Source of the DNA: Alphaproteobacteria bacterium
GTDB lineage: Bacteria > Pseudomonadota > Alphaproteobacteria > UBA8317
Reading direction: 5' to 3'
Assembly: GCA_038131935.1 (NCBI GenBank)
Contig: JAYPQH010000032.1
Coordinates: 179,302 to 243,301, forward strand
Length of the DNA stretch: 64,000 nucleotides
Part shown: piece after piece, positions 1 through 64,000 of the stretch
How the letters are laid out: each line of letters begins with the position of its first letter
Numbering within the stretch: the stretch's first letter is position 1
The notes under the pieces: generated by a model
The model's database searches: none
What the model saw: only the letters and a program-made list of their open reading frames with translations
Told to the model about the DNA's origin: nothing
Program-made: the position numbers and the translations under genes

Positions 1-646
1 ACGCGGCACGTCCAGCATCACTATCCAAGCCTCCACCGGCCATAATGAGTGGACGCTTTGCCTTCGCCAATAAAGCTGCTGCCTGTTCCACAGCCTCAGG
101 GTCAACACCGGGCCGAGCAACTGGCATCTTTGGCCAGATTTCTTCAGGCAAATCATCAGCGAGCATATCCTCTTGCAGGACAATCACCACAGGGCCTGGG
201 GTGCCTGATTGGCTATCATGAAACGCGCGTGCAACCACTTCAGACAGCTGCTCTGAACGCTCAACCTCCCAAACTTTTTTGGCCATACCACCGAAAAATT
301 GCTCATAATCTACTTCTTGGAAAGCGCCTCGCCCTCTTTCTTCTCTTGAGACTTGTCCAATGATCAGCACAAGCGGGACAGCATCTTGTTGCGCCAAATG
401 AACCCCTATGGATGCGTTCGTAGCACCAGGACCCCTACTAACCGCGACAACACCAGGTTTCCCCGTCAATTTTGCGTCAGCTACGGCCATGAAGCCAGCA
501 CCGCCTTCATGGCGACAAGCAACAACTGAAATTTCTGTATCATGTAAGGCATCTAACAATGACAGATAGCTCTCACCTGGAACACAAAAGATTCTATCAG
601 CACCTTGTTGTGATAATGATTTGGCCATTAAGTCTGCTGCACGCAT
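1..646 (-). CDS. ThDP-binding protein, acetolactate synthase large-subunit-like (5' part; runs off the window edge)
   Basis: Manual translation from ATG 646: MRAADLMAKSLSQQGADRIFCVPGESYLSLLDAL...CRHEGGAGFMA...SRGPGATNASIGVH...GQV...RGAFQEVD. AGGAG RBS upstream. Absent from the ORF track because it has no stop inside the window. Confidence 0.9.
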   Translation of the reverse strand, partial: MRAADLMAKSLSQQGADRIFCVPGESYLSLLDALHDTEISVVACRHEGGAGFMAVADAKLTGKPGVVAVSRGPGATNASIGVHLAQQDAVPLVLIIGQVSREERGRGAFQEVDYEQFFGGMAKKVWEVERSEQLSEVVARAFHDSQSGTPGPVVIVLQEDMLADDLPEEIWPKMPVARPGVDPEAVEQAAALLAKAKRPLIMAGGGLDSDAGRAA

Positions 647-708
647 GGGCGGTGTCTCCTTTTGGTGGTAAATGCCAGAAAAATACTGGGCGCGACAAAA
701 AACAGTAA

Positions 709-737
709 TTGACGCCAAGCATGATACGCGAGATGCT
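709..737 (+). promoter_or_regulatory. Putative sigma70 promoter for the TAXI-TRAP operon
   Basis: TTGACG (709-714), 17-bp spacer, GATGCT (732-737) keeping the -11A and -7T; about 80 bp before the ATG. Confidence 0.4.
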
Positions 738-739
738 GT

Positions 740-752
740 TTCGCAAGCTGAA
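740..752. promoter_or_regulatory. Candidate operator TTCGCA-N3-TGAA, copy 1
   Basis: TTCGCAAGCTGAA at the predicted transcription start; same pattern recurs at 8105-8117. Confidence 0.4.
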
Positions 753-814
753 ATTCAGCTTTTCGATGTTTTAACCAAAAAAACACGAAAAACATTCATA
801 GGGAGAACAGTATA

Positions 815-1987
815 ATGATAAAAACTTTTTCTGCTTTGGTAACGGGTTCAATGCTGTTAGCCACCACGGCTTTTGCTGGTGGTCATGGCGTAGATCTACC
901 AAAACAACTTGCTTGGACGGCATATGGCACAGGATCAGCAGGATACAACCAATCCGTTGCTATTGGCGCAGCACTAAAAGATGCAGCTGGTGTAAGCCTT
1001 AGGGTATTACCTGGTAAGAATGATATCGCCCGCACAGAGCCTTTGAGACAGGGTAAAGTGCAATTCTCAGCGACCGGTGTGGGTGGGTCGTTCATGGCTC
1101 AAGAAGGCGTCTTTCAGTTTGGCGCAAAAAATTGGGGCCCACAGAATGTTCGGGTATTGATGGCAAACAACGGGAGGACAGTAGGTCTGTCTACGTGGAT
1201 TGCTGCCGACATCTGTGAAAAAGTTGGAAAAGCTGGCTGTGATGGATTCGAATATTCTGACTTGAAGGGCATGCGTGTAGCATGGGTTAAAGGTGCACCA
1301 GCCCTCAATGTAAATAACGAAGCCTATCTTGCATATGGTGGTTTGACCTGGAATGACGTCCAAAAAGTTGAGTTTGGTGGATTTGGAGCCAGCTGGAAAG
1401 GACTCATCAATGGCGACGTGGATGCTGTTTTTGCATCAACGAATTCTGGCCGCGTGTATGAAGCTGAAACAGGTCCTCGTGGTGTTTTCCTGCCACCTAT
1501 CGATGCCAACAATAAAGAAGGACTGGCAAGAATGGCTGCCATCGCACCTTTCTTCTCGCCTATGATGGCCAAGGTTGGCGCAACTATTGACGGAAAGCAG
1601 CCACGTCCGACCGCTGGCTATGCCTATCCGGTGCTTACCGCAATGGAAGGTCAAGACGAAAACCTTGTCTACAACATGACCAAGGCCATGGTAACCTTGT
1701 TCGATAAATATGACGGCAAAGCCCCTGGGATCTCAGGCTGGGCACAAGAAAAACAAAACTACAAGTGGGTTGTTCCTTATCACAAGGGCGCCGTAAAGTT
1801 TTGGAAAGAAATGGGCGTTTGGAATGATGAGCATGATGCACATAATAACAAACTTATTGACCGCCAAAAAACACTCCAAAAAGCTTGGTCAGATCTAGCA
1901 GCAACCAATCCAAGCGATTGGGAAGCAGCGTGGCAGAAAACACGCCGCGACGCACTTCAATCTGGTGGCTTTGAGGTTGTTTTCTGA
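815..1987 (+). CDS. TAXI-family TRAP transporter solute-binding protein
   Basis: Signal peptide (AFA|GGH); WTAYGTGSAGY, LRVLPGKND, DLKGMRVAW and VVPYHKGA motifs; followed by a fused TRAP permease. Confidence 0.9.
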   Translation: MIKTFSALVTGSMLLATTAFAGGHGVDLPKQLAWTAYGTGSAGYNQSVAIGAALKDAAGVSLRVLPGKNDIARTEPLRQGKVQFSATGVGGSFMAQEGVFQFGAKNWGPQNVRVLMANNGRTVGLSTWIAADICEKVGKAGCDGFEYSDLKGMRVAWVKGAPALNVNNEAYLAYGGLTWNDVQKVEFGGFGASWKGLINGDVDAVFASTNSGRVYEAETGPRGVFLPPIDANNKEGLARMAAIAPFFSPMMAKVGATIDGKQPRPTAGYAYPVLTAMEGQDENLVYNMTKAMVTLFDKYDGKAPGISGWAQEKQNYKWVVPYHKGAVKFWKEMGVWNDEHDAHNNKLIDRQKTLQKAWSDLAATNPSDWEAAWQKTRRDALQSGGFEVVF

Positions 1988-2014
1988 TTTCCTTAACTTT
2001 TTGTTTTTTACAAA

Positions 2015-2041
2015 ACCCCATCTCTTTTTGAGAGATGGGGT
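2015..2041 (+). terminator. Stem-loop after the SBP gene (terminator or mRNA stabiliser)
   Basis: ACCCCATCTCT-TTTTG-AGAGATGGGGT, 11-bp perfect stem. Confidence 0.65.
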
Positions 2042-2064
2042 CTCACTGCTTCACGAGGTTTGTG

Positions 2065-4022
2065 ATGGACGCTCAATCTAACACCGAAAACAAGCAACAA
2101 CAGGCCCACTCTGGGATATCACAGCTTTTCATTATTATGTTGACCATTTCCGGCGTGTTATTGGCTGTTCATCAATTATTTAACCTACAAATGTTTAATA
2201 TTGTCCTCATCGAAGGACGTTATCTATATCTTTTAGGGGCGATATTTTTATCCCTTACTTTTGTTTGCTTTCGTATCAACGGGGAAAAGACAGCTCCGGT
2301 TCCTTGGTATGACTGGACATTGGCAGCCATGGCAATTGCGGTCATGGGATATTTTGCAATCACGGCGGAAATAAGCCTTGATAGTGGGTGGGAATATGCA
2401 GCGCCTTTTAATGCTGTCGTGGCTTCAGTCTTAGGTTACTTCCTGATCCTAGAGGGCACACGTCGGGCTGGTGGTAATACAATTTTTTGCTTTGTACTTC
2501 TCTTCTCACTTTACCCCACTTTTGCTGATATGATGCCTGGCCCTATTGAAGGATTCCCTCTCCATTTTTGGACGTTGTTCCTTACCATCTTATCTCTTCT
2601 GAAAGTTCATTCGGCATCCCTATGCGTGCTTTTGGAAATCTTGTCATTGGCTTCATTCTCTTTGGAGCTTTGCTGCAAAAAACAGGAGGGGGCGCATTTT
2701 TCAATGACCTAGCACTCTCTTTAGTTGGTCGCTTCCGCGGTGGTGCTGCTAAGGTTGCAATTTTTGCCTCTGGTCTTATGGGATCAATGTCTGGCTCCGT
2801 CATCTCGAACGTTCTCACAACTGGAGCATTTTCTATACCAGCCATGCAGCGCACAGGTTTTACAAAGAGATTTGCAGCAGCAACAGAAGCTTGTGCCTCC
2901 ACCGGTGGCGTTCTGATGCCACCTATCATGGGCGCCACGGCATTTATCATGGCATCATTTCTTGCGCGTCCCTATTACGAAATCGCACTTGCAGCTGCAT
3001 TGCCTTCTATTCTGTATTATTTTGGACTTTTTGTTCAAATCGATGCTTATGCTGCAAAACATGGACTCAAAGGTTTGCCAGCTGAAGATGTCCCCAAAAT
3101 GGGAAGGGTGTTGAAAGAAGGCTGGCTTTATCTAACTGTATTCGGGGTTTTAATATTCCTCATGATGGTCATGCGACAAGAGGCTCTTGCACCATTTTAT
3201 GCAGTTGTTTTGCTTCTTGTTATCAACCAAGTCATCAAAAAATATAGATTTACCCGAAAAAGCTTTGCACAACTTGTTGTCTCTGTTGGTGAGGGACTCT
3301 CAGAACTTACGGCCATTTTGCTTGGCGTTGGCCTTATTGTTGGAGCATTTTCAGTAACCGGCCTAGCAGGAACATTGGTGAATGACATTGTGTTTATCGC
3401 GGGTGACTCTGTCATGGCGTTATTGTTTATGGGTGCTTTAACAGCATTTATTTTTGGCATGGGTATGACGGTTACCGCTTGTTACATTTTTCTTGCAATT
3501 GTTCTCGCACCAGCACTCGAGCTAGCAGGTCTGAACACGTTGGCTGTGCACTTGTTCATTCTTTATTGGGGCATGGTGAGTTACATCACCCCACCGGTTG
3601 CATTGGGCGCATTCGCAGCCGCAACCCTTGCGGGAGCCAAGCCATTGGCTACTGGTTTTGAAGCTATGCGTCTAGGAGGGACCATTTATATTGTTCCATT
3701 TTTCTTTGTGTTAAACCCCGCTCTTGTAGCTGAAGCACCAGCTTTGGAAGTTCTGTTTGTTTTTGTAACGGCTGTTATTGGGGTCGCACTTTTAAGTATG
3801 GCACTACAGGGCCATACTGGGATTTTTGGTGCATTAGGTAAAGGTGTTGTTTCCATCATCAATCGCACCACCTTGTTCATTGCTGGACTCTTTTTTGCAA
3901 TGCCGGCCAGTGAATTTATTGGTTTAGGCCATTGGGAACTCTCTGGAATTGGACTTGTTCTTTCAGCACCAGTCTTATTTCTATCTCTGAAACGGCGTAA
4001 CGCAATGTTGGCTCAAGAATGA
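2065..4022 (+). CDS. TRAP transporter fused 4TM/12TM permease (frameshift near 2565)
   Basis: ORFs 2035-2712 and 2568-4022 join; GRFRGGAAKVAI, ASTGGVLMPPIMGATAF and ITPPVALGAFAAA motifs. Confidence 0.9.
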
Positions 4023-4800
4023 ATGAAGCTGAAAGGATGGAAAAAGACCGTAAATTTGTGTACGCGCTGGCTCGTGGGCTTGATATTTTAAAGGCCTTTA
4101 GCCCCGATGAAGCTGAATTGAGTAATCTTGAGCTTTCAGAAAAGACAGGGTTACCAAAACCCACAGTATCACGTTTCACCTACACACTCACTGAGCTTGG
4201 TTATCTTGTTACAGCACCAAGAACTGGAAAGTTCAGGTTGGGCCCTCTGGTTCTATCATTAGGCTACACAATGCTCGCCTCGGTCGACTTGAGAGAGCGC
4301 GCGAAGCCATTTATGGATGACATTGCGCGTCGTGATCATGTTACTGTTGCCTTGGGAACACGAGATAAACTTAGCGCTGTATATATCGAGGTTTCCAAAG
4401 GTAGCCAAATCATCACAATTAGCAGAAATGTTGGCTCTAGGCTTCCCATACATAATACCGCGATGGGAAAGCCCTTATTGCTGCATTACCTGCAACAGAG
4501 TATCAATATCTCTTGAAAGCCCTCGCAGAAAAATTTCCAGAAGATATAAGAGCAATAGAAAAATCTTTGGAAATGGCTCGCGAAGACATTGAAAAATACG
4601 GATTTTGCACATCCATTGGAGAATGGATTAAAGATGTGAATGCTGTAGCTTCACCACTATTTTCAGCAGACCGCAACGAGATTTACGCCATCAATGTAGG
4701 AGGACCTTCATTCATGATAAATCAAGAGCGACTATGCGAAGAATTGGGACCAAGATTGGTAGATGTTGTAAAAGCCCTCACGCCAAGCGCATTGACATAG
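4019..4800 (+). CDS. IclR-family transcriptional regulator (frameshift near 4470)
   Basis: N-terminal HTH (ALARGLDIL...TGLPKPTVSRFTYTL); GSRLPIHNTAMGK; C-terminal GEWIKDVNAVASP in ORF 4513-4800. Confidence 0.92.
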
Positions 4801-4818
4801 TCATAACAGTCAAAATTT

Positions 4819-4838
4819 GTGAGGGGCCTCCCCCTCAC
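4819..4838. terminator. Hairpin between convergent iclR-like and ggt-like genes
   Basis: GTGAGGGG-CCTC-CCCCTCAC. Confidence 0.65.
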
Positions 4839-4846
4839 TATTAGAT

Positions 4847-6448
4847 TTAACCCAAAACCAAGGCCATGCCATCTTTGCGCGGATCAGACCCAGCCACATA
4901 GCCGCCTCCAGGTAAGGTTTGGATAAGCTGAGCTCCACCGAATCCAAGCCCCTCTGACCATGGAATTATTTTGATATCATGACCTGCATCACGCAAAGAT
5001 TGAACGAGGCTTTGCGGGAATGCCTCCTCAACTTCTACCTGATTTCCCTCCATAAATCTCCATCGAGGCGCATCAATTGCTGTCTGAACATCCTGCCCAA
5101 GGATTTGTGTTCGCACCAACATTTGCAGATGTCCTTGTGCTTGCATAAAAGCACCCATCACACCTGTGGCCATTCTGAGTCCGTTTGCTCCTGTAATAAA
5201 CCCCGGAATAATCGTATGGAACGGCCTTTTCATGGGGGCAACTTCGTTTGGATGTCCTTTTTCCATGGTAAAATTCGCACCGCGATTTTGGAAATGTATC
5301 CCCGTTCCAGGAACAGATACACCCGATCCCATTCCCATATAATTTGATTGAATAAAAGACACCATCATACCATCTTCGTCAGCAGCACAGAGATACACAG
5401 TACCACCGCCACCAGGCTTACCAGCCCCAAACACTTGAGCACGATTTGGATCAATCAAAGCTGCGCGTTCTGCTCCATACGAAGGATCAAGAAGCCGCGC
5501 TGGGTCGAACGCCATGTAATCAGGGTCTGCTACATGTGCAAGCAAATCAGAGAATGCTAACTTCATGGCCTCTATTTGAAGATGCGTTCCGCGCCAATCT
5601 TCACCGTCCCATTTGTCAAACGAGGTATGCTTTAGAATGTTTAGCGCGATGAGCGCAGCAATACCCTGTCCATTGGGCGGTATTTCATAAAGTGTGGTCT
5701 CACCAAAATCCATCTGCAATAGATCAACCCAATCTGCCTGATGCGCCTCTAGATCCGCAGCCGTCATACTCCCACCGGTTTCTTTCGCAAACGCAATGAT
5801 TTTGGCAGCCAATTCACCTGTGTAGAAATCCTCTCCTTGCGTCTTTGCGATGGCCCTGAAGCTGTCTGCCATACCGCGGTTTATAAAACGCTGTCCCACA
5901 TTTGGTACATGTCCGTTGTCTGTGAACATTTCAATGAAACCTGGTTGATCACGGAGGATTTCATGATCACGAGACCATAGTTTTTGCACAACAGGTGTCA
6001 CAATGAACCCCCGCTCCGCTTGCGAAATAGCATCTTCAAACAATGACTCAAACGGTAGCTTTCCAAATTTTTGCCACAATGCTGACCATCCACGTACAAC
6101 ACCTGGTACTGTGACCGCGTCCCAACCTCGCTTTGGAATACCACCTTTGGCATCAAAAAACTCCCTTGTCCACGCGGCGGGTGCTCGGCCAGAGGAATTC
6201 AAACCATGGACCTTCTCACCATCATGTACAATCGCAAAAGCATCCGAACCAAGACCACAGCCCGTAGGCTCAACCAGTGTTAACATAGCGGCCGTGGCTA
6301 TGGCCGCGTCAGCTGCAGACCCACCCTTTTCAAGGATACGCAATCCTGCCTGCGTTGCGAGGTATTGTGACGTTGCCACCGCTGCACGCCCAAATACGGG
6401 CGTTCGCCTTGTCATGGTCACTGGGTAATAAGGGTAGTTTATACTCAT
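4847..6448 (-). CDS. Gamma-glutamyltransferase-family Ntn hydrolase (YwrD/HpxW-like subgroup)
   Basis: ATSQYLA, VEPTGCGLGSDAF, EIPPNGQG, nucleophile GG|TVYL, SFIQSNY, KRPFHTIIP, GVMGAFMQAQGH, SDPRKDG. Confidence 0.9.
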   Translation of the reverse strand: MSINYPYYPVTMTRRTPVFGRAAVATSQYLATQAGLRILEKGGSAADAAIATAAMLTLVEPTGCGLGSDAFAIVHDGEKVHGLNSSGRAPAAWTREFFDAKGGIPKRGWDAVTVPGVVRGWSALWQKFGKLPFESLFEDAISQAERGFIVTPVVQKLWSRDHEILRDQPGFIEMFTDNGHVPNVGQRFINRGMADSFRAIAKTQGEDFYTGELAAKIIAFAKETGGSMTAADLEAHQADWVDLLQMDFGETTLYEIPPNGQGIAALIALNILKHTSFDKWDGEDWRGTHLQIEAMKLAFSDLLAHVADPDYMAFDPARLLDPSYGAERAALIDPNRAQVFGAGKPGGGGTVYLCAADEDGMMVSFIQSNYMGMGSGVSVPGTGIHFQNRGANFTMEKGHPNEVAPMKRPFHTIIPGFITGANGLRMATGVMGAFMQAQGHLQMLVRTQILGQDVQTAIDAPRWRFMEGNQVEVEEAFPQSLVQSLRDAGHDIKIIPWSEGLGFGGAQLIQTLPGGGYVAGSDPRKDGMALVLG

Positions 6449-7157
6449 GTTCCGTGGCTCTCTCTTGTTGTTCGAATTTCAATATGCTTCACCATATTGG
6501 GTATTTCTACCAATCGGTCCACATAAATTCCTGGTAAATGAATATGGTCAGGATCAAGACTTCCAGCAGGAACAATTTTTTCGACCTCAGCAATACATAC
6601 ACGACCACATGACGCAACATCTGGGTTAAAATTCCTTGATGTCTTTCGAAAAATAAGGTTCCCCGCGGTATCTGCAATTGATGCCCGAATAACAGAAACA
6701 TCAACAGTTATCGCCTCTTCCAAAATATATTCACGGCCATCAAAAACTCTTGTTTCCTTACCTTCAGCGACCTTGGTACCTACCCCTGTGGGGGTATAAA
6801 ATGCGGGAATTCCTGCACCGCCAGCACGCATTTTTTCAGCTAATGTTCCTTGTGGGGTAAAATCACAAGCAATCTCGCCCGCAAAATACTGCCGTACGAA
6901 CTCAGGATGATTACCGGGATAAGAGGCAATTGCTTTTTGATATGGCCTGCTTCAAGAATTAACCCTAAAGCTTTTCCAACAGCACCGGCATTGTTCGCCA
7001 CAACCGTAATATCTTTGGTGCCCTTCTCATGTATCGCAACGAGCAGATATTCTGGTGTGCCAACCAGACCAAATCCACCAACAGCCATACTCATTCCATC
7101 AAAAACAACATCCTCTATCGCTGATGCCGGACTTTCATAAATTTTTGCCAAAACCAT
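6445..7157 (-). CDS. 3-oxoacid CoA-transferase subunit A (frameshift near 6935)
   Basis: DGMSMAVGGFGLVGTP, NNAG; after restoring one base in the A-run: SYPGN...TPQGTLAEKMRAGGAGIPAFYTPTGVGT...HLPGIYVDR. Confidence 0.9.
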
Positions 7158-7199
7158 CTCCTTGTAATGATCAAAAATCGTAACTTCAAATGGATTACT

Positions 7200-8003
7200 T
7201 TAACTTCCAACCCGCAGAGGATTTGTCAAACCACGCAAGCAGGCAATAAGACTTAACGAAGTAATCTTGCCAGTCCCTGGGTTTTCTTCTGTAGGTATAT
7301 TTTCAATACTCATTTGCAACTTGGCAGAATCTGAATCAACAACGATATGGTGGGTGTTGCGCGTCAGAGCAGGATCAGCCCAAATCTCTAGCTTTGTGAG
7401 ATCCGGCCCAATACCAGCCAATCCTAATGCTGCAGCCACATTCACGTTCGCTGGAAACGCCGCGGCTCCTTCTCGTGCGGTCCCTTTGAAAACGCACGTC
7501 GCCTCCTCCAGCATATCAACATCTATCCCTATTTCACGAAGGTAAGGGGCTTTGCGTAGAGACATTGGTGGCTTACGGGTAATCATCGTTACCTCATAAA
7601 TCTTTCCTTCTGCCGCCGCACGAACAGCATCAAAACCAAGCAACGCGCCGGTTGCCAGAATAATTTGCCCCGCTGATTCATGAGCCATGGCAACTATTTC
7701 AGGGTGTGCAAGAATACCAGCTCCACTCACAGTCACCAATTTCTTGCCATTCTCTAGGGTAGGAATTGCGATGGAGGGGAATGCAGCAGTGGGTGCACAA
7801 TCTACCACAACATCCGCATGATCAGCTATCTGGTTGTTATCAACGCATGGAACATCGAGACCATGCTTTAACAAAAACTCTTGTGCTTTCTCCTTCTGAC
7901 CTGAGCTCACAGCAACAAGTTCAAAGTCCTTGAGATGACCCTCGACAAAAGAAGACACAACTTTACGACCAATTGTACCAATACCTGCAATAGCGATTTT
8001 CAT
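7200..8003 (-). CDS. L-aspartate dehydrogenase (NadX-like) homolog
   Basis: GIGTIG Rossmann motif, GALLGFD, TRKPP, FPANVNVAA, ADP...NTHHI, ENPGTG. Confidence 0.85.
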   Translation of the reverse strand: MKIAIAGIGTIGRKVVSSFVEGHLKDFELVAVSSGQKEKAQEFLLKHGLDVPCVDNNQIADHADVVVDCAPTAAFPSIAIPTLENGKKLVTVSGAGILAHPEIVAMAHESAGQIILATGALLGFDAVRAAAEGKIYEVTMITRKPPMSLRKAPYLREIGIDVDMLEEATCVFKGTAREGAAAFPANVNVAAALGLAGIGPDLTKLEIWADPALTRNTHHIVVDSDSAKLQMSIENIPTEENPGTGKITSLSLIACLRGLTNPLRVGS

Positions 8004-8104
8004 CCAAATACACTCCTCGTGACAACGCTTCCTGATCCACGGTCAAAATCGCGCTGACAGACAATAAAAGTAGGGCGGGTCGATGTGATCTGTTGACATC
8101 ATGC

Positions 8105-8117
8105 TTCGCATCATGAA
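8105..8117. promoter_or_regulatory. Candidate operator TTCGCA-N3-TGAA, copy 2, inside a putative promoter spacer
   Basis: TTCGCATCATGAA between TTGACA (8093-8098) and AACGCT (8116-8121). Confidence 0.4.
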
Positions 8118-8194
8118 CGCTTCTTGCAGGCTTGACAACCAATTGCTTAAGTCTTTCGACTAATATAACGCGAAATCGAAGTTTGGGGAATCAA

Positions 8195-9174
8195 ATGATG
8201 AAGAAACGAAATATTTTAGGTCTTGCTGCAGCTTTGTCTATGGGTGTGGCTGGTATATCCTACGCTGGGGGCCATAGTGCGGACATTCCATGTTCCACAG
8301 CGAAGTTAATCGTGCCTTGGGGTGCAGGTGGCGGAACGGATGTAATTTTCCGTCAAATTGTCGATGTTGCGAATAATCAAGGGATGAAACCGCAACTTCA
8401 GGTGGTTAATGTTGGAGGGCAAGGTGGTAACAAGGGTGCCAAGCAAGCCGTCGCAGCAAAACCTGATGGTTGCACCTTGTTCGCGATGCACCAAAGCGCC
8501 ATCACAAGTTACCTAACAGGACGTGTGAATTTCACTTGGGATGGGTTTGAACCTATTGCATTGATGACAAATACTCCATCAATCTTTGGGGCTGCAGGAA
8601 ATACATCATACAGCAATCTCAATGAGTTGATTGCAGAGATCAAGAAAAACCCAGGAACAGTAACTGCTGGTGCAACCTTGGGCTCTACGTCGCAAGTTGT
8701 TTTTCTTCTTACAGAGGACGCTACAGGCGGAAAATTCAAGTATGTGTCGTACGACGGAACCAAACAACGTATGACTGCTCTTCTGGCAGGCAACATTCAA
8801 GTTGGGGAAATCAATCTTGCAGCTGCAAAGAAATATATTGAAACAGGTAAACTCAAAGCGTTGGGCGTCATGTCAAACAAGCGTTTATCTGGGCTAGACG
8901 ATATCCCAACGGCTAAGGAGCAAGGGCTTGATGTTGTTTTTGGTGTGGAACGCGGTATCGTTGCGCCCAAGGGAACATCTGAGGCAATCGTTAAGCATTA
9001 TGCTGCAGCATTTCAAAAAGCCGCTTCTGACGAAAAGTTAATTGCAAGCATGCTCTCAAAGGGACATTCCTCGAATATGTAGGACCCTCAGAATATACTG
9101 CAAAGTTGGATGAAACCACCAAAAAGTGGACCACCATTTTCGATGGCATGGGTTTGCTAAAGGTGAAAAACTAA
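8195..9174 (+). CDS. tctC: Tripartite tricarboxylate transporter substrate-binding protein (TctC/Bug family; frameshift near 9060)
   Basis: Signal peptide (SYA|GGH); IVPWGAGGGTD, NVGGQGG, AKPDGCTL, IPTAKEQG, APKGT; corrected C-terminus ends at TAA 9172-9174. Confidence 0.9.
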
Positions 9175-9227
9175 ACAAGACTATAAAAAATTACCTTGGA
9201 ACAGAGGTGACATAAATTTTATGATAG

Positions 9228-9255
9228 ATCAGGGGCTTTTTAGCCCCTGATTTTT
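9228..9255 (+). terminator. Intrinsic terminator-like hairpin after tctC
   Basis: ATCAGGGGCT-TTTT-AGCCCCTGAT followed by a T-run. Confidence 0.7.
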
Positions 9256-9292
9256 CAGTTCTCTTTTTAACTTGACGTGGGATGCGTGATCC

Positions 9293-9796
9293 ATGAATCG
9301 TGATTTTTGGACAAGTTTGTTTTTGATATTTTTATCATTCGTACTGTATCGGGAAAGTACGTTCATTGAAGATGTTGATTATGGGAGTATGAAAGCTGAT
9401 GTCTGGCCAACCTTCTTGGTCATGCTGCTGGTTGTTTTATCAATATCTATGCTTGTGAAATCCCTAATGGAATACCGACAGGCAACGCAAAGCTCCACTC
9501 AAGACAATGAGAATGCTGAACAAACAGATTCCGTCACTGGTTGGACTTGGTTGATCAACCCAATGATAGTTTTTGTTCTATTCTTTCTATTCCTCATCAC
9601 CTTAGATTACCTTGGCATGCTCATCGGAGGTATCTTTTTTACGTTCATTACGATGACATTATTGGGGCAAATATCATGGCGGACTGTACCTATCTATTTT
9701 GTAATTTCAGTGATTAGCATCTCAGGGATGTGGGCAATTTTCACCTTTGGCTTACGCGTTATGTTGCCAGAGGGCGTACTTTTCACTGTTTGGTGA
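9293..9796 (+). CDS. tctB: Tripartite tricarboxylate transporter small membrane subunit
   Basis: Four hydrophobic segments, WP motif, C-terminal LRVMLPEG; lies between tctC and tctA. Confidence 0.85.
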   Translation: MNRDFWTSLFLIFLSFVLYRESTFIEDVDYGSMKADVWPTFLVMLLVVLSISMLVKSLMEYRQATQSSTQDNENAEQTDSVTGWTWLINPMIVFVLFFLFLITLDYLGMLIGGIFFTFITMTLLGQISWRTVPIYFVISVISISGMWAIFTFGLRVMLPEGVLFTVW

Positions 9797-9802
9797 GGAA
9801 TA

Positions 9803-11452
9803 ATGATGACTGATGCAATTATCTTGGCTGCACAAAGTATTTTTCTTGATCCCGTCACGTTAGGGCTGATTGCTTTAGGGACTTTTAGCGGACTGATAGC
9901 AGGATCGATTCCCGGTTTTACGATCGCAATGGGTGTTATCCTCGTACTTCCATTTACCTTTGGGCTAAGCCCAATCCAAGGCGTTGCCACCATGATTGGC
10001 GTTTTCGTAGGAGGGCTTTCCGGAGGTTTGTTGTCCGGCATGCTGATTGGAATTCCTGGCACACCTTCTTCAGTTGCCACGACGTTTGATGGTTTTCCAA
10101 TGGTCCGTTCAGGACGAGCAGGTTTTGCTCTTGCCTTGGGCCTATGGTCATCTTTTTTCGGAGGAATCATCTCTGCTATTTTGTTGGTGACCCTAGCCCC
10201 TCAGCTTGCTTTTCTTGGTTTGGAATTTGGGCCTTGGGACTATTTTATGCTCATCGTCTTCGCCCTCACTATTGCTGTAAGTTTATCAAGTCAAAATATG
10301 CTCAAAGGCCTCACAGCAGGAATCTTGGGATTGATCGCCGCAACAGTTGGAGAAGATGAAATCAATGGTGTTGCACGGTTTTCTTTTGACACCGAGGCAC
10401 TCAGGCAAGGATTTGCTTTTTTACCGGTGCTGATTGGCCTGTTTGCCTTCTCTCAATTGCTGTCTGATGTAGAGGATAGAACCAAGGCAAAATCATCCAT
10501 GATGAATGCTGAAGGGGAATCTGTACGTATCGAGCATCTCCGCGCTATTCGAGAAATATTTTCTCGTTGGATTAATCTTGTTAGGTCTAGCCTGATAGGC
10601 GTGTTTGTTGGAATTCTACCAGCGGCTGGAGGTTCTATTTCCAATATTTTGGCCTATGATCAGGCACAGAAAGCATCAAAAGTCCCTGAACAATTTGGAA
10701 AAGGCGTATCAGACGGCGTTATAGCACCTGAAGCCGCCAACAATGCCACCGCGGGTGGGGCACTTATGATGATGATGGCCCTAGGTATCCCAGGTGATAT
10801 CGTGACCGCGGTCATGATCGGCGCTTTGATGATACATGACATTGTCCCGGGTCCAACCTTTATTCAAGACAAGCCTGTGTTGGCTTATGGTGTTTTTATA
10901 GCTTTTTTCTTTGCTAACTTTGTTATGGTCTTCATGATGTCTGGGGCATTGCGTGTATTTTTGAAGGTAGCGAGGGTTCGGCTAAATATTCTTGTTGCTG
11001 TCATATTGGCTTATTGTGCCTTTGGTGTTTTTGCCTTGCACAATATTGGCTTTGACCTCTGGGTGCTCTTTGGGTTCGGCATCGTTGGTTATATCATGAA
11101 AAAGCTTGGTTTCCCTCTAGCCCCGATGATTTTGGGTGTTGTGTTGGGGAAACTCGCTGAGATCAATCTCTCAAGAGCCTTGGCGATTTCTGATGATATC
11201 ATGCTATTTGTTTCTCGCCCTTGGTCATTATTTTTCTTCCTGCTTGCCATCGTGTCGGTTATTTTTCCATTTTTCCAGCAAGCACGTGACGAAAGCCTTT
11301 TGAAACGATTTTTTGTACCCTTGAGCTTGGTTGTTCTTGCTTTACCATTATTCGTAATGGACTCTTATACACGTATGATTGTTGGTATCTTGATGATTGT
11401 TTTTGCCGCATGGCAGCTTCGCAAGAAATCTTTCGTCCCTCAAAATGGTTAA
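9803..11452 (+). CDS. tctA: Tripartite tricarboxylate transporter large permease
   Basis: GSIPG, IGIPGTPSSVATTFDGFPM, GVIAPEAANNA, LGIPGD, PLAPMILG. Confidence 0.93.
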   Translation: MMTDAIILAAQSIFLDPVTLGLIALGTFSGLIAGSIPGFTIAMGVILVLPFTFGLSPIQGVATMIGVFVGGLSGGLLSGMLIGIPGTPSSVATTFDGFPMVRSGRAGFALALGLWSSFFGGIISAILLVTLAPQLAFLGLEFGPWDYFMLIVFALTIAVSLSSQNMLKGLTAGILGLIAATVGEDEINGVARFSFDTEALRQGFAFLPVLIGLFAFSQLLSDVEDRTKAKSSMMNAEGESVRIEHLRAIREIFSRWINLVRSSLIGVFVGILPAAGGSISNILAYDQAQKASKVPEQFGKGVSDGVIAPEAANNATAGGALMMMMALGIPGDIVTAVMIGALMIHDIVPGPTFIQDKPVLAYGVFIAFFFANFVMVFMMSGALRVFLKVARVRLNILVAVILAYCAFGVFALHNIGFDLWVLFGFGIVGYIMKKLGFPLAPMILGVVLGKLAEINLSRALAISDDIMLFVSRPWSLFFFLLAIVSVIFPFFQQARDESLLKRFFVPLSLVVLALPLFVMDSYTRMIVGILMIVFAAWQLRKKSFVPQNG

Positions 11453-11532
11453 GGATCAAACACCCTAAGCAAATGTCATGACGCCCTTTTTGCAAAAAAT
11501 GGTTCCTTAAATGAACGATAATGAGACATATT

Positions 11533-13985
11533 ATGAACAAAAACCTTGACTTTTTGGGTGCTGGTGACCCTGGAGCGCTGGATTTTCTGCTTCAACATCT
11601 CAATGGCAATACATCTCAAAAAGATTGGGATATATGGTTCGCACAATTCAGCTGGCTATATGCGGATATCAATCCACTCAAAAACCTAAACCGTTGCCAG
11701 AATTTGTTTCATCTGATCCCGATGCGAAGGGACATATAGAGCATTTTTGTGGTACAATTGGATGGGAAGTAGGCCATATTTTAAATGAAGAGAAACGCCA
11801 TTGGCTGCTTGACGCTGCCAAAACACAAAAGCAGTCATCTGTATTTACTGTAGCCGAAGCATTTGAACTTTTGTGTAAAGCAGAAGCATTTGAGGCGATT
11901 ACGAAAAAAAGGTTACCAACCATCAAGACCTTCTCTATGGAAGGAGGCGAAGGATTTCTCGTTGCCGTTGAATCGGTGATTAAGCATGCCCAAGAAATCA
12001 ATATTGTTCTTGGGGGTATGCATCGCGGCAGAATGACCCAAAATGCATTATTATTTGGGGCCAGCCCAGAAGATATGATTGGCCAAATTCAAGGCAAACC
12101 AGACCTGCCTTTTGACCTTGGAGCCTCCTCAGATGTGCCTTATCATTTGGGGGTTGCTGGCAAGCGCTCCGATGACAAGGTTATTTGGCTTTCCCCCCAC
12201 CCTTCGCATTTGTCCGTTGTTGCACCTGTTGCTATGGGTTATGCGCGCGGCCAAGAAGAACAATGCTTAAGCATTATGTTGCATACAGATGCTGCGTTTG
12301 CAGGCCAAGGAGTTAACATGGAGTTGCTCCAATTATCAGGCCTAGACGGTTATCACGTTGGTGGAAGTATCCATTTGATTTTAAATAATCAAATTGGCTT
12401 TACAACATTAGAAGAACAAGCTCGAACAGCAAGAAATAGCAGTGACATAGCTCGTATGCTCGACATACCTATATTACATGTTCATGGGGATGATATTGTA
12501 AGTCTCATAAAAGCCGGTTTTATTGCGGTAGAATACAGACGACAATTTGCCACGGATGTTGTCATTGAAGTACTGTGCACAAGGCGGCGCGGTCATAACG
12601 AGATTGATGACCCAAGCTATACAGCGCCTATTATGCAACAGCAAATTGATGCACGCCCTCCCATCACAACCATCACCCAGCGAAAATATCAACTGACACA
12701 ACCCGACATTTCTGATTTTAACCAGCGGATTAATGATGCATTCAATTTGGATAATCTTTCAACAGATAACCAAATTCCAGATGCCCCTGGCCTGGTAAAT
12801 GATGTTGAAGCGGTATTATGCAAACCAGTTAAAACTGGCATCATGTTAGACAAACTCATTCAAATTGGGGAACAACTAACGACTTGGCCTCATGAATTCA
12901 CCATTCACCCACGGGTGGCTCAATTGCTCACCAAACGAGCTGAAGCGTTGCGTTCACATGGCAAAATAGATTGGGGGTTTGCCGAAACATTGGCTTTGGG
13001 TGGTTTGCTTGATGAAGGCTATTCCGTAAGGCTTTCCGGCCAAGATACTGTACGTGGTGCCTTTTCCCAGCGTCATTTGCATATCTATGATCAGAATGTC
13101 GGAACCTCTTTCGAACCTTTGTCCCAGCTTGGTGACGCAGAAATATTTAATTCACCTTTGATTGAGAATGCTGTGCTTGGGTTTGAATATGGTCTTAGTG
13201 TGTCGGCCCCTAACAAATTGGTCATTTGGGAGGCACAATTCGGTGATTTTCTGAATGTTTGCCAAGCCATGTTTGATCAATTTGTAACAGGCGGTGAAGA
13301 TCGTTGGTTGCAACAATCTCGGCTTGTTATGCTTCTTCCTTATGGTTTTGACGGAGGTGGCCCAGACCATTCAACCGGGCATATTGAAAGGGTGTTATCA
13401 AGAGCAGCGCGAGGTAATGTTCGTGTTGCCAATCCAACCACACCAGCCAATTATTTTCACCTTCTTCGTCGTCAAATGCATGACCATCTGGCCAAACCAT
13501 TGGTTGTTTTTTCCCCTAAGCTTCTCCTAAGACATCCTCTGTGCCTCTCAGATGTTGATCACTTCACCAAAGGTCATTTTGAAACTTTCAAGACTTGGAA
13601 TATTGAAAATGCACAACAGATTGCATTTTGTCATGGTAAAATGGCCGTTCGCATGCTTGAGGAGTGCAACAAGCGTGATTGTCATGATTGGGGTATCGTT
13701 TCACTCGAACAACTTTATCCCTTGGACAGAAATAATTTATTGAAATTAAAAGAGCTTCTTTCAACTAAGAAATTATTCTTTGTTGAAGAAGAACCCGCCA
13801 ACCTAGGGGCTTTTACATATCTCGATAGAAAGTTGGAATCTATATTCCAACAAACCTTTCATCGTATTGGTCGGCCCGAAGCTGCATCACCCGCTGTTGG
13901 GTGGAAAAGTTGGCATGACAAAGAAGAAAACTTACTTTGGACACAAATATTTGGGAACAATAATCATGACAAAATTGCCAGATGA
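11533..13985 (+). CDS. Divergent 2-oxoglutarate dehydrogenase E1 (SucA/Kgd)-like ThDP enzyme (frameshift near 11680)
   Basis: MHRGR, DVPYHLG, PSHL, HTDAAFAGQGV, NNQIGFTT, GHNEIDDP, RLSGQD, VLGFEYG, WEAQFGDF, GPDHS; about 817 aa. Confidence 0.85.
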
Positions 13986-14619
13986 GATCATTGAACGGCT
14001 GAAGAAGCTTGCCACCCCAACCATTGCGAACGCAATTGATGAAATTGGCCAAGGCGGTATCATGAAAGGTATTCACGCTGTAGGCGCAGGTTTTAAATGT
14101 GCGGGACGCGCCGTAACCGTTCGTCAAGTGACAGGGCCATTAGGAAGTTTCAAAGTTGAGGACTTTCGGGTTGGTCATATGATCGATGCAGCAGGTCCTG
14201 GTGATATTATTGTGGTCGCCAATGGTGGTGCGGAGGTGTCCACATTTGGGGGCATGGCAGCCTATGCTGCAAAACATCGCGGTATTGAGGGACTGGTTGT
14301 CGATGGGGGTGTAAGAGACCGTGAAGAAATTATCGAGTTTGGTTTTGATGTTTTTTCTGTCCATGTCACCCCTACTCCTGGAAAAACGCGTTTGAAAGTT
14401 GAGCAAATCAATGAAACGATTGTAGCTTGTGGGGTAACGGTTAATCCAGGTGACGCAATACTCGCTGATGGTAGTGGTGTTGCGGTTCTACCTCGAGATC
14501 ATGCTGAGCACATCATCACCTTAGCGGAAGGGTATGCACGCGATGATGAAAAGGCTTTGGAAGAATTGGCAAATGGCCTAAGCTTTACTGAGGCCTTAAA
14601 GAAATTTGCCAAAATTTAA
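13966..14619 (+). CDS. RraA / 4-hydroxy-4-methyl-2-oxoglutarate aldolase family protein
   Basis: AGRAVTV, PGDIIVV, FGGM, VDGGVRD, VNPGDAILADGSGV; ATG 13966 overlaps the end of the E1 gene. Confidence 0.88.
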   Translation: MTKLPDEIIERLKKLATPTIANAIDEIGQGGIMKGIHAVGAGFKCAGRAVTVRQVTGPLGSFKVEDFRVGHMIDAAGPGDIIVVANGGAEVSTFGGMAAYAAKHRGIEGLVVDGGVRDREEIIEFGFDVFSVHVTPTPGKTRLKVEQINETIVACGVTVNPGDAILADGSGVAVLPRDHAEHIITLAEGYARDDEKALEELANGLSFTEALKKFAKI

Positions 14620-14723
14620 GGTGCTTCATGAGTTCAAGGTTCACATGTCATAGACTTTGGTCTATGTGATGGAGCTGTTTATTGGGATAACCCCCAATGA
14701 ATCATCTAAAAAGGGAGAGTATA

Positions 14724-15767
14724 ATGATCAGAACAGTTACCAAAGCCCTCGTTATTGTTGGGGTGGCAAGTTCACTCAGCATGGGCACGGCTTTGGCTGG
14801 CGGCCATGGCGCCACAGTCGAAGGACCAAAAGTTTTTTGGAAACTTTCAACATGGGGAAACCCACGTGCATTTACCAAAGGTATTGAACACCTATCCGAG
14901 CAGTTGGCCAAAAAAACAGGCGGCAACTTTACCTTAAAGATTTTTTACGGTGGACAGCTGTCAAAGAACAAGGAAAACCTTGACGGTTTGAAGGCAAATG
15001 CCTTCGAAATGGCAACATTTTGTAACTTTTATCACCCCGGCAAAAACCCGGCTTTGATGGTTATGACCATGCCATTTTTACCTGTGAAAGATTTTGATTC
15101 AGCTGCACGTGTGCGCCGTGGACTTTATGAGCATCCCATCGTCAAAGAAGAAATGGCGAAATGGAATGCGATGTATTACGAGTCAAGTCATCTTCCACAA
15201 TATGAATTTGTTGGTAAAGGTGATGCCCCTATGACACTTGAGGGTTTCAAGGGTATGCGCGTTCGTGCCGGTGGTGGCGTTGGTGTCGCCATGGAAGTTT
15301 TGGGCGCGACACGCCAGTCCATGCCAGCACCTGAAGTCTATACCGCAATGCAGCGTGGTACCGTTGACGCCGCATCATTCCCCTTCTCTTATGCTCATGG
15401 TGCATACAAAACTTTTGAAATTGGCGACTGGTTCACGTCTAATCTGTCTCCTGGCACCTCAGATTGCCCCATCGTTGTAAACAAAACAGCTTTTGATAAT
15501 CTTCCAAAACAGTATCAAGACCTCATGATGGGTATGCGTGATGAAGTGATGGAAGTTTATCGTAACGCATACAAAGCAGCGGATGAAAAATATCTGCCAA
15601 TGTTCCGTGCTAAATTAAAAGAAATCACCTACTCAGATGCAGAGCTTGCTCGTTTCCAGGAACTGGGTGGTCGTCCTGTTTGGGACAAGTGGGTTGCAGA
15701 CAACAAGGATAAGTTTGATGCTCAAGCGATCCTTGACCTAACACTCAAACTTGCTAAGGGCGAATAA
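14724..15767 (+). CDS. dctP: TRAP transporter solute-binding protein (DctP family)
   Basis: Signal peptide (ALA|GGH); TGGNFTLKIFYGGQL, KGMRVR, EVYTAMQRGTVDA; GGGAG RBS. Confidence 0.92.
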   Translation: MIRTVTKALVIVGVASSLSMGTALAGGHGATVEGPKVFWKLSTWGNPRAFTKGIEHLSEQLAKKTGGNFTLKIFYGGQLSKNKENLDGLKANAFEMATFCNFYHPGKNPALMVMTMPFLPVKDFDSAARVRRGLYEHPIVKEEMAKWNAMYYESSHLPQYEFVGKGDAPMTLEGFKGMRVRAGGGVGVAMEVLGATRQSMPAPEVYTAMQRGTVDAASFPFSYAHGAYKTFEIGDWFTSNLSPGTSDCPIVVNKTAFDNLPKQYQDLMMGMRDEVMEVYRNAYKAADEKYLPMFRAKLKEITYSDAELARFQELGGRPVWDKWVADNKDKFDAQAILDLTLKLAKGE

Positions 15768-15794
15768 ACGCTCCCTTTGGTTGTTAAAATAAGA

Positions 15795-15823
15795 TTGGGG
15801 TCTGATGGTCTATTGGACCCCAA
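15795..15823 (+). terminator. Stem-loop after dctP
   Basis: TTGGGGTC...GACCCCAA inverted repeat. Confidence 0.55.
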
Positions 15824-15902
15824 AAAATTTGCCAAAAAATTTGATTGAATAGCTGGCAAAAAAATCAAATGTTACAGGGCTGTTTCCAAGAGGAGATCGA
15901 AT

Positions 15903-16529
15903 ATGGCCGGCACATCAGAGCATACGGAAGTGAACACTCCGGTTGGTTTTTTCCCTACCATTCTAGCGAAACTAGAAGATATGCTTAATATAGTTGCAGC
16001 CGTGACAATCTTTGCGGTCATGCTACTCACCACCGCCGGTATAGTTTCACGTATTCTTGGCGCCCCCATCCCAGCTTATTTGGAGATCTCCGAACTAGCG
16101 ATCGCCATTTTTGCTTTTCTTGGTGTAGCCTATGCACAAAGACTAGGTACGCATATTCGGCTCGATATGATCGTGAAAAATGCACCAGGTTCACTCCGCT
16201 GGTTCATTGAATTGCTTGGAAGTGTTGTCAGCTTGTTGCTGGTCTTGGTCTTGATACGTTATTCTTGGGACTTTTTCTTAAACGCCTATCATATAGGTGA
16301 CAGTACATATGACTATGAGATCCCGACTTGGCCAGCGAAGCTTTTGGTACCCTTCGCATTCAGCGTTTGGGCCTTGCGCATCTTGGTAGAAATTTTTGGT
16401 TATTTTGAGCTCATCATTTCTCCAAACAATCGTCCTAGAAACGTTCCCCTCACATTGTCACCTGAGGAAGAAGCCCGACTAGAGATTGAACAATCTTCCA
16501 CATCAACCGATGGTTCTCGTAACCAATAG
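15903..16529 (+). CDS. dctQ: TRAP small permease (DctQ)
   Basis: Four TM segments, AYAQRLGTHIRLD, PTWPAK. Confidence 0.9.
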   Translation: MAGTSEHTEVNTPVGFFPTILAKLEDMLNIVAAVTIFAVMLLTTAGIVSRILGAPIPAYLEISELAIAIFAFLGVAYAQRLGTHIRLDMIVKNAPGSLRWFIELLGSVVSLLLVLVLIRYSWDFFLNAYHIGDSTYDYEIPTWPAKLLVPFAFSVWALRILVEIFGYFELIISPNNRPRNVPLTLSPEEEARLEIEQSSTSTDGSRNQ

Positions 16530-16562
16530 GCGTCACACCAACCACCCATTAGAAGGATCACC

Positions 16563-17975
16563 ATGTTGGATATCAGTGCATTGATCGCAGGCCAACCAGA
16601 GGCCATTTTTGGTATTGGATATGCAGACACCGCGACGGTGGGGATGTACTGTATGATCTTACTCCTCATCCTCGTCGCAATGGGCGTGCGCGTTGTATTC
16701 GCAGCAGGAATTACAGGTCTCGTTGGCTTGGTAGAATTGATTGGCTGGAGTGGAGCTGCAGCGACCGTTGGCTCGATTCCCTACTCCAAATCGGTATCGT
16801 TTGTATTGGGGCTCTTGCCCATGTTCATTCTCATTGGATACCTCGCGTTTCACGCTGGTATGACGCGGCAACTTTTCCATGCCTCTAAAGTATGGTTGGG
16901 TTGGGTGCCAGGAGGTATGGCCGTCGCAACTGTCTTTGCTGCTGCTGGTTTTGCAGCTGTTTCTGGTGCATCAGTCGCCACGGCAGCCGTTTTTGCGCGC
17001 GTGGCCATCCCAGAGATGTTGGAAGCAGGATACAAAAAGACTTTAGCAGCGGGTGTTGTCGCAGCAGGCGGCACTCTTGCAACCCTTATTCCCCCATCTG
17101 CTATTTTGGTCATCTATGCCATCATTGTTGAGGAGTCCGTGGGGGCCCTCCTGATCGCAGGTTTTTTACCCGGTGTCTTCTCCGCCATTATTTATGGACT
17201 AATTATTATCATCTGGGCCAAATTAAACCCAGATGCAGGTCCTGCTATAACAGGCTTTACCTGGGGAGATCGAATACGTGCTTTACCGGGCTTACTTCCC
17301 ATTATGGCGGTTGCTATCATCATTATCACGGCTGTTTATGATGGTTGGGCAACACCAACAGAAGCAGGCGCCTTAGGTGCATTTATTGTACTTATCACAG
17401 CCTTTTTGAATGGCATGAGGTGGCCTGCATTAAAAGCAGCTCTGATGGAAACATCTAAGCTCGTTGTTATGATTTTTTGTTTGATTTGGGGCGTTCTGAT
17501 ATTTGGTCGTTTCTTAGGATTTTCAGCTGTGCCAGAGGCCTTTGCCAATTGGATTCTATCGTTAGACCATGATCCTTACGTCATCTTATTTGCGATACTT
17601 ATGGGATATGTGATCTTGGGAATGTTCATGGATGCCATTGGCCTACTTTTGCTCACACTGCCTGTTGTTTACCCTGCTGTTATGGCCCTCAATGGCGGTG
17701 AGTATGTTACCGCGGAAGACAGTGCATTTGGCATGACAGGCGCCCAAGCAAGTATCTGGTTCGGGATAATTGTTGTTAAAATGGCGGAAGTTTGTTTGAT
17801 CACCCCCCCCATTGGACTCAATTGTTTTGTGGTGAACGGTGTGAGGCCAGACATACCTCTTACCGATGTATTTAAAGGCATTGCTTTGTTTTTCGTGGCT
17901 GATGTGTTAACAATTATTGGGCTGATATTCTTTCCAGCTATTATCACATACTTACCGGATCAAATGTTTAACTAG
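16563..17975 (+). CDS. dctM: TRAP large permease (DctM)
   Basis: AAVSGASVATA, GGTLATLIPPS, TPTEAGA, LITPPIGLN. Confidence 0.93.
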   Translation: MLDISALIAGQPEAIFGIGYADTATVGMYCMILLLILVAMGVRVVFAAGITGLVGLVELIGWSGAAATVGSIPYSKSVSFVLGLLPMFILIGYLAFHAGMTRQLFHASKVWLGWVPGGMAVATVFAAAGFAAVSGASVATAAVFARVAIPEMLEAGYKKTLAAGVVAAGGTLATLIPPSAILVIYAIIVEESVGALLIAGFLPGVFSAIIYGLIIIIWAKLNPDAGPAITGFTWGDRIRALPGLLPIMAVAIIIITAVYDGWATPTEAGALGAFIVLITAFLNGMRWPALKAALMETSKLVVMIFCLIWGVLIFGRFLGFSAVPEAFANWILSLDHDPYVILFAILMGYVILGMFMDAIGLLLLTLPVVYPAVMALNGGEYVTAEDSAFGMTGAQASIWFGIIVVKMAEVCLITPPIGLNCFVVNGVRPDIPLTDVFKGIALFFVADVLTIIGLIFFPAIITYLPDQMFN

Positions 17976-17987
17976 AGGATAATTTCC

Positions 17988-19223
17988 TTGCAGCCTCTTA
18001 CAAATTACGCACCGCGTGATATCACGCGGGCGAGCATGGCCATTGTAGCTTTTTGCTTTTTCATGCACATGCTTGCACGCGGTTTGTCTGAGACAATAGC
18101 GGTTTTTCTACTTCCTGTAACCCAAGACATGGGCTGGTCTAGGACCGAATTCAGCTCCATTTATGCAATATTTATGGCAACCCATGGTATTACAGCGCCC
18201 TTTATTGGTGCTATGTTTGATCGTTTCGGGCCCAAATGGATTTATATTCCAGCCATCATTTGCCTCGGACTTGGGTATCAAATTGCCTCACATATGCAAC
18301 ATCTTTGGCATGCACAACTTGGGTTAGGGATTTTAATAGGTTTGGCCGTGTCGGGTATGGGTATGGCCGTGGCAACTGGAGTTATAAGCCGATGGTTTGA
18401 TAAAAACCTCACCATTGCAACATCAATTACCTATGCTGGCATGTCCGTTGGCATGATTGCTGTGGCGCCATTATCACAAGAATTAATTGAAACTTTTGGA
18501 TGGCGTGACGCATATTTTTACCTGAGTCTACCACCGCTGATCCTAGCGCCCTTGCTTATTTTGCTGCCTTGGAAACGGATTACTTTTGGTTATAAAAATC
18601 AAAAGCCTATGACTTCTAAAAGATTTCTTATCCCTGCTTATGTTTTGAAACAACCTACTTTTTGGGGTTTGTTTATTAGCTTTTATGCGACTGCTGTTGC
18701 CATCTGGAACAGTGTTCTGCAAATCGCCGCTTACCTCGTTGAAATTGGCTTTTCACCAATCTTAGCAGCTACTGGTTTTGGGACCATGGGTGCCATGAGT
18801 ATGGTCGGGATGCTGTTGGTTGGCTACCTTGCAGACCGATATCAGCGACATTGGGTGATCACCATTAGTTTTTTGATGACCGTTTTAGGCATTATTTGCA
18901 TTTGGCTTCTGCAATTCACACCAACGATAAGTATGATGTTTATCTCTGTCATGATGTTTGGATCTACCATGGGGTCAAGAGGGCCTGTTATATCCGCATT
19001 GGTGGCAAAATTGTATCCTCAAATGGTTGGGGCAGTTTACGGTATGATTACCATCGCATTTGGACTTGGTGCCGCCACGGGCGGTATGCTTTCAGGCTTT
19101 CTACATGACGTAAGTGGTGGTTATGATGTGGTGTTTGCTGCTTCAATAATCGCATGCCTGATAGGTCTTGCACCTTATTGGATTCTATATACCTTAAAAT
19201 ATGGACGTTGGCCTCACAGTTGA
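17988..19223 (+). CDS. MFS transporter
   Basis: About 12 TM segments; motif A-like GAMFDRFGPK and GYLADRY. Confidence 0.85.
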   Translation: MQPLTNYAPRDITRASMAIVAFCFFMHMLARGLSETIAVFLLPVTQDMGWSRTEFSSIYAIFMATHGITAPFIGAMFDRFGPKWIYIPAIICLGLGYQIASHMQHLWHAQLGLGILIGLAVSGMGMAVATGVISRWFDKNLTIATSITYAGMSVGMIAVAPLSQELIETFGWRDAYFYLSLPPLILAPLLILLPWKRITFGYKNQKPMTSKRFLIPAYVLKQPTFWGLFISFYATAVAIWNSVLQIAAYLVEIGFSPILAATGFGTMGAMSMVGMLLVGYLADRYQRHWVITISFLMTVLGIICIWLLQFTPTISMMFISVMMFGSTMGSRGPVISALVAKLYPQMVGAVYGMITIAFGLGAATGGMLSGFLHDVSGGYDVVFAASIIACLIGLAPYWILYTLKYGRWPHS

Positions 19224-19234
19224 GGGAGAAAGAT

Positions 19235-20386
19235 ATGGATAACTTTCAAGATATTAAAGATGCCATTCATAAACTGATGGAAGGCTTCGGGGAAGAATAT
19301 TGGATGGCATGCGATCGCGACAGTCGATTTCCTGAAGAATTTCGTGAAGCCATCGTAAAATCGGGTTGGTTGGGTATTGCAGTACCTGAAGCGTATGGTG
19401 GATCAGGCCTTGGCCTTCGTGAAGGTATTGTTATGATGGAAGCTGTGGCAAATTCACCAGGTGCTATGTCTGCAGCCTCAAGCATCCATATGGATATCTT
19501 TGGCCCCAAAAGTATTGTTCATCATGGGTCAGAAACGCAAAAACAAGAATGGTTACCTCAAATTATTTCAGGTACATTACGAACATGCTTTGGTGTGACA
19601 GAGCCTGATGCTGGTCTTGATACAGGATCCATTACAACCAGTGCCCATCGTGATGGTGATCACTATATTATACGGGGAAGAAAAATTTGGACCTCAACAG
19701 CCCAACAAGCTGACCGTGTTATTCTCCTTGCACGTACAACGCCCAAGGAAGACTGCAAAAAATCTACAGATGGCCTGAGTCTATTTTTTGCGCCCCTTGA
19801 CCGGCGTTACGTTACGATTCAAGAAATTCCCAAAATGGGGCGCCATGCGGTGAATTCTAACATGGTGTTCTATGATGAATTACCTGTCCCAGCGTCCTGT
19901 CTTATTGGTGAGGAAGGACAAGGTTTTCGTATCCTGATTGATAGCTTGAACCCAGAAAGATGCCTTGTGGCTGCTGAAGCTATTGGGATTGGACGACAGG
20001 CTCTAAAAAGGGCTTGCATGTATGCCCGTGAGCGAGAAGTCTTTGGTCGTCCTATTGGCACAAACCAATCTATTCAACATCCCCTTGCAGAGAGTTACGC
20101 TGAACTTGAAGCGGCATGGCTGATGACGCAGAAGGCAGCAGACTTATATGATCAAGGGTTATCATGCGGGATAGAGGCCAACAGTGCTAAATATCTAGCT
20201 GGCGAAGCAAGCTTTAAAGCCTGTGAACGCGCCATTTTAACCCATGGCGGTATGGGGTATGCGAAAGAATACCATGTCGAGCGATTGATGAGGGAGGTCT
20301 GGATAAACCGTATTGCTCCCGTCTCTCAACAAATGGTTCTCAACTTCATCGCAGAACGTGCTTTGGGACTACCTCGTAGTTATTAA
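19235..20386 (+). CDS. Acyl-CoA dehydrogenase family protein
   Basis: PEAYGGSG, FGVTEPDAGLD, GRKIWTS, LNPER, REVFGRPIG, HGGMGYAKEYHVER, LGLPRSY. Confidence 0.92.
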   Translation: MDNFQDIKDAIHKLMEGFGEEYWMACDRDSRFPEEFREAIVKSGWLGIAVPEAYGGSGLGLREGIVMMEAVANSPGAMSAASSIHMDIFGPKSIVHHGSETQKQEWLPQIISGTLRTCFGVTEPDAGLDTGSITTSAHRDGDHYIIRGRKIWTSTAQQADRVILLARTTPKEDCKKSTDGLSLFFAPLDRRYVTIQEIPKMGRHAVNSNMVFYDELPVPASCLIGEEGQGFRILIDSLNPERCLVAAEAIGIGRQALKRACMYAREREVFGRPIGTNQSIQHPLAESYAELEAAWLMTQKAADLYDQGLSCGIEANSAKYLAGEASFKACERAILTHGGMGYAKEYHVERLMREVWINRIAPVSQQMVLNFIAERALGLPRSY

Positions 20387-20403
20387 AGAACTGATATTGG
20401 GGG

Positions 20404-21396
20404 TTAGGGTCTAACAATAATTGTTCCGATCGGACGGCCCTCTTCTTGCCTAAGATGAGCACTAGCTATTTGCTCCAAGGTAAATTCGCTATCGATGCGT
20501 CGAGGAAAAAGACCTTGTTCTAAAGCCTTTGCAACGAGGCTTGCACAAGCGAGTTTCTCTTCTTCAGTGATTTCAAATATGGCAACACCATGAAGAGAAA
20601 TATTACGGTACATGTAAGGCGCCCAAGGCAGTTGAGGCTCGGGATTGCTCGCTGATCCATAACTCGCAATTTTCCCGTTCTGGGCTATAAATGACCATGC
20701 ATCTGACAAATGCGCACCCAAATCTACGTCCACCATCAAACGTGCCCCGGCTCCATTCGTGAGATCATGAACCGTTGTTTTGATCTGTTGAACATCGGGG
20801 GAAATGACCCAATTTGCGCCGGCCTTTTTTGCATCCTCTGCCCGCCGATCATCGCGGGCTGTAGCCAGTACCTGCGCACCCAACATTTTGGCAAGGACGA
20901 TTGCTGCATTACCAACAGCACCTGCACCACCTGTCACGATAACTAGGTCATCTGGTGAAATTTCTCCCAAACGTACCGCACGCGCAGCCGTCATGGCCGG
21001 GACCCCTAAACTTGCACCATGAGCAAAATCATCTTTATCAGCAAGGGGCATAGCCCTGGTTAAGGGGACAACGGTATACTCACTTGCAGCACCATCCCAA
21101 CGCTTGTGGGCACATTCCCAAGCCCAAACTCTTTTACCTATATGATGGGATGGAACATCAATACCAACATCCACAATCACACCGGCAGCATCAAAACCTG
21201 GGATCACCCTTGGATAGTTAAGAGCACCACGAAAGCCAGAGCGCCTTTTACAGTCTGTCGGATTCACCCCATGCGCCTCTACTTTGATGAGTACTTCGTT
21301 ATGAGCTGGTTGAGGTATTTCCAAGCTACCGACTTGCAAGACATCCTTCGCAGCACCGGTTTGATCATAAAATGCAGCTCTCATTGTATTTTGCAT
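20404..21396 (-). CDS. NADPH:quinone reductase-like MDR oxidoreductase
   Basis: GVNPTD, PRVIPGFDAAG, TGGAGAVG nucleotide-binding motif. Confidence 0.88.
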   Translation of the reverse strand: MQNTMRAAFYDQTGAAKDVLQVGSLEIPQPAHNEVLIKVEAHGVNPTDCKRRSGFRGALNYPRVIPGFDAAGVIVDVGIDVPSHHIGKRVWAWECAHKRWDGAASEYTVVPLTRAMPLADKDDFAHGASLGVPAMTAARAVRLGEISPDDLVIVTGGAGAVGNAAIVLAKMLGAQVLATARDDRRAEDAKKAGANWVISPDVQQIKTTVHDLTNGAGARLMVDVDLGAHLSDAWSFIAQNGKIASYGSASNPEPQLPWAPYMYRNISLHGVAIFEITEEEKLACASLVAKALEQGLFPRRIDSEFTLEQIASAHLRQEEGRPIGTIIVRP

Positions 21397-21432
21397 GAAA
21401 AATAGCCCTCTGCTTTACCTATCATTTAACAT

Positions 21433-22630
21433 TCAATTTCCGAATGATTTCTGCTGATCAAGAACTTCTTGCAATATGTTTGTTGGAACTTCAAATTGCT
21501 CCAAAACCTCTTTTGTATGCTCACCAAGACAAGGAGGCTGCAAACGCATGGGCAAATTTTTTCCATCCCAGCGACCAGGAGGTGATGCGTACATCACCTC
21601 ACCAGCATGAGGATGAATATGCTTTTGGAAAAAATTTACCTCACGCAGATGTTGATCATCCAATAGATCTTCAAGAGTGTTCACTGCACCACAGGCAATT
21701 TCCGCTGACTGTAACAATGCTAACCATTCTTGAGTAGTTCGTGTTGGCATAACCTCTTCAACCAAAGCATATACATCATTAATGTTTTCCGATCGGGCCA
21801 ACATCGTTGCAAATTTAGGATCATTAATGAGTTCAGGTCGATCGATAATTTGAAAGAAACGGGCCCATTGACGATCATGGTAAGCCAACATGCACAAATG
21901 GCCATCTTTGGTAGGGAATGCTCTACGGAATCTCGATACTGCGCGTTCATAGCCCATACGTCCCTCTGGTGGCTGGAAACGATGACCAGCCAATTGTTCC
22001 ACCATGGTAAAAGCAACCATGGTTTCATACATCGGCACCTCTACATGTCCACCAACACCGGTACGTAATTTTTGAATCAAAGCAGATTGAAGTGCAGATA
22101 CGGCCATCAATGCTGATGTTTTGTCTGCAATAATGGAGGGTATCAATGAGGGTGTACCATCTCGTGCGGTAAAGCTTCCCGCAAGACCTGACTGACCTTG
22201 GATGACATCGTCATAGGCAGGCATATCTGCCCATGGTCCGTTCTGGCCATAACCTACAAGTTCACCATATATGATGCCCGGATTTAGCGTTTTCACATAT
22301 TCATAACCAAATCCTAGCGCCTTGATTTTTGCCGCACGCATATTGTGCACAAAAAAATCAGCCCGACGGCAAAGATGGCGCAAAGCGTCCTTCCCAGTTT
22401 CAGATTTCAAATCTAAGCAAATAGACCTTTTGTTACGATTTAACCCCATGAATAATGCGGACAAGACCACCTTCCTTTGTGGGGGTAATATGACGGACAT
22501 CATCCCCACGCAAAGGTTCTATCTTGATAACATCAGCCCCTAAATCTCCCAAAATTTGTGTGGTGTATGGTCCATAGACAACAGCGGTTAAGTCAAGAAC
22601 CATCAAATCTTTTAAAGGAAGTTGTGCCAT
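21433..22630 (-). CDS. CaiB/BaiF family III CoA-transferase (frameshift near 22480)
   Basis: VLDLTAVVYGPY...LGDLGADVIKIE, NRNKRSICLDLK, PAYDDVIQ, catalytic IADK. Confidence 0.9.
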
Positions 22631-23791
22631 TATTTTGCTCTTTGATTAAAACGACGACCAACCAACGACGACGCGAGATTGCTCTTTTGGATATCGATAC
22701 TTCCACCCGCGATACCCCATCCCCAAGCATCACGCATTTTTTGTTCGATCGGATATTCACGCGAATAACCGTATCCACCCATAAGTTGCATGGCCTTTCC
22801 CGTAACGTCTCGCACAATCTCGTTGGCAAAGCATTTGGCAATTGACGCATCACCCATGGATGGCAGTCCTGCTTGCGCGTTGGTGACAGCGCGGTACAGT
22901 AACAGGCGAGCAGCATCAACTTTCATTTTCATCTCAGCAAGATGAATCTGAACTGCTTGGAAATCAACCAAGGGCTTACCAAATTGTTCACGTTCTTGGG
23001 TATAGTCCAACACATAATCCAAAGCAGATTGTGCAATGGCTAAGCTCATGGTCGTGTTTCCACAGCGCTCTAGATCAAAAGCATCCATCAAGTGCTTGAA
23101 CCCGCCTGCAGGCACCAGCATGTAATGTTTTGGCACCCGTACATTATCAAAATACATATCGCATGATGGTACGCCAGTGAAACCCATATGGCGCTCCGCC
23201 TTGCCAAAAGTAAACCCAGGACAGTCCTTTGGCACAAATACCGCACCGATTCCCTTTGCACCAGGATCATCAGACATCCTAGCATACACAACATAACCAT
23301 GAGCGTGACCAGCACCAGAACTCCAGCGTTTCTGACCATTAATCACCACCTCATTTCCTTCGATTTTGGCAGTGGTTTTCAAGTCAGTCAGTGCGGTTCC
23401 AGCTTGAGGTTCAGACATGGAAATAGCCACCATCATATCACCTGAACAAACCTTGGGAAGAACTTCCCTTTTCAATGTCTCATTACCCAGATGTGCAATC
23501 GCTAAAGATGGTCCAAAGGAGGCTTCAAAGACAGGCCACGCACTTGCTATGGATACTTTTGCTAATTCTTCAAGAACAATAACAGCATCTAAATGAGAGA
23601 CCAAGCCCACCATATTGTGGATCGAGATTGATACCCAAGAAACCCAATTGTGCGAACTGTTTGGTCATTTCCTCTGAAACGGGATTTCCGGTTTCTTCAA
23701 TCTGTTTGGCCTCCTCAACCAGTTTTTCACGTGCAAATCGTTGGGCGGTTTCGCGCAAGGCCAATTGATCATCGCTTAACTGAAAATCCAT
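22630..23791 (-). CDS. Acyl-CoA dehydrogenase family protein (frameshift near 23610)
   Basis: MDFQLSDDQ, MSEPQAGT, INGQKRW, REQFGKP, GGYGYSREY. Confidence 0.9.
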
Positions 23792-23894
23792 AGGTATCAT
23801 GCTCCAAGTTACGGTTGTATTGATTATGAGTTTGCTTAATACTACTTACGTCGCAGAATTTTCTCATGATTTCCAGCCCTAAGTAAGGTAAAAT

Positions 23895-25115
23895 ATGACC
23901 CATGAAATGGCCCTTGAAGGTCTTACAGTTCTTGATCTCAGTCGCGTACTTGCTGGCCCTTGGTGTACACAGACACTTGCTGACTTGGGCGCGGAAGTCA
24001 TCAAAGTTGAAAAACCGGGACAAGGAGATGACACGCGGGGATGGGGTCCACCCTTTTTGGATGGAACCACAGATGCTGCTTATTTCACTTGTTGCAACAG
24101 GAACAAGCACTCAGTGGCCATTGATTTTTCAACAAAGGAAGGTAGCGAGCTGGTTCGAAAACTTGCAAAAAATGCGGATATCTTGGTTGAAAATTATAAG
24201 TTGGGTGGGCTTAAAAAATATGGGTTGGATTATGCTAGCCTAGCAAAAGAGAACCCGGCACTGATTTATTGTTCCATTACTGGATTTGGTCAGACTGGTC
24301 CTTACGCGCATCGTGCTGGCTATGATTTTTTGGTTCAAGGCATGAGTGGCATGATGAGCGTTACGGGTGCCCCAGACCATTTAGAAGGTGGGGGTCCTGT
24401 CAAAGCAGGTGTTGCAATTTCTGATTTGTTTACAGGACTTTACGCAACAACAAGCATCTTGGCTGCGGTACAGTACCGACATAAAACAGGCAAAGGACAA
24501 CATATCGACTGTGCACTACTGGACTGCCAAGTTGCCTTGATGGCCAATCAGGCGGCCAACTATCTGGTTGGAGGAATGGTACCTGGTAGATTTGGTAACA
24601 ATCATCCAAATGTTGTTCCCTATCGTGTTTATCAGGTCTCAGATGGCTATATCATTATCGCTTGTGGAAATGATGGACAATTTCAAAGATTATGTGATGC
24701 ATTAAACATACCAGAACTTCACGGGGATGCACGTTTTTTGACCAATGCACTACGTATCATCAACCGGGATGAACTGGACCCGTTAATCGAGAATGCTACG
24801 AGAAAGTTCACCAAAGATGAAGCTTTATCAAAACTTGAACAGCATCAGGTACCTGGTGGTCCCATCAATGATCTACCAGATGTTTTTGCGGACCCGCATA
24901 TACAAGCCAGATCTATGCAGCAAACATTGACAAGACCCGATGGAACAGATGTCACAGTCGCATCTTTTCCGGTAAAACTGTCAGAAACTCCCGCTGCCCA
25001 TCGTAGTGCACCCCCACAACTAGGAAACGCTACCTTTGATGTTTTGCGCGACAAACTTGGTATCACACCAGAGGATCTAAAAGAATTGGCCGAGGGTGGT
25101 TTAATCCAAGGTTAA
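23895..25115 (+). CDS. CaiB/BaiF family III CoA-transferase
   Basis: LDLSRVLAGPWC, GDDTRGWGPP, NRNKHS, SITGFGQTGP, GVAISD. Confidence 0.93.
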   Translation: MTHEMALEGLTVLDLSRVLAGPWCTQTLADLGAEVIKVEKPGQGDDTRGWGPPFLDGTTDAAYFTCCNRNKHSVAIDFSTKEGSELVRKLAKNADILVENYKLGGLKKYGLDYASLAKENPALIYCSITGFGQTGPYAHRAGYDFLVQGMSGMMSVTGAPDHLEGGGPVKAGVAISDLFTGLYATTSILAAVQYRHKTGKGQHIDCALLDCQVALMANQAANYLVGGMVPGRFGNNHPNVVPYRVYQVSDGYIIIACGNDGQFQRLCDALNIPELHGDARFLTNALRIINRDELDPLIENATRKFTKDEALSKLEQHQVPGGPINDLPDVFADPHIQARSMQQTLTRPDGTDVTVASFPVKLSETPAAHRSAPPQLGNATFDVLRDKLGITPEDLKELAEGGLIQG

Positions 25116-25116
25116 A

Positions 25117-26130
25117 TCAGCGTAATCCTGGCTTGCCACGTGTGGTTGAATGTTCATGATGAAGCGCAACATCTGGATAGATATGATGAAAAGCTTGATG
25201 ACAAGCTTGGGTTGCTTCAGCAAAACCTGTAAGGATCAGCTTAAGTTTATGAGGGTATCGAGCGACATCTCCTACAGCATATATGCCTGGGATGTTTGTG
25301 GTCATTGTTTCTGAATCAACAACCAATCCACCATCGATGATCTCAAAGCCCATCCCTTCAAGGTCTGACATATCATGTTTCAAGCCATAAAAAGGCAGAA
25401 GAATATCAGCTTCAAGAAGTTTTTCCTCATCTGCTTGTTTGATGCCGACATGCGTCAAGATTCCACTCTCTCCATGAACAGAAGATAGTTGTGCAGGAAC
25501 ATGCATGCTAATCACATCATCAGCAGCTAATTGCTTCATCTTTTGAACCATAGATGGAGCAGCACGGAAACGATCGCGACGATGAACAACGTGAAGTTTT
25601 TCAGCGTATTCACTCAGAAGCACTGCCCAATCTACAGCGCTATCCCCACCGCCAGCGATGACAACTTTTTTATTCTTGAATATTTGTGGTTGGGTTACTG
25701 AATATCGAACATGTTCCGGCTCATATTGCGTTAACCCTACAAGAGGTGGCCTGTTTGGACCAAATGCACCTGCACCTGCAGCCACTATAATTGTTTTGGC
25801 ATGGACATAAGTCCCGTCGTCTAAACTTATTTCAAAAAGTTCAGGTATTTTGTGTATTTTTTTTACCCGTCGGCGCAACAAGAAATGCGGTTCAAAAACT
25901 TGTGCCTGACGGTGCAAGCGCTCAATCAATTCGCCTCCGGTTACGGAAGCAAAAGCTGGAATATCATAAATCGGCTTGGTCGGGTACAATGCTGCACATT
26001 GCCCTCCTATTTCATCCAAACCATCAACGACCACGCAGTTGAGCCCAAGTTGTCCAGCGGCGAAGACGGAGAATAACCCAACCGGCCCCGCTCCAATAAC
26101 AGCCATATCAAAAATTTTTCTCTGTTCCAT
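25117..26130 (-). CDS. Ferredoxin--NADP+ reductase, thioredoxin-reductase-like type
   Basis: GAGPVG, GGQCAALYPTKPIYDIP, GGGDSAVDWA, HRRDRFRA, LKLILTGFAEA, HSTT. Confidence 0.9.
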   Translation of the reverse strand: MEQRKIFDMAVIGAGPVGLFSVFAAGQLGLNCVVVDGLDEIGGQCAALYPTKPIYDIPAFASVTGGELIERLHRQAQVFEPHFLLRRRVKKIHKIPELFEISLDDGTYVHAKTIIVAAGAGAFGPNRPPLVGLTQYEPEHVRYSVTQPQIFKNKKVVIAGGGDSAVDWAVLLSEYAEKLHVVHRRDRFRAAPSMVQKMKQLAADDVISMHVPAQLSSVHGESGILTHVGIKQADEEKLLEADILLPFYGLKHDMSDLEGMGFEIIDGGLVVDSETMTTNIPGIYAVGDVARYPHKLKLILTGFAEATQACHQAFHHIYPDVALHHEHSTTRGKPGLR

Positions 26131-26275
26131 GGGCTTGATGTAATATGCTTTGGTTGTTTTGGCTACGGGGAAAATATTTTGCCTGAGGGGAAGATGATGA
26201 CAGGACAAGTACTTAGACCGTATAGCGTTGTCTTAAGTATCATAAGAAAAAAAGCGACATAAGGATGAGCATGTC

Positions 26276-27124
26276 ATGAAAGAATTTGTGATCACCATTT
26301 CATGTGACGATCAGGTAGGTATCGTTGCTGGCCTCACAACAGAAATATCAGCTCAACGTTGGAACATTACAGACAGTGCACAATTTTGGGAGCAAACCAG
26401 CAACCAATTTTTTATGCGCATCGCCTTTGCTGCAAAAGATAATGTTGAGAGAATAGATGTGGAGCGAATATTAACGCCGGTTGTCAATCGATTTGGAATG
26501 AGCATCAAAATCCATGATCTCTCCGAAAAACAACGTATTGTGATCATGGTCTCCAAATTTGATCATGCCCTTCGTCATTTGCTGTATCAAGTTCAAGTAG
26601 GTTGGCTAAATGCTGAAATTGTCGCTATTGTATCCAATCACGAAGATGCGCAAGCTATAGCAGAAAATGCCGACATTCCATTTTACCATATGCCCATCAA
26701 CAAACAGAATAAGGCTGAACAAGAAGCCCAATTCCTTAATCTGTTATATGAATTGAGAACCGACGTCGTTGTACTTGCGCGCTATATGCAAATCTTATCG
26801 CATGACCTTTGCAATCGCCTCTATGGGAAAGTTATCAATATCCACCATTCATTTTTACCTAGCTTCAAAGGGGCAAAGCCCTATCACCAAGCTCATGCGC
26901 GGGGTGTAAAGATTATAGGAGCCACCGCTCATTATGTGACCACTGACCTTGATGAAGGTCCGATTATAGAACAAGAAACCATAAGGGTTAAACATTCACA
27001 TACCGCTGAAGATTTGCTTGCCCATGGCAGAGATATTGAGGCGAGGGTATTGTCACGTGCTGTCAAATTACATGTGGAAGGGCGGGTCTTAATAAATGGT
27101 CACACAACAATTGTTCTTGAGTGA
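26276..27124 (+). CDS. purU: Formyltetrahydrofolate deformylase
   Basis: N-terminal ACT domain; LARYMQIL, INIHHSFLPSFKGAKPYHQA, LDEGPII. Confidence 0.95.
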   Translation: MKEFVITISCDDQVGIVAGLTTEISAQRWNITDSAQFWEQTSNQFFMRIAFAAKDNVERIDVERILTPVVNRFGMSIKIHDLSEKQRIVIMVSKFDHALRHLLYQVQVGWLNAEIVAIVSNHEDAQAIAENADIPFYHMPINKQNKAEQEAQFLNLLYELRTDVVVLARYMQILSHDLCNRLYGKVINIHHSFLPSFKGAKPYHQAHARGVKIIGATAHYVTTDLDEGPIIEQETIRVKHSHTAEDLLAHGRDIEARVLSRAVKLHVEGRVLINGHTTIVLE

Positions 27125-27131
27125 GCCACAT

Positions 27132-27162
27132 AAAAAGCCTTCGCTAATTTGATAGCGAAGGC
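27132..27162 (-). terminator. Intrinsic terminator between convergent purU and ABC operon
   Basis: GCCTTCGCTA-ATTTGA-TAGCGAAGGC with A5 on the left (U-tail on the minus strand). Confidence 0.7.
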
Positions 27163-27233
27163 CGTGGAAAGCCCAGGAAAATCTGGGAGAAACATTGCGC
27201 CATAGACTTTAATCCAGGACAAATACCTTCATA

Positions 27234-28286
27234 CTAAGCATGCTCAGCTTGAATTTCTTCAATTGTCGGACGTTTCATGCCGCGTATAAGATCTGCGATA
27301 GACAATACCCCAACCCGTTGATTGCTCCGGTTATGTATCACAGCATGTTCAACATTATTCTCTGCAAAAAATTGCAACGCTTGTTCTAAAGTCGTGGCAC
27401 CGCTCATTGAGGGCCCTTCTACACTGGGGTCGTCTGCATGCATAATGGCACGGACACGCAAAACACGAGCCCTGTTAATGTCTTTCATAAAGTCAGCCAC
27501 ATACGCATCGGCTGGTTTCATCAAAATATTTTGTGGATCATCAGTTTGAATAATCATCCCATCGCGCAAGATGGCGATGTTATCGCCTATTCTCAGCGCT
27601 TCATCTAAGTCATGCGTGATGAAGACGATGGATTTATGAAGCTCTTCCTGCAAATCAAGCAAGATATCTTGCATCTCAGTCCTGATGAGTGGGTCTAAAG
27701 CAGAAAAGGCTTCATCCATCAACAAAATATCGGCATCTGTTGTTAACGCACGTGCCAAACCCACCCGTTGCTGCATACCACCTGATAATTGGGCAGGATA
27801 GTAATCTTCATACCCAGATAGGCCAACACGCGAAATCCAACGTTCCGCACGCGTACGGACATCATCTCCTTTGAGACCTTGAATATTCAAACCGAAGGAA
27901 ACATTTTCGATGACTGTCCTATGAGGGAAAAGCGCAAATTTTTGAAAAACCATTGAGATTTTATGACGCCTTAAATCACGCAACTCATTTTTGTTCATGC
28001 CTAGGACATTGATGTTATCAATGATAATTTCCCCGCTGGTGGGTTCAATCAACCTGTTAATATGACGGATAAGGGTGGACTTCCCAGAACCAGATAGTCC
28101 CATGATAACTTGTATTTGATTACGAGGCATCTCCAAGTTGATGTCACTTAATCCCAATACATGACCGGTCTTTTCCAGCAATTCATCCTTTCCAACACCA
28201 TCTTGTACAAGCTCAAGTGCTTTTTGAGGATTCGGACCAAAAATTTTGTATAAGTTTTTAATGGTAATGATACTATCCATGCTCAA
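27234..28286 (-). CDS. proV: Glycine betaine/proline-type ABC transporter ATP-binding protein
   Basis: GLSGSGKST, LSGGMQQRVGLARAL, MDEAFSALDPLIR, C-terminal CBS-like region. Confidence 0.9.
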   Translation of the reverse strand: MSMDSIITIKNLYKIFGPNPQKALELVQDGVGKDELLEKTGHVLGLSDINLEMPRNQIQVIMGLSGSGKSTLIRHINRLIEPTSGEIIIDNINVLGMNKNELRDLRRHKISMVFQKFALFPHRTVIENVSFGLNIQGLKGDDVRTRAERWISRVGLSGYEDYYPAQLSGGMQQRVGLARALTTDADILLMDEAFSALDPLIRTEMQDILLDLQEELHKSIVFITHDLDEALRIGDNIAILRDGMIIQTDDPQNILMKPADAYVADFMKDINRARVLRVRAIMHADDPSVEGPSMSGATTLEQALQFFAENNVEHAVIHNRSNQRVGVLSIADLIRGMKRPTIEEIQAEHA

Positions 28287-29166
28287 TGACCCATTTCCTG
28301 ATGCTTCTGCAATCTTTTTCCAAGTCTTTGCGTAACACGGTCAAAAATAATCGCGAGCGCAACAATGGCCAAACCATTCATCAGCCCAAGGGCTAAATAC
28401 TGGTTAGAAATTGCCTGTAAAACAGGAATGCCAAGTCCTTTCACACCAATCATCGATGCAATCACAACCATGGACAAAGCCATCATAATGGTTTGGTTTA
28501 CACCTGCAAAAATGTTTGGAAGCGCCAATGGAATTTGGACGCCTACAAGTCTCTGATAAACACTCGCACCAAATGCATCAGCAGCTTCAAGCACTTGTTT
28601 GTCAACAAGCCGAATACCTAAGTTGGTTAAGCGAACAATAGGTGGAAGCGCATAAATACACACAGCCAAAAGACCAGGGACCTTCCCAATCCCCAACAAC
28701 ATCACCACGGGTATCAAATATACAAATGAGGGTATGGTTTGCATAACATCCAATATAGGTGTGATGATACCCTGCAAGCGATCTGAGCGCGACATTAAAA
28801 TGCCGATAGGTATGCCCACCCCAATACAGATCATGGTGGCCACTGAAATCATGGCCAATGTGGATAAAGTGTCTTTCCACATACCTAAATAACCAATGGC
28901 GAGAAAGCAGACAACGGACCCCAATGTCACGAACTTACTTCGTGAGCCTAACCATGCCAACAAAGCCACACCGACTATGACAACAGGCCAAGGTGCCGCC
29001 AATAAAAGCTTTTCTAGCCAAATCAAAAATTGCAAAAGTGGATCAAAGAAATCCTCTAGTGCCTCACCATAGGCCCTGGAAAATTCTCTGAAGCCCCGTC
29101 GATATCACGACGCAGTTCCATAAGATCACGTCGCCCCATAGCTGGGAAATCGTCAAAAAAACTCAT
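28283..29166 (-). CDS. proW: Glycine betaine/proline-type ABC permease (frameshift near 29095)
   Basis: LDVMQTIPSFVYLIP, RLTNLGIR, EAADAFG, AGVNQTIM; likely start ATG 29166 (MSFFDDFPAM). Confidence 0.88.
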
Positions 29167-29190
29167 AAAATCCTCTAAATTTTGAGTTAA

Positions 29191-29213
29191 GGGGTGGCTT
29201 ACACGGCCACCCC
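29191..29213 (-). terminator. Stem-loop downstream of the ABC SBP gene
   Basis: GGGGTGGC-TTACACG-GCCACCCC. Confidence 0.55.
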
Positions 29214-29237
29214 CTCTGTCTGGTTTGACTTGGTAAA

Positions 29238-30254
29238 TTACAGAGCAGCTTTGATTTTCTTTGCTGCGTCTTCACTCACCCAAGTTGTCCAGATGTCTTC
29301 ATGCTTCACCAAAAACTCTATGGCTGCATCAGCACCATTCGCTTGATTGTCTGTCATGAAGACCAACATGCTGTTCATGACATCACCAGGATACGTCCTC
29401 TTTGCAAGGTAAGCCGCTGCGTCTCCGCCACGGTTTGCAAAATCCGTTGTAATGATCGAACGCACCTCTGATTTTGTCCAACTTGAAGGCTTTGGATTTG
29501 CACATTCTTGTTCTGGTTTAACAATACAACCATCCCAGTTTTCTGCGCCAGCCCACTTTGCTTCAAAAGGCAACATTTGAAGATTATACTTGCCCACAAC
29601 CGCAGTTGGGTTCCAATAATAACCAAACCAATATTCACCTCTGTTCGCCGCCTTAGCAATAGAACCATCAAGGCCCGCAGCTGAACCTGGGTCAACCAAA
29701 ACCCATCCTTTGGCTTCCATATCGAACGCGCGATAGAGGTTAGCATTGGCAAGTTGGCAACCCCAACCAGCTGGGCATCCCATGAACGCGCCTTTGCTAT
29801 TGTCTTCAGCATAAGGGAACAGATCCGGACGCGCGAGTACTTTTTCCACTGTATCTAACTCAGGATGATCCTTACGGAATTTCGCGGTCACCCACCAACC
29901 TTCGCCAAGACCTGTGATAGGTGCTCCATTAATTCCTTGTAAACGACCCTCATTGATCGCTTTCTCCAGAGGTCCTCGGTATGCATTAACCCACATCTCT
30001 GGTGCAACGTCTGGCTTTGCCTTTTCATTCATGGATGTGAATGTTGGCATCGTATCCCCAGGAATAACGCTTGCGTTACACCCATAACCTTCTTGAAGAA
30101 TAAATTGATCAACATTGGCCATCAGCTGTGCTGAGGCCCAGTTCATTTCCGCAATTGTGATATCACCACAGTCTGCGCGCGCAATGTCAGCCGTAGATAG
30201 GCTCACGGTTACGGCAGCCGCGCACAAAATGGCGGTTCCGGTTACCCGTTTCAT
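29238..30254 (-). CDS. Quaternary-amine (betaine/proline-type) ABC substrate-binding protein
   Basis: Signal peptide, CGDITIAEMNWASA, GYGC, CPAGWGC, GYYWNP; AAGGAG RBS before ATG 30254. Confidence 0.88.
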   Translation of the reverse strand: MKRVTGTAILCAAAVTVSLSTADIARADCGDITIAEMNWASAQLMANVDQFILQEGYGCNASVIPGDTMPTFTSMNEKAKPDVAPEMWVNAYRGPLEKAINEGRLQGINGAPITGLGEGWWVTAKFRKDHPELDTVEKVLARPDLFPYAEDNSKGAFMGCPAGWGCQLANANLYRAFDMEAKGWVLVDPGSAAGLDGSIAKAANRGEYWFGYYWNPTAVVGKYNLQMLPFEAKWAGAENWDGCIVKPEQECANPKPSSWTKSEVRSIITTDFANRGGDAAAYLAKRTYPGDVMNSMLVFMTDNQANGADAAIEFLVKHEDIWTTWVSEDAAKKIKAAL

Positions 30255-30670
30255 ATGTGTCTCCTTTTGTTCACACTCTGATTTCACAAGGTTCGAAAAA
30301 ATCTGCTCGACAGAACAGTTAAGGTGAAAAACTGCTGCACCACCACAAACAGATCCCAACACAAACCTCGAAGTAACATCCCACCAGGGACGCGCGCTTA
30401 TCTAAACATGCCAAGAAAGGAATTGCAAATTTTAACCTAAAGCTATGAAAAGCAACATAATTATGCCATCAGAAACCAAAATGGGATGCATAGTGCGATA
30501 ATAACAGCGATTACGCGCAAACGAGTTGATGACAAAACAGGTTCCCCCGTGCAGAATTCAAGCATGAGTAGTGAACAATTTCAGCGCTTATGCCAATTAT
30601 CCTAAAGTATGCAAGATCAGTCTTAACCACGTATTTAAATTGAATTTTTCAAAAAATTTTTTACAAAAAA

Positions 30671-31135
30671 TCAATGAACACGGCGCGCATGCGCGGTGAA
30701 AACAACATAATCACCACGCATTCCGCGCTTAATAACACTTCCTTGGGAAAAAGACCAAATGGAGGTAACGACAGCCCCTAGAAGAGCAGATATGCGAGGT
30801 AGAGTTGCGGCAGATGAGCGCAAGTCTAACATGCTTGCCTCATCCAATGCGAGACAAACTTTATCTTGTACAATCATTGGCATAAAACCATGGGCATCAT
30901 CCCCTGATCGGACAAAAACTAGGCACCATTTTTCGACAGTTGCGTTTGGCTCTTCATAAACGTCCTGTAAATCGATGGGGGCGTTCTCTATCAACGCAAT
31001 GATTGCTTTATCGATAATATCATGTCCCTTTGCTTTACCATAAACATGGATACCTTCGAATCTAGGCAACAACATTCCCAAATCTCGCTCGTGAACCATT
31101 TCTTTTTCTGGGTTCTCCGCCAAATTAATCTCCAA
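30671..31135 (-). CDS. Hypothetical protein
   Basis: 154-aa ORF filling the gap, co-oriented with neighbours; no motif recognised. Confidence 0.5.
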   Translation of the reverse strand: MEINLAENPEKEMVHERDLGMLLPRFEGIHVYGKAKGHDIIDKAIIALIENAPIDLQDVYEEPNATVEKWCLVFVRSGDDAHGFMPMIVQDKVCLALDEASMLDLRSSAATLPRISALLGAVVTSIWSFSQGSVIKRGMRGDYVVFTAHARRVH

Positions 31136-31186
31136 CTTTTATCACATTTTGATGAACATACCCTCACCAATCAAAGGGGTATTGGG

Positions 31187-32787
31187 TTAAGATATCATAG
31201 AAAACGTTTCTGCCGAGGCGCGCTTCCAAAAAAGGCTCCATTCAACCGGCACTGTATCCTCTTGCAATAAACATCCCTCAGGAATTGATGGATATATATC
31301 TTCGTAGGTGGCAATATGCTGCGGAGCAAGACGTCGATGTATCAAACGCGGGCTGATATCACTTGGACTATCCAGTCCCATAGCACCTACAATAGACAGA
31401 AAATTGTTAAGTGTTTCAGAATGAAAATTGTATGCACGCTCAGCTTTTTCAGATACATCCAACCATTTGTAAAGCCTAGGGTTTGTTGTTGCGACACCAA
31501 CGGGACAGGTATTTTTATTGCACTGTTTTGATTGAATACATCCTACAGCCATCATCATCGCACGCGCACTGTTACAAAGATCCGCCCCCAGTGCGAGCTT
31601 TCTTACCATATCAAAACCTGTGGCAATTTGGCCGCTCGCGATAATACGAATTTGCTCACGGATACCAAATCCAACCAAACTGTGATGCACGAATGCGAGT
31701 GCATCATCTAAAGGCATACCTATATGATTGGCAAATGCCGCGGGAGCAGCACCTGTTCCGCCCTCACCTCCATCAACCGTAATAAAATCAGGAAAAATCT
31801 GCTCAGCAACCATGGCCTTACACAGTGCCAAGAATTGACTTCTCATGCCTATACAAAGCTTAAACCCAACTGGCTTTCCCCCTGATAGCTCTCGCAATTG
31901 CCTTATGAAGTGACATAACCCCTTGGGATCATCAAACATCTGGTGATGTGCGGGTGAATGAACATCTTCTCCCATTTTCACCCCACGCAATCGTGCTATT
32001 TCCGGTGTAATTTTACCTGCTGGTAGCAAACCACCATGGGCAGGCTTTGCGCCTTGCGATAGTTTGACTTCTATCATCACGATTTGTGGCATAAGCGCCT
32101 TTTCAGCAAATCTCTTCGGACAAAATAAGCCTGTATCAGGGTTACGGACGCCAAAATATGCTGTCCCAATTTGCAAACAAACATCCCCACCCATCAAATG
32201 ATAGTCACTTAGCCCCCCTCACCTGTGTTGTGAAAAAACGCACCTTTTTTCGCAGCAAGGTTTAAAGCTTTCAAAGCCGCAGGAGATAGCGCTCCATAAG
32301 ACATAGCTGAAATATTTAGACGTGAGGCCGTGTAGGGGTGCTGACAATCAGCCCCTCCGATTTTCACGCAAGCCTCATTAAGATCAACAATTTTTGGTGC
32401 GAGTGAATGCGATACCCATTCATAACCAGACATGTACATATCACGATCTGTACCAAATGCTATCGTATCATTTACCCCTTTTGCACGGCGGTAAATCAAT
32501 GACCTTGTTTCCCGGTCAAACGGCCGTTCACTCTTATCATCTTCCAGAAAGTATTGTCTTATTTCAGGGCGGAAAAACTCCAGAATGTAGCGAATATGTC
32601 CTAGGACAGGAAATGTCCTCAACAGCGTGTGTTTGGTTTGAAATAGGTCATGCAAAGCAATGCCCAAAAGCACAAATACAAGAGCAAAAAACCAAAAGAT
32701 ATGTGCTTGTTGTATCAACAACCAAAAGAAAACAAATGTTAATACAACAGCAAAACCGGCATACCATGTAAGACGCGATTCCATCAC
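31187..32787 (-). CDS. FMN-binding glutamate synthase family protein with N-terminal TM helices (frameshift near 32212)
   Basis: NISAMSYGALS, NTGEGG, QIGTAYFG, KLSQGAKPAHGG, DGGEGGTGAAP, CIQSKQCNKNTCPVGVAT (3Fe-4S). Confidence 0.9.
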
Positions 32788-32886
32788 AAAGCCCCCATGC
32801 TCACTGAATAAATTTTAGAAAAAAGCTAAAAACAATTTATTTTTTGACATTAGCATAGGTGAAGATGAAATGTCAGTTTCAATCCA

Positions 32887-33581
32887 TCATTCTCGACGCA
32901 AGACATGATCAACAATATGGTTTGCCCAGCGTTGTGCAAGAAACTTTTTTTTCAACGCATCAGGATCATAATGCTCCTCCAACCAGGTTTCGAAGCTAAC
33001 CCCTTGGCGTGCAAACTTAGCGTAATCTGCGACGAAAGCATCCAATAAACCAGTCTTAGCCTGCCGAAAATGACCAAACCGCAATGATAGTTGTGCAGCG
33101 GCCTCTTCTGGTTTTGAGGATTTTTGCGTCAATAAATACAATGCTGCGCCGAGACCAGCACGATCGGCACCAGATTTACAATGCATAAAAGCGGGAAAGT
33201 AATCTCCTGAAGAAGCCCAGAAAATTTCTGCACATCACCAACTTGCGGCACATCACGTGACCTCAAACGAAAATCTACCAATGTTAACCCAAGCCGATGA
33301 CAAGCCTCTGCTTCCAATTGCCAAGTCCCATCATCCCGCGGTCCTCTTAGGTTGATGATGGTACGAACTCCTTTTTCAGCTAGCCAACGTATTCTTCGGG
33401 GTCCAGGTTGATTTCCACGCCACATTTTGTCGTCAATTTTGGCAAAATTTGTCCAGAACCAACCTCTGAGAAACCCATGATCTGTCATCACCAGGTCCCA
33501 CCAATCACGCAAGCCATTGCGTTGGTAGCTTCGATCAATATGTGGAATAAATTCAGGAGAAAAATTATTCATGGCCATCAA
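32887..33581 (-). CDS. Tyrosine/dual-specificity phosphatase family protein (frameshift near 33190)
   Basis: GVRTIINLRG; P-loop HCKSGADRAG. Confidence 0.85.
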
Positions 33582-34150
33582 ATTTTTTCAGAGACCTTTA
33601 TGGCAAATCTACATCCAGCCTCAATAAGCCCACGAACCACGCCAAACATCGGAACATCCTGGGCACCATGGGCAAGGGCCAAATCACGGTGTTCTACTTC
33701 CTCTGATTGGAATTGCGTAAGCTTTTCTGCCAACTCTTCATCACCTTCTTGCCTCACAGTAACGATTTGCTCTTCATAATGGTGATCAATGACAGTCTCC
33801 ACCGCGGCGGTACAAGCATGCGCCATTTTAGGTCCCCATAGGGCTGTTCCTAAGCCCAAAACGGTACCTGCAACTTTCCATATTGGCTGTAACATTGTGG
33901 GAGCAACATCATGCTTTGGCAACGTTTTCTCAAAATGCTTGAGGTGTGCAACTTCCTGATGATGCATATGTTGCACCTGCCCCAATGTGGCTTTGGCATT
34001 TCGATGCACGGCAAGGCCAGCAAGCTGTCCCTCATAAATACGCACAGCGCCCAATTCACCCGCATGATCAACACGAAGCATCTCTTTTAGCCTCTGCTGC
34101 TCATGAAATCGCGACCTGGGGATCTTGAGTTGTTTCCTTATTGTATTCAT
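33578..34150 (-). CDS. coq7: Demethoxyubiquinone hydroxylase (di-iron, Coq7)
   Basis: LRVDHAGELGAVRIYEGQ, EVAH, AVETVIDHHYEEQ, EEVEH. Confidence 0.92.
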   Translation of the reverse strand: MNTIRKQLKIPRSRFHEQQRLKEMLRVDHAGELGAVRIYEGQLAGLAVHRNAKATLGQVQHMHHQEVAHLKHFEKTLPKHDVAPTMLQPIWKVAGTVLGLGTALWGPKMAHACTAAVETVIDHHYEEQIVTVRQEGDEELAEKLTQFQSEEVEHRDLALAHGAQDVPMFGVVRGLIEAGCRFAIKVSEKI

Positions 34151-34226
34151 TTACTCCTCTGGAAAAATCTCATAAGCCTTATGTCCACATAGTGCATATG
34201 CAAGCAATCAGCAAATAGGTAACCAG

Positions 34227-35300
34227 ATGAGCGTATATAAAATTGCCGCTATCCCGGCAGACGGTATCGGAATTGAAGTCATTGATGCAGGCTTGCAAGT
34301 CCTCGAGAGTTTGGCTGAGCGTGATGGTGGCTTCCAATTGGACGTTACCCATTTTGATTGGGGATCTGAGAGATATAAAAAAACCGGGAAATTCATGCCA
34401 GATAATGGACGAGACGAACTGCAACGGTTTGACGCCATTTTCTTTGGCGCTGTTGGTGCGCCAGATGTCCCTGATCACATAAGTTTGTGGGGCCTCAGGC
34501 TTCCTATTTGCCAAGGGTTTGACCAGTACGCGAATGTTCGCCCGACAAAAATCTTACCTGGTATAAAAACACCACTTGCCGATGTCGGACCTGGAGATCT
34601 TGACTGGGTGATTGTTCGAGAAAATTCAGAGGGCGAATATGCAGGCCATGGTGGCCGTGCACATCGTGGATTTCCTGAAGAAGTTGCGACGGAAACCGCT
34701 ATATTTACGCGCGCGGGCGTTTCCCGCATTATGCGTTATGCGTTCACCTTGGCGCAGTCGCGACCTCGCAAACTGCTGACGGTGGTTACAAAATCAAATG
34801 CGCAGCGCTTTGGGATGGTCATGTGGGATGAAATCGCAGCTGAATTTGCTCTAGAATTTCCAGATGTGACATGGGACAAGATGATGGTCGACGCCATGAC
34901 CATGCGCATGGTCAAAGATCCAAAATCTTTAGATACGATTGTTGCGACAAACCTTCATGCTGACATTCTCTCCGACCTTGCAGGTGCGCTTGCAGGAAGC
35001 TTAGGTGTTGCGCCAACCGCCAACATTGATCCTGAAAGACGCTACCCCTCAATGTTTGAGCCTATCCATGGTTCTGCCTTTGACATTGTAGGAAAAGGCA
35101 TTGCTAATCCCATTGCAACATTTTGGACTGCGTCCCAAATGCTTGATCACTTGGGCGAATCTAACGCAGCTATGCGCTTAATGTCTGCTATAGATCATGT
35201 ATGTGCCCAGGGTATTTCCACACCTGATATCGGTGGAAATGCGACCACCCAAGAAGTCACTGATGCTATCTGTGATTATATTCGAACATCCAATTCATGA
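34227..35300 (+). CDS. Tartrate / D-malate dehydrogenase (decarboxylating)
   Basis: IPADGIGIEV, PDHISLWGL, FDQYANVRP, RENSEGEY, TKSNAQ, SMFEPIHGSAFDI. Confidence 0.9.
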   Translation: MSVYKIAAIPADGIGIEVIDAGLQVLESLAERDGGFQLDVTHFDWGSERYKKTGKFMPDNGRDELQRFDAIFFGAVGAPDVPDHISLWGLRLPICQGFDQYANVRPTKILPGIKTPLADVGPGDLDWVIVRENSEGEYAGHGGRAHRGFPEEVATETAIFTRAGVSRIMRYAFTLAQSRPRKLLTVVTKSNAQRFGMVMWDEIAAEFALEFPDVTWDKMMVDAMTMRMVKDPKSLDTIVATNLHADILSDLAGALAGSLGVAPTANIDPERRYPSMFEPIHGSAFDIVGKGIANPIATFWTASQMLDHLGESNAAMRLMSAIDHVCAQGISTPDIGGNATTQEVTDAICDYIRTSNS

Positions 35301-35357
35301 GGTAGACCGAAGGCTTTTTTGAATATGGCACCCACAATCTTAGCAAACGTTACATAG

Positions 35358-36290
35358 ATGCATATTTTGTTGGCAGGGCCAACCGGCCAGATTGGATCAG
35401 CCCTGCTTGCACAATTGCTAGTGGCAGGGCACCAAGTCACTGCCGCTACAAGAAAAGTTCCGTCTCATACAGCTTGCCAATATAAGCATGTTACCTGGAT
35501 TCATTATGAAAAACTTTTTGAAGACAAGTTTTTACCTCATAGCCCCATAGATTGGGTTATTTCTTGCGTTGCTTCACGAACAGGTGCACCATTGGATGCG
35601 AAGAAAGTTGATTTTGGACTTAATATCGAACTTCTTACCTTCGCCCAGAAGCATAAGCTAAAGGGCTTCATGTTGCTCTCTGCCATTTGCGTACAAAAAC
35701 CCAAATTAGCCTTTCAGGGAGAAAAATTAAAATTTGAAAAATGCCTAAGAGAAGCTGATTTACCATTCGTGATCGTCAGACCAACAGCCTTTTTTCAATC
35801 CCTCTCAACACAAGTGCGCCGTTGTTACGACGGAAAGGTTTTTTACCTTTTTGGCAATGGGCACCTTACAGCATGCAAACCAATATCACCAAGTGATTTG
35901 TCCGCTTTTATGATTGGATGTCTCAACGACCAAACGAGGCACTATCAAATTCATAATATTGGTGGCCCGGGACCTGCAATAACACCAAGAGATCAAGTTA
36001 AATTGCTTGAAAGCATATTACAAAGATCTATAAAAACACGCTCTATATCACCCAAAATTTTTGATGTTTTACGTTGGTTTTTATGGCCCTTTTGTGCGGT
36101 TTCTTCACGCGCAAGCACCGCTCATGAGTACCTGCGGATCGCAAAATATTACGCAACAGAGTCCATGCTGGTCTGGGATTCTCAGACGAATACATACAAC
36201 GCTGATTTGACAGCCGAGACAGGTCAGGACACTCTTGATGCTCATTATCGAGACCTCATTGCAGGCTTTGAAACGGAGCGTAACGCGTAA
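35358..36290 (+). CDS. bciA: BciA/DVR-type NADPH-dependent 8-vinyl reductase homolog
   Basis: SCVASRTG, LLSAICVQKP, KLKFE, IVRPTAFF, FGNG..ACKPIS, IGGPGPAITP, YYATESML match the DVR/BciA family in order. Confidence 0.8.
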   Translation: MHILLAGPTGQIGSALLAQLLVAGHQVTAATRKVPSHTACQYKHVTWIHYEKLFEDKFLPHSPIDWVISCVASRTGAPLDAKKVDFGLNIELLTFAQKHKLKGFMLLSAICVQKPKLAFQGEKLKFEKCLREADLPFVIVRPTAFFQSLSTQVRRCYDGKVFYLFGNGHLTACKPISPSDLSAFMIGCLNDQTRHYQIHNIGGPGPAITPRDQVKLLESILQRSIKTRSISPKIFDVLRWFLWPFCAVSSRASTAHEYLRIAKYYATESMLVWDSQTNTYNADLTAETGQDTLDAHYRDLIAGFETERNA

Positions 36291-36324
36291 GTTGGGTTTT
36301 GCTCAGGCACGGAAGGGACAATGT

Positions 36325-36852
36325 ATGCAGGAAGATGATACAAAACTCAAAACGCCCCCACAAACAGAATATTCCATATTGCAACAGAGGGAAATCGAAG
36401 CGCATATCCTCAAAAACGTCTTTGTTATTGCCTCTCAACGTTGGGGCGAACAAGCCGCGAAAGAATTGATCGCTGAGACATGTGCGCAAGCGGCAATAGA
36501 GCATGGACAACATCTTGCACAAGAGAATGGGAAGATACCTAATTTGGAAGATTTCATGAATATTCTTCCTCGCTGGACTGCAGGAAACGCCCTTGAAATT
36601 GAAGTTCTCGAATCAAGCGCCACCAAACTGCATTTCAATGTTACGCGCTGTCGTTATGCTGAATTGTACAAGGATTTAGGTCTTCAAGATTTGGGACCAT
36701 TGCTAAGTTGTGAGCGGGATGGGCGTTTTTGTGAAGGATACAACAGGGACATTGTCTTTCAAAGAACCCAAACCATCATGCAAGGCGCCAGTCATTGTGA
36801 CTTCAAATATGACATGCCCTCCACGGGAAATAATGAAGAAAGCCAATCTTAA
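36325..36852 (+). CDS. L-2-amino-thiazoline-4-carboxylic acid hydrolase family protein
   Basis: REIEA, FNVTRCRYAELY, LSCERD, RTQTIMQGASHCDF. Confidence 0.8.
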   Translation: MQEDDTKLKTPPQTEYSILQQREIEAHILKNVFVIASQRWGEQAAKELIAETCAQAAIEHGQHLAQENGKIPNLEDFMNILPRWTAGNALEIEVLESSATKLHFNVTRCRYAELYKDLGLQDLGPLLSCERDGRFCEGYNRDIVFQRTQTIMQGASHCDFKYDMPSTGNNEESQS

Positions 36853-37170
36853 TAACTCACAGAAATACAATCATATTCTTAGCAAAATGTCAGAATGCAA
36901 AACCATAAAATACTTCTGCTATCTGGCATGGTATGTGCACAAATCTTGTGTAAAATTTACCGAACCGAGAGGTATGCGATCTTGAAGCCCGCTGCATATG
37001 TGAATGAGTACAAAGTTTTGAAAATGAATTGCTCTTTGCAAGGACAACAGGATAGCTGGCCAGGTACCGGCCCACATTGCTTCACCACAATGTCATCTCA
37101 TAGGTTGGAAAGTAGGCAAAGATACGTCGCCGTTAAGACAGCAAAAATGGAACATCACATGGATTACAAC

Positions 37171-40100
37171 ATGGCAGAATTACAGAAATATAAAAAACAA
37201 AAAAGCTGGAAATCCAATTTTTGGTTTTTGTCTTCCACGTCGATAATAGCTTTTGCAGCCATGAATTCTTCTGTTGAGGCTCAGTCTTCCTCAACAAATA
37301 TCATTGGTGAAAGTGGCTCTTACTGGTTGCCTCAATTTGATAAGATTGCATGGGTTCAACAGACAGGTCGCGGCCTTGAAATCAAACTATTTGATGGTGA
37401 AACCCTTCTGGTTCCACCTCAATATTTTGTCATGCGTGAACATGAAATCTTTGTAGGCGAAGCCTGGCTTCAAGAGAATGCCCCTGAATTCATGACACCT
37501 AAACAGACGGCTAAAGGTGATTTCTTAGCGCTTGTATCCTGTTGGCAGGGCAGTGAACGTTCATGGAAAAGTGGCATCAATGATTTTGGTCAAAAGCGAT
37601 CAGACATAGATTTTTACGCCAACCTCGAAGGAATCAAGGGGGGGGAATTTTTAGAAAACGGTCTTGCGCGGCTTGAACAATTTGATGGTGGTTATTTGAC
37701 CATCAACCCACAACAAAATGCCATGATCAACGGTACGGTTTATGTATCAGGATCTTGGTTGAAAAATATTGCACCTGATGTTGTAAGCTTGTCTCTTGAT
37801 AAAGCTGAGGGAAGCCTAGGGTCCATCATTGCCTGCGCGGTTGATCAATTACCACCACCCTCACCCCAAACAGAATTTGTCGTGGTTGAAAATCTTGAAG
37901 ATGCCGTTTTGGTACCGGGTCAAGGTGCAGAATTTTTTACCAAAAACGGTAAGCAACTATGGGCACCACTTGATGTTATTAGCACTGCTGGAGGTACATT
38001 AACCGTCGACCAAGAATGGTTGAATAGCGTGGGTTACGATAATACGCTTCCACCGCCACCTCAACCCACAGTGACATCTTCTGATCAGGCGTCATCTGAT
38101 GGAGGCTGGATGGGTATACTTGCAGGTGTTGCAGGTCTTGGATTGGGTGGCGCAGCACTTGGTGGAATGGGAGGAGGATCTTCATCCAGTGACCAAGCTG
38201 GCAACGCTGATGAACCTTTAACACCAAATTTTACATCCATTGTTTCTGAAAATGGCGAAGTGGTTACCGAAATCATAGACTTAGGAAGTTTACCAATTCA
38301 GATACAAGTGAACGAAAATGTCAGTGCGGGAACGTCAGCATTCCAAATACAAGCCGAAGATGGGAACACAGGCGCGACGATTTCTTACGCTATCACGGGA
38401 AAAGATGCCTCACAATTCATCATCAACAAAACAACGGGCAATGTTACCTTTAAAAACGCTCCTGATTATTAAAGCCAACAACAATACCAACTTTTGTGTT
38501 GGCTACAGATAACCTGAACAGAGTCCACAATCAAAAGTTCTCGTAAATATCAACGATCTTGACGAAGCCGGCAATGAGGCGCCTCAAGTCACTTTTGAAA
38601 ATATTCAAATCATTGAGGAAACCAACGAAATTGGCACCTTAATATTTGAGGCGACAGTAAATGACGTTGATGAAAATGAGAGCTTTTTTTATCAAATCTC
38701 AGGCCCCGCAGAGGACTCATTTGCAATTGATGCTCATGGAAACATCACCAACCTCGTCGCCCTCGATTATGAGACAAAATCGAGCATGTGATCAAAGTTA
38801 CGGTGATAGATTCTGGGGGATTAAGTGCAAGTCAGGATGTCGCCATTGTTGTAAAACACATCTGTTGGCGATGTGACTAACAACACACCAGTTTCTATCT
38901 GATAATAAAACTTTTATTGCAGAAGGGATTAGCAACATTGTTTTGTTTAAACCTGATGTTCATGATCCAGATTCTGAAGCTTCATTATCCTACAGCATTT
39001 CAGGAAAAGATGCCGCATTCTTAGAAATCGATATAAATACTGGTTTTGTCTACCTTAAAGACAAAGAAGCAGCGAATTTTGAAACAAAACGACTCTACGA
39101 ATATGTGGTTGAGGTCACAGATGGCATCATCGCTGAGCCGGTGGGTCATAGCATGCTCACAGAAGTTATTGATGGAAATGACATCAACCAAAACGATCAG
39201 CCAGAATTTGCAAGTGAGTCAACTTACAATATCCTTGGTTCGCCTAGCTTAGGCCAAGTCATTTACCGTGCCGGTATCTATGACGCTGATTCCAATGACA
39301 GCCACACATTTGCCCTCACCGCAAATCCAGGAGCACCCCTGAATATTGACACAAAGACTGGTGCTGTCTCCATCAACAGTGCAGAATTGGGGGATGAAGA
39401 AATAGGCTTTAACTTTCGCGTGTCCGTTACCGACAGCGCGGGGGCAACTGATAGCCAGAATGTTGCTGTAAACTTTTCAGGTACATCAACTTATTCAGTA
39501 GGTGTGGCCAAAGGCATTCCTAGTGATGTCCAGGTCTTTTTTGACACCAATGGAGATCTTAGCCATACCCCTGGCATAGACTCCGACTTGGGCGTCGCTG
39601 ATGCTGATGGTAATTTCACCTTGCGCATCAAAAATCTAGACAATGGTGTGCTTGTTATGCGTGCAAGCAATATATCAGAAGATCTAATCACCAACATTGA
39701 CATATCCGGCTTGGTTTTGACGGCGCCAGTTGGGGCTAATGTGATATCGCCCCTGACCACCTTGCTCAATGATATGGATGAGTCAAACCTCCTTTTGCAA
39801 AAGCTGGGTCTGTCTCCTGATATCAACCTCACAAATTATCATCCTTATAGCGATATGACTGCGGAAGCCGTTCTTGACCCAGAGCATGGTTTGGCATTTG
39901 AAAAGTTATCTTATCAAATTTTTAATATTATATCGCTGTTGCAAGATTATGGTGATGCGGCTGAGTTGTTACCTGAGAAAAGTGAAACATCATTCTTAAA
40001 TCTTCTTGGACAGGCGATACTGCAAAATGAGCAGGAAGTTGTCGACCTTTCAGACGTCGACACGCTGAATCAGTTGATTCTAGAGGTTCAATCTATCCCT

Positions 40101-43100
40101 CAAATACAACAATCTAACGTCGCAGATGATTTGCTAAACCTCTCGCTTGAAATGGGGGCCGTTGCCGTAGCGCAATTAAACAGCAAAATTGCAGATGCAG
40201 CAGATGAAACGACCTTCATTGACGTTATAACGAGCATTCTTCCTGAATATAACGCAGAAATTAATGAAAGCCTCACGCTGCGCAACCCAACCATAGAGAT
40301 CAATACCTTTGCTGGTAAAGGATATTTCACAGCATCAAAAACCACGCCTCACGCTTTAGATGGCTCACCACAGGATGACCTTTTTGAGTTGCGCGATACC
40401 TTAGATGTTACAGATGTGGTCACTGGTGGTACAGGTCTTGATGAGCTGAGGTATACTGATACCAATAACGATGTGAACGAGTTAGACAACGTTACAGGTA
40501 TAGAGAGAGTTGTTTTTGGCAATGCCAATACTGTTCTTGTGACAAGGGATGTATTGGTACCAGATGGCGGGAGCATTGTATTTGATGCGACCAACATTCT
40601 TGCACCTAATGCATTGAACCTGGACACCCGTGCTGAAACAAATGGCTTTGTTACAGTACGCGCAGGAACCGGCGATGATGTCATTACAACCGGTCAACGT
40701 GACGATATCATTGATATGGGAGAATCCCTCAGCGCCGCAGATACTATTGATGGACAAGCAGGCGTTGATAGGCTTTTATTCACTGACAACAACAATGCCA
40801 TTGACGATCTTAATGGTGTAAAAAATGTAGAATATGTTGTGCTAGGAAACGCCACCACCAGGATTACGTCGTCTGATGAGGTTGTTGCTGCCAACGAAAC
40901 ATTGCATATTGATGCAACCAACATCTTGGCGGACCAGTTTTTGGTGTTCGATGGTGGTGCGGAACTTGATGGACAATTTCATATTACAGCAAGCCAAGGA
41001 AATGACCAACTTACAGGTGGACAAGGTGATGATGCGTTTATTATGGACATTTATCTTACCAGTCTCGATCTCATAGATGGTCAAACAGGAACAGATAGTT
41101 TGGCCTTTACGGATTCAGGTGAGGCCACATCAGACCTAGATAATGTCCGAAATGTGGAAAATATTACACTCGGCAACGCAACAACTGGAAGTGGTTGCTC
41201 GTGATAGCCTTATTTCTGAAGGGGCAACCGTAAAGATTGACGCAACCTCTATTGATGTGACGAATAGCCTTACATTTGATGGCCGGGCAGAAACTGATGG
41301 TGCCTACATATTCACTTTAGGTGAAAGCAGTTTAGATGTTTCAACTGGTAGGGGTGATGATGAATTCATTCTGGAATCCATTTTAGACAGTGCAGACAGC
41401 ATAGACGGTGGAGACGGAACAGACAGTATTCAATTTACTGATGGAAATGGCGCTGATGATGACCTCAACAATGTCAAAAATATTGAAAAAATTATTTTGG
41501 GCGATGCCGTCACCTCCATTGTAGCCACAGATGATTTGCTGTCATCGGGAGGACAATTGGAGCTCGATGCAAGTGCCCTCACCATAGCACATGGTTTGAA
41601 TTATGATGCATCTGCTGAGACGGATGGTCATTATTTGGTAACAGCGGGGTTAGGCAATGATCGGCTTGTGTTGGGTGCTGGAGATGACATCATCAAAATG
41701 TCATCTCACCTCACACAAGCAGACGAAATCGATGGCGGCGCAGGCGAAGACCGTCTTGTTTTAAAGGATAATGACGAAAATAATGATTATTTGGACAGTG
41801 TGAGAAACATTGAAATCATTGAATTAGAAAATAGCGCCACGACCATTGCAACAATTGATGCACTCGTTGCAGAAAATGCACAAATCTTTTTTGATGCATC
41901 AAAACTCACCTCAGAAAATAACCTCAACCTTAATGCATCCGAAGAAAGTGATGGACATTACCAAGTTCATGCAGGCCTCGGTAATGACATCATTCAATTG
42001 GGAACAGGGAATGACATTGTTAACTTTGGGCAAGGATTGAATAGCCTAGATGAAGTGAGCGGTGGCCTTGGTGAGGATCAACTTATTTATCGTGATAGTA
42101 ATGAGGCCAGCGACGAATTAAACAACGTCAAAGGCTTCGAAAAGATCATTCTAGAAGATGCCATCACAGACATCGAAACGATAGATGAACTCATTCTGGC
42201 GAATGAAACGTTGACCATTGATGCACGTGCACTGTCTTCCAGAGCAACCTTACACTTGTTGCAACGGCTGAAGCTGATGGTCATTATATTGTATCAACAG
42301 GGTCAGGAAATGATAGACTTGTGATGGGTGCGGGAGATGACATCATTAACATGTCAACGCATCTCACCAAATCAGATATCATCGATGGTGGAACGGGAAC
42401 AGATACACTTACCTTCACAGACAGCAACAATGCTGCCGATGATCTTGATCAGGTGACCAATATTGAAACCATCACCTTGGGCGATGCCACTACCAATCTA
42501 ACAATCAAAGATAGTCTTGTAGCCAACGGTGCATCCCTCACTTTAGATGCGAGCAACCTTACTTCCACCAACACCCTCACATTTGATGCCTCAGCTGAAT
42601 TAGATGGTAACTTTGTGCTGACCGGTGGTGCAGGTAATGACCAAGTAACAATGGGTCAAGGCACAGACCGAGTATCTCTTGGTATCGGTGATGACTATGT
42701 ACATTTTGGTGCCTACCTCACAACAACAGACATTATTGATGGTGGCGCAGGAAGCGATACCCTTACCTTTACCGATAATGGGTTAGGCACAGATGAACTC
42801 GATAACGTCCGAAATTTTGAGTTCATTACTTTAGGTGACGCCAATACATCTATTGTTGCCACGGATGAATTAATCATTTCTGAGGGCAATATAACACTTG
42901 ATGCGCGCAATCTCTCTGCAGCTCATGGTTTAAACTTTGATGCATCTGCTGAAACTGACGGTGATTACTTTGTGAGCACGGGAGCGGGAGATGACAGCCT
43001 GATCTTGGGCGGCGGGGATGATGTCATCAGCATGTCTACTCATCTAACACGCGATGATCAAATCGATGGTGGTGCGGGACAAAACACCCTTACCTTTACG

Positions 43101-46100
43101 GATAATGGCGGGGGAACTGACGAATTGGACCAAGTCACCAACATTGCAAACATTATCTTTGGAAATGCCGCAACAGACTTGGTGATCAAAGATAGCCTTA
43201 TTGCAGATGATGCTTGGCTTAACTTGGATGCAAGATCGATTACATCTGGTTTCAGGCTAGACGCCTCTGCAGAGACCAACGGGAATATAATATTTGGAGG
43301 TAGCTCTTCTTCCGATATCATCATAGCCGGCAAAGGAAATTATCAAGCATTGCTGTCCTCTGGTAATGATGAAATTCATATGTCAAACCATCTTACAGCC
43401 GATGATTATATCGATGGTGGTCAAGATGGTGTGGACATACTCACCTTTGCCGACAATGGTGAGGGGACAGATGAATTGGCAAATGTGCGCCATTTTGAAA
43501 CAATCATTCTAGAAAATGCCAACACCGATATAGTCTTGACCAATAATGAACTTGTGGTGGCAGGCAAAACCATTCGGATAGACGCATCTGCCTTGGACCA
43601 AACCCATAGTTTGAGCATGAACCTTGCCAGTGAAACAGATGGTTATTTTGACATTACAGGTGGTCAAGGCGATGACGAATTTATTATGGATGCTCGTTTG
43701 TCTTCCGATGACCATGTTGATGGTGGAGATGGCATAGATACGTTGAGCTACTCTGATTTGGATGTGGACGATCTCACAGAACTAAACAATATCTCCAACA
43801 TCGAAATTATCCGTCCAAATGATTTTACAACAAAAATTATTGCACCAGACAGATTATTGGATGACACCTCAACGTTGACAATTGATGGCTCACTCATCAC
43901 TCAGCCTAATTTTCTTGACTTTGATGCAACAGCCGAAATTGCAGGAAATTACATTATTGAGGGCAGTACGGGGGATGACATTCTCAAAACCGGAGGTGGT
44001 AACGATAATATTAATGGTAATGATGGGGATGATCTCATCCACACAGGAACAGGGATTGATGTTGTTACCGCAGGTTCAGGTGATGACAGTATAAATTTTG
44101 GAACAGATCTTACCCTAGATGACCGTGTAGATGGTGGCACGGGAACAGATACCCTCATATTCCAAGGTAATCTGAATTCCACTTCAGCGTTAGATCAAGT
44201 CACCAATGTTGAAGTCATCACTCTCTTGGCATCTTCCACAACACTGGTTTTAAAAGACACTGTTGTGCAAACAGGCGCCAACCTGAGCATTGACGCCAGC
44301 TCATTCGAATTTGGGCAATTGATAACCTTGGATGCCACAGGGAAACTGACGGTCATATTTCCCTCACATCTGGCTTGGGCAACGACATTATTTCTGCTGG
44401 TGGTGGAAATGACAGTTTTGAAACTGGCGGTGGCAATGATCAGATTGCGATGGGTAACAATTTGACCTCAGAAGATCTTATTGATGGTGGTACGGGCAAT
44501 GATACCCTCACCTTCACAGACAGCAACAATGCTGCCGATGATCTTGATCAAGTTACCAATATCGAAACCATCATCTTAGAGGACGCAGCCACCACGATTA
44601 CCGTTGTGGACAGTACCGTGGCTGCAGATGCCCGTCTGCATATCAACGCGACAGCCTTAACAGCTGGTCAGGTTTTAACTTTAGACCTCTCTGCTGAAAC
44701 CAATGGCAACTACAAAATATCAAGTGGTGCTGATGATGATGTGATCACTGCAGGTGCAGGTGATGATGAATTCATCTTGGCTGACGGTAACGACCAATTG
44801 GCAATGGGACAAAATCTAACAAAAGATGACATCATCGATGGTGGTACGGGCAGTGATACCCTCACCTTCACAGACAGCAACAATGCTGCCGATGATCTTG
44901 ATCAAGTTACCAATATTGAAACCATCATCTTAGAGGATGCTGCCACCAACATAACAACCAAAGACAGTCTTGTAGCCAACGCTGCATCCCTTACTTTGAA
45001 TGCAGGGGCTCTTACTGCCACCAATAGCCTCATATTTGATGCCTCAGCAGAATTGGACGGTAACTTTGTGCTGACTGGTGGTGCAGGGAATGATCAGGTC
45101 ACGATGGGGCAAGGCACAGATCAAGTCTCCCTTGGCAATGGTGATGACCAGCTACATTTTAACGCCTTCCTCACTGCAGCAGATATCGTTGATGGGGGAG
45201 CAGGAGCAGATACCCTTACCTTCACAGACAATGGTCAGGGTACAGATGAACTCGATAATGTTCTGAACTTCGAAGCCATCACCTTAGGGGATGCTGCCAC
45301 AAATCTTGTTCTCACAGATAATCTTGTGGCTGCTACCGGTTCGTTCAGCATCAATGCCCAGGCTCTATCAACAGGAAATCATTTGGTGCTTGATGCCACA
45401 GCTGAGACAGATATCCTTTCAATTACCAGTGGCGGTGGCAATGATCAGATTGCGATGGGTAACAATTTGACCTCAGAAGATCTTATTGATGGTGGTACGG
45501 GCAATGATACCCTCACCTTCACAGACAGCAACAATGCTGCCGATGATCTTGATCAAGTTACCAATATCGAAACCATCATCTTAGAGGACGCAGCCACCAC
45601 GATTACCGTTGTGGACAGTACCGTGGCTGCAGATGCCCGTCTGCATATCAACGCGACAGCCTTAACAGCTGGTCAGGTTTTAACTTTAGACCTCTCTGCT
45701 GAAACCAATGGCAACTACAAAATATCAAGTGGTGCTGATGATGATGTGATCACTGCAGGTGCAGGTGATGATGAATTCATCTTGGCTGACGGTGACGACC
45801 AATTGGCAATGGGACAAAATCTAACAAAAGATGACATCATTGATGGTGGCGTAGGAACTGATACCCTCACCTTCACAGACAACAACAATGCTGCCGATGA
45901 TCTTGATCAAGTTACCAATATGGAAACCATCATCTTAGAGGATGCTGCCACCAACATAACAACCAAAGACAGTCTTGTAGCCAACGCTGCATCCCTTACT
46001 TTGAATGCAGGGGCTCTTACTGCCACCAATAGCCTCATATTTGATGCCTCAGCAGAATTGACGGTAACTTTGTGCTGACTGGTGGTGCAGGGAATGATCA

Positions 46101-49100
46101 GGTCACGATGGGGCAAGGCACAGATCTAGTCTCCCTTGGCAATGGTGATGACCAGCTACATTTTAACGCCTTCCTCACTGCAGCAGATATCGTTGATGGG
46201 GAGCAGGAGCAGATACCCTTACCTTCACAGACAATGGTCAGGGTACAGATGAACTCGATAATGTTCTGAACTTCGAAACCATCACCTTAGGGGATGCTGC
46301 CACAAATCTTGTTCTCACAGATAATATAGTGGCTGCTACCGGTTCGTTCAGCATCAATGCCCAGGCTCTATCAACAGGAAATCATTTGGTGCTTGATGCC
46401 ACAGCTGAGACAGATATCCTTTCAATTACCAGTGGCGGTGGCAATGATCAGATTGCGATGGGTAACAATTTGACCTCAGAAGATCTTATTGATGGTGGTA
46501 CGGGCAATGATACCCTCACCTTCACAGACAGCAACAATGCTGCCGATGATCTTGATCAAGTTACCAATATCGAAACCATCATCTTAGAGGACGCAGCCAC
46601 CACGATTACCGTTGTGGACAGTACCGTGGCTGCAGATGCCCGTCTGCATATCAACGCGACAGCCTTAACAGCTGGTCAGGTTTTAACTTTAGACCTCTCT
46701 GCTGAAACCAATGGCAACTACAAAATATCAAGTGGTGCTGATGATGATGTGATCACTGCAGGTGCAGGTGATGATGAATTCATCTTGGCTGACGGTAACG
46801 ACCAATTGGCAATGGGACAAAATCTAACAAAAGATGACATCATCGATGGTGGTACGGGCAGTGATACCCTCACCTTCACAGACAGCAACAATGCTGCCGA
46901 TGATCTTGATCAAGTTACCAATATTGAAACCATCATCTTAGAGGATGCTGCCACCAACATAACAACCAAAGACAGTCTTGTAGCCAACGCTGCCTCCCTT
47001 ACTTTGAATGCAGCGGCCCTTACTGCCACCAATAACCTCATATTTGATGCCTCAGCAGAGACAAACGGTAGTTTTGTGCTGACTGGTGGTGCAGGGAATG
47101 ATCAGGTCACGATGGGTCAAGGCACAGATCAAGTCTCCCTTGGCAATGGTGATGACCAGCTACATTTTAACGCCTTCCTCACTGCAGCGGATCTCGTGGA
47201 TGGGGGAGCAGGAGCAGATACCCTTACCTTCACAGACAATGGTCAGGGTACAGATGAACTCGATAATGTTCTGAACTTCGAAGCCATCACCTTAGGGGAT
47301 GCCACAACCAACCTGGTAACAAAAGATAGCCTCATTAATGACGGAGCATCACTTAGCATAGATGCACGTACAATCACGACAACAAACAGCCTAACATTCA
47401 ATGCCGCACAAGAAACCAATGGCAGCATTATTCTTACTGCAGGCTTAGGCACAAATGATGTGACATTAGGCGGACATAATGACAGCATTTATTTTGATGA
47501 TACGTTAACGTCCTCAGACCTCGTTGTGGGTGGTACAGGCAACGATACGCTCTATTTTATGGACAATGGGCTTGGAACTGACGAGCTAAATAACGTAACC
47601 CAAATCGAAAATATTGTCTTCGGCAATGCGGCAACCTCCATCGTTACGGTTGATGCGCTCGTTGGAACAGGACTGGCATTAGACCTTGATGCAAGCGCTC
47701 TCGATGCGGGGAACTCTTTTACCCTAAGGGCTTCACAAGAGAGTGATGGTTCTATCAACCTAACCGCTGGTGTTGGCGCTGTTGATTTGGTGATGGGACA
47801 ATCAGATGATACCATTTTGATGGGTACATATCTTGATGTTTCTGATGTTATCGATGGAGGATCAGGAAACGATACCCTCAGCTTTACAGGTGATTGGACA
47901 TCTACTGATAGACTGGACAATGTGACCAATGTTGAAAACATTGTTCTTGGGGACAATGAGACAAAATTGGTTCTTACTGACAACCTTGTTGGGCTTGGAC
48001 AAACCGTTAAAATTACCGCAGAAGCTGTTTCAGCAACAAACTATGTTAATATCATTGCAGAGGCCGAGACTGGTTCATTGCATCTCATAGGTGGCGCTGG
48101 TGGAGATCAATTCTTCATGGGTGAGTACCTTGATGCATCTGATATCATTGATGGAGGGTCTGGAACTGATAATTTATTTTTCACCGACGGTAATGGGGCA
48201 ACAAATGAACTTGATAACGTCACGGGTATTGAGAATATCTCCTTGGTGATGCCACAACAAAACCTGATTGTTACGAACAATTTTGTTTCACAAGGAACGG
48301 CCATCGCCTTGGTAGCAACCAATTTGAGCGCCTCAAGCTCCCTTACATTTGATGCTTCAGCTGAATTAGATGGCTATATTACTGTCATGGCTGGCCAAGG
48401 TGTTGACGATATCACATTGGGGCAGCTCAATGATACCATTTATATGGATGACAATCTTACCAGTGCCGATCAAATTGATGGTGCAGCTGGTGAAGACACC
48501 CTGCACTTTACCTACACCGGGGTGAATACCAATCTGTTGGATCAAGTTACCAATTTTGAAGCCATCGTCTTGGGAGATGCTGCGACAAACCTTGTTCTCA
48601 CCAACAATTTGGTAAGTAATGGTGGGACAACGACAATCAATGGAAGCAGTCTTTCCTCCTCCTAATAACCTCGTGATTGATGCTTCTTCTGAGACAGATG
48701 GTACGGTAAGTATAATAGGTGGTGCTGGTGATGACATCATCACCATGGGATCAACCTTGAATGCGCAAAACCAACTTGATGGTGGTGATGGAGCTGACAT
48801 ACTAGTATTCACTGATGCCAATTCTGCCACAGATGACCTTGATCAGGTTACCAATATGGAAACGATCAAATTCGGCAATGTGGCCACTGATGTCGTGACA
48901 TTGGATTCCCTCATTGCAGCCAATGTAACATTGAAAATACTGGGAGACGTTGCGCTAACCCAAGACATAACAATTGACGCATCAGCAGAGACTGATGGTC
49001 ATATTGACTTGTTTACAGGCTCAGGTGATGACCGTTTTACCGCCGGTCAGGGTAAGGATACCATTCGCACACAAGGTGGTGATGATATTGTTTATATGGG

Positions 49101-49740
49101 GCAAAACCTAACAAAGGATGATATCGTCGATGGAGGTACAAATGCTACGGCCACAGGTGATATTCTTCATTTTACCGACAATAATGGCGCCAGCAATGAT
49201 TTGGACCAAGTGACCAATTTTGAAAAAATTGTGTTGGGTGATGCCACCAGCTCTGTGACAACCTTGGACCAGCTCATCACGCAGGGTGAGACATTGATTG
49301 TAGACGCCCGATCTATTTCAGCTGGCAATAGCTTTACCTTTAATGCAACCGCTGAAACCAATGGACATATCGATATCACTGGTGGAGCTGGGGCAGATAT
49401 CATCAAAACAGGATCAGGAAACGATCTCATTGATGGCTTTGGGGGTGCTGACCAAATAACAACGGGCTCAGGTACTGATGTTATTACCATTACGCTTACA
49501 GGCCAAGATAATACGATAAATGATGCGGTGCGTATTAAGGACTTTGAAGATGGCGTGGATAAAATTGATATTGTTGGAACCGATGCATCAAATGTGCTCA
49601 TTACATCTGGACAAGGAAGTTTTACAGGCACCACCGTGTTGAGTTTCAACAATGGTCAGTTTGAAGAAATTTTGGCTATCATTGAAGGTATTGATGACAG
49701 CCTCATCACCAATAATGGTGTTGGTGCGGATATTATCTAA
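37171..49740 (+). CDS. Giant cadherin/RTX-like repeat surface protein, about 4,190 aa (split by several indels and one in-frame TAA)
   Basis: Consecutive + strand ORFs 36895-49740 continue the same modules: N-terminal region, cadherin-like domains, KG...DTNGD...APVGANVISPLTTL domain, 27 Gly/Asp-rich modules, C-terminal IKDFEDGVDKID. Start could be 37147, 37159 or 37171. Confidence 0.8.
44425..47302 (+). repeat. Near-identical 1005-bp tandem repeat, about 2.9 copies, inside the giant gene
   Basis: TGGCGGTGGCAATGATCAGATTGCG at 44425, 45430 and 46433; match of the third copy ends at 47302. Confidence 0.95.
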
Positions 49741-49769
49741 GAAAAAACCAAGCATAGCTTATATTGATA

Positions 49770-49798
49770 TGACGAGCCTTTAAAAATATGGCTCGTCA
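49770..49798. terminator. Hairpin between the giant gene and convergent NnrU-family gene
   Basis: TGACGAGCC...GGCTCGTCA. Confidence 0.55.
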
Positions 49799-49834
49799 GA
49801 GGGCTGGCATGGTGCCATTTACAGCAAATGTCCT

Positions 49835-50383
49835 TTACCCAAAAACGGGATAGCCAAGACCTTGATGAACTGTGCTGATAAGAAAATACACCACAAACGT
49901 TGATAAAACTGCCAAAATTTCCTTGAATGGCTGAATTGAAACTGATGGGAGAGCAGGTTTACCATCTTGTTTGTTGATAATGATCAACTGCACCACAGAC
50001 CATATAAGTAGCCCCCCAAATAGGATGAATGAGCTGCTATCCCCATTAACAAAGATATGTGCAATAGCCCATGCTTTGAAACCACTTAATTGTAGATGTC
50101 TGATCTTTCCAGAAATCCATGGTTTAAACCCTGATGCTACAAATAAATACACCGCAATGAGCACAAGTAGATTATTTATTCCAACCAAGGCCGGATGACG
50201 GTCCCAAAAAACAATAGGGGAAATGCTGCTATAGCCTTGATGCATAAGATATATGGAAAGGATTAATACGAGGGCCATGATACCTTTTCCTGGCATCCCC
50301 AATTTTGCCCGTAATGGAGGAAGAATGCGACCAAACAAATGTCCAAAAAACCACAAGAAAACGCCTGCTATCAGGGTAACCAT
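49835..50383 (-). CDS. NnrU family membrane protein
   Basis: GVFLWFFGH, IRHLQLSGFKAWAIAHIFVNGD, LFGG, C-terminal H...GYPVFG. Confidence 0.85.
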   Translation of the reverse strand: MVTLIAGVFLWFFGHLFGRILPPLRAKLGMPGKGIMALVLILSIYLMHQGYSSISPIVFWDRHPALVGINNLLVLIAVYLFVASGFKPWISGKIRHLQLSGFKAWAIAHIFVNGDSSSFILFGGLLIWSVVQLIIINKQDGKPALPSVSIQPFKEILAVLSTFVVYFLISTVHQGLGYPVFG

Positions 50384-50564
50384 TATGTAATCCTTTCATA
50401 ATCATGCTGATAATTTATTGTTCGTAAAAGGCAAAATTTTATCTTCTAAGCTCATCCTCACCAAGCCAATCGAGCAGAGCCAACCCGCTCAAGACATCCA
50501 AGCTTATTGCGACATGAGCAAATACAACACCTCACAAATTGGGCATATCAGCACTTTGGCAAGA

Positions 50565-51643
50565 TTACCCTTTGCCCGCTTCTCCCACAACAAGTTTCCT
50601 GTTGCTCAAATGTTCCCCAAACGCTGACAATTGCTTCATGAGGTCTCTTACAGAGAGACTTTGAACCGCATGAAATTTGCTCCCTGCCCAAAGGCTTTGA
50701 TATTCTCCATCGGATGCATTGACGGCATCTCGACGCAGCTGAGCGGTTAATGTGTTTTGCAGTGGAAAAGATAAAATCTTTTCACCCTCCATGCTTTTCG
50801 TGAAAACATTCTCTATGCCACGCGCTCTTCTACCTGAAAAAGCCCTGGTAAAAACTGTAGGTCGTTTTTGTTCATGCATCAAAAAATGACGATAAATTTC
50901 GTTACTACCTGCCTCATGACAGCATAAAAAGGCAGTTCCCATTTGAACCCCAGCAGCCCCAATGGCCATTCGTTCAGCAATATCAAATGCTGTCATCACA
51001 CCACCAGAAGATACAATCGGCAAATGAACCCCTCGACAAAGCATTTTGAGCAAATCCACGGCATTCCATTCTTGATCTTCGTGAGGATATGGATCAAATG
51101 TTCCACGATGACCACCAGCTTCAGCACCTTGCGCCACAATGAAATCACATCCGATATCTTGTATCGAGACAGCCTCTTTAAGGCTTGTCGCACTCACCCT
51201 ACTTTCATACCGAAGCTATGAGCGCGCTCGATAACAGACCGAGGTGGCAACCCAAAATGAAATGTCAGAACAGACGGCTTATGCACCCAAACGGGAGCCA
51301 ATTGGGCCTCCAAATCTTGAAAATAAGGAGCCTGAGGAACGCTGTGCATAACATCTTTCCCAAGAGGTAATTTGCATAAAGATGTACATGCTGCTGTAAT
51401 TTCCTCCTCAGCGGGTGGCTCCACATCTGAAAAGATAAAAAAATTAGCATTTAAAGGTCCCTGTGTCCTTTCTTTTGCAGCCATCAGATCAGCATGAATT
51501 TGTGTCGGCGATGAATAGGCAAAACCAAAACTACCCACACCACCTGCTTCACATACCTCAGAAACCAGGTCTACAGTCGTAATTCCGCCCGCCATAGGCG
51601 CCTGAATAATGGGCAAAGAAGAACCCAATAGAGAATTAGGCAT
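50565..51643 (-). CDS. Nitronate monooxygenase family flavoprotein (frameshift near 51197)
   Basis: PIIQAPMAGG, FHFGLP, AQGAEAGGHRGTF, QMGTAFL, TRAFSGRRARG, SLWAG. Confidence 0.9.
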
Positions 51644-51708
51644 GGTGAAGTTCCTCAAGACAACGTAATAATGTTTTGTTACTACGATATCAGACTGGGC
51701 ACAAATCC

Positions 51709-52464
51709 ATGGATCCATTAACGGCATTTTATATTCTTGCAGCCTTTTTTGCGGGTGGTTTAATTAAGGGTGCAACCGGTGCTGGTGTGCCTTTAATTGT
51801 TGTGCCTGTTATTTCAGCGCTGTATGATGTTCCCACAGCGGTGGCTATTTTTGCATTGCCGAGCCTGTTTTCAAATATTTGGCAGTGTTGGCAATACCGA
51901 AACCATCAGAACACAGGGACATTTGCGTATATTTTTGCCGGTGCAGGTCTTGTAGGTACAGCGGTAGGCTCTGTAGGACTCGCCTTAATACCTTCAACGG
52001 TTTTGTCTCTTGGATTAAGTATGATTGTATTTATTTACCTCATCTTTATCCGGCTAAAACCTGAATGGTCACTTACCCATAAGACAGCTCAAAAAATGGC
52101 GCCCGTCGTTGGGTTTTTAAGTGGAATCATGCAAGGCTCAGCGGGTATTTCAGCACCTCTTTCAATCACTTTCTTGCATGCTTTAAAGTTACAACGACAA
52201 GAATTCATTGCCGTGGTGTCCATCTTTTTTGTCGCCATGACCATTTCACAAATTCCAATGCTGATCGGCCTAGAAATTCTAACGACCGAACGGGCACTAT
52301 ATGGGGTAATGGGGACAATATTTTTGTTCATCTCCATGCCTATTGGAAACCGCTGTGCTTCAAAGGTATCTCGAGAGACGTTTGATAAACTGTTGCAATT
52401 GATCATGGTTGTTATGGCAAGCAGTTTGATGATCAAAGTCATGATGGAGACCATGGCCTCGTAA
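51709..52464 (+). CDS. TauE/SafE (TSUP) family exporter
   Basis: GLIKGATGAG, about 8 TM segments, GSAGISAP. Confidence 0.85.
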   Translation: MDPLTAFYILAAFFAGGLIKGATGAGVPLIVVPVISALYDVPTAVAIFALPSLFSNIWQCWQYRNHQNTGTFAYIFAGAGLVGTAVGSVGLALIPSTVLSLGLSMIVFIYLIFIRLKPEWSLTHKTAQKMAPVVGFLSGIMQGSAGISAPLSITFLHALKLQRQEFIAVVSIFFVAMTISQIPMLIGLEILTTERALYGVMGTIFLFISMPIGNRCASKVSRETFDKLLQLIMVVMASSLMIKVMMETMAS

Positions 52465-52526
52465 AGAAACCTTATGATGAGGGGTCAACATATTAAAGTT
52501 TTAACTGCAAGAAAATTTTTCTAACC

Positions 52527-54071
52527 TTACTCCAGTTCTATTGTGCCTGGAGGCTTCGAGGTAACATCATAAAGCACCCGATTAACACCGGACACTTCAT
52601 TAATGATGCGGGTTGCCACCTTTGATAAAAAGTCATGCTGAAACGGATAAGAATCTGCTGTCATGCCATCGGTTGATGTAACAGCACGCAAGCAAAGCAT
52701 TCTCTCATAGGTTCTTCCATCACCCATTACGCCAACAGATCGGACCGGCAACAATGCGGCGAAGGCTTGCCAAATTTCATCATAAAGACCTGCCTTGCGT
52801 ATTTCATCTAAATAGATGGCATCTGCTTTCTGCAATATTTGCACCGAACCAGCATCAACAGCACCAGGGATTCTAATAGCCAAGCCAGGTCCAGGGAAAG
52901 GATGTCGCCCAACGAAAACATCAGGTAACCCTAGATGCCGGCCTAACTCCCTGACTTCATCCTTAAACAGCTCACGCAAAGGTTCTACGAGTTTCATACC
53001 CATGCGTTCTGGCAGACCTCCGACATTATGATGTGACTTGATGGTCACACTTGGACCACCATCAAAGGATACCGACTCAATCACATCGGGGTACAATGTG
53101 CCCTGCGCCAGAAAATCTGCACCACCCAGTTTTTGAGCTTCTGCTTCAAAAATTTCTACAAAAAGAGCACCAATAGTTTTTCGTTTTACCTCAGGGTCAG
53201 CAATATCCTTTAATGCTGAAAGAAAACGTTCTCCCGCGTCAACGGCAATTAATTTAATGTTGTAATGGGTTCTAAAAAGCTCAACGACTTCGTCTGCCTC
53301 CCCCATGCGCATCAAACCTGTATCTACGAATATACAGGTTAACTGTGTGCCAATAGCTTCGTGAATGAGCACCGCGGTAACCGCTGAATCCACCCCACCC
53401 GATAAGCCACAGATCACTGGTGCATCCCCAACTTGTTGGCGAATTTTTTCGATCATTTGCTCACGATAAGCTTTCATGTTCCAATCAGGAATTATTCCGC
53501 AAACATCTACTGCAAATCGCTGTAATAATTTACCGCCATCGGGGGTATGTATAACTTCTGGGTGGAACTGTACCCCATAAAAGCCACGGCTTGGATCGCC
53601 AATAACAGCATTAGGTGCTCCAGATGATTTGGCTAGGGTTACAAAGCCATCTGGAAGTCTTTCAACACGGTCCGCGTGTGACATCCAAACAATATGCTCC
53701 GTACCATTTGCCCAAACACCTCGTGTCAAATCAGCATCTTCAACAACTTCAATTGTAGCCTTTCCAAATTCCCTATGATGGTGAGGAGCCACAAGGCCTC
53801 CCAGCTGATGACACATTAACTGTTGACCGTAGCAAATACCCAAAATAGGGATCCCTCGCGTGAAGAAACAATCTGGAAGTCGAGGAGAATTTGGTTCTAA
53901 AACACTTGCTGGTCCGCCTGAAAGAATAACACCCTTTGGCTGCAGAGCCTCATAAGCAACCTGAGCTTTTTGAAAAGGATGGATTTCACAATAGACACCA
54001 TATTCTCGTAAGCGTCGTGCTATGAGCTGGGTAACCTGGGAACCAAAGTCAACAATAAGTATTTTCCCCAA
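52527..54071 (-). CDS. guaA: GMP synthase (glutamine-hydrolysing)
   Basis: [46 protein letters not shown]. Confidence 0.97.
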
Positions 54072-54143
54072 TATCCTATCCTCTCCATAAAATAGCTTGT
54101 GCTTTATGCTGCGCTACACCAATTGGCACATGCAAGTGAAGAG

Positions 54144-55351
54144 TTAGCCGAGGTTAGATTGAAGAATAGACAAGAAAAAGCCATCCATTTTATGTTCCTC
54201 AGGTGTTAGTTGGAGAGCTGAGCCAACATAACCCTGGGCAATGGGCGGAAGTTTAAGATCAGCCCACTTTAACCTGATATCAATAGGTTCAAGGTAAGGA
54301 TATTGTTTCAATAACCAAGAGATTTGGTCTTGGTTTTCTGATGAGAATAACGAGCAAGTTGAGTAGATCAACTGCCCTCTAGGTGCCAAACACTTGATGG
54401 CTGAATGTATGATATCCCTCTGTTTATGTACAAAATTATTCAGATCATCTTTTGACAACTGCCACCGTCTCTCAGGTTGTCGACGCCAAGTACCACTGCC
54501 CGAACATGGCACATCAACCCAGACGATATCATAAGTTTCCTTTGGTTTGCTGCTGCAAATATGAGGCAATACCAATCCAGCACGACGAAACCTCAGTGCA
54601 ATATCATGCATACGGCTTGGGTCTGCATCAAATGCACTCATAGAACAGTCAGGTCGAAGAGAATTCAAAAGAAGACCCTTTCCCCCTCCCCCTGCACAGA
54701 AATCCAATATGCTTAATCCTGACCTATCAGGTTTCGCCAACAAGCATGCAAGCTGGGATGATTCATCTTGAACTTCGAGTAACCCTTCAAGCTCAGACGG
54801 CAAGTCAGAGAATTTCCAGCTTTGACCCTCATGATTTTTTTGCCACCCAAATGGTGAGTAAAAAGTCCGCTCAAACCCAAAGCTCTCCATGATATTTTTA
54901 TTTTTTAATGGATTATGAGGATGCTCACGCAAGGTGATGCTGGCACGATCTTGTAACGCCTGTGCGGTTTTTTCCTGATGGAAACAGGGGAAGCATCCAA
55001 TCAGGAACATTTGTTACATGACCTTGGAATACTGGTATTTCACCGCATTGCTGGAAAGCTTGGGCCACATGGGGCAATCTATGACCACATCCCATGCTGA
55101 CAATTTCCTCAGGGTTTTGGTCCGTTAGGTGCGCATGGATAGCGATCACCATGGCCAGGTCGTCAGAGGCGCCAAATGAACAACGCCAGCGGGCGATATC
55201 AAACAAATGTGAACCAATTATCCTTCTATCTCGTGACCCCGCAAACCCAGTGTTGCGCAGCCCATGAACGTACCGCTGAAGTGATAAGTTGACCTTGGCT
55301 TATCCTTGGCCAAATTTCATGAGCCGCCAATATATGAGCTGCAGGCGTCAT
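54144..55351 (-). CDS. RsmB/NOP family RNA m5C methyltransferase (frameshifted)
   Basis: Start MTPAAH overlaps the guaB stop (ATGA); VQDESSQL, DFCAGGGGK, DVPCSGSGTWRR, YSTCS, DGFF. Confidence 0.85.
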
Positions 55352-56805
55352 GACTGCGAGTAGTTTGGGCTTTCCCTGGTTATGGTCACATCATGAACAT
55401 GACTTTCACGAAGACCAGCAGCAGAAATTCTTACAAACTCCGCCCGCTGAGTAAACTCGGTCAAACTGCGCGAACCAGTATACCCCATAGCGGCCTTTAA
55501 GCCACCTGTGAGCTGATGCAAAATTTGTAATGAGGATCCTTTATAAGGCACCCTACCTTCTACACCTTCTGGAACATACTTCAATTGATCCCCAACTTCC
55601 TGCTGAAAGTAACGGTCAGCTGATCCTCGAGCCATGGCACCAACTGAACCCATGCCACGATACCTCTTGTAAGACCGTCCTTGAAACAAAAATACTTCAC
55701 CAGGGCTCTCATCTGTACCTGCGAGTAGAGATCCAACCATGGCACAATTCGCACCAGCAGCAAGTGCCTTAGCCAAATCCCCTGAAAATTTAATGCCACC
55801 GTCAGCAACAATGGTTGTTTTATGTCCTGCTGCAGCTTCCACACAATCCATGATCGCGGTCAATTGGGGCACACCGACACCAGCAACAATTCTGGTTGTA
55901 CAAATCGAGCCGGGGCCGATTCCCACTTTGACCACATCAGCGCCTGCTTCGATAAGCGCGAGCGTTGCTGCTGCTGTTGCAACATTACCAGCCATAACAT
56001 CAACGTCAGGAGCATAATTTTTTATGTCTCTAACAGCCTCTGCAACCTTAACAGAATGGCCATGAGCGGTGTCTATAACCAAAAGATCAACGCCTGCATC
56101 TACCAATGCTCGCGAACGTTCAGCACCTGCCGTACCAGTGGTGGATGCTGCAGCAACCCTTAGCCTACCTTGGTCATCTTTACAGGCTTCTGGATATTGA
56201 CGTGCTTTTTCAATATCCTTCACCGTTATAAGACCGACACAGCGATGATTTTCGTCCACAACAATCAACTTTTCAATACGATGTTGATGGAGGAGCTTTT
56301 TTGCATCATCCATGCTGACATTTTCGCGAACAGTAATGAGATTATCAGCCGTCATGAGCGCGCGAACAGGTGCTCTATCATCATCGGCAAATCGAATATC
56401 TCTGTTGGTAAGAATGCCAACAAGACGGCCATTTTCAGGTGTAACAACCGGTATCCCAGAAATATTATAGGAGTCCATTAAATTAATGGCCTCCGACAAC
56501 TGGGCGTCAGGCCCTATGGTCACAGGATTTACAACCATGCCCGATTCAAATTTCTTCACCTGCCGAACTTGCTCCGCTTGCGTGGCAATGTCTAAGTTTC
56601 TGTGTAGCACGCCCATCCCACCAGATTGGGCCATTACGATTGCCATTTGCGCTTCTGTTACGGTATCCATCGCGGATGAAATGAGTGGAATCCCTAATTC
56701 AATTTTTTCAGTAAGCTTTGTCTTAATATTCGTTTGATGCGGCATAACATCTGATGACTGAGGCACCAGCAAAACATCATCAAAAGTTAGTCCTTCACGA
56801 ATCAT
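55348..56805 (-). CDS. guaB: IMP dehydrogenase
   Basis: [11 protein letters not shown] pair, [24 protein letters not shown]. Confidence 0.98.
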
Positions 56806-56828
56806 TTTATTTCCCTTGAACTGAAAGC

Positions 56829-57533
56829 TTATTCAATAGTCGCGTTATGCCCAGCCTTAAAGCCTAAAGCAACAACATAGAGTTCTACACTTTGTTTGCG
56901 GCTTGCTTTTGGTTTCACATGCCGGACAACATCAAAAGTTGTTTTCAGCTGCTGCATTAAGTCCTGCGATGCACCACCTTGAAATACTTTTGCCAAAAAA
57001 ACCCCATTTGGTTTCAAAACTTTTTCAGCAAATGACAACGCACATTCGCACAAATGCATGGTGCGCAGATGATCTGTTTGCTTATGTCCTGTGGTTGCAG
57101 CGGCCATATCTGAAAGGACAACGTCAACCTTACTACCCAAATGCGCAATTAATACGTCTTCAGCATCATCATCGAGAAAGTCCATAACCAAACTTTCGCA
57201 GCCTGGAATATGTTCAATCTCTAACAAATCGATGCCCAAAACTTTTCCAACACCATGAACGCTTCCAACTTTTTGCGCTGCCACTTGCATCCAACCACCA
57301 GGTGCTGCACCCAAATCTATAACCGTCATACCTTCCTTCAAGAATCGAAATTTTTCATCGAGTTCCAAAAGTTTGAAAGCAGCCCTTGACTTGTAACCAA
57401 GTTTTTTTGCTTCCCTGACATACGGATCATTAAGCTGTCTCTCAAGCCAACGGGTTGATGAAAGCTTACGCCCCCTTGCTGTTTTCACGCGCACTTTTAG
57501 GTCATTTCGGGCTTGTCCCTCTTTCCGGCTCAT
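56829..57533 (-). CDS. rlmE: 23S rRNA Um2552 methyltransferase
   Basis: WLERQLNDPY, YKSRAAFKL, DLGAAPGGW, SDMAA, KPKASR. Confidence 0.95.
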   Translation of the reverse strand: MSRKEGQARNDLKVRVKTARGRKLSSTRWLERQLNDPYVREAKKLGYKSRAAFKLLELDEKFRFLKEGMTVIDLGAAPGGWMQVAAQKVGSVHGVGKVLGIDLLEIEHIPGCESLVMDFLDDDAEDVLIAHLGSKVDVVLSDMAAATTGHKQTDHLRTMHLCECALSFAEKVLKPNGVFLAKVFQGGASQDLMQQLKTTFDVVRHVKPKASRKQSVELYVVALGFKAGHNATIE

Positions 57534-58555
57534 TGATTCCCCATTGTGGTAAATATCTCTTGCAACATACCTTCACGCAAACCACGATCAGCAACACGCA
57601 CACGTGTCCCCCGAAACCTTTCAACAATAGCAGCGATAATGGCACAACCTGGCACAAGCAAATCCGCTCTATCGCTGCCAACAGAAGGGATCATCTTGCG
57701 CGCTTCATTATCCATGGAAAATATTTCATGTGTCAGACGATGTAAAATGTTTGCACCTATCCAAGTGCCATCAACACGAGCGCGGATATAACGTTCCAAA
57801 CCCAAATGCATACCAGTTAATGTTGTAACTGTACCAGATGTGCCGAGCAGGTGGACACGATTGGTATGCAACAGTAGCGGATCCAACTGACAGCGATCTA
57901 AAAAAGGCCCCATAAGCATACGGCAATGGGACAGCATTTCTTGAGCCATATGTTCATTTGCGGTGCCATCGGGTGCAAATTGGTCCATTAAGGAAACCAC
58001 GCCTATTGGCAAAGAAACCCAGTCTATTATGGCAGCATCAAAACCATCACTCGCTACCCTGCCAGGATCAATCCAAACAAGTTCCGTACTACCCCCGCCA
58101 ATATCAAACAAAAGCGTACGGTCTAAATCCATTCGGATAAGGTTTGCACAGCCCCGAACCGCCAAAAGCATTTCTTCTCTGGCATCAATAATCTTTAATG
58201 GCACATTAAATTCTGATGCTAACGAATCGACAAAATGTGAACCGTTTGTTGCACTCCTGCATGCCTCTGTAGCGACAGCACGCACCACAGAAACGTTATG
58301 CCGACGAACTTTTTCCGCACAAATTGCCATAGCAGAACGCGCCCGTTGCATAGCCGCGGGATTGATCTCACCACAGCTATACAAGCCTTCACCCAAACGA
58401 ATGACGCGAGAAAAAGCATCAATAATTCTATAACCCGAACCCCTTTTCTGAGCTACCAACAACCGACAGTTGTTGGTGCCTAAATCGAGTGCCGCAACAA
58501 GAGGTGCATGCCCCTGGGTCTCATAATTGCGGCCTTTACGGTGCGAACGCCCCAC
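57530..58555 (-). CDS. Ppx/GppA phosphatase family protein
   Basis: LDLGTNNCRL, RLGEG, ATEACR, DIGGGSTE, GLREG. Confidence 0.92.
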   Translation of the reverse strand: MGRSHRKGRNYETQGHAPLVAALDLGTNNCRLLVAQKRGSGYRIIDAFSRVIRLGEGLYSCGEINPAAMQRARSAMAICAEKVRRHNVSVVRAVATEACRSATNGSHFVDSLASEFNVPLKIIDAREEMLLAVRGCANLIRMDLDRTLLFDIGGGSTELVWIDPGRVASDGFDAAIIDWVSLPIGVVSLMDQFAPDGTANEHMAQEMLSHCRMLMGPFLDRCQLDPLLLHTNRVHLLGTSGTVTTLTGMHLGLERYIRARVDGTWIGANILHRLTHEIFSMDNEARKMIPSVGSDRADLLVPGCAIIAAIVERFRGTRVRVADRGLREGMLQEIFTTMGNQ

Positions 58556-58603
58556 AGCCTATGGTCCTCCTCATGAACCAAACCATCTACGCATGTCGCG
58601 ACA

Positions 58604-60128
58604 TTAACGATTTGGCACACTAAACTTTTGTCCAGGGAATATCAGATTTGGATCATTAATGCGATCCCTGTTTGCATCAAAAATGAGTGTATAGAATATT
58701 CCTTGTCCATAAAAGCGCCGTGCTAATCTCCATAATGAGTTACCAGCCTGGACCACCAACAAATAGGTTCCTTGTTCTTCGTTACCAATCTCAAAACCTA
58801 TCGTTTTCATGCCTGCACAGGGCTCGGAACAGTTAATTTCAAGTTGATGTTGCCCCTTGCTGAGTTCAGACGCCCTTAGCTTAGCTCGCCAATCACCTTC
58901 TGGGGAGCGACTGATTATAACCTCAGTCGGGTTCCCATTCAGTGAAATCACCACATCGCCGCCCCCGCTACCTAATAGCTCAATTGCCTCATCTGAAAGA
59001 GCCAATGCATGCACCTCAAGCTCGCCTTCATTTTTTATACCTTTGATGGTTTGTGTGCCATCCTGGTCATTGGCAATGACCCGTTCAACGCCATCACCAT
59101 TGATACCTGTTTTGATAAAAATCTCTGCCCTACCGCCGGTTTCATCAGCTAAGGTGATGAGAAAAGGCCCATCACTGAGCAGAAGCTGGTTTTGATACAA
59201 AAATGCCCCATCGTCATTTGCAATAATCTCTTCGGGATCAGAACCATTTATACTCAAAAACATTCGCGCCAAATCCCAAGACTTACCAGCTATGATTAAG
59301 CTTCCATCTTTTCCTACACGAACAATATCTATGGTCACGGGACCAGCGCCATCTCCAACAAGGTTGCGAACGGTTATAGATGATTTTTTTTCTAGCGAAG
59401 AGGTTGCCTCCAGATCAGATGAGGAATTGTTCTTCAGTTTATCTATGACCTTCTGTTTTTGTGCTGGGAGAAATCACGTTTGGAAGTGCCGCCTGCAATT
59501 GATTTTCCACAAACCTACCCTTGGCACCTTCATGCTCTGCTGAGCGTGCGTCTTGGGCAGGATCATTGGCGACATTTTTTCCCTGTTCTTTGTTGATTAT
59601 TTCTATCCGAGGTATGGGGGGAGATGATAAGACTATCGGTTTTTCAATATCTGCTGAAACTGATTTGTCGCCAGACGTCAGGTTTGAATTCGCAGCTGTT
59701 TGTGGAATCTCTTGATTGTTTGCACCACTGGAAACCTTTGCAGACGGTTGGTCACTAGATACCGATTTGCGGTCGTTGTTGTTTTTTTCTGGGTTGACTG
59801 CATTAGGATCTTCTTGGGTTTGTTCACCAGCCACAAGACCTTTTTGGTCGAGATTTTCCAAGGTTTGCTCAACCAGTGGCTTGGAGCCTTTACCATTTTG
59901 AGCATCTTGATTATCTTTTCCAGGTTCCTCAACGGTTATGTTTCTAACATTTTTCTTCTTGGCCTCAGTGATAACTTCATCACGCGTCTGTGCCAAATTT
60001 TGGACCTGGTCTGTTTTCAAAATGGCATCTTCAGGAGGCGCTATATTTGTATCATAATAATAATAAAGTATAGCGGCCAAAAAAAGAACCAACAATAAAT
60101 AAGTAACACGTAATGTTCGACCGTGCAT
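58604..60128 (-). CDS. Membrane-anchored LysM peptidoglycan-binding protein (frameshift near 59440)
   Basis: N-terminal TM helix, long polar linker, IDIVRV..DGSLIIAG, C-terminal VQAGNSLWRLARRFYG...IFDANRDRINDPNLIFPGQ. Confidence 0.85.
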
Positions 60129-60133
60129 TCACC

Positions 60134-61738
60134 TCAACCTTTAGACTTTGCCAGTTCCCGATACAATTTATAGTTAACAGCATCAAGCAATGCTTGAAAT
60201 GATGCATCAACAATATTGGCGGAAACCCCAACAGTAGTCCAGCCCTCTCCCGATTGGTCAATACAATCTATAAGAACACGTGTTACGGCACTGGTACCAC
60301 CATCTAAAATACGCACTTTAAAATCCACCAAATCCAAATCCTTGATAAGATCAGAATAGTGCCCAAGATCCTTACGCAATGCCATATCTAATGCGTGCAC
60401 GGGACCATTGCCTTCCCCAACAGACAATACACGCTCATCGCCTACCAACAATTTAACGGTAGCTTCAGATATACTTACCAATACGCCCATCGCATTATAA
60501 CGACGTTCGACTTGCACCCGAAAACTTTCAACCTGGAAATATTCGGGCATTAAACCTAATTCTTTTAAAGCTAGTACTGCAAATGATGCGTCTGCAAGGT
60601 CATAGGCAAAACCTTTATGCTCCCGCTCTTTTACAATTTCCAACAACCTGGTGATGCGCTGTTCATGACCAGTGCTATCAATTCCGGCGGCAGACAAACG
60701 TGCCAAAACATTTGCCCGTCCAGCTTGATCAGACATTGGAATGATGCGCTCATTGCCTACAGACGCTGGGTCAACATGTTCATATGTTGAAGGGTCCTTC
60801 TGGACGGCAGATACATGCAAACCACCTTTATGTGCAAATGCTGAGCGTCCAACATAAGGCTGATGGGGATTTGGTACCCTGTTAATCAAATCATCAAAAC
60901 GCCTCGCGAGTGACGTCAAGCCATGCAAATTGCCTGACAAGGCACCCACATCATAGGAATCTTTATACGGTTTCTTTAATACCAATGATGGAATAATCGA
61001 ACATAGATTCGCGTTACCACAACGCTCTCCTAACCCATTGAGTGTTCCCTGAATTTGTCGCGCACCAGCGGCAATCGCGGCGAGGGAATTGGCAACAGCA
61101 CATTCTGTATCATTATGAGCATGAAAACCAACCTTTTCACCGCCAGCATGTTTACACACTTCATAGACGGTCTCATACACATCACCTGGTAGCGTACCAC
61201 CGTTGGTATCACACAGAACAACCCAATCTACCCCAGACTCTAAGGCAACATCCAAACAGCGCAAAGCATAATCACGGTTGGCACGAAATCCATCAAAGAA
61301 ATGTTCGGCATCGAACATGGTGCGTTTGCCAACGTCGCGTGCGTACGAAAATGAGTCTTTAATAGACTCAATATTCTCTGACAGGTCGGCTTCGAGGGCC
61401 ACTGTAACCTGATAATCCCAGCTTTTTCCAACAAGACATATGGTAGGCGCTGCAGATTGAACAACAGCTTGAAAACCAGGATCATTATCAGCTGAACGCC
61501 CTATTCTTCTCGTCATGCCAAACGCTACAATATTATCATGATGGCTTGGTAAACTATTAAAAACCTCAGTATCTGTTGGATTAGCCCCTGGGAAACCAGC
61601 TTCAATAAAGTCAAGTCCTAGTTTTTGTAACTCTTCAATTACCCATAATTTATCTGCAACTGAGAAATCCACACCATGTGTTTGGGCGCCATCGCGCAAT
61701 GTGGTGTCAAAAATATAAAGTCGTTGTTTTTCTCTCAT
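60134..61738 (-). CDS. cimA: Citramalate synthase
   Basis: FDTTLRDGAQ, FDAEHFFDG, HAHND, GERCGNAN, AFAHKGGLH, EGNGPV. Confidence 0.93.
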   Translation of the reverse strand: MREKQRLYIFDTTLRDGAQTHGVDFSVADKLWVIEELQKLGLDFIEAGFPGANPTDTEVFNSLPSHHDNIVAFGMTRRIGRSADNDPGFQAVVQSAAPTICLVGKSWDYQVTVALEADLSENIESIKDSFSYARDVGKRTMFDAEHFFDGFRANRDYALRCLDVALESGVDWVVLCDTNGGTLPGDVYETVYEVCKHAGGEKVGFHAHNDTECAVANSLAAIAAGARQIQGTLNGLGERCGNANLCSIIPSLVLKKPYKDSYDVGALSGNLHGLTSLARRFDDLINRVPNPHQPYVGRSAFAHKGGLHVSAVQKDPSTYEHVDPASVGNERIIPMSDQAGRANVLARLSAAGIDSTGHEQRITRLLEIVKEREHKGFAYDLADASFAVLALKELGLMPEYFQVESFRVQVERRYNAMGVLVSISEATVKLLVGDERVLSVGEGNGPVHALDMALRKDLGHYSDLIKDLDLVDFKVRILDGGTSAVTRVLIDCIDQSGEGWTTVGVSANIVDASFQALLDAVNYKLYRELAKSKG

Positions 61739-63054
61739 CAGTTATATTCCCAGTTTGTGCCATCAGGGCCGTCTTTGATCGTAACACCCATCTTTGTGAG
61801 TTGATCACGCAAGGAATCTGCAGCCGCAAAATCTTTGTTTTTGCGGGCAGTATTTCGCTGCTTGATCATGTCTTCAACCAACTCTTTGCTAGGACGATCA
61901 TTTGTCTGTAATGCATCTACATCCGCATCCATAAAGCCCAGCAATTCAAGGCCAAATCGCAGATAAGACCATTCTTGCAAGCGAGCGCGTCGATGCAAAA
62001 TTGTTATAGCGGCGGGGGTATTAAGATCATCTTCCAATGCAGAAACAAGTTCGCAATCAATGGCCGTGTCATGACCTTCAATCGCACGGAACCATTTTTT
62101 ATAATCAACGAACATTCTTCCGTCCGTGATTGCTGCCAGTCCAGAGGCTGCCGATAATGCGTCATCAGCATTTGAAGCCTTAACGCACGCCCTGCATGTG
62201 CCTCACGCAAAGCGCGTATCGTCAGAAAATTCCCAGCTGATTTGGACATTTTTTGCCCATCGACCGTTACAAAACCATTATGCAGCCATGTGCTCGCTAA
62301 AGTGGTATCTCCGCGCGCACAACATGATTGGGCAATTTCATTTTCATGATGAGGAAACAACAAATCCAGACCCCCCGCATGGATATCAATCGATCCATGC
62401 AAACATGCCTCGATCATCGCAGAGCATTCTATATGCCAACCTGGTCGACCCCGACCAAATGGACTATCCCAACCTGGTTCGTTCTCGGCTGATGGTTTCC
62501 ATAGAACAAAATCTAAATTGTGCCTTTGTAATCAGCCACTTAATGCGGATACCTGCCATCATTTGATCAAGGTTCCGGCCTGATAATTGGCCGTATTCTG
62601 GGTATGATGTTACGTCGAATAGAACATGTCCATCTGCTACATAGGCATGTTCTTTTGTAACCAAACGACAAATCATATCAATCATTTCGGCAATATAATC
62701 TGTTGCGCAAGGCTGCATTGTAGGCTGCAAACAGCCCAACCCCTTTGTATCCTCTTGATAGGCCTGCGCTGTCATTTCCGTAAGATTTTTTATAGACAAT
62801 TTGTCCCGTTGTGATCGGGCAATGATTTTGTCATCCACATCCGTCAGGTTCCTTACATAAACAACATGACCTGAACCATATGTATAACGTAACAAACGAT
62901 ACAAAATATCGAACGTGATTGCTGGTCTTGCATTGCCAATATGAGCAAAATCATAAACCGTAGGCCCACAAGCATACATTTTAACGGCGTCTGGATTGGC
63001 AGGAACAAATACTTCCATATTCCGTGAAAGACTATTGTATAAGGAGATAGACAT
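61738..63054 (-). CDS. cysS: Cysteine--tRNA ligase (several frameshifts)
   Basis: [39 protein letters not shown] across ORFs 62464-63054, 62004-62417 and 61738-62115. Confidence 0.95.
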
Positions 63055-64000
63055 CAGGCTTTCTCAAAACGTTTCAAAACCAAATCCCGGTCAAGTAAGG
63101 GCAATAGCATTGCCATTTCGGGACCACGACTTTGTCCAGTCAACGCTTGTCGCAAAGGCATAAACAAGGATTTACCACTCAAACCCGTTTTGCTCTTTAT
63201 CAGCCCTGTCCATGTCGCCCAAGTCTGTTCATCAAAAGGCCCTTCTGGTAGCAAATCAATGGCAGCTTGACGAAGATTTTCATCTAAGATGACCGTGTCA
63301 CGTTCTCCATAGAAATAGGACAACCATGCTTCAACATCTTTTAAAAAAGTCACATTATCTCTAATGATAGGCCAAACTTGCATCTTAGGGTCATTAGCAA
63401 CCGTTCGGCAACAGAGTCAAAAGGTGTTGTCGAAAGAATTTTTCCATTGATCGCATCGAGTTCCGAAACAAATAACCGTGCCGGCGCTTTTGAAAGTCGA
63501 GATAAAGAAAAACCTTCTGTCAGCCCTATTGGATCTTGAGATATCTCCACTGGTTCACCATGCCCCAATTGGGCCAAATAGGTAAGCAATGCTCCTGGTT
63601 CATAACCATCTGCACGAAGATTTTGGATAGAAAGACCTCCAAGTCTTTTTGATAAAGGACCTCCATGTTCATCAACGAGCATTGAATGGTGCGCGAAAGA
63701 TGGAGCTTCTGCTTGAAGTGCTCGAAAAATCTCAATTTGCACCGCTGAGTTTGAAACATGATCATCGCCGCGGATAATATGGGTAATACCGAAGTCCACG
63801 TCATCGACAACAGATGACAATGTATAGAGATACGAACCATCAGCCCTTATCAACACAGGATCCGATAAAGAACCAAAGTCAACGTGACATCACCTCTAAT
63901 GAGATCATGAAAGGCCTTGGCTTCATTACTCAGTAGAAAACGCCAGTGCGGTTTGCGCTCGCGCTCATACATATCACGTTGCTCTTGGAGCAATACGCAG
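63054..64000 (-). CDS. gltX: Glutamate--tRNA ligase, 3' part (frameshift near 63385)
   Basis: RADGSYLYTLSSVVDD, THIIRGDDH, LSKR, LFMPLRQALTG..GPEM. Confidence 0.92.

Follow-up and report, generated by a model that had tools for sequence, protein, structure and literature searches.

Seven unrelated exported proteins encoded in the genome of a marine alphaproteobacterium (Alphaproteobacteria bacterium, UBA8317, GCA_038131935.1; 2.48 Mb in 67 contigs, 89.9% complete) carry the tripeptide Gly-Gly-His directly behind a predicted signal peptidase I site, an accumulation that is beyond chance. On balance this N-terminal tag is probably a natural ATCUN site for Cu(II)/Ni(II) on abundant periplasmic proteins; since Gly-Gly-His is the classic copper- and nickel-gripping peptide, the tagged proteins may have a second role in the handling of trace metals.

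Gly-Gly-His at the export cleavage sites of the genome

The seven tagged proteins, retrieved by a six-frame scan of the whole genome, comprise one cytochrome c2 and six solute-binding proteins, each of the latter from a different Pfam family, and all of them read AXA↓GGH[GS] (the arrow marks the predicted cut), with GGHG in three and GGHS in four, Gly or Ser thus occupying position 4 in every case. Each protein exceeds the curated Pfam cut-off of its own family, with bit scores (cut-off in brackets) of 54.4 (27) for NMT1_3, 119.1 (27) for TctC, 113.8 (23.4) for DctP, 155 (27) for Phosphonate-bd, 62.1 (26) for SBP_bac_1, 220.5 (31.7) for Peripla_BP_6 and 30.7 (21.3) for Cytochrom_C in the case of the tagged cytochrome. 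Cleavage sites were assigned by a home-made heuristic of the von Heijne type together with the comparison of orthologues. Depending on the signal-peptide score required, the tag is present in six of 169 genes (at least 6.5) or in seven of 275 (at least 5.5), while the expected number of GGH at the cut site is 0.027–0.047 (Poisson P from 5e-14 to 1.5e-11). In the proteome as a whole (2518 called genes) GGH is not over-represented, with 118 occurrences observed and 128 expected; a general enrichment of His at position +3, raised in the preliminary description, did not emerge in this genome, where His at +3 is ordinary once the GGH class is set aside. The tagged paralogues are a minority in their own families (one of five DctP, one of three TAXI and one of two TctC proteins). 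The tag is found on Sec substrates and on one twin-arginine (Tat) substrate, so that it would act after export. The His codon is CAT in all seven tags, an observation that is informative only against the codon usage of the genome. As for metal enzymes, urease alpha, a Ni enzyme, is encoded in the genome, and no multicopper oxidase was found in the 89.9% of it that is covered.

Three of the tagged genes lie in the window, i.e., the whole 64-kb stretch of DNA that was analysed (Table 1).

Table 1. Tagged genes and one untagged binding-protein gene of the window (the arrow marks the predicted cut).
Feature	Positions	Strand	Signal peptide	Tag	Junction	Tag codons
TAXI-type (NMT1_3) solute-binding protein	815-1987	+	815-877	GGHG, 878-889	...TAFA↓GGHGVD	GGT GGT CAT GGC
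TctC (tripartite tricarboxylate transporter) binding protein	8195-9174	+	8195-8266	GGHS, 8267-8278	...ISYA↓GGHSAD	GGG GGC CAT AGT
DctP (TRAP) binding protein	14724-15767	+	14724-14798	GGHG, 14799-14810	...TALA↓GGHGAT	GGC GGC CAT GGC
OpuAC-type binding protein (Pfam OpuAC), untagged, internal negative example	29238-30254	-			...ARA↓DCGD	

The preliminary description had placed GGH after AXA in the TAXI, TctC and DctP proteins, had assigned these to three distinct families and had left the fourth binding protein untagged, and all these statements hold in both coordinates and residues. Its count of three tagged proteins is real and is to be extended, as the whole genome holds seven, one of which is a cytochrome. 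Convergence at the protein level, also proposed there, is borne out by the differences in families, signal peptides and codons; in fact, the lack of similarity between the signal peptides, together with the differing codons, indicates that no DNA duplication took place. The reading frame of TctC is interrupted at about 9057-9065 in the present assembly and is restored by one extra A after 9057 in metatranscriptome contigs from two studies. RNA contigs from four metatranscriptome runs, belonging to four studies, include pieces of the TAXI and DctP genes in three runs and of TctC in two, the depth of such contigs being no measure of expression rank and DNA carry-over being possible. AlphaFold2 models the mature DctP chain with an overall pLDDT of 94.9, residues 1-3 scoring less than 50, and no secondary-structure element precedes the strand that begins at residue 12; the tip is accordingly modelled as disordered, sterically free and outside the packed fold.

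Insertion of the tag and its occurrence in relatives

Comparison with orthologues reveals the tag as an insertion of 4-6 residues between the signal peptidase site and the conserved mature N-terminus. In particular, A↓ADIPC becomes A↓GGHS-ADIPC in TctC, A↓(A/Q)NVEGP becomes A↓GGHG-ATVEGP in DctP and A↓ADAKLPGQ becomes A↓GGHG-VDLPKQ in TAXI, while in cytochrome c2 GGHGAS stands ahead of GDAAxGE. The TctC tag is absent from 119 of the 120 best homologues, which start with A↓A(D/P/E)IPC, the only tagged one being P0241 (99% identity), which carries GGHG. Similarly, 117 of the 120 best DctP homologues start untagged with A↓(A/Q)NV(D/E)GP, the exceptions being the window's own cluster, P0002 (GSHSS) and P0047 (GSHAVAK), and 149 of 150 TAXI family representatives are devoid of the tag, with P0460 (82% identity, GGHG) as sole carrier; the DctP and TAXI counts were made by eye, as the signal-peptide heuristic missed P0047 and P0460.

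Within the genus, the TAXI orthologue (76% identity) is untagged and reads LALA↓ADAKLPGQ, while the DctP orthologue carries GGHSA. In the sister species the tag of the LivJ-like protein is identical, and neither TAXI nor cytochrome c2 is tagged, which makes the tag dispensable. Close variants retain G-[G/S]-H amid changing neighbours, as in TctC (GGHS versus GGHG at 99% identity), cytochrome c2 (GGHGAS versus GGHAAS at 97%) and DctP (GGHGA, GGHSA and GSHSS). Since most orthologues do not have the tag, the comparison indicates that it was gained repeatedly and independently in this lineage. A DNA pattern search of G001 covered A-G-G-H only, and 51 of its 53 matches were examined.

Outside the source genome the motif takes the form [D/G/E/A]-[G/S/A]-H. 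In the cytochrome c2 family X-X-His is present in 117 of 120 relatives, mostly from marine Rhodobacteraceae and distributed across many genera, and the His is invariably third after an [A/V/L]-x-[A/S] cut site. The linker between this His and the GD motif consists of 2, 3, 4, 5 and 7 residues in 47, 47, 15, 4 and 4 sequences, respectively; as the His is fixed at the third place while the linker varies, its position is set by the distance from the N-terminus rather than by the fold. Position 2 of the 117 tagged cytochromes is G, S, A or E and never Pro, with Glu in three of them (AEH twice and GEH once); DAH occurs in two relatives, and Asp or Glu is common at position 1. The cut register can be anchored by a solved relative, whose crystal chains of 116 residues begin with GDAAKGEK, while the 137-residue sequence of the same cytochrome c2 has 21 extra residues ending in ...APAFA; the tagged relatives retain the A-P-[A/V]-F-A context of this protein, which is cleaved after AFA. 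A class-wide search for the cytochrome in 201 genomes returned only six matches at E <= 1e-25, of which four loci were set aside because of their orientation.

The preliminary description mentioned GGH and DGH starts in other marine Alphaproteobacteria, a statement confirmed by these cytochromes and by two marine Rhodobacteraceae, whose chromosomes were sampled at spaced positions for 800 kb each. Of the predicted exported proteins in these samples (96 and 78, respectively), 4 and 3 have [GADES][GASE]H at offset 0, and offsets 1-8 yield one occurrence per genome; the tips include DAH, GGH, AGH and GSH on binding proteins and cytochromes, with the albumin tripeptide DAH on a Yoonia binding protein. 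In a Yoonia strain the tips GGH, DAH, AGH and DGH occur on TctC, on XylF-like and TauA-like proteins and on cytochrome c2. The control genomes G011 and G007, with 23 predicted exported proteins each, constitute a weak control. Along 1.37 Mb flanking 80 cytochrome c2 loci of Rhodobacteraceae, the predicted exported proteins form 79 clusters, 4 of which have His at +3, with a single convincing tagged protein of 168 residues that starts with DGH (locus L144); these neighbours are syntenic and are therefore a poor sample.

Proposed metal binding and alternative functions of the tip

In the proposed mechanism, signal peptidase I would cleave after AXA, on the Sec substrates and on the Tat substrate alike, and free a flexible H2N-Gly-Gly-His-(Gly/Ser) tip outside the fold. 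A single Cu(II) or Ni(II) ion would then be coordinated with square-planar geometry by the amino group of residue 1, the backbone amides of residues 2 and 3 and the imidazole of His. The carriers are periplasmic proteins of high copy number (TRAP, TTT, TAXI and ABC binding proteins and cytochrome c2) and would thus represent a distributed, high-capacity and high-affinity periplasmic metal site, which may work as a Cu(II) sink that keeps copper hard to reduce or as a Ni/Cu concentrator for uptake. The exact cleavage site, the binding of metal in vivo and the role as sink or concentrator are what we infer.

As outlined in PMC7701195, an ATCUN site is made of four nitrogens, from the amine, two amides and His, and complexes both Cu(II) and Ni(II) at physiological pH; the same source presents GGH and GGHG as classic designed tags, and mentions that Cu(II) on DAHK resists reduction and that Asp or Glu at position 1 lowers the affinity for Cu(II). 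Given the predicted cut, His is the third mature residue in all seven proteins and in 117 of 120 cytochromes, and Pro is absent from positions 2 and 3 in the seven proteins and the 117 cytochromes. A free alpha-amino group on Gly1 is indirectly supported by the canonical AXA, by the insertion at the cut of the orthologues and by the relative cleaved after AFA. Several features count against an ATCUN site: the chemistry calls for neither Gly-Gly nor Gly/Ser at position 4, so that the motif is more restricted than it need be, a minority of the binding proteins is tagged, the sister species does without the tag on TAXI and cytochrome c2, His is not generally enriched at +3 beyond this motif, and Asp or Glu is common at position 1 in the cytochrome family.

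The narrowness of the motif (Gly-Gly, and Gly/Ser at +4 in seven of seven) would suit a tag for processing or stability instead of metal binding, which could improve the access of signal peptidase, protect from periplasmic aminopeptidases or be recognised by some partner confined to the lineage (e.g., a chaperone, protease or modifying enzyme). Both its location as an insertion right at the point of cleavage and the predicted disorder of the tip agree with such a function. However, a spacer would not require an invariant His3 next to variable residues at positions 1, 2 and 4 and a linker of variable length, and the tag is borne by only a few percent of the exported proteins, which argues against a general processing requirement; a function of this kind is unlikely.

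A different outcome would result from a cut two residues later, at A-G-G↓H or A-x-[G/S/A]↓H, which would expose His1 as a mono-histidine, histidine-brace-like site as in CopC. Position 2 is nearly always G, S or A, i.e., limited to residues permitted at -1, so that the later cut fits most of the sequences; in fact, A at -3 with G/S/A at -1 makes a legal site in all seven proteins and in 114 of the 117 tagged cytochromes, and the heuristic itself placed the cut at AGG↓H in two of the seven. Moreover, several predicted His1 proteins are encoded in the genome, among them one CopC (predicted ALA↓HSPLQ). On the other hand, the three cytochromes with Glu at position 2 would have this residue at -1, where signal peptidase I does not accept it, and at known signal peptidase sites A is far commoner at -1 than G. 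All the sequences retain a canonical [A/V]-x-A site, the same at which cleavage of the solved cytochrome c2 relative has been established by experiment, and the later cut is quite unlikely. Finally, functionless insertions of neutral or mutational origin, e.g., by GGN-repeat slippage at the start of the mature coding region, would agree with a tag gained and lost between sister species and missing from most orthologues, but are hardly credible for the same tripeptide at the same offset in seven unrelated genes (P 1e-11 or less), written in differing codons, with X-X-His conserved across many genera in the cytochromes and the position specificity replicated in two other genomes.

Relation to known N-terminal metal sites and significance

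The natural ATCUN examples named in PMC7701195 include serum albumin (Asp-Ala-His), histatins, hepcidin, neuromedin C/K and protamine P2. The proteins described here share with them a predicted free N-terminus, His at the third position, no Pro before His and a flexible tip, and DAH is found in both groups. The examples named in that source all come from eukaryotes and are each confined to a single protein family, whereas in the present case the tip would be made by a bacterial signal peptidase, metal binding is putative, and the tip has been added convergently to numerous proteins of a single periplasm that are unrelated to each other. Among engineered proteins, the GGHG-Hin recombinase of Dervan is a designed GGHG fusion (PMC7701195). 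The designed Gly-Gly-His and Gly-Gly-His-Gly tags are identical in sequence to the tips described here, which read GGHG in three of the seven proteins and GGHS in the other four; the former are man-made fusions, whereas the latter belong to natural genes under selection.

The untagged cytochromes c2 of Rhodobacter (1cxa, 1c2r/1vyd and 1c2n), whose chains match the cytochrome of this genome with E-values from 6e-41 to 2e-27, have the same fold, CxxCH haem site and A-P-A-F-A signal-peptide end. Their mature chains begin 0-2 residues ahead of the GD motif, whereas in the marine relatives and in this genome X-X-His and a linker of 2-7 residues are added. CopC and the other His1 'histidine brace' proteins are periplasmic as well, and their N-terminal metal ligand is likewise created by cleavage of the signal peptide. 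These proteins bind metal via His at position 1 together with residues of the fold and constitute a dedicated copper-protein family, in contrast to the portable tag considered here.

A literature search found no description of Gly-Gly-His tips on these periplasmic proteins; as structural and biochemical work usually strips or swaps the native N-terminus, a site of this type would escape notice. If the ATCUN reading is correct, the tag would represent the first natural instance of an ATCUN site that serves bacteria as a portable tag, convergent on unrelated transport and electron-transfer proteins, and the nutrient-uptake proteins that dominate the periplasm of marine heterotrophs would be tied to copper and nickel handling. 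A far broader and decidedly speculative proposal, which we regard as improbable, is that in marine Alphaproteobacteria X-X-His tips have repeatedly turned the most abundant periplasmic proteins into a genome-encoded pool of Cu(II)/Ni(II) ligands, which would set metal speciation in the periplasm and, once released by lysis or grazing, would feed the strong, chemically unidentified Cu/Ni ligands of seawater. The conditional stability constants of these strong ligands are within the range of ATCUN peptides, and the tips, if they bind metal as proposed, would be a concrete candidate for part of this pool.

Gly-Gly-His after predicted signal-peptidase sites

The residues Gly-Gly-His (GGH) directly past the predicted cut, claimed in the preliminary description for three solute-binding proteins, are confirmed in the TAXI, TctC and DctP proteins, which belong to distinct Pfam families and differ in tag codons across all three; the fourth binding protein is, as stated there, without GGH.

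Solute-binding proteins of the window and other GGH-tagged proteins of its genome (arrow, predicted signal-peptidase cut; positions without contig are those of the window)
Feature	Position	Strand	Sequence at predicted cut	Tag codons	Basis
TAXI binding protein, NMT1_3	815-1987		MIKTFSALVTGSMLLATTAFA↓GGHGVD	GGT GGT CAT GGC	Pfam
TctC binding protein	from 8195		...GVAGISYA↓GGHSAD	GGG GGC CAT AGT	Pfam
DctP binding protein	from 14724		...SMGTALA↓GGHGAT	GGC GGC CAT GGC	Pfam
OpuAC binding protein, untagged	29238-30254	minus	ARA↓DCGD		Pfam
Phosphonate-type binding protein	C32:147532-148524		VAVA↓GGHSSK		Pfam
Cytochrome c2	C31		PLYA↓GGHGAS-GDAAEGEK...CVACH		Pfam
SBP_bac_1 protein	C28		MGYA↓GGHSAP		Pfam
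Peripla_BP_6 protein, twin-arginine signal	C30		ASWA↓GGHSGF		Pfam

Every stop-to-stop frame of at least 100 residues in the window's genome (2.48 Mb, 67 contigs, 45.5% G+C, 89.9% complete; the window being C32:179302-243301) was scanned, giving 4442 frames and 156 GGH. A hydrophobic stretch precedes GGH in 24 frames, seven of which have a typical signal peptide ending in AXA with GGH immediately after it, namely the three window proteins and four others; residue +4 is Gly in three and Ser in four. For the statistics, the longest non-overlapping frames were taken as genes (2518) and signal peptides were scored by a home-made von Heijne-type heuristic. Over the called genes GGH is not enriched (118 observed, 128 expected by composition). 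After the predicted site it is the most frequent tripeptide at all thresholds, occurring in 3 of 89 genes (score at least 7.5), 6 of 169 (at least 6.5) and 7 of 275 (at least 5.5) against an expected count of 0.027-0.047 (Poisson P 5e-14 to 1.5e-11). A general enrichment of His at +3, proposed earlier as a check, did not emerge: in the heuristic's register, His occupies +3 in 5 of 169 genes, four of them GGH proteins, versus none at +2, two at +4 and two at +5. The signal is the GGH motif specifically, with no general X-X-His excess.

Of the seven tagged genes, the four for the phosphonate-type, TAXI, TctC and DctP proteins lie inside 48 kb (C32:147532-195068), 2% of the genome, a clustering that could reflect a transporter-rich island or the trace of a shared history. 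His at +1 is also frequent among the predicted exported proteins, being found in 9 of 169 (score at least 6.5) on several contigs, as in AHA↓HSKNYQ, VHA↓HEVKPA, VWA↓HVIDDP, VGA↓HEFWLEP and the CopC protein (ALA↓HSPLQ); these proteins may represent a further class of metal sites located at the N-terminus.

Insertion of the tag and its setting in the window

Among the 120 best homologues of DctP, 117 start A↓(A/Q)NV(D/E)GP and the window protein places GGHG ahead of ATVEGP; similar tips occur there only in the protein clusters P0002 (73% identity, GSHSS) and P0047 (GSHAVAK). In the same way, 119 of 120 TctC homologues start A↓A(D/P/E)IPC, only P0241 (99% identity) having GGHG-ADIPC, and among 150 TAXI family representatives GGHG is found only in P0460 (82% identity). 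Flanking residues vary while G-[G/S]-H persists. The tag is an insertion, acquired repeatedly. Just one other genome in the collection (1.6 Mb, 84% complete) belongs to this genus and family; it carries the tag on DctP (GGHSA) and on the Peripla_BP_6 protein (AWA↓GGHSGFTNAPTGNTV), and lacks it on TAXI (LALA↓ADAKLPGQ) and cytochrome c2 (ALA↓DGDAAEGE). In the window's own genome 4 of 5 DctP and 2 of 3 TAXI paralogues are untagged, the second TctC ending at a contig end. This mixed state and the untagged paralogues point to a young, lineage-specific tag, gained or lost gene by gene.

DNA near-identical to the TAXI gene occurs in runs, taken from 12 studies, that are labelled as seawater, marine or salt-lake metagenome. 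For seawater metatranscriptome contigs (four runs, four studies), the matches listed include pieces on TAXI from three runs, on DctP from three and on TctC from two, which is no measure of expression level. Compared with the window, these contigs show one-base insertions or deletions at 4464, 6933, 9057 and 11679, and also at 787 and 2004, falling at split genes: an IclR-like pair (4019-4516 and 4513-4800), a second pair (6445-6831 and 6840-7157) and the TctC C-terminus. The window assembly probably carries homopolymer indel errors, and its split genes are therefore not to be taken as pseudogenes. The tagged SBP_bac_1 gene (C28:22076-23400; locus L033, 289-855 and 883-1608) consists of two ORFs, one matching the N-terminal and the other the C-terminal half of the family, probably through the same kind of error. 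On the plus strand, 36895-49740 holds large ORFs with many copies of an Asp/Gly-rich repeat of about 110 residues (consensus ...DGGxGxDxLxFTDxxxxxDELDNVxNxExIxLGDAxT...); the ORFs look like fragments, separated by frame changes, of a single giant repetitive protein of secreted or adhesin-like type.

Tips in cytochrome c2 and in other genomes

When the tagged cytochrome c2 is compared with its 120 best homologues (57-97% identity), X-X-His stands right after the signal-peptide end in 117; Yoonia, Flavimaricola, Cognatishimia, Nereida and further marine Rhodobacteraceae account for many of them. The tripeptides are DGH (69), GGH (21), ESH (8), EGH (6), AGH (4), EAH (3), DAH (2), AEH (2), GSH (1) and GEH (1), preceded by A (115) or S (2) at -1 and by A (74), V (39) or L (4) at -3. 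The linker from His to the conserved GD motif measures 2, 3, 4, 5 or 7 residues in 47, 47, 15, 4 and 4 sequences, respectively. Since the linker varies and His keeps its place after the signal peptide, its position is set by the cut and not by the fold, a placement needed for an N-terminal chelate but not for a role based on the fold.

Two marine Rhodobacteraceae chromosomes, found via cytochrome loci, were sampled as 40 spaced 20-kb pieces (800 kb) each, and [GADES][GASE]H was counted by offset from the predicted cut in predicted exported proteins only. Yoonia sp. R78084 has 4 of 96 at offset 0 (0,0,0,0,0,0,0,1 at offsets 1-8), these being by eye DAH on a sugar-binding-type protein, GGH on TctC, and AGH on a small cytochrome-like and on an NMT1-like protein; Rhodobacteraceae bacterium MIT070201 has 3 of 78 (GSH, GGH, GGH; 0,0,1,0,0,0,0,0), the second GGH on the TctC orthologue. 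Family names in both come from reading N-terminal sequences, with no Pfam basis. Under the identical rule the window's genome has 4 of 169 at offset 0 and nothing at offsets 1-6; a further two of its tags are mis-registered and one is below threshold. In two more genomes from the class, sampled at 400 kb each, the count is 0, but the 23 exported proteins in each are too few to carry weight. The GGH and DGH starts named in the preliminary description for other marine alphaproteobacterial binding proteins are supported by the X-X-His tips in the cytochrome c2 family and on binding proteins and cytochromes of the two Rhodobacteraceae.

The tags as candidate metal sites

In the ATCUN site, as described in the review PMC7701195, Cu(II) or Ni(II) is held by the N-terminal amine, a pair of backbone amides and the nitrogen of His, with both complexes forming at physiological pH; the classic engineered forms are GGH and GGHG, and Cu(II) on DAHK resists reduction. 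Judged by sequence and given the predicted cut, the tags have everything that such a site requires, and it is somewhat more likely than not that they are ATCUN sites. For mature DctP, AlphaFold2 modelling from a 37-row alignment (mean pLDDT 94.9) predicts a free tip, since residues 1-3 stay under pLDDT 50 and residue 12 opens the first strand.

It is unlikely that the tip is instead a non-metal processing or stability tag. A later cut (A-x-G↓H), by which the mature chain would start with His1, is legal for most sequences because position 2 is nearly always G, S or A; however, three cytochromes would then have Glu at -1, the canonical cut site is intact, and a solved cytochrome c2 relative supplies the register, its 116-residue crystal chains beginning GDAAKGEK and its 137-residue sequence adding 21 residues that end in APAFA, a context kept in the tagged relatives, so that this reading is quite improbable. 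A neutral insertion is very improbable.

As ATCUN sites, the tips could act as a Cu(II) sink, a CopC being present and the multicopper oxidase domain (Cu-oxidase_3) not being found in the 89.9%-complete genome (a control search matched 6 of 14 reference genomes), or as a Ni/Cu concentrator, urease alpha being present; the two are inseparable on present data.

No such tips are described in titles and abstract openings of the ATCUN literature on solute-binding proteins, signal peptides or peptidase, the periplasm and Rhodobacter cytochrome c, a coverage from which subscription journals mostly fall outside; the substrate-binding-protein and marine-taxon literature was covered only loosely, and one set of matches listed from it does not contain ATCUN. 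Papers combining ATCUN and periplasmic concern, at the same level of text, peptides, design or the PcoB channel, whose motifs are internal, in contrast to the N-terminal tips found here.

At locus L144, from a metagenome-assembled genome labelled Pseudomonadota bacterium, a small exported ORF of 168 residues that starts AAA↓DGHSPTEHVVEMLN adjoins the cytochrome c2 gene. Its product resembles, by eye, a cupredoxin of the pseudoazurin type and, if it is one, would be another periplasmic electron carrier bearing the tip.

Follow-up and report, generated by a model that had tools for sequence, protein, structure and literature searches.

A probably intact SucA-fold E1 of the rare HTDAA clade as a candidate decarboxylase of a bulkier 2-oxo-dicarboxylate

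To our knowledge, very few specificities have been established for E1 enzymes of the OGDH fold, namely 2-oxoglutarate, 2-oxoadipate in the case of DHTKD1 and the side reactions of Kgd. Kgd, which has the E1o fold, is established to act as a decarboxylase and carboligase with no separate E2. The pathway to which DHTKD1 belongs also includes GCDH, an acyl-CoA dehydrogenase, and SUGCT, a CoA-transferase of family III. For OGDH, an excerpt of PMC7835950 describes how His350 and Lys276 contact the distal carboxylate of the substrate and how Tyr349 excludes longer ligands. For DHTKD1, an E1 without its own E2, the part of PMC7340257 that we draw on describes both the ability to borrow an E2 and a preference for 2-oxoadipate exerted via Tyr190, Tyr370, Ser263 and Asp707.

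Here, we analyse an additional E1 gene of an alphaproteobacterium, found in a 64,000-nucleotide stretch of DNA (hereafter the window). The reading that we prefer, and judge about evenly poised between right and wrong, is that the locus holds a probably intact E1 of what we term the HTDAA clade, which would decarboxylate a 2-oxo-dicarboxylate bulkier than 2-oxoglutarate, with the broken reading frame being an indel of the assembly.

Reading frame and integrity of the E1 gene

The original prediction had treated the gene as a single frame of about 817 codons, overlooking a frame shift. As the 2453 nt of the interval 11533..13985 cannot be divided by three, the paralogue is not a single open frame: the frame from the ATG at 11533 terminates near 11738, the long one does not open until about 11568 and has a longest ORF that starts at a TTG (11625) and encodes 786 aa, and the two meet at a run of five A (Table 1). 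This run contains six A in all four other metagenome assemblies (one contig per run, from four studies), and only with six A does the length of 817 aa hold, as in P0002, the intact form of the protein, which reads ..PLKKPKPL.. across the site. The second-frame part carries the E1_dh, Transket_pyr and OxoGdeHyase_C domains. The window also departs from its relatives at codon 604, an active-site His that is invariant in 27 of 27 aligned relatives. The resulting 'LPY' had been listed as a difference of the family, a claim that does not survive, as it is private to the window, with LPH in all 27 relatives and all four other assemblies. Tyr604, if real, would probably cripple the E1 copy of this strain.

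Table 1. Coordinates of features in the window (position 1 is its first nucleotide)
Feature	Position	Strand	Remarks
TctC, TctB, TctA tripartite tricarboxylate transporter (TTT)	8132..11452	+	upstream of E1
E1 codons 1-49 (MNKNLDFLGAGDPGAL...ADINPL), first frame	11533..11679	+	identical to P0002 residues 1-49
Five-A frame-shift run	11680..11684	+	six A (Lys50-Lys51) in other assemblies
E1 codons 52-817 and stop, second frame	11685..13985	+	766 residues, 8 differences from P0002
K132-T133-F134 (canonical KRF)	11925..11933	+	Arg replaced, Lys and Phe retained; coordinates computed from fixed frame
D-V-P-Y-H, 201-205 (canonical DVKYH)	12132..12146	+	Tyr-His retained
ACA, Thr252 of HTDAA (canonical HGDAA)	12285..12287	+	ThDP/Mg motif
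TAT, Tyr604	13341..13343	+	CAT (His) in 4/4 other assemblies
RraA/HMG-CHA-aldolase-like gene	13966..14619	+	217 aa; PF03737, 110 bits (cut-off 24.5)
DctP, DctQ, DctM TRAP transporter	14697..17975	+	downstream of E1
MFS transporter	17988..19223	+
Acyl-CoA dehydrogenase	19154..20386	+
Quinone-oxidoreductase/MDR	20404..21396	-
CoA-transferase III	21433..22509	-
Acyl-CoA dehydrogenase	22630..23664	-
CoA-transferase III	23892..25115	+	succinate--glutarate CoA-transferase model, 508 bits (cut-off 750)

The frame break at the A-run is, as judged from sequence comparison, most likely an assembly error, because the same genome has breaks in rpoC, ileS, cysS and gltX. In this genome, rpoC lies in four pieces and ileS and both cysS-like loci are split; in the window, the broken genes are gltX, IclR, CoA_trans, NMO and one gene with a Glu_synthase domain. 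The unbroken rpoB indicates that some long genes in the assembly are whole. Homopolymer errors were rejected as the sole cause of the splits, since the breaks in cysS, NMO and IclR lie at no run of five or more bases. Frame breaks in this genome should not be counted as pseudogenes.

The original prediction had allowed for a decaying copy, and on the surface the window shows one, with a frameshift accompanied by His604Tyr. Were both changes real, the gene would be a recent pseudogene of the window's strain, as their absence from all four other assemblies, the invariance of His604 among the relatives and the long branch of P0002 (0.82, against 0.29 for the canonical SucA of the same genome) might suggest. 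However, the frameshift is most readily accounted for by faulty assembly, comparable breaks fall in the essential rpoC, ileS, cysS and gltX, where they would not be viable if real, and apart from His604Tyr the window protein differs from P0002 at only seven residues, all conservative, with no further stops; we regard decay as quite improbable. Programmed -1 ribosomal frameshifting, which would yield the full protein if it took place at 11680-11684, was rejected and carries next to no weight, given that C-AAA-AAC lacks the X-XXY-YYZ form of a slippery heptamer, that the protein is encoded in a single frame in the four other assemblies and that frame breaks are widespread in this one. The locus is thus probably a real, intact 817-aa ThDP-dependent E1 of the SucA fold.

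The HTDAA clade and its active site

A canonical sucA-sucB-lpd operon on a different contig of the same genome (C14), which the original prediction had proposed looking for, makes the window E1 a second, non-canonical copy. Genome-wide searches found PF00198 (E2) matches only on C14 and C2 and lipoamide dehydrogenases on C2, C14 and C10; the contig of the window (C32) carries neither an E2 nor an E3 gene, so that the absence of sucB and lpd, first remarked on for the near surroundings, extends to the entire contig. P0002 itself has no PF00198 acyltransferase domain. It falls below the SucA equivalog cut-offs (618.9 vs 770 for TIGR00239; 755.2 vs 764 for NF006914), on which the genome's own SucA scores about 1136-1140.5 and about 1383 bits, respectively, and it reaches 710.3 against a cut-off of 878 on the Kgd/OdhA model NF008907, of which only positions 471-1239 are matched. 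The relative P0006 lies just above the NF006914 cut-off (772.5 vs 764). As the NCBI SucA model borders the clade exactly, its members bear mixed names, the cut-off dividing them between '2-oxoglutarate dehydrogenase E1' and 'thiamine pyrophosphate-dependent enzyme', which is of direct relevance to annotation.

In a FastTree phylogeny of 206 sequences, the 123 with H-[TS]-[DE]-A group together in a single clade (support 0.896, stem 0.285) that includes the window protein and stands apart from 83 canonical SucA/Kgd sequences, in line with the non-canonical character that had been anticipated. Intermediate forms are seen in P0126-P0134, which combine HTDAA with KRF/EGQG. The clade is rare, being present in four of 400 and one of 401 sampled alphaproteobacterial genomes, and a match to SucA at the canonical level is likewise found in each of the eight carrier genomes that were searched whole. 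Only seven metagenome loci matched a back-translated HTDAAFAGQGVN pattern; a contig scan with the family alignment, which rested on generic SucA peptides, returned mostly canonical SucA, with three of 80 kept loci belonging to the family. An ESM Atlas look-up yielded generic OGDH clusters only, and a literature search found no paper on the clade or on the pairing of E1 with RraA. We therefore regard the paralogue as a member of a distinct, rare and uncharacterised clade of the SucA fold, as defined by its motifs and phylogeny.

All of the motifs quoted in the original prediction (ENAVLGFEYG, WEAQFGDF, GPDH, PSHL, HTDAA, DVPYH, KTF and LPYGFDGGGPDH) are found in the translation, and the Thr codon of HTDAA lies where it had been placed. 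Five of the motifs that distinguish the clade from canonical SucA co-vary, K-T-F, D-V-P-Y-H, H-T-D-A-A, H-G-x-D-G-G-G and M-H-R-G-R standing in place of KRF, DVKYH, HGDAA, HGYEGQG and AHRGR. Their conservation throughout the clade excludes read errors, as had been argued earlier for the Thr codon of HTDAA. Assigning residue roles from part of PMC7835950 together with general knowledge, four second-shell residues of the pocket have become smaller (Arg to Thr, Lys to Pro, Glu to Asp and Gln to Gly), and the ThDP motif reads T-D-A-A...N-N in place of G-D-A-A, while the residues reported to bind 2-oxoglutarate, namely K132, H164, Y204, H205, H604, F134 and F290, are all retained in the family. P0002 matches all 136 family-invariant columns of an alignment of which it is itself part, and these columns include the four active-site His, K132, Y204, F134 and F290.

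The N-terminus is also altered, having lost around 100 residues: the LDPL motif is preceded by a median of 44, where canonical proteins have about 119. PF16078 (2-oxogl_dehyd_N) finds no match in P0002 or P0006 at E<=0.01 and is present in the canonical copy. A degenerate LGAGDPGAL..AL motif is still seen at the N-terminus. As this region binds E2/E3 in canonical E1o, its shortening could equally be compatible with independence from E2.

Transporters, CoA-handling genes and the RraA-like gene

The E1 and aldolase-like genes lie, as described in the original prediction, between a TTT and a TRAP transporter (Table 1), and by the annotation of its neighbours the E1 sits in an apparent island of nutrient uptake and CoA metabolism. 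Orthologues of DctPQM, 53-65% identical, adjoin E1 homologues in two of 13 fetched loci (L101 and L102). The most frequent neighbour is a CoA-transferase III, found near E1 in five of the 13 as well as the window, with an acyl-CoA dehydrogenase in two of the 13 and the window; both types of protein fall under every NCBIfam equivalog cut-off. Nine loci were scanned with Pfam, three of which have a GlcD-like FAD oxidase, and no aldehyde dehydrogenase was detected in any scanned ORF of these or of the window. DctP and TctC matched only distant PDB entries, which offered no clue to a ligand, and a scan for promoters and terminators gave signal at the level of shuffled sequence.

The RraA-like gene overlaps the E1 stop (13985) by the 20 bp originally reported, provided that it starts at the ATG at 13966. 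Its product contains the expected DGGVRD, of which R117-D118, presumably the catalytic pair, is invariant in all four E1-linked copies. It shares the PF03737 fold with the HMG/CHA aldolase of Pseudomonas putida (3NOJ), which ranks behind an uncharacterised protein (3k4i) as its best PDB match, and is below all NCBIfam equivalog cut-offs (98.5 vs 179 for CHA aldolase; 86.1 vs 304.5 for ligK/PcmE). Genes for the meta-cleavage of protocatechuate or gallate were not seen in its vicinity. The gene is directly downstream of E1 in one subclade, with tight coupling in the window, L005, L006 and L100. A recurring E1-aldolase pair, as had been envisaged, is found, besides the window, at three of the 11 fetched loci whose downstream flank reaches at least 1 kb. 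Orthologues at least 55% identical occur in three of five other E1-bearing genomes, the best match in 60 relatives lacking the E1 being 36%. As the gene is missing beside E1 at the other eight flanked loci, and no orthologue was found in the E1-bearing genomes G241 and G377, the RraA-like protein is not an obligate partner. A complex prediction for E1 (residues 60-817) with the RraA-like protein (score 0.00, mark 0.32) counts neither way.

Proposed function and comparison with known systems

In the mechanism that we prefer, the E1 would keep its catalytic machinery and the residues holding the distal carboxylate of 2-oxoglutarate, and would decarboxylate a bulkier 2-oxo-dicarboxylate, candidates being 2-oxoadipate or a 4-substituted 2-oxoglutarate of the type on which HMG/CHA-type aldolases act. 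This substrate would enter the cell through the flanking transporters, whether TTT, TRAP or MFS. Like human DHTKD1, the E1 would most likely hand its acyl group to the only succinyltransferase E2 and E3 that the cell possesses, with the acyl-CoA product handled by the adjoining family-III CoA-transferases and acyl-CoA dehydrogenases. In the window's subclade, the downstream RraA-like class II aldolase, which appears to be translationally coupled, would probably make or cleave a 4-hydroxy-2-oxo acid in the pathway of the E1.

Two other functions deserve consideration. The E1 may instead be, as the original prediction had it, an E2-independent decarboxylase or carboligase, like Kgd/HOAS, partnered with the class II aldolase and acting on, for example, glyoxylate- or pyruvate-derived 4-hydroxy-2-oxo acids; a locus free of E2 and E3 genes, the short N-terminal region with PF16078 undetected and the tight coupling of the RraA-like gene in four loci are all consistent with this, as is mycobacterial KGD being the best PDB match of the paralogue (486 bits). 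KGD is, however, only narrowly ahead of E. coli SucA (466 bits) and DHTKD1 (451 bits), most loci of the family have no adjoining aldolase, aldehyde dehydrogenases are absent among the scanned ORFs, and the commonest neighbours, CoA-transferases and acyl-CoA dehydrogenases, seem to fit an acyl-CoA-forming, E2-dependent E1 at least as well as an independent one. With the precedent of a borrowed E2 in DHTKD1, in that part of PMC7340257, also counting against it, we find E2 independence rather unlikely. Alternatively, a redundant 2-oxoglutarate dehydrogenase isozyme of unchanged specificity might feed succinyl-CoA to the island's family-III CoA-transferases. The conservation of every 2-oxoglutarate-binding residue reported in the excerpt of PMC7835950, the members that exceed the NCBI SucA cut-off, such as P0006, and the frequency of CoA-transferase III as a neighbour all speak for such an enzyme, yet the five motifs near the active site shifted as a set and were then fixed across the clade, the stem of the clade is long and the eight carrier genomes searched whole already have SucA, which makes mere redundancy unlikely and, in our view, a little less credible still than E2 independence.

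Returning to the preferred reading of a specialised E1 that borrows its E2, one elaboration is a two-step route for glycolate or glyoxylate, which we consider a long shot. Here, the RraA-like aldolase would condense pyruvate with glyoxylate, yielding 4-hydroxy-2-oxoglutarate (or with a second pyruvate, yielding 4-hydroxy-4-methyl-2-oxoglutarate), the E1 with borrowed E2o/E3 would oxidatively decarboxylate the aldol product to malyl-CoA (or citramalyl-CoA), and the adjoining family-III CoA-transferases would recycle the CoA. If true, this route and the GlcD-like oxidases of three loci would constitute a new, undescribed form of glycolate/glyoxylate assimilation in marine bacteria. More generally, the conserved and coordinated remodelling of the pocket, the presence of canonical SucA alongside and the accessory catabolic islands make the clade a concrete candidate for a further specificity in a fold that has so few.

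Compared with canonical SucA (E. coli 2JGD and the C14 copy), the paralogue has the same three domains, the catalytic His set of the family (Tyr604 of the window apart), the distal-carboxylate Lys and Tyr-His, NNQIGF and WEAQFGDF, and is about 37% identical to the genome's own SucA, but it is approximately 170 residues shorter, mainly at the N-terminus, and does not adjoin sucB-lpd. Its best-scoring solved relative is MsKGD (2XT6/2XTA); unlike the paralogue, Kgd and corynebacterial OdhA carry a succinyltransferase domain at the N-terminus, and they have retained HGDAA, DVKYH, KRF and EGQG.

At 451 bits, DHTKD1 is no nearer to the paralogue than bacterial SucA or Kgd are, and at most one of the four DHTKD1 pocket determinants is present in the HTDAA family, by a mapping based on DHTKD1 motifs and index arithmetic. 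The Asp of H-G-x-D-G we take to resemble Asp707 of DHTKD1, a mapping made partly from DHTKD1 motifs. At the positions of Tyr190, Tyr370 and Ser263, as far as the excerpt describes them, the family instead has the OGDH-type Phe (KTF), Phe (NNQIGF) and Tyr (DVPYH), the last of which is said to disfavour 2-oxoadipate. A DHTKD1-like pocket specialised for 2-oxoadipate was ruled out because this Tyr is retained at the Ser263 position. The closest parallel in organization is nonetheless human DHTKD1 (6SY1/6U3J), which, like the paralogue, is a second E1o-like enzyme without an E2 and E3 of its own, and which borrows those of the OGDH complex.

A SucA-like clade apart from the housekeeping enzyme

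The E1 gene of the window is a second copy and not the housekeeping sucA of its genome (G000; 2.48 Mb in 67 contigs, 89.9% complete). A canonical sucAB lies elsewhere, on contig C14, where sucA scores 1136 bits on TIGR00239 (cut-off 770) and is followed by sucB and lpd; the sole other E2 of G000 belongs to a pyruvate dehydrogenase cluster on C2, and a search across G000 for E2 and E3 genes found none on the window's contig. The paralog falls under both SucA cut-offs (618.9 against 770 and 755.2 against 764, the latter NF006914), matching these models only from about position 150 on. A relative from Acuticoccus (P0006) lies narrowly above the NF006914 cut-off, and because members straddle this threshold, family proteins bear inconsistent names in public records.

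An alignment was built from 206 sequences, each 700 aa or longer, namely 113 database proteins and 93 ORFs from fetched loci (seven database proteins and six locus ORFs were shorter and left out), and a tree was inferred with FastTree (LG+gamma, 826 columns). The tree unites the 123 sequences without HGD in a single clade (support 0.896, stem length 0.285), apart from the canonical SucA and Kgd of many phyla, alphaproteobacterial ones included, and all five motif forms of the family co-vary across the alignment. P0002, an intact 817-aa database protein of the same gene as the window's E1, lies within this clade on a long branch (0.82, against a terminal branch of 0.29 for canonical SucA of G000), sister to P0100 and P0102. 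Proteins of 890-930 aa (P0126, P0127, P0128, P0129, P0131 and P0134) carry HTDAA and DVPYH-like motifs yet keep KRF and E-G-Q-G, and from their sequences may link canonical SucA to the short clade as intermediate forms. Literature searches on the HTDAA clade found no paper and NCBIfam has no dedicated model; the clade appears undescribed.

Motifs of the family and of canonical SucA (sequence counts in brackets)
Motif	Family	Canonical
ThDP/Mg	H-T-D-A-[AS] (120), H-S-[DE]-A-A (3)	H-G-D (83)
Region 1	K-[TLIM]-F	K-R-F
Tyr-His site	D-[VS]-[PSA]-Y-H	D-V-K-Y-H
His604	L-P-H-G-x-D-G-G-G-P-D-H	L-P-H-G-Y-E-G-Q-G-P-E-H
His164	M-H-R-G-R	A-H-R-G-R

Ahead of the LDPL motif, P0002 is about 83 residues shorter than SucA of G000; behind the motif it lacks a further 28, and four small segments are also absent. 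The family's median length before LDPL is 44 residues; canonical sequences have about 119, a figure that, coming from stop-to-stop ORFs, is an upper bound. At its extreme N-terminus the family protein keeps a degenerate LGAGDPGAL..AL motif, and PF16078, sought in the paralog, was not detected.

No second, family-level match was found in 60 same-class relatives (including an unpublished genome, G040), each giving at most one hit of no more than 955 bits; in the same search the paralog of G000 scored 1174 bits and its canonical SucA 929. With the centre genome counted, 4 of 400 sampled genomes from the class of Oceanibacterium, which appears to be that of G000, carry the family at E<=1e-300, as does 1 of 401 from the order of Albimonas, the centre genome itself. 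Among 1.84 billion representatives clustered at 50% identity, 4421 proteins match at E<=1e-30; only seven of them reach 1000 bits, one being partial, and the best 150 comprise 18 H-[TS], 124 HG and 8 unresolved. The three genomes of loci L004-L006 each pair a family member of about 1300 bits with a canonical SucA of about 900-930 bits. IS transposases flank E1 in three of nine Pfam-scanned loci (L103, L104, L107), which suggests that E1 homologues have spread horizontally and fits the family's patchy distribution.

Gene integrity and probable errors of the assembly

The window's E1 spans 2453 nt, not a multiple of three, and so is not a single open frame. Translation from ATG 11533 gives MNKNLDFLGAGDPGAL...ADINPL and meets a stop near 11738. 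The long frame becomes open only at about 11568 and runs to 13985; the longest ORF within it, 786 aa, begins at TTG 11625. These two frames join at a run of five A (11680-11684). P0002, 99% identical, reads ..ADINPLKKPKPLPEF.. with six A, and the two frames cover its residues 1-49 and 52-817, differing from it by 8 substitutions. When contigs from four public runs (four studies) were compared with window 11300-14700, the extra A was found in 4/4 runs (one contig covering the site per run), and the covering contigs of all four have C at 13341, where the window's TAT (Tyr604) becomes CAT (His). The original prediction missed the frame break and took the His-to-Tyr change for a family trait; it is private to the window, His604 being invariant in 27/27 aligned relatives and Tyr604 the sole window deviation among 136 invariant family columns. 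Tyr604 may be an assembly error or a true strain allele. Every motif quoted in the prediction was found, the ACA codon (Thr) at 12285 among them.

The window is rich in genes split over two or more reading frames, among them a Glu_synthase-domain gene and a nitronate monooxygenase; across G000 as a whole, rpoC and ileS lie in pieces, both cysS-like loci are broken and rpoB is intact. Seawater, estuary, salt-lake and freshwater samples (8 studies, 19 runs) contain the stretch in whole or in part, and a widely distributed free-living bacterium cannot truly have lost rpoC, ileS, cysS and gltX. Since all four are broken, the assembly seems to carry frequent indel errors, and the break in E1 is therefore most likely one of them. 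A programmed frameshift at the A run, where the two frames do meet, is very unlikely: the site is no slippery heptamer, and E1 lies in one frame in other assemblies. Some breaks in G000 fall outside homopolymers of at least five bases, and what look like pseudogenes in it call for caution. The consecutive ORFs with cadherin/RTX repeats probably belong to a single giant protein, secreted or at the surface, fragmented by the same assembly errors.

Coordinates of features in the window, in other contigs of G000 and in fetched loci (ocean metagenome contigs L103, L104 and L107)
Feature	Position	Strand	Remark
Another ThDP enzyme, N-terminal domain	2-754	-	cut by window edge
NMT1-like binding protein and further DctM-type TRAP permease	752-4022	+	beside ThDP fragment; permease ORF starts at profile position 42, after overlapping upstream ORF
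IclR regulator	4001-4516 / 4456-4800		split
Gamma-glutamyltranspeptidase	4847-6448	-	
CoA_trans subunit	6840-7157 / 6445-6951		split
Aspartate-dehydrogenase family	7200-8003	-	316 bits (NF009825 cut-off 253)
E1	11533-13985	+	
RraA-like aldolase	13966-14619	+	
Second acyl-CoA dehydrogenase and family-III CoA-transferase	22630-25115		dehydrogenase ORF N-terminally short; CoA-transferase full-length, closest to the succinate--glutarate CoA-transferase model (508 bits, cut-off 750)
Frame-split stretches	31187-32814; 50565-51763		
Giant cadherin/RTX calcium-binding repeat gene	38513-49740	+	at least six consecutive ORFs, different frames
cysS	62464-63063 / 62004-62531		split
gltX	63350-63889 / 63054-63416		split
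rpoC	C17:49892-53908		four pieces
ileS	C18:78075-80620		two pieces
Frame-split stretch	C10:84490-85330		
IS6/IS240-type or IS66-type transposases	L103 3692-6619, 10817-12046; L104 149-1009; L107 10769-13420		

Neighbourhood and the aldolase partner

TctCBA upstream and DctPQM downstream flank the E1/RraA-like pair, as the original prediction noted, and the pair itself stands as described apart from the E1 frame: taken to begin at ATG 13966, the aldolase gene shares 20 nt with the end of E1, stop codon included, and its product carries DGGVRD. Its conservation is partial. An RraA-like gene directly follows E1 on the same strand, touching or overlapping, in the window and in three of the 11 loci whose downstream flank is 1 kb or longer (L005, 40% identity; L006, 68%; L100, 65%); the orthologue adjoins E1 in genomes G063 (68%) and G297 (65%), lies on another contig than E1 in G061 (55%), and gave no hit at E<=1e-15 in E1-bearing G241 and G377, while the best hit in 60 E1-lacking relatives is only 36% identical. 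Present beside some E1 loci and missing from others, the aldolase is therefore a subclade-specific partner, not a universal one.

Thirteen fetched loci (L004-L006, L100-L109) were compared with the window's neighbours by tblastn, nine being also Pfam-scanned. CoA-transferase III genes occur at five of the 13 (L006, L100, L106, and two each in L101 and L102) and acyl-CoA dehydrogenases at two (two in L100, one in L106), with two of each in the window; a DctPQM set sharing 53-65% identity with that of the window recurs at two (L101, L102), and a GlcD-like FAD oxidase at three of the nine scanned (L004, L006, L101). No aldehyde dehydrogenase was found among the scanned ORFs. Several CoA-transferases come nearest to the succinate--glutarate CoA-transferase model of NCBIfam, at 508 and 530 bits where the cut-off is 750; scores of the GlcD-like proteins are 261-275 bits, with a cut-off of 568. 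The second acyl-CoA dehydrogenase/CoA-transferase set adjoins the first QOR/CoA-transferase pair, and the island's CoA-ester module is therefore duplicated. The aspartate-dehydrogenase-family and gamma-glutamyltranspeptidase genes lie just upstream of the transporter-E1 cluster and are not conserved at other family loci.

Active site and candidate chemistry

PMC7835950 reports that OGDH His350 and Lys276 contact the distal carboxylate of a 2-oxoglutarate analogue and that Tyr349, equivalent to DHTKD1 Ser263, clashes with a longer adipoyl analogue; PMC7340257 gives Tyr190, Tyr370, Ser263 and Asp707 as DHTKD1-specific pocket residues. In the family, the Lys (K132), the Tyr and His next to each other (Y204-H205), the two Phe and the full set of four active-site His are retained. 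We take the equivalents of these His to be H260/H298/H729 in E. coli and H460/H540/H579/H1020 in MsKGD, with which index arithmetic on the alignments agrees. Changed residues neighbour the retained ones and are mostly smaller (Arg to Thr, Lys to Pro, Glu to Asp, Gln to Gly), with the opposite change, Gly to Thr, in the ThDP motif.

Judged from these residues, the protein may be a functional E1 whose pocket still anchors the distal carboxylate but is roomier, which would point to a larger or 4-substituted 2-oxo-dicarboxylate as substrate. Were it such an E1, each candidate would have low odds by itself: 2-oxoadipate, yielding glutaryl-CoA, would be slightly likelier than 4-hydroxy or 4-methyl 2-oxoglutarate, tied to the aldolase, and plain 2-oxoglutarate slightly less likely again. 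By analogy with DHTKD1, acyl transfer to a borrowed E2o would be favoured over free aldehyde release, because the neighbourhood is CoA-centred and aldehyde dehydrogenases are absent from the scanned ORFs; the E2-independent chemistry of the original prediction finds no specific support. Its enzyme of new specificity working with the aldolase is plausible but supported only in part. Among solved structures, mycobacterial KGD scores highest to the family (486 bits), followed by E. coli SucA (466), OdhA (457), DHTKD1 (451) and human OGDH (408); with KGD, SucA and OdhA above DHTKD1, the family is therefore not specifically DHTKD1-like.
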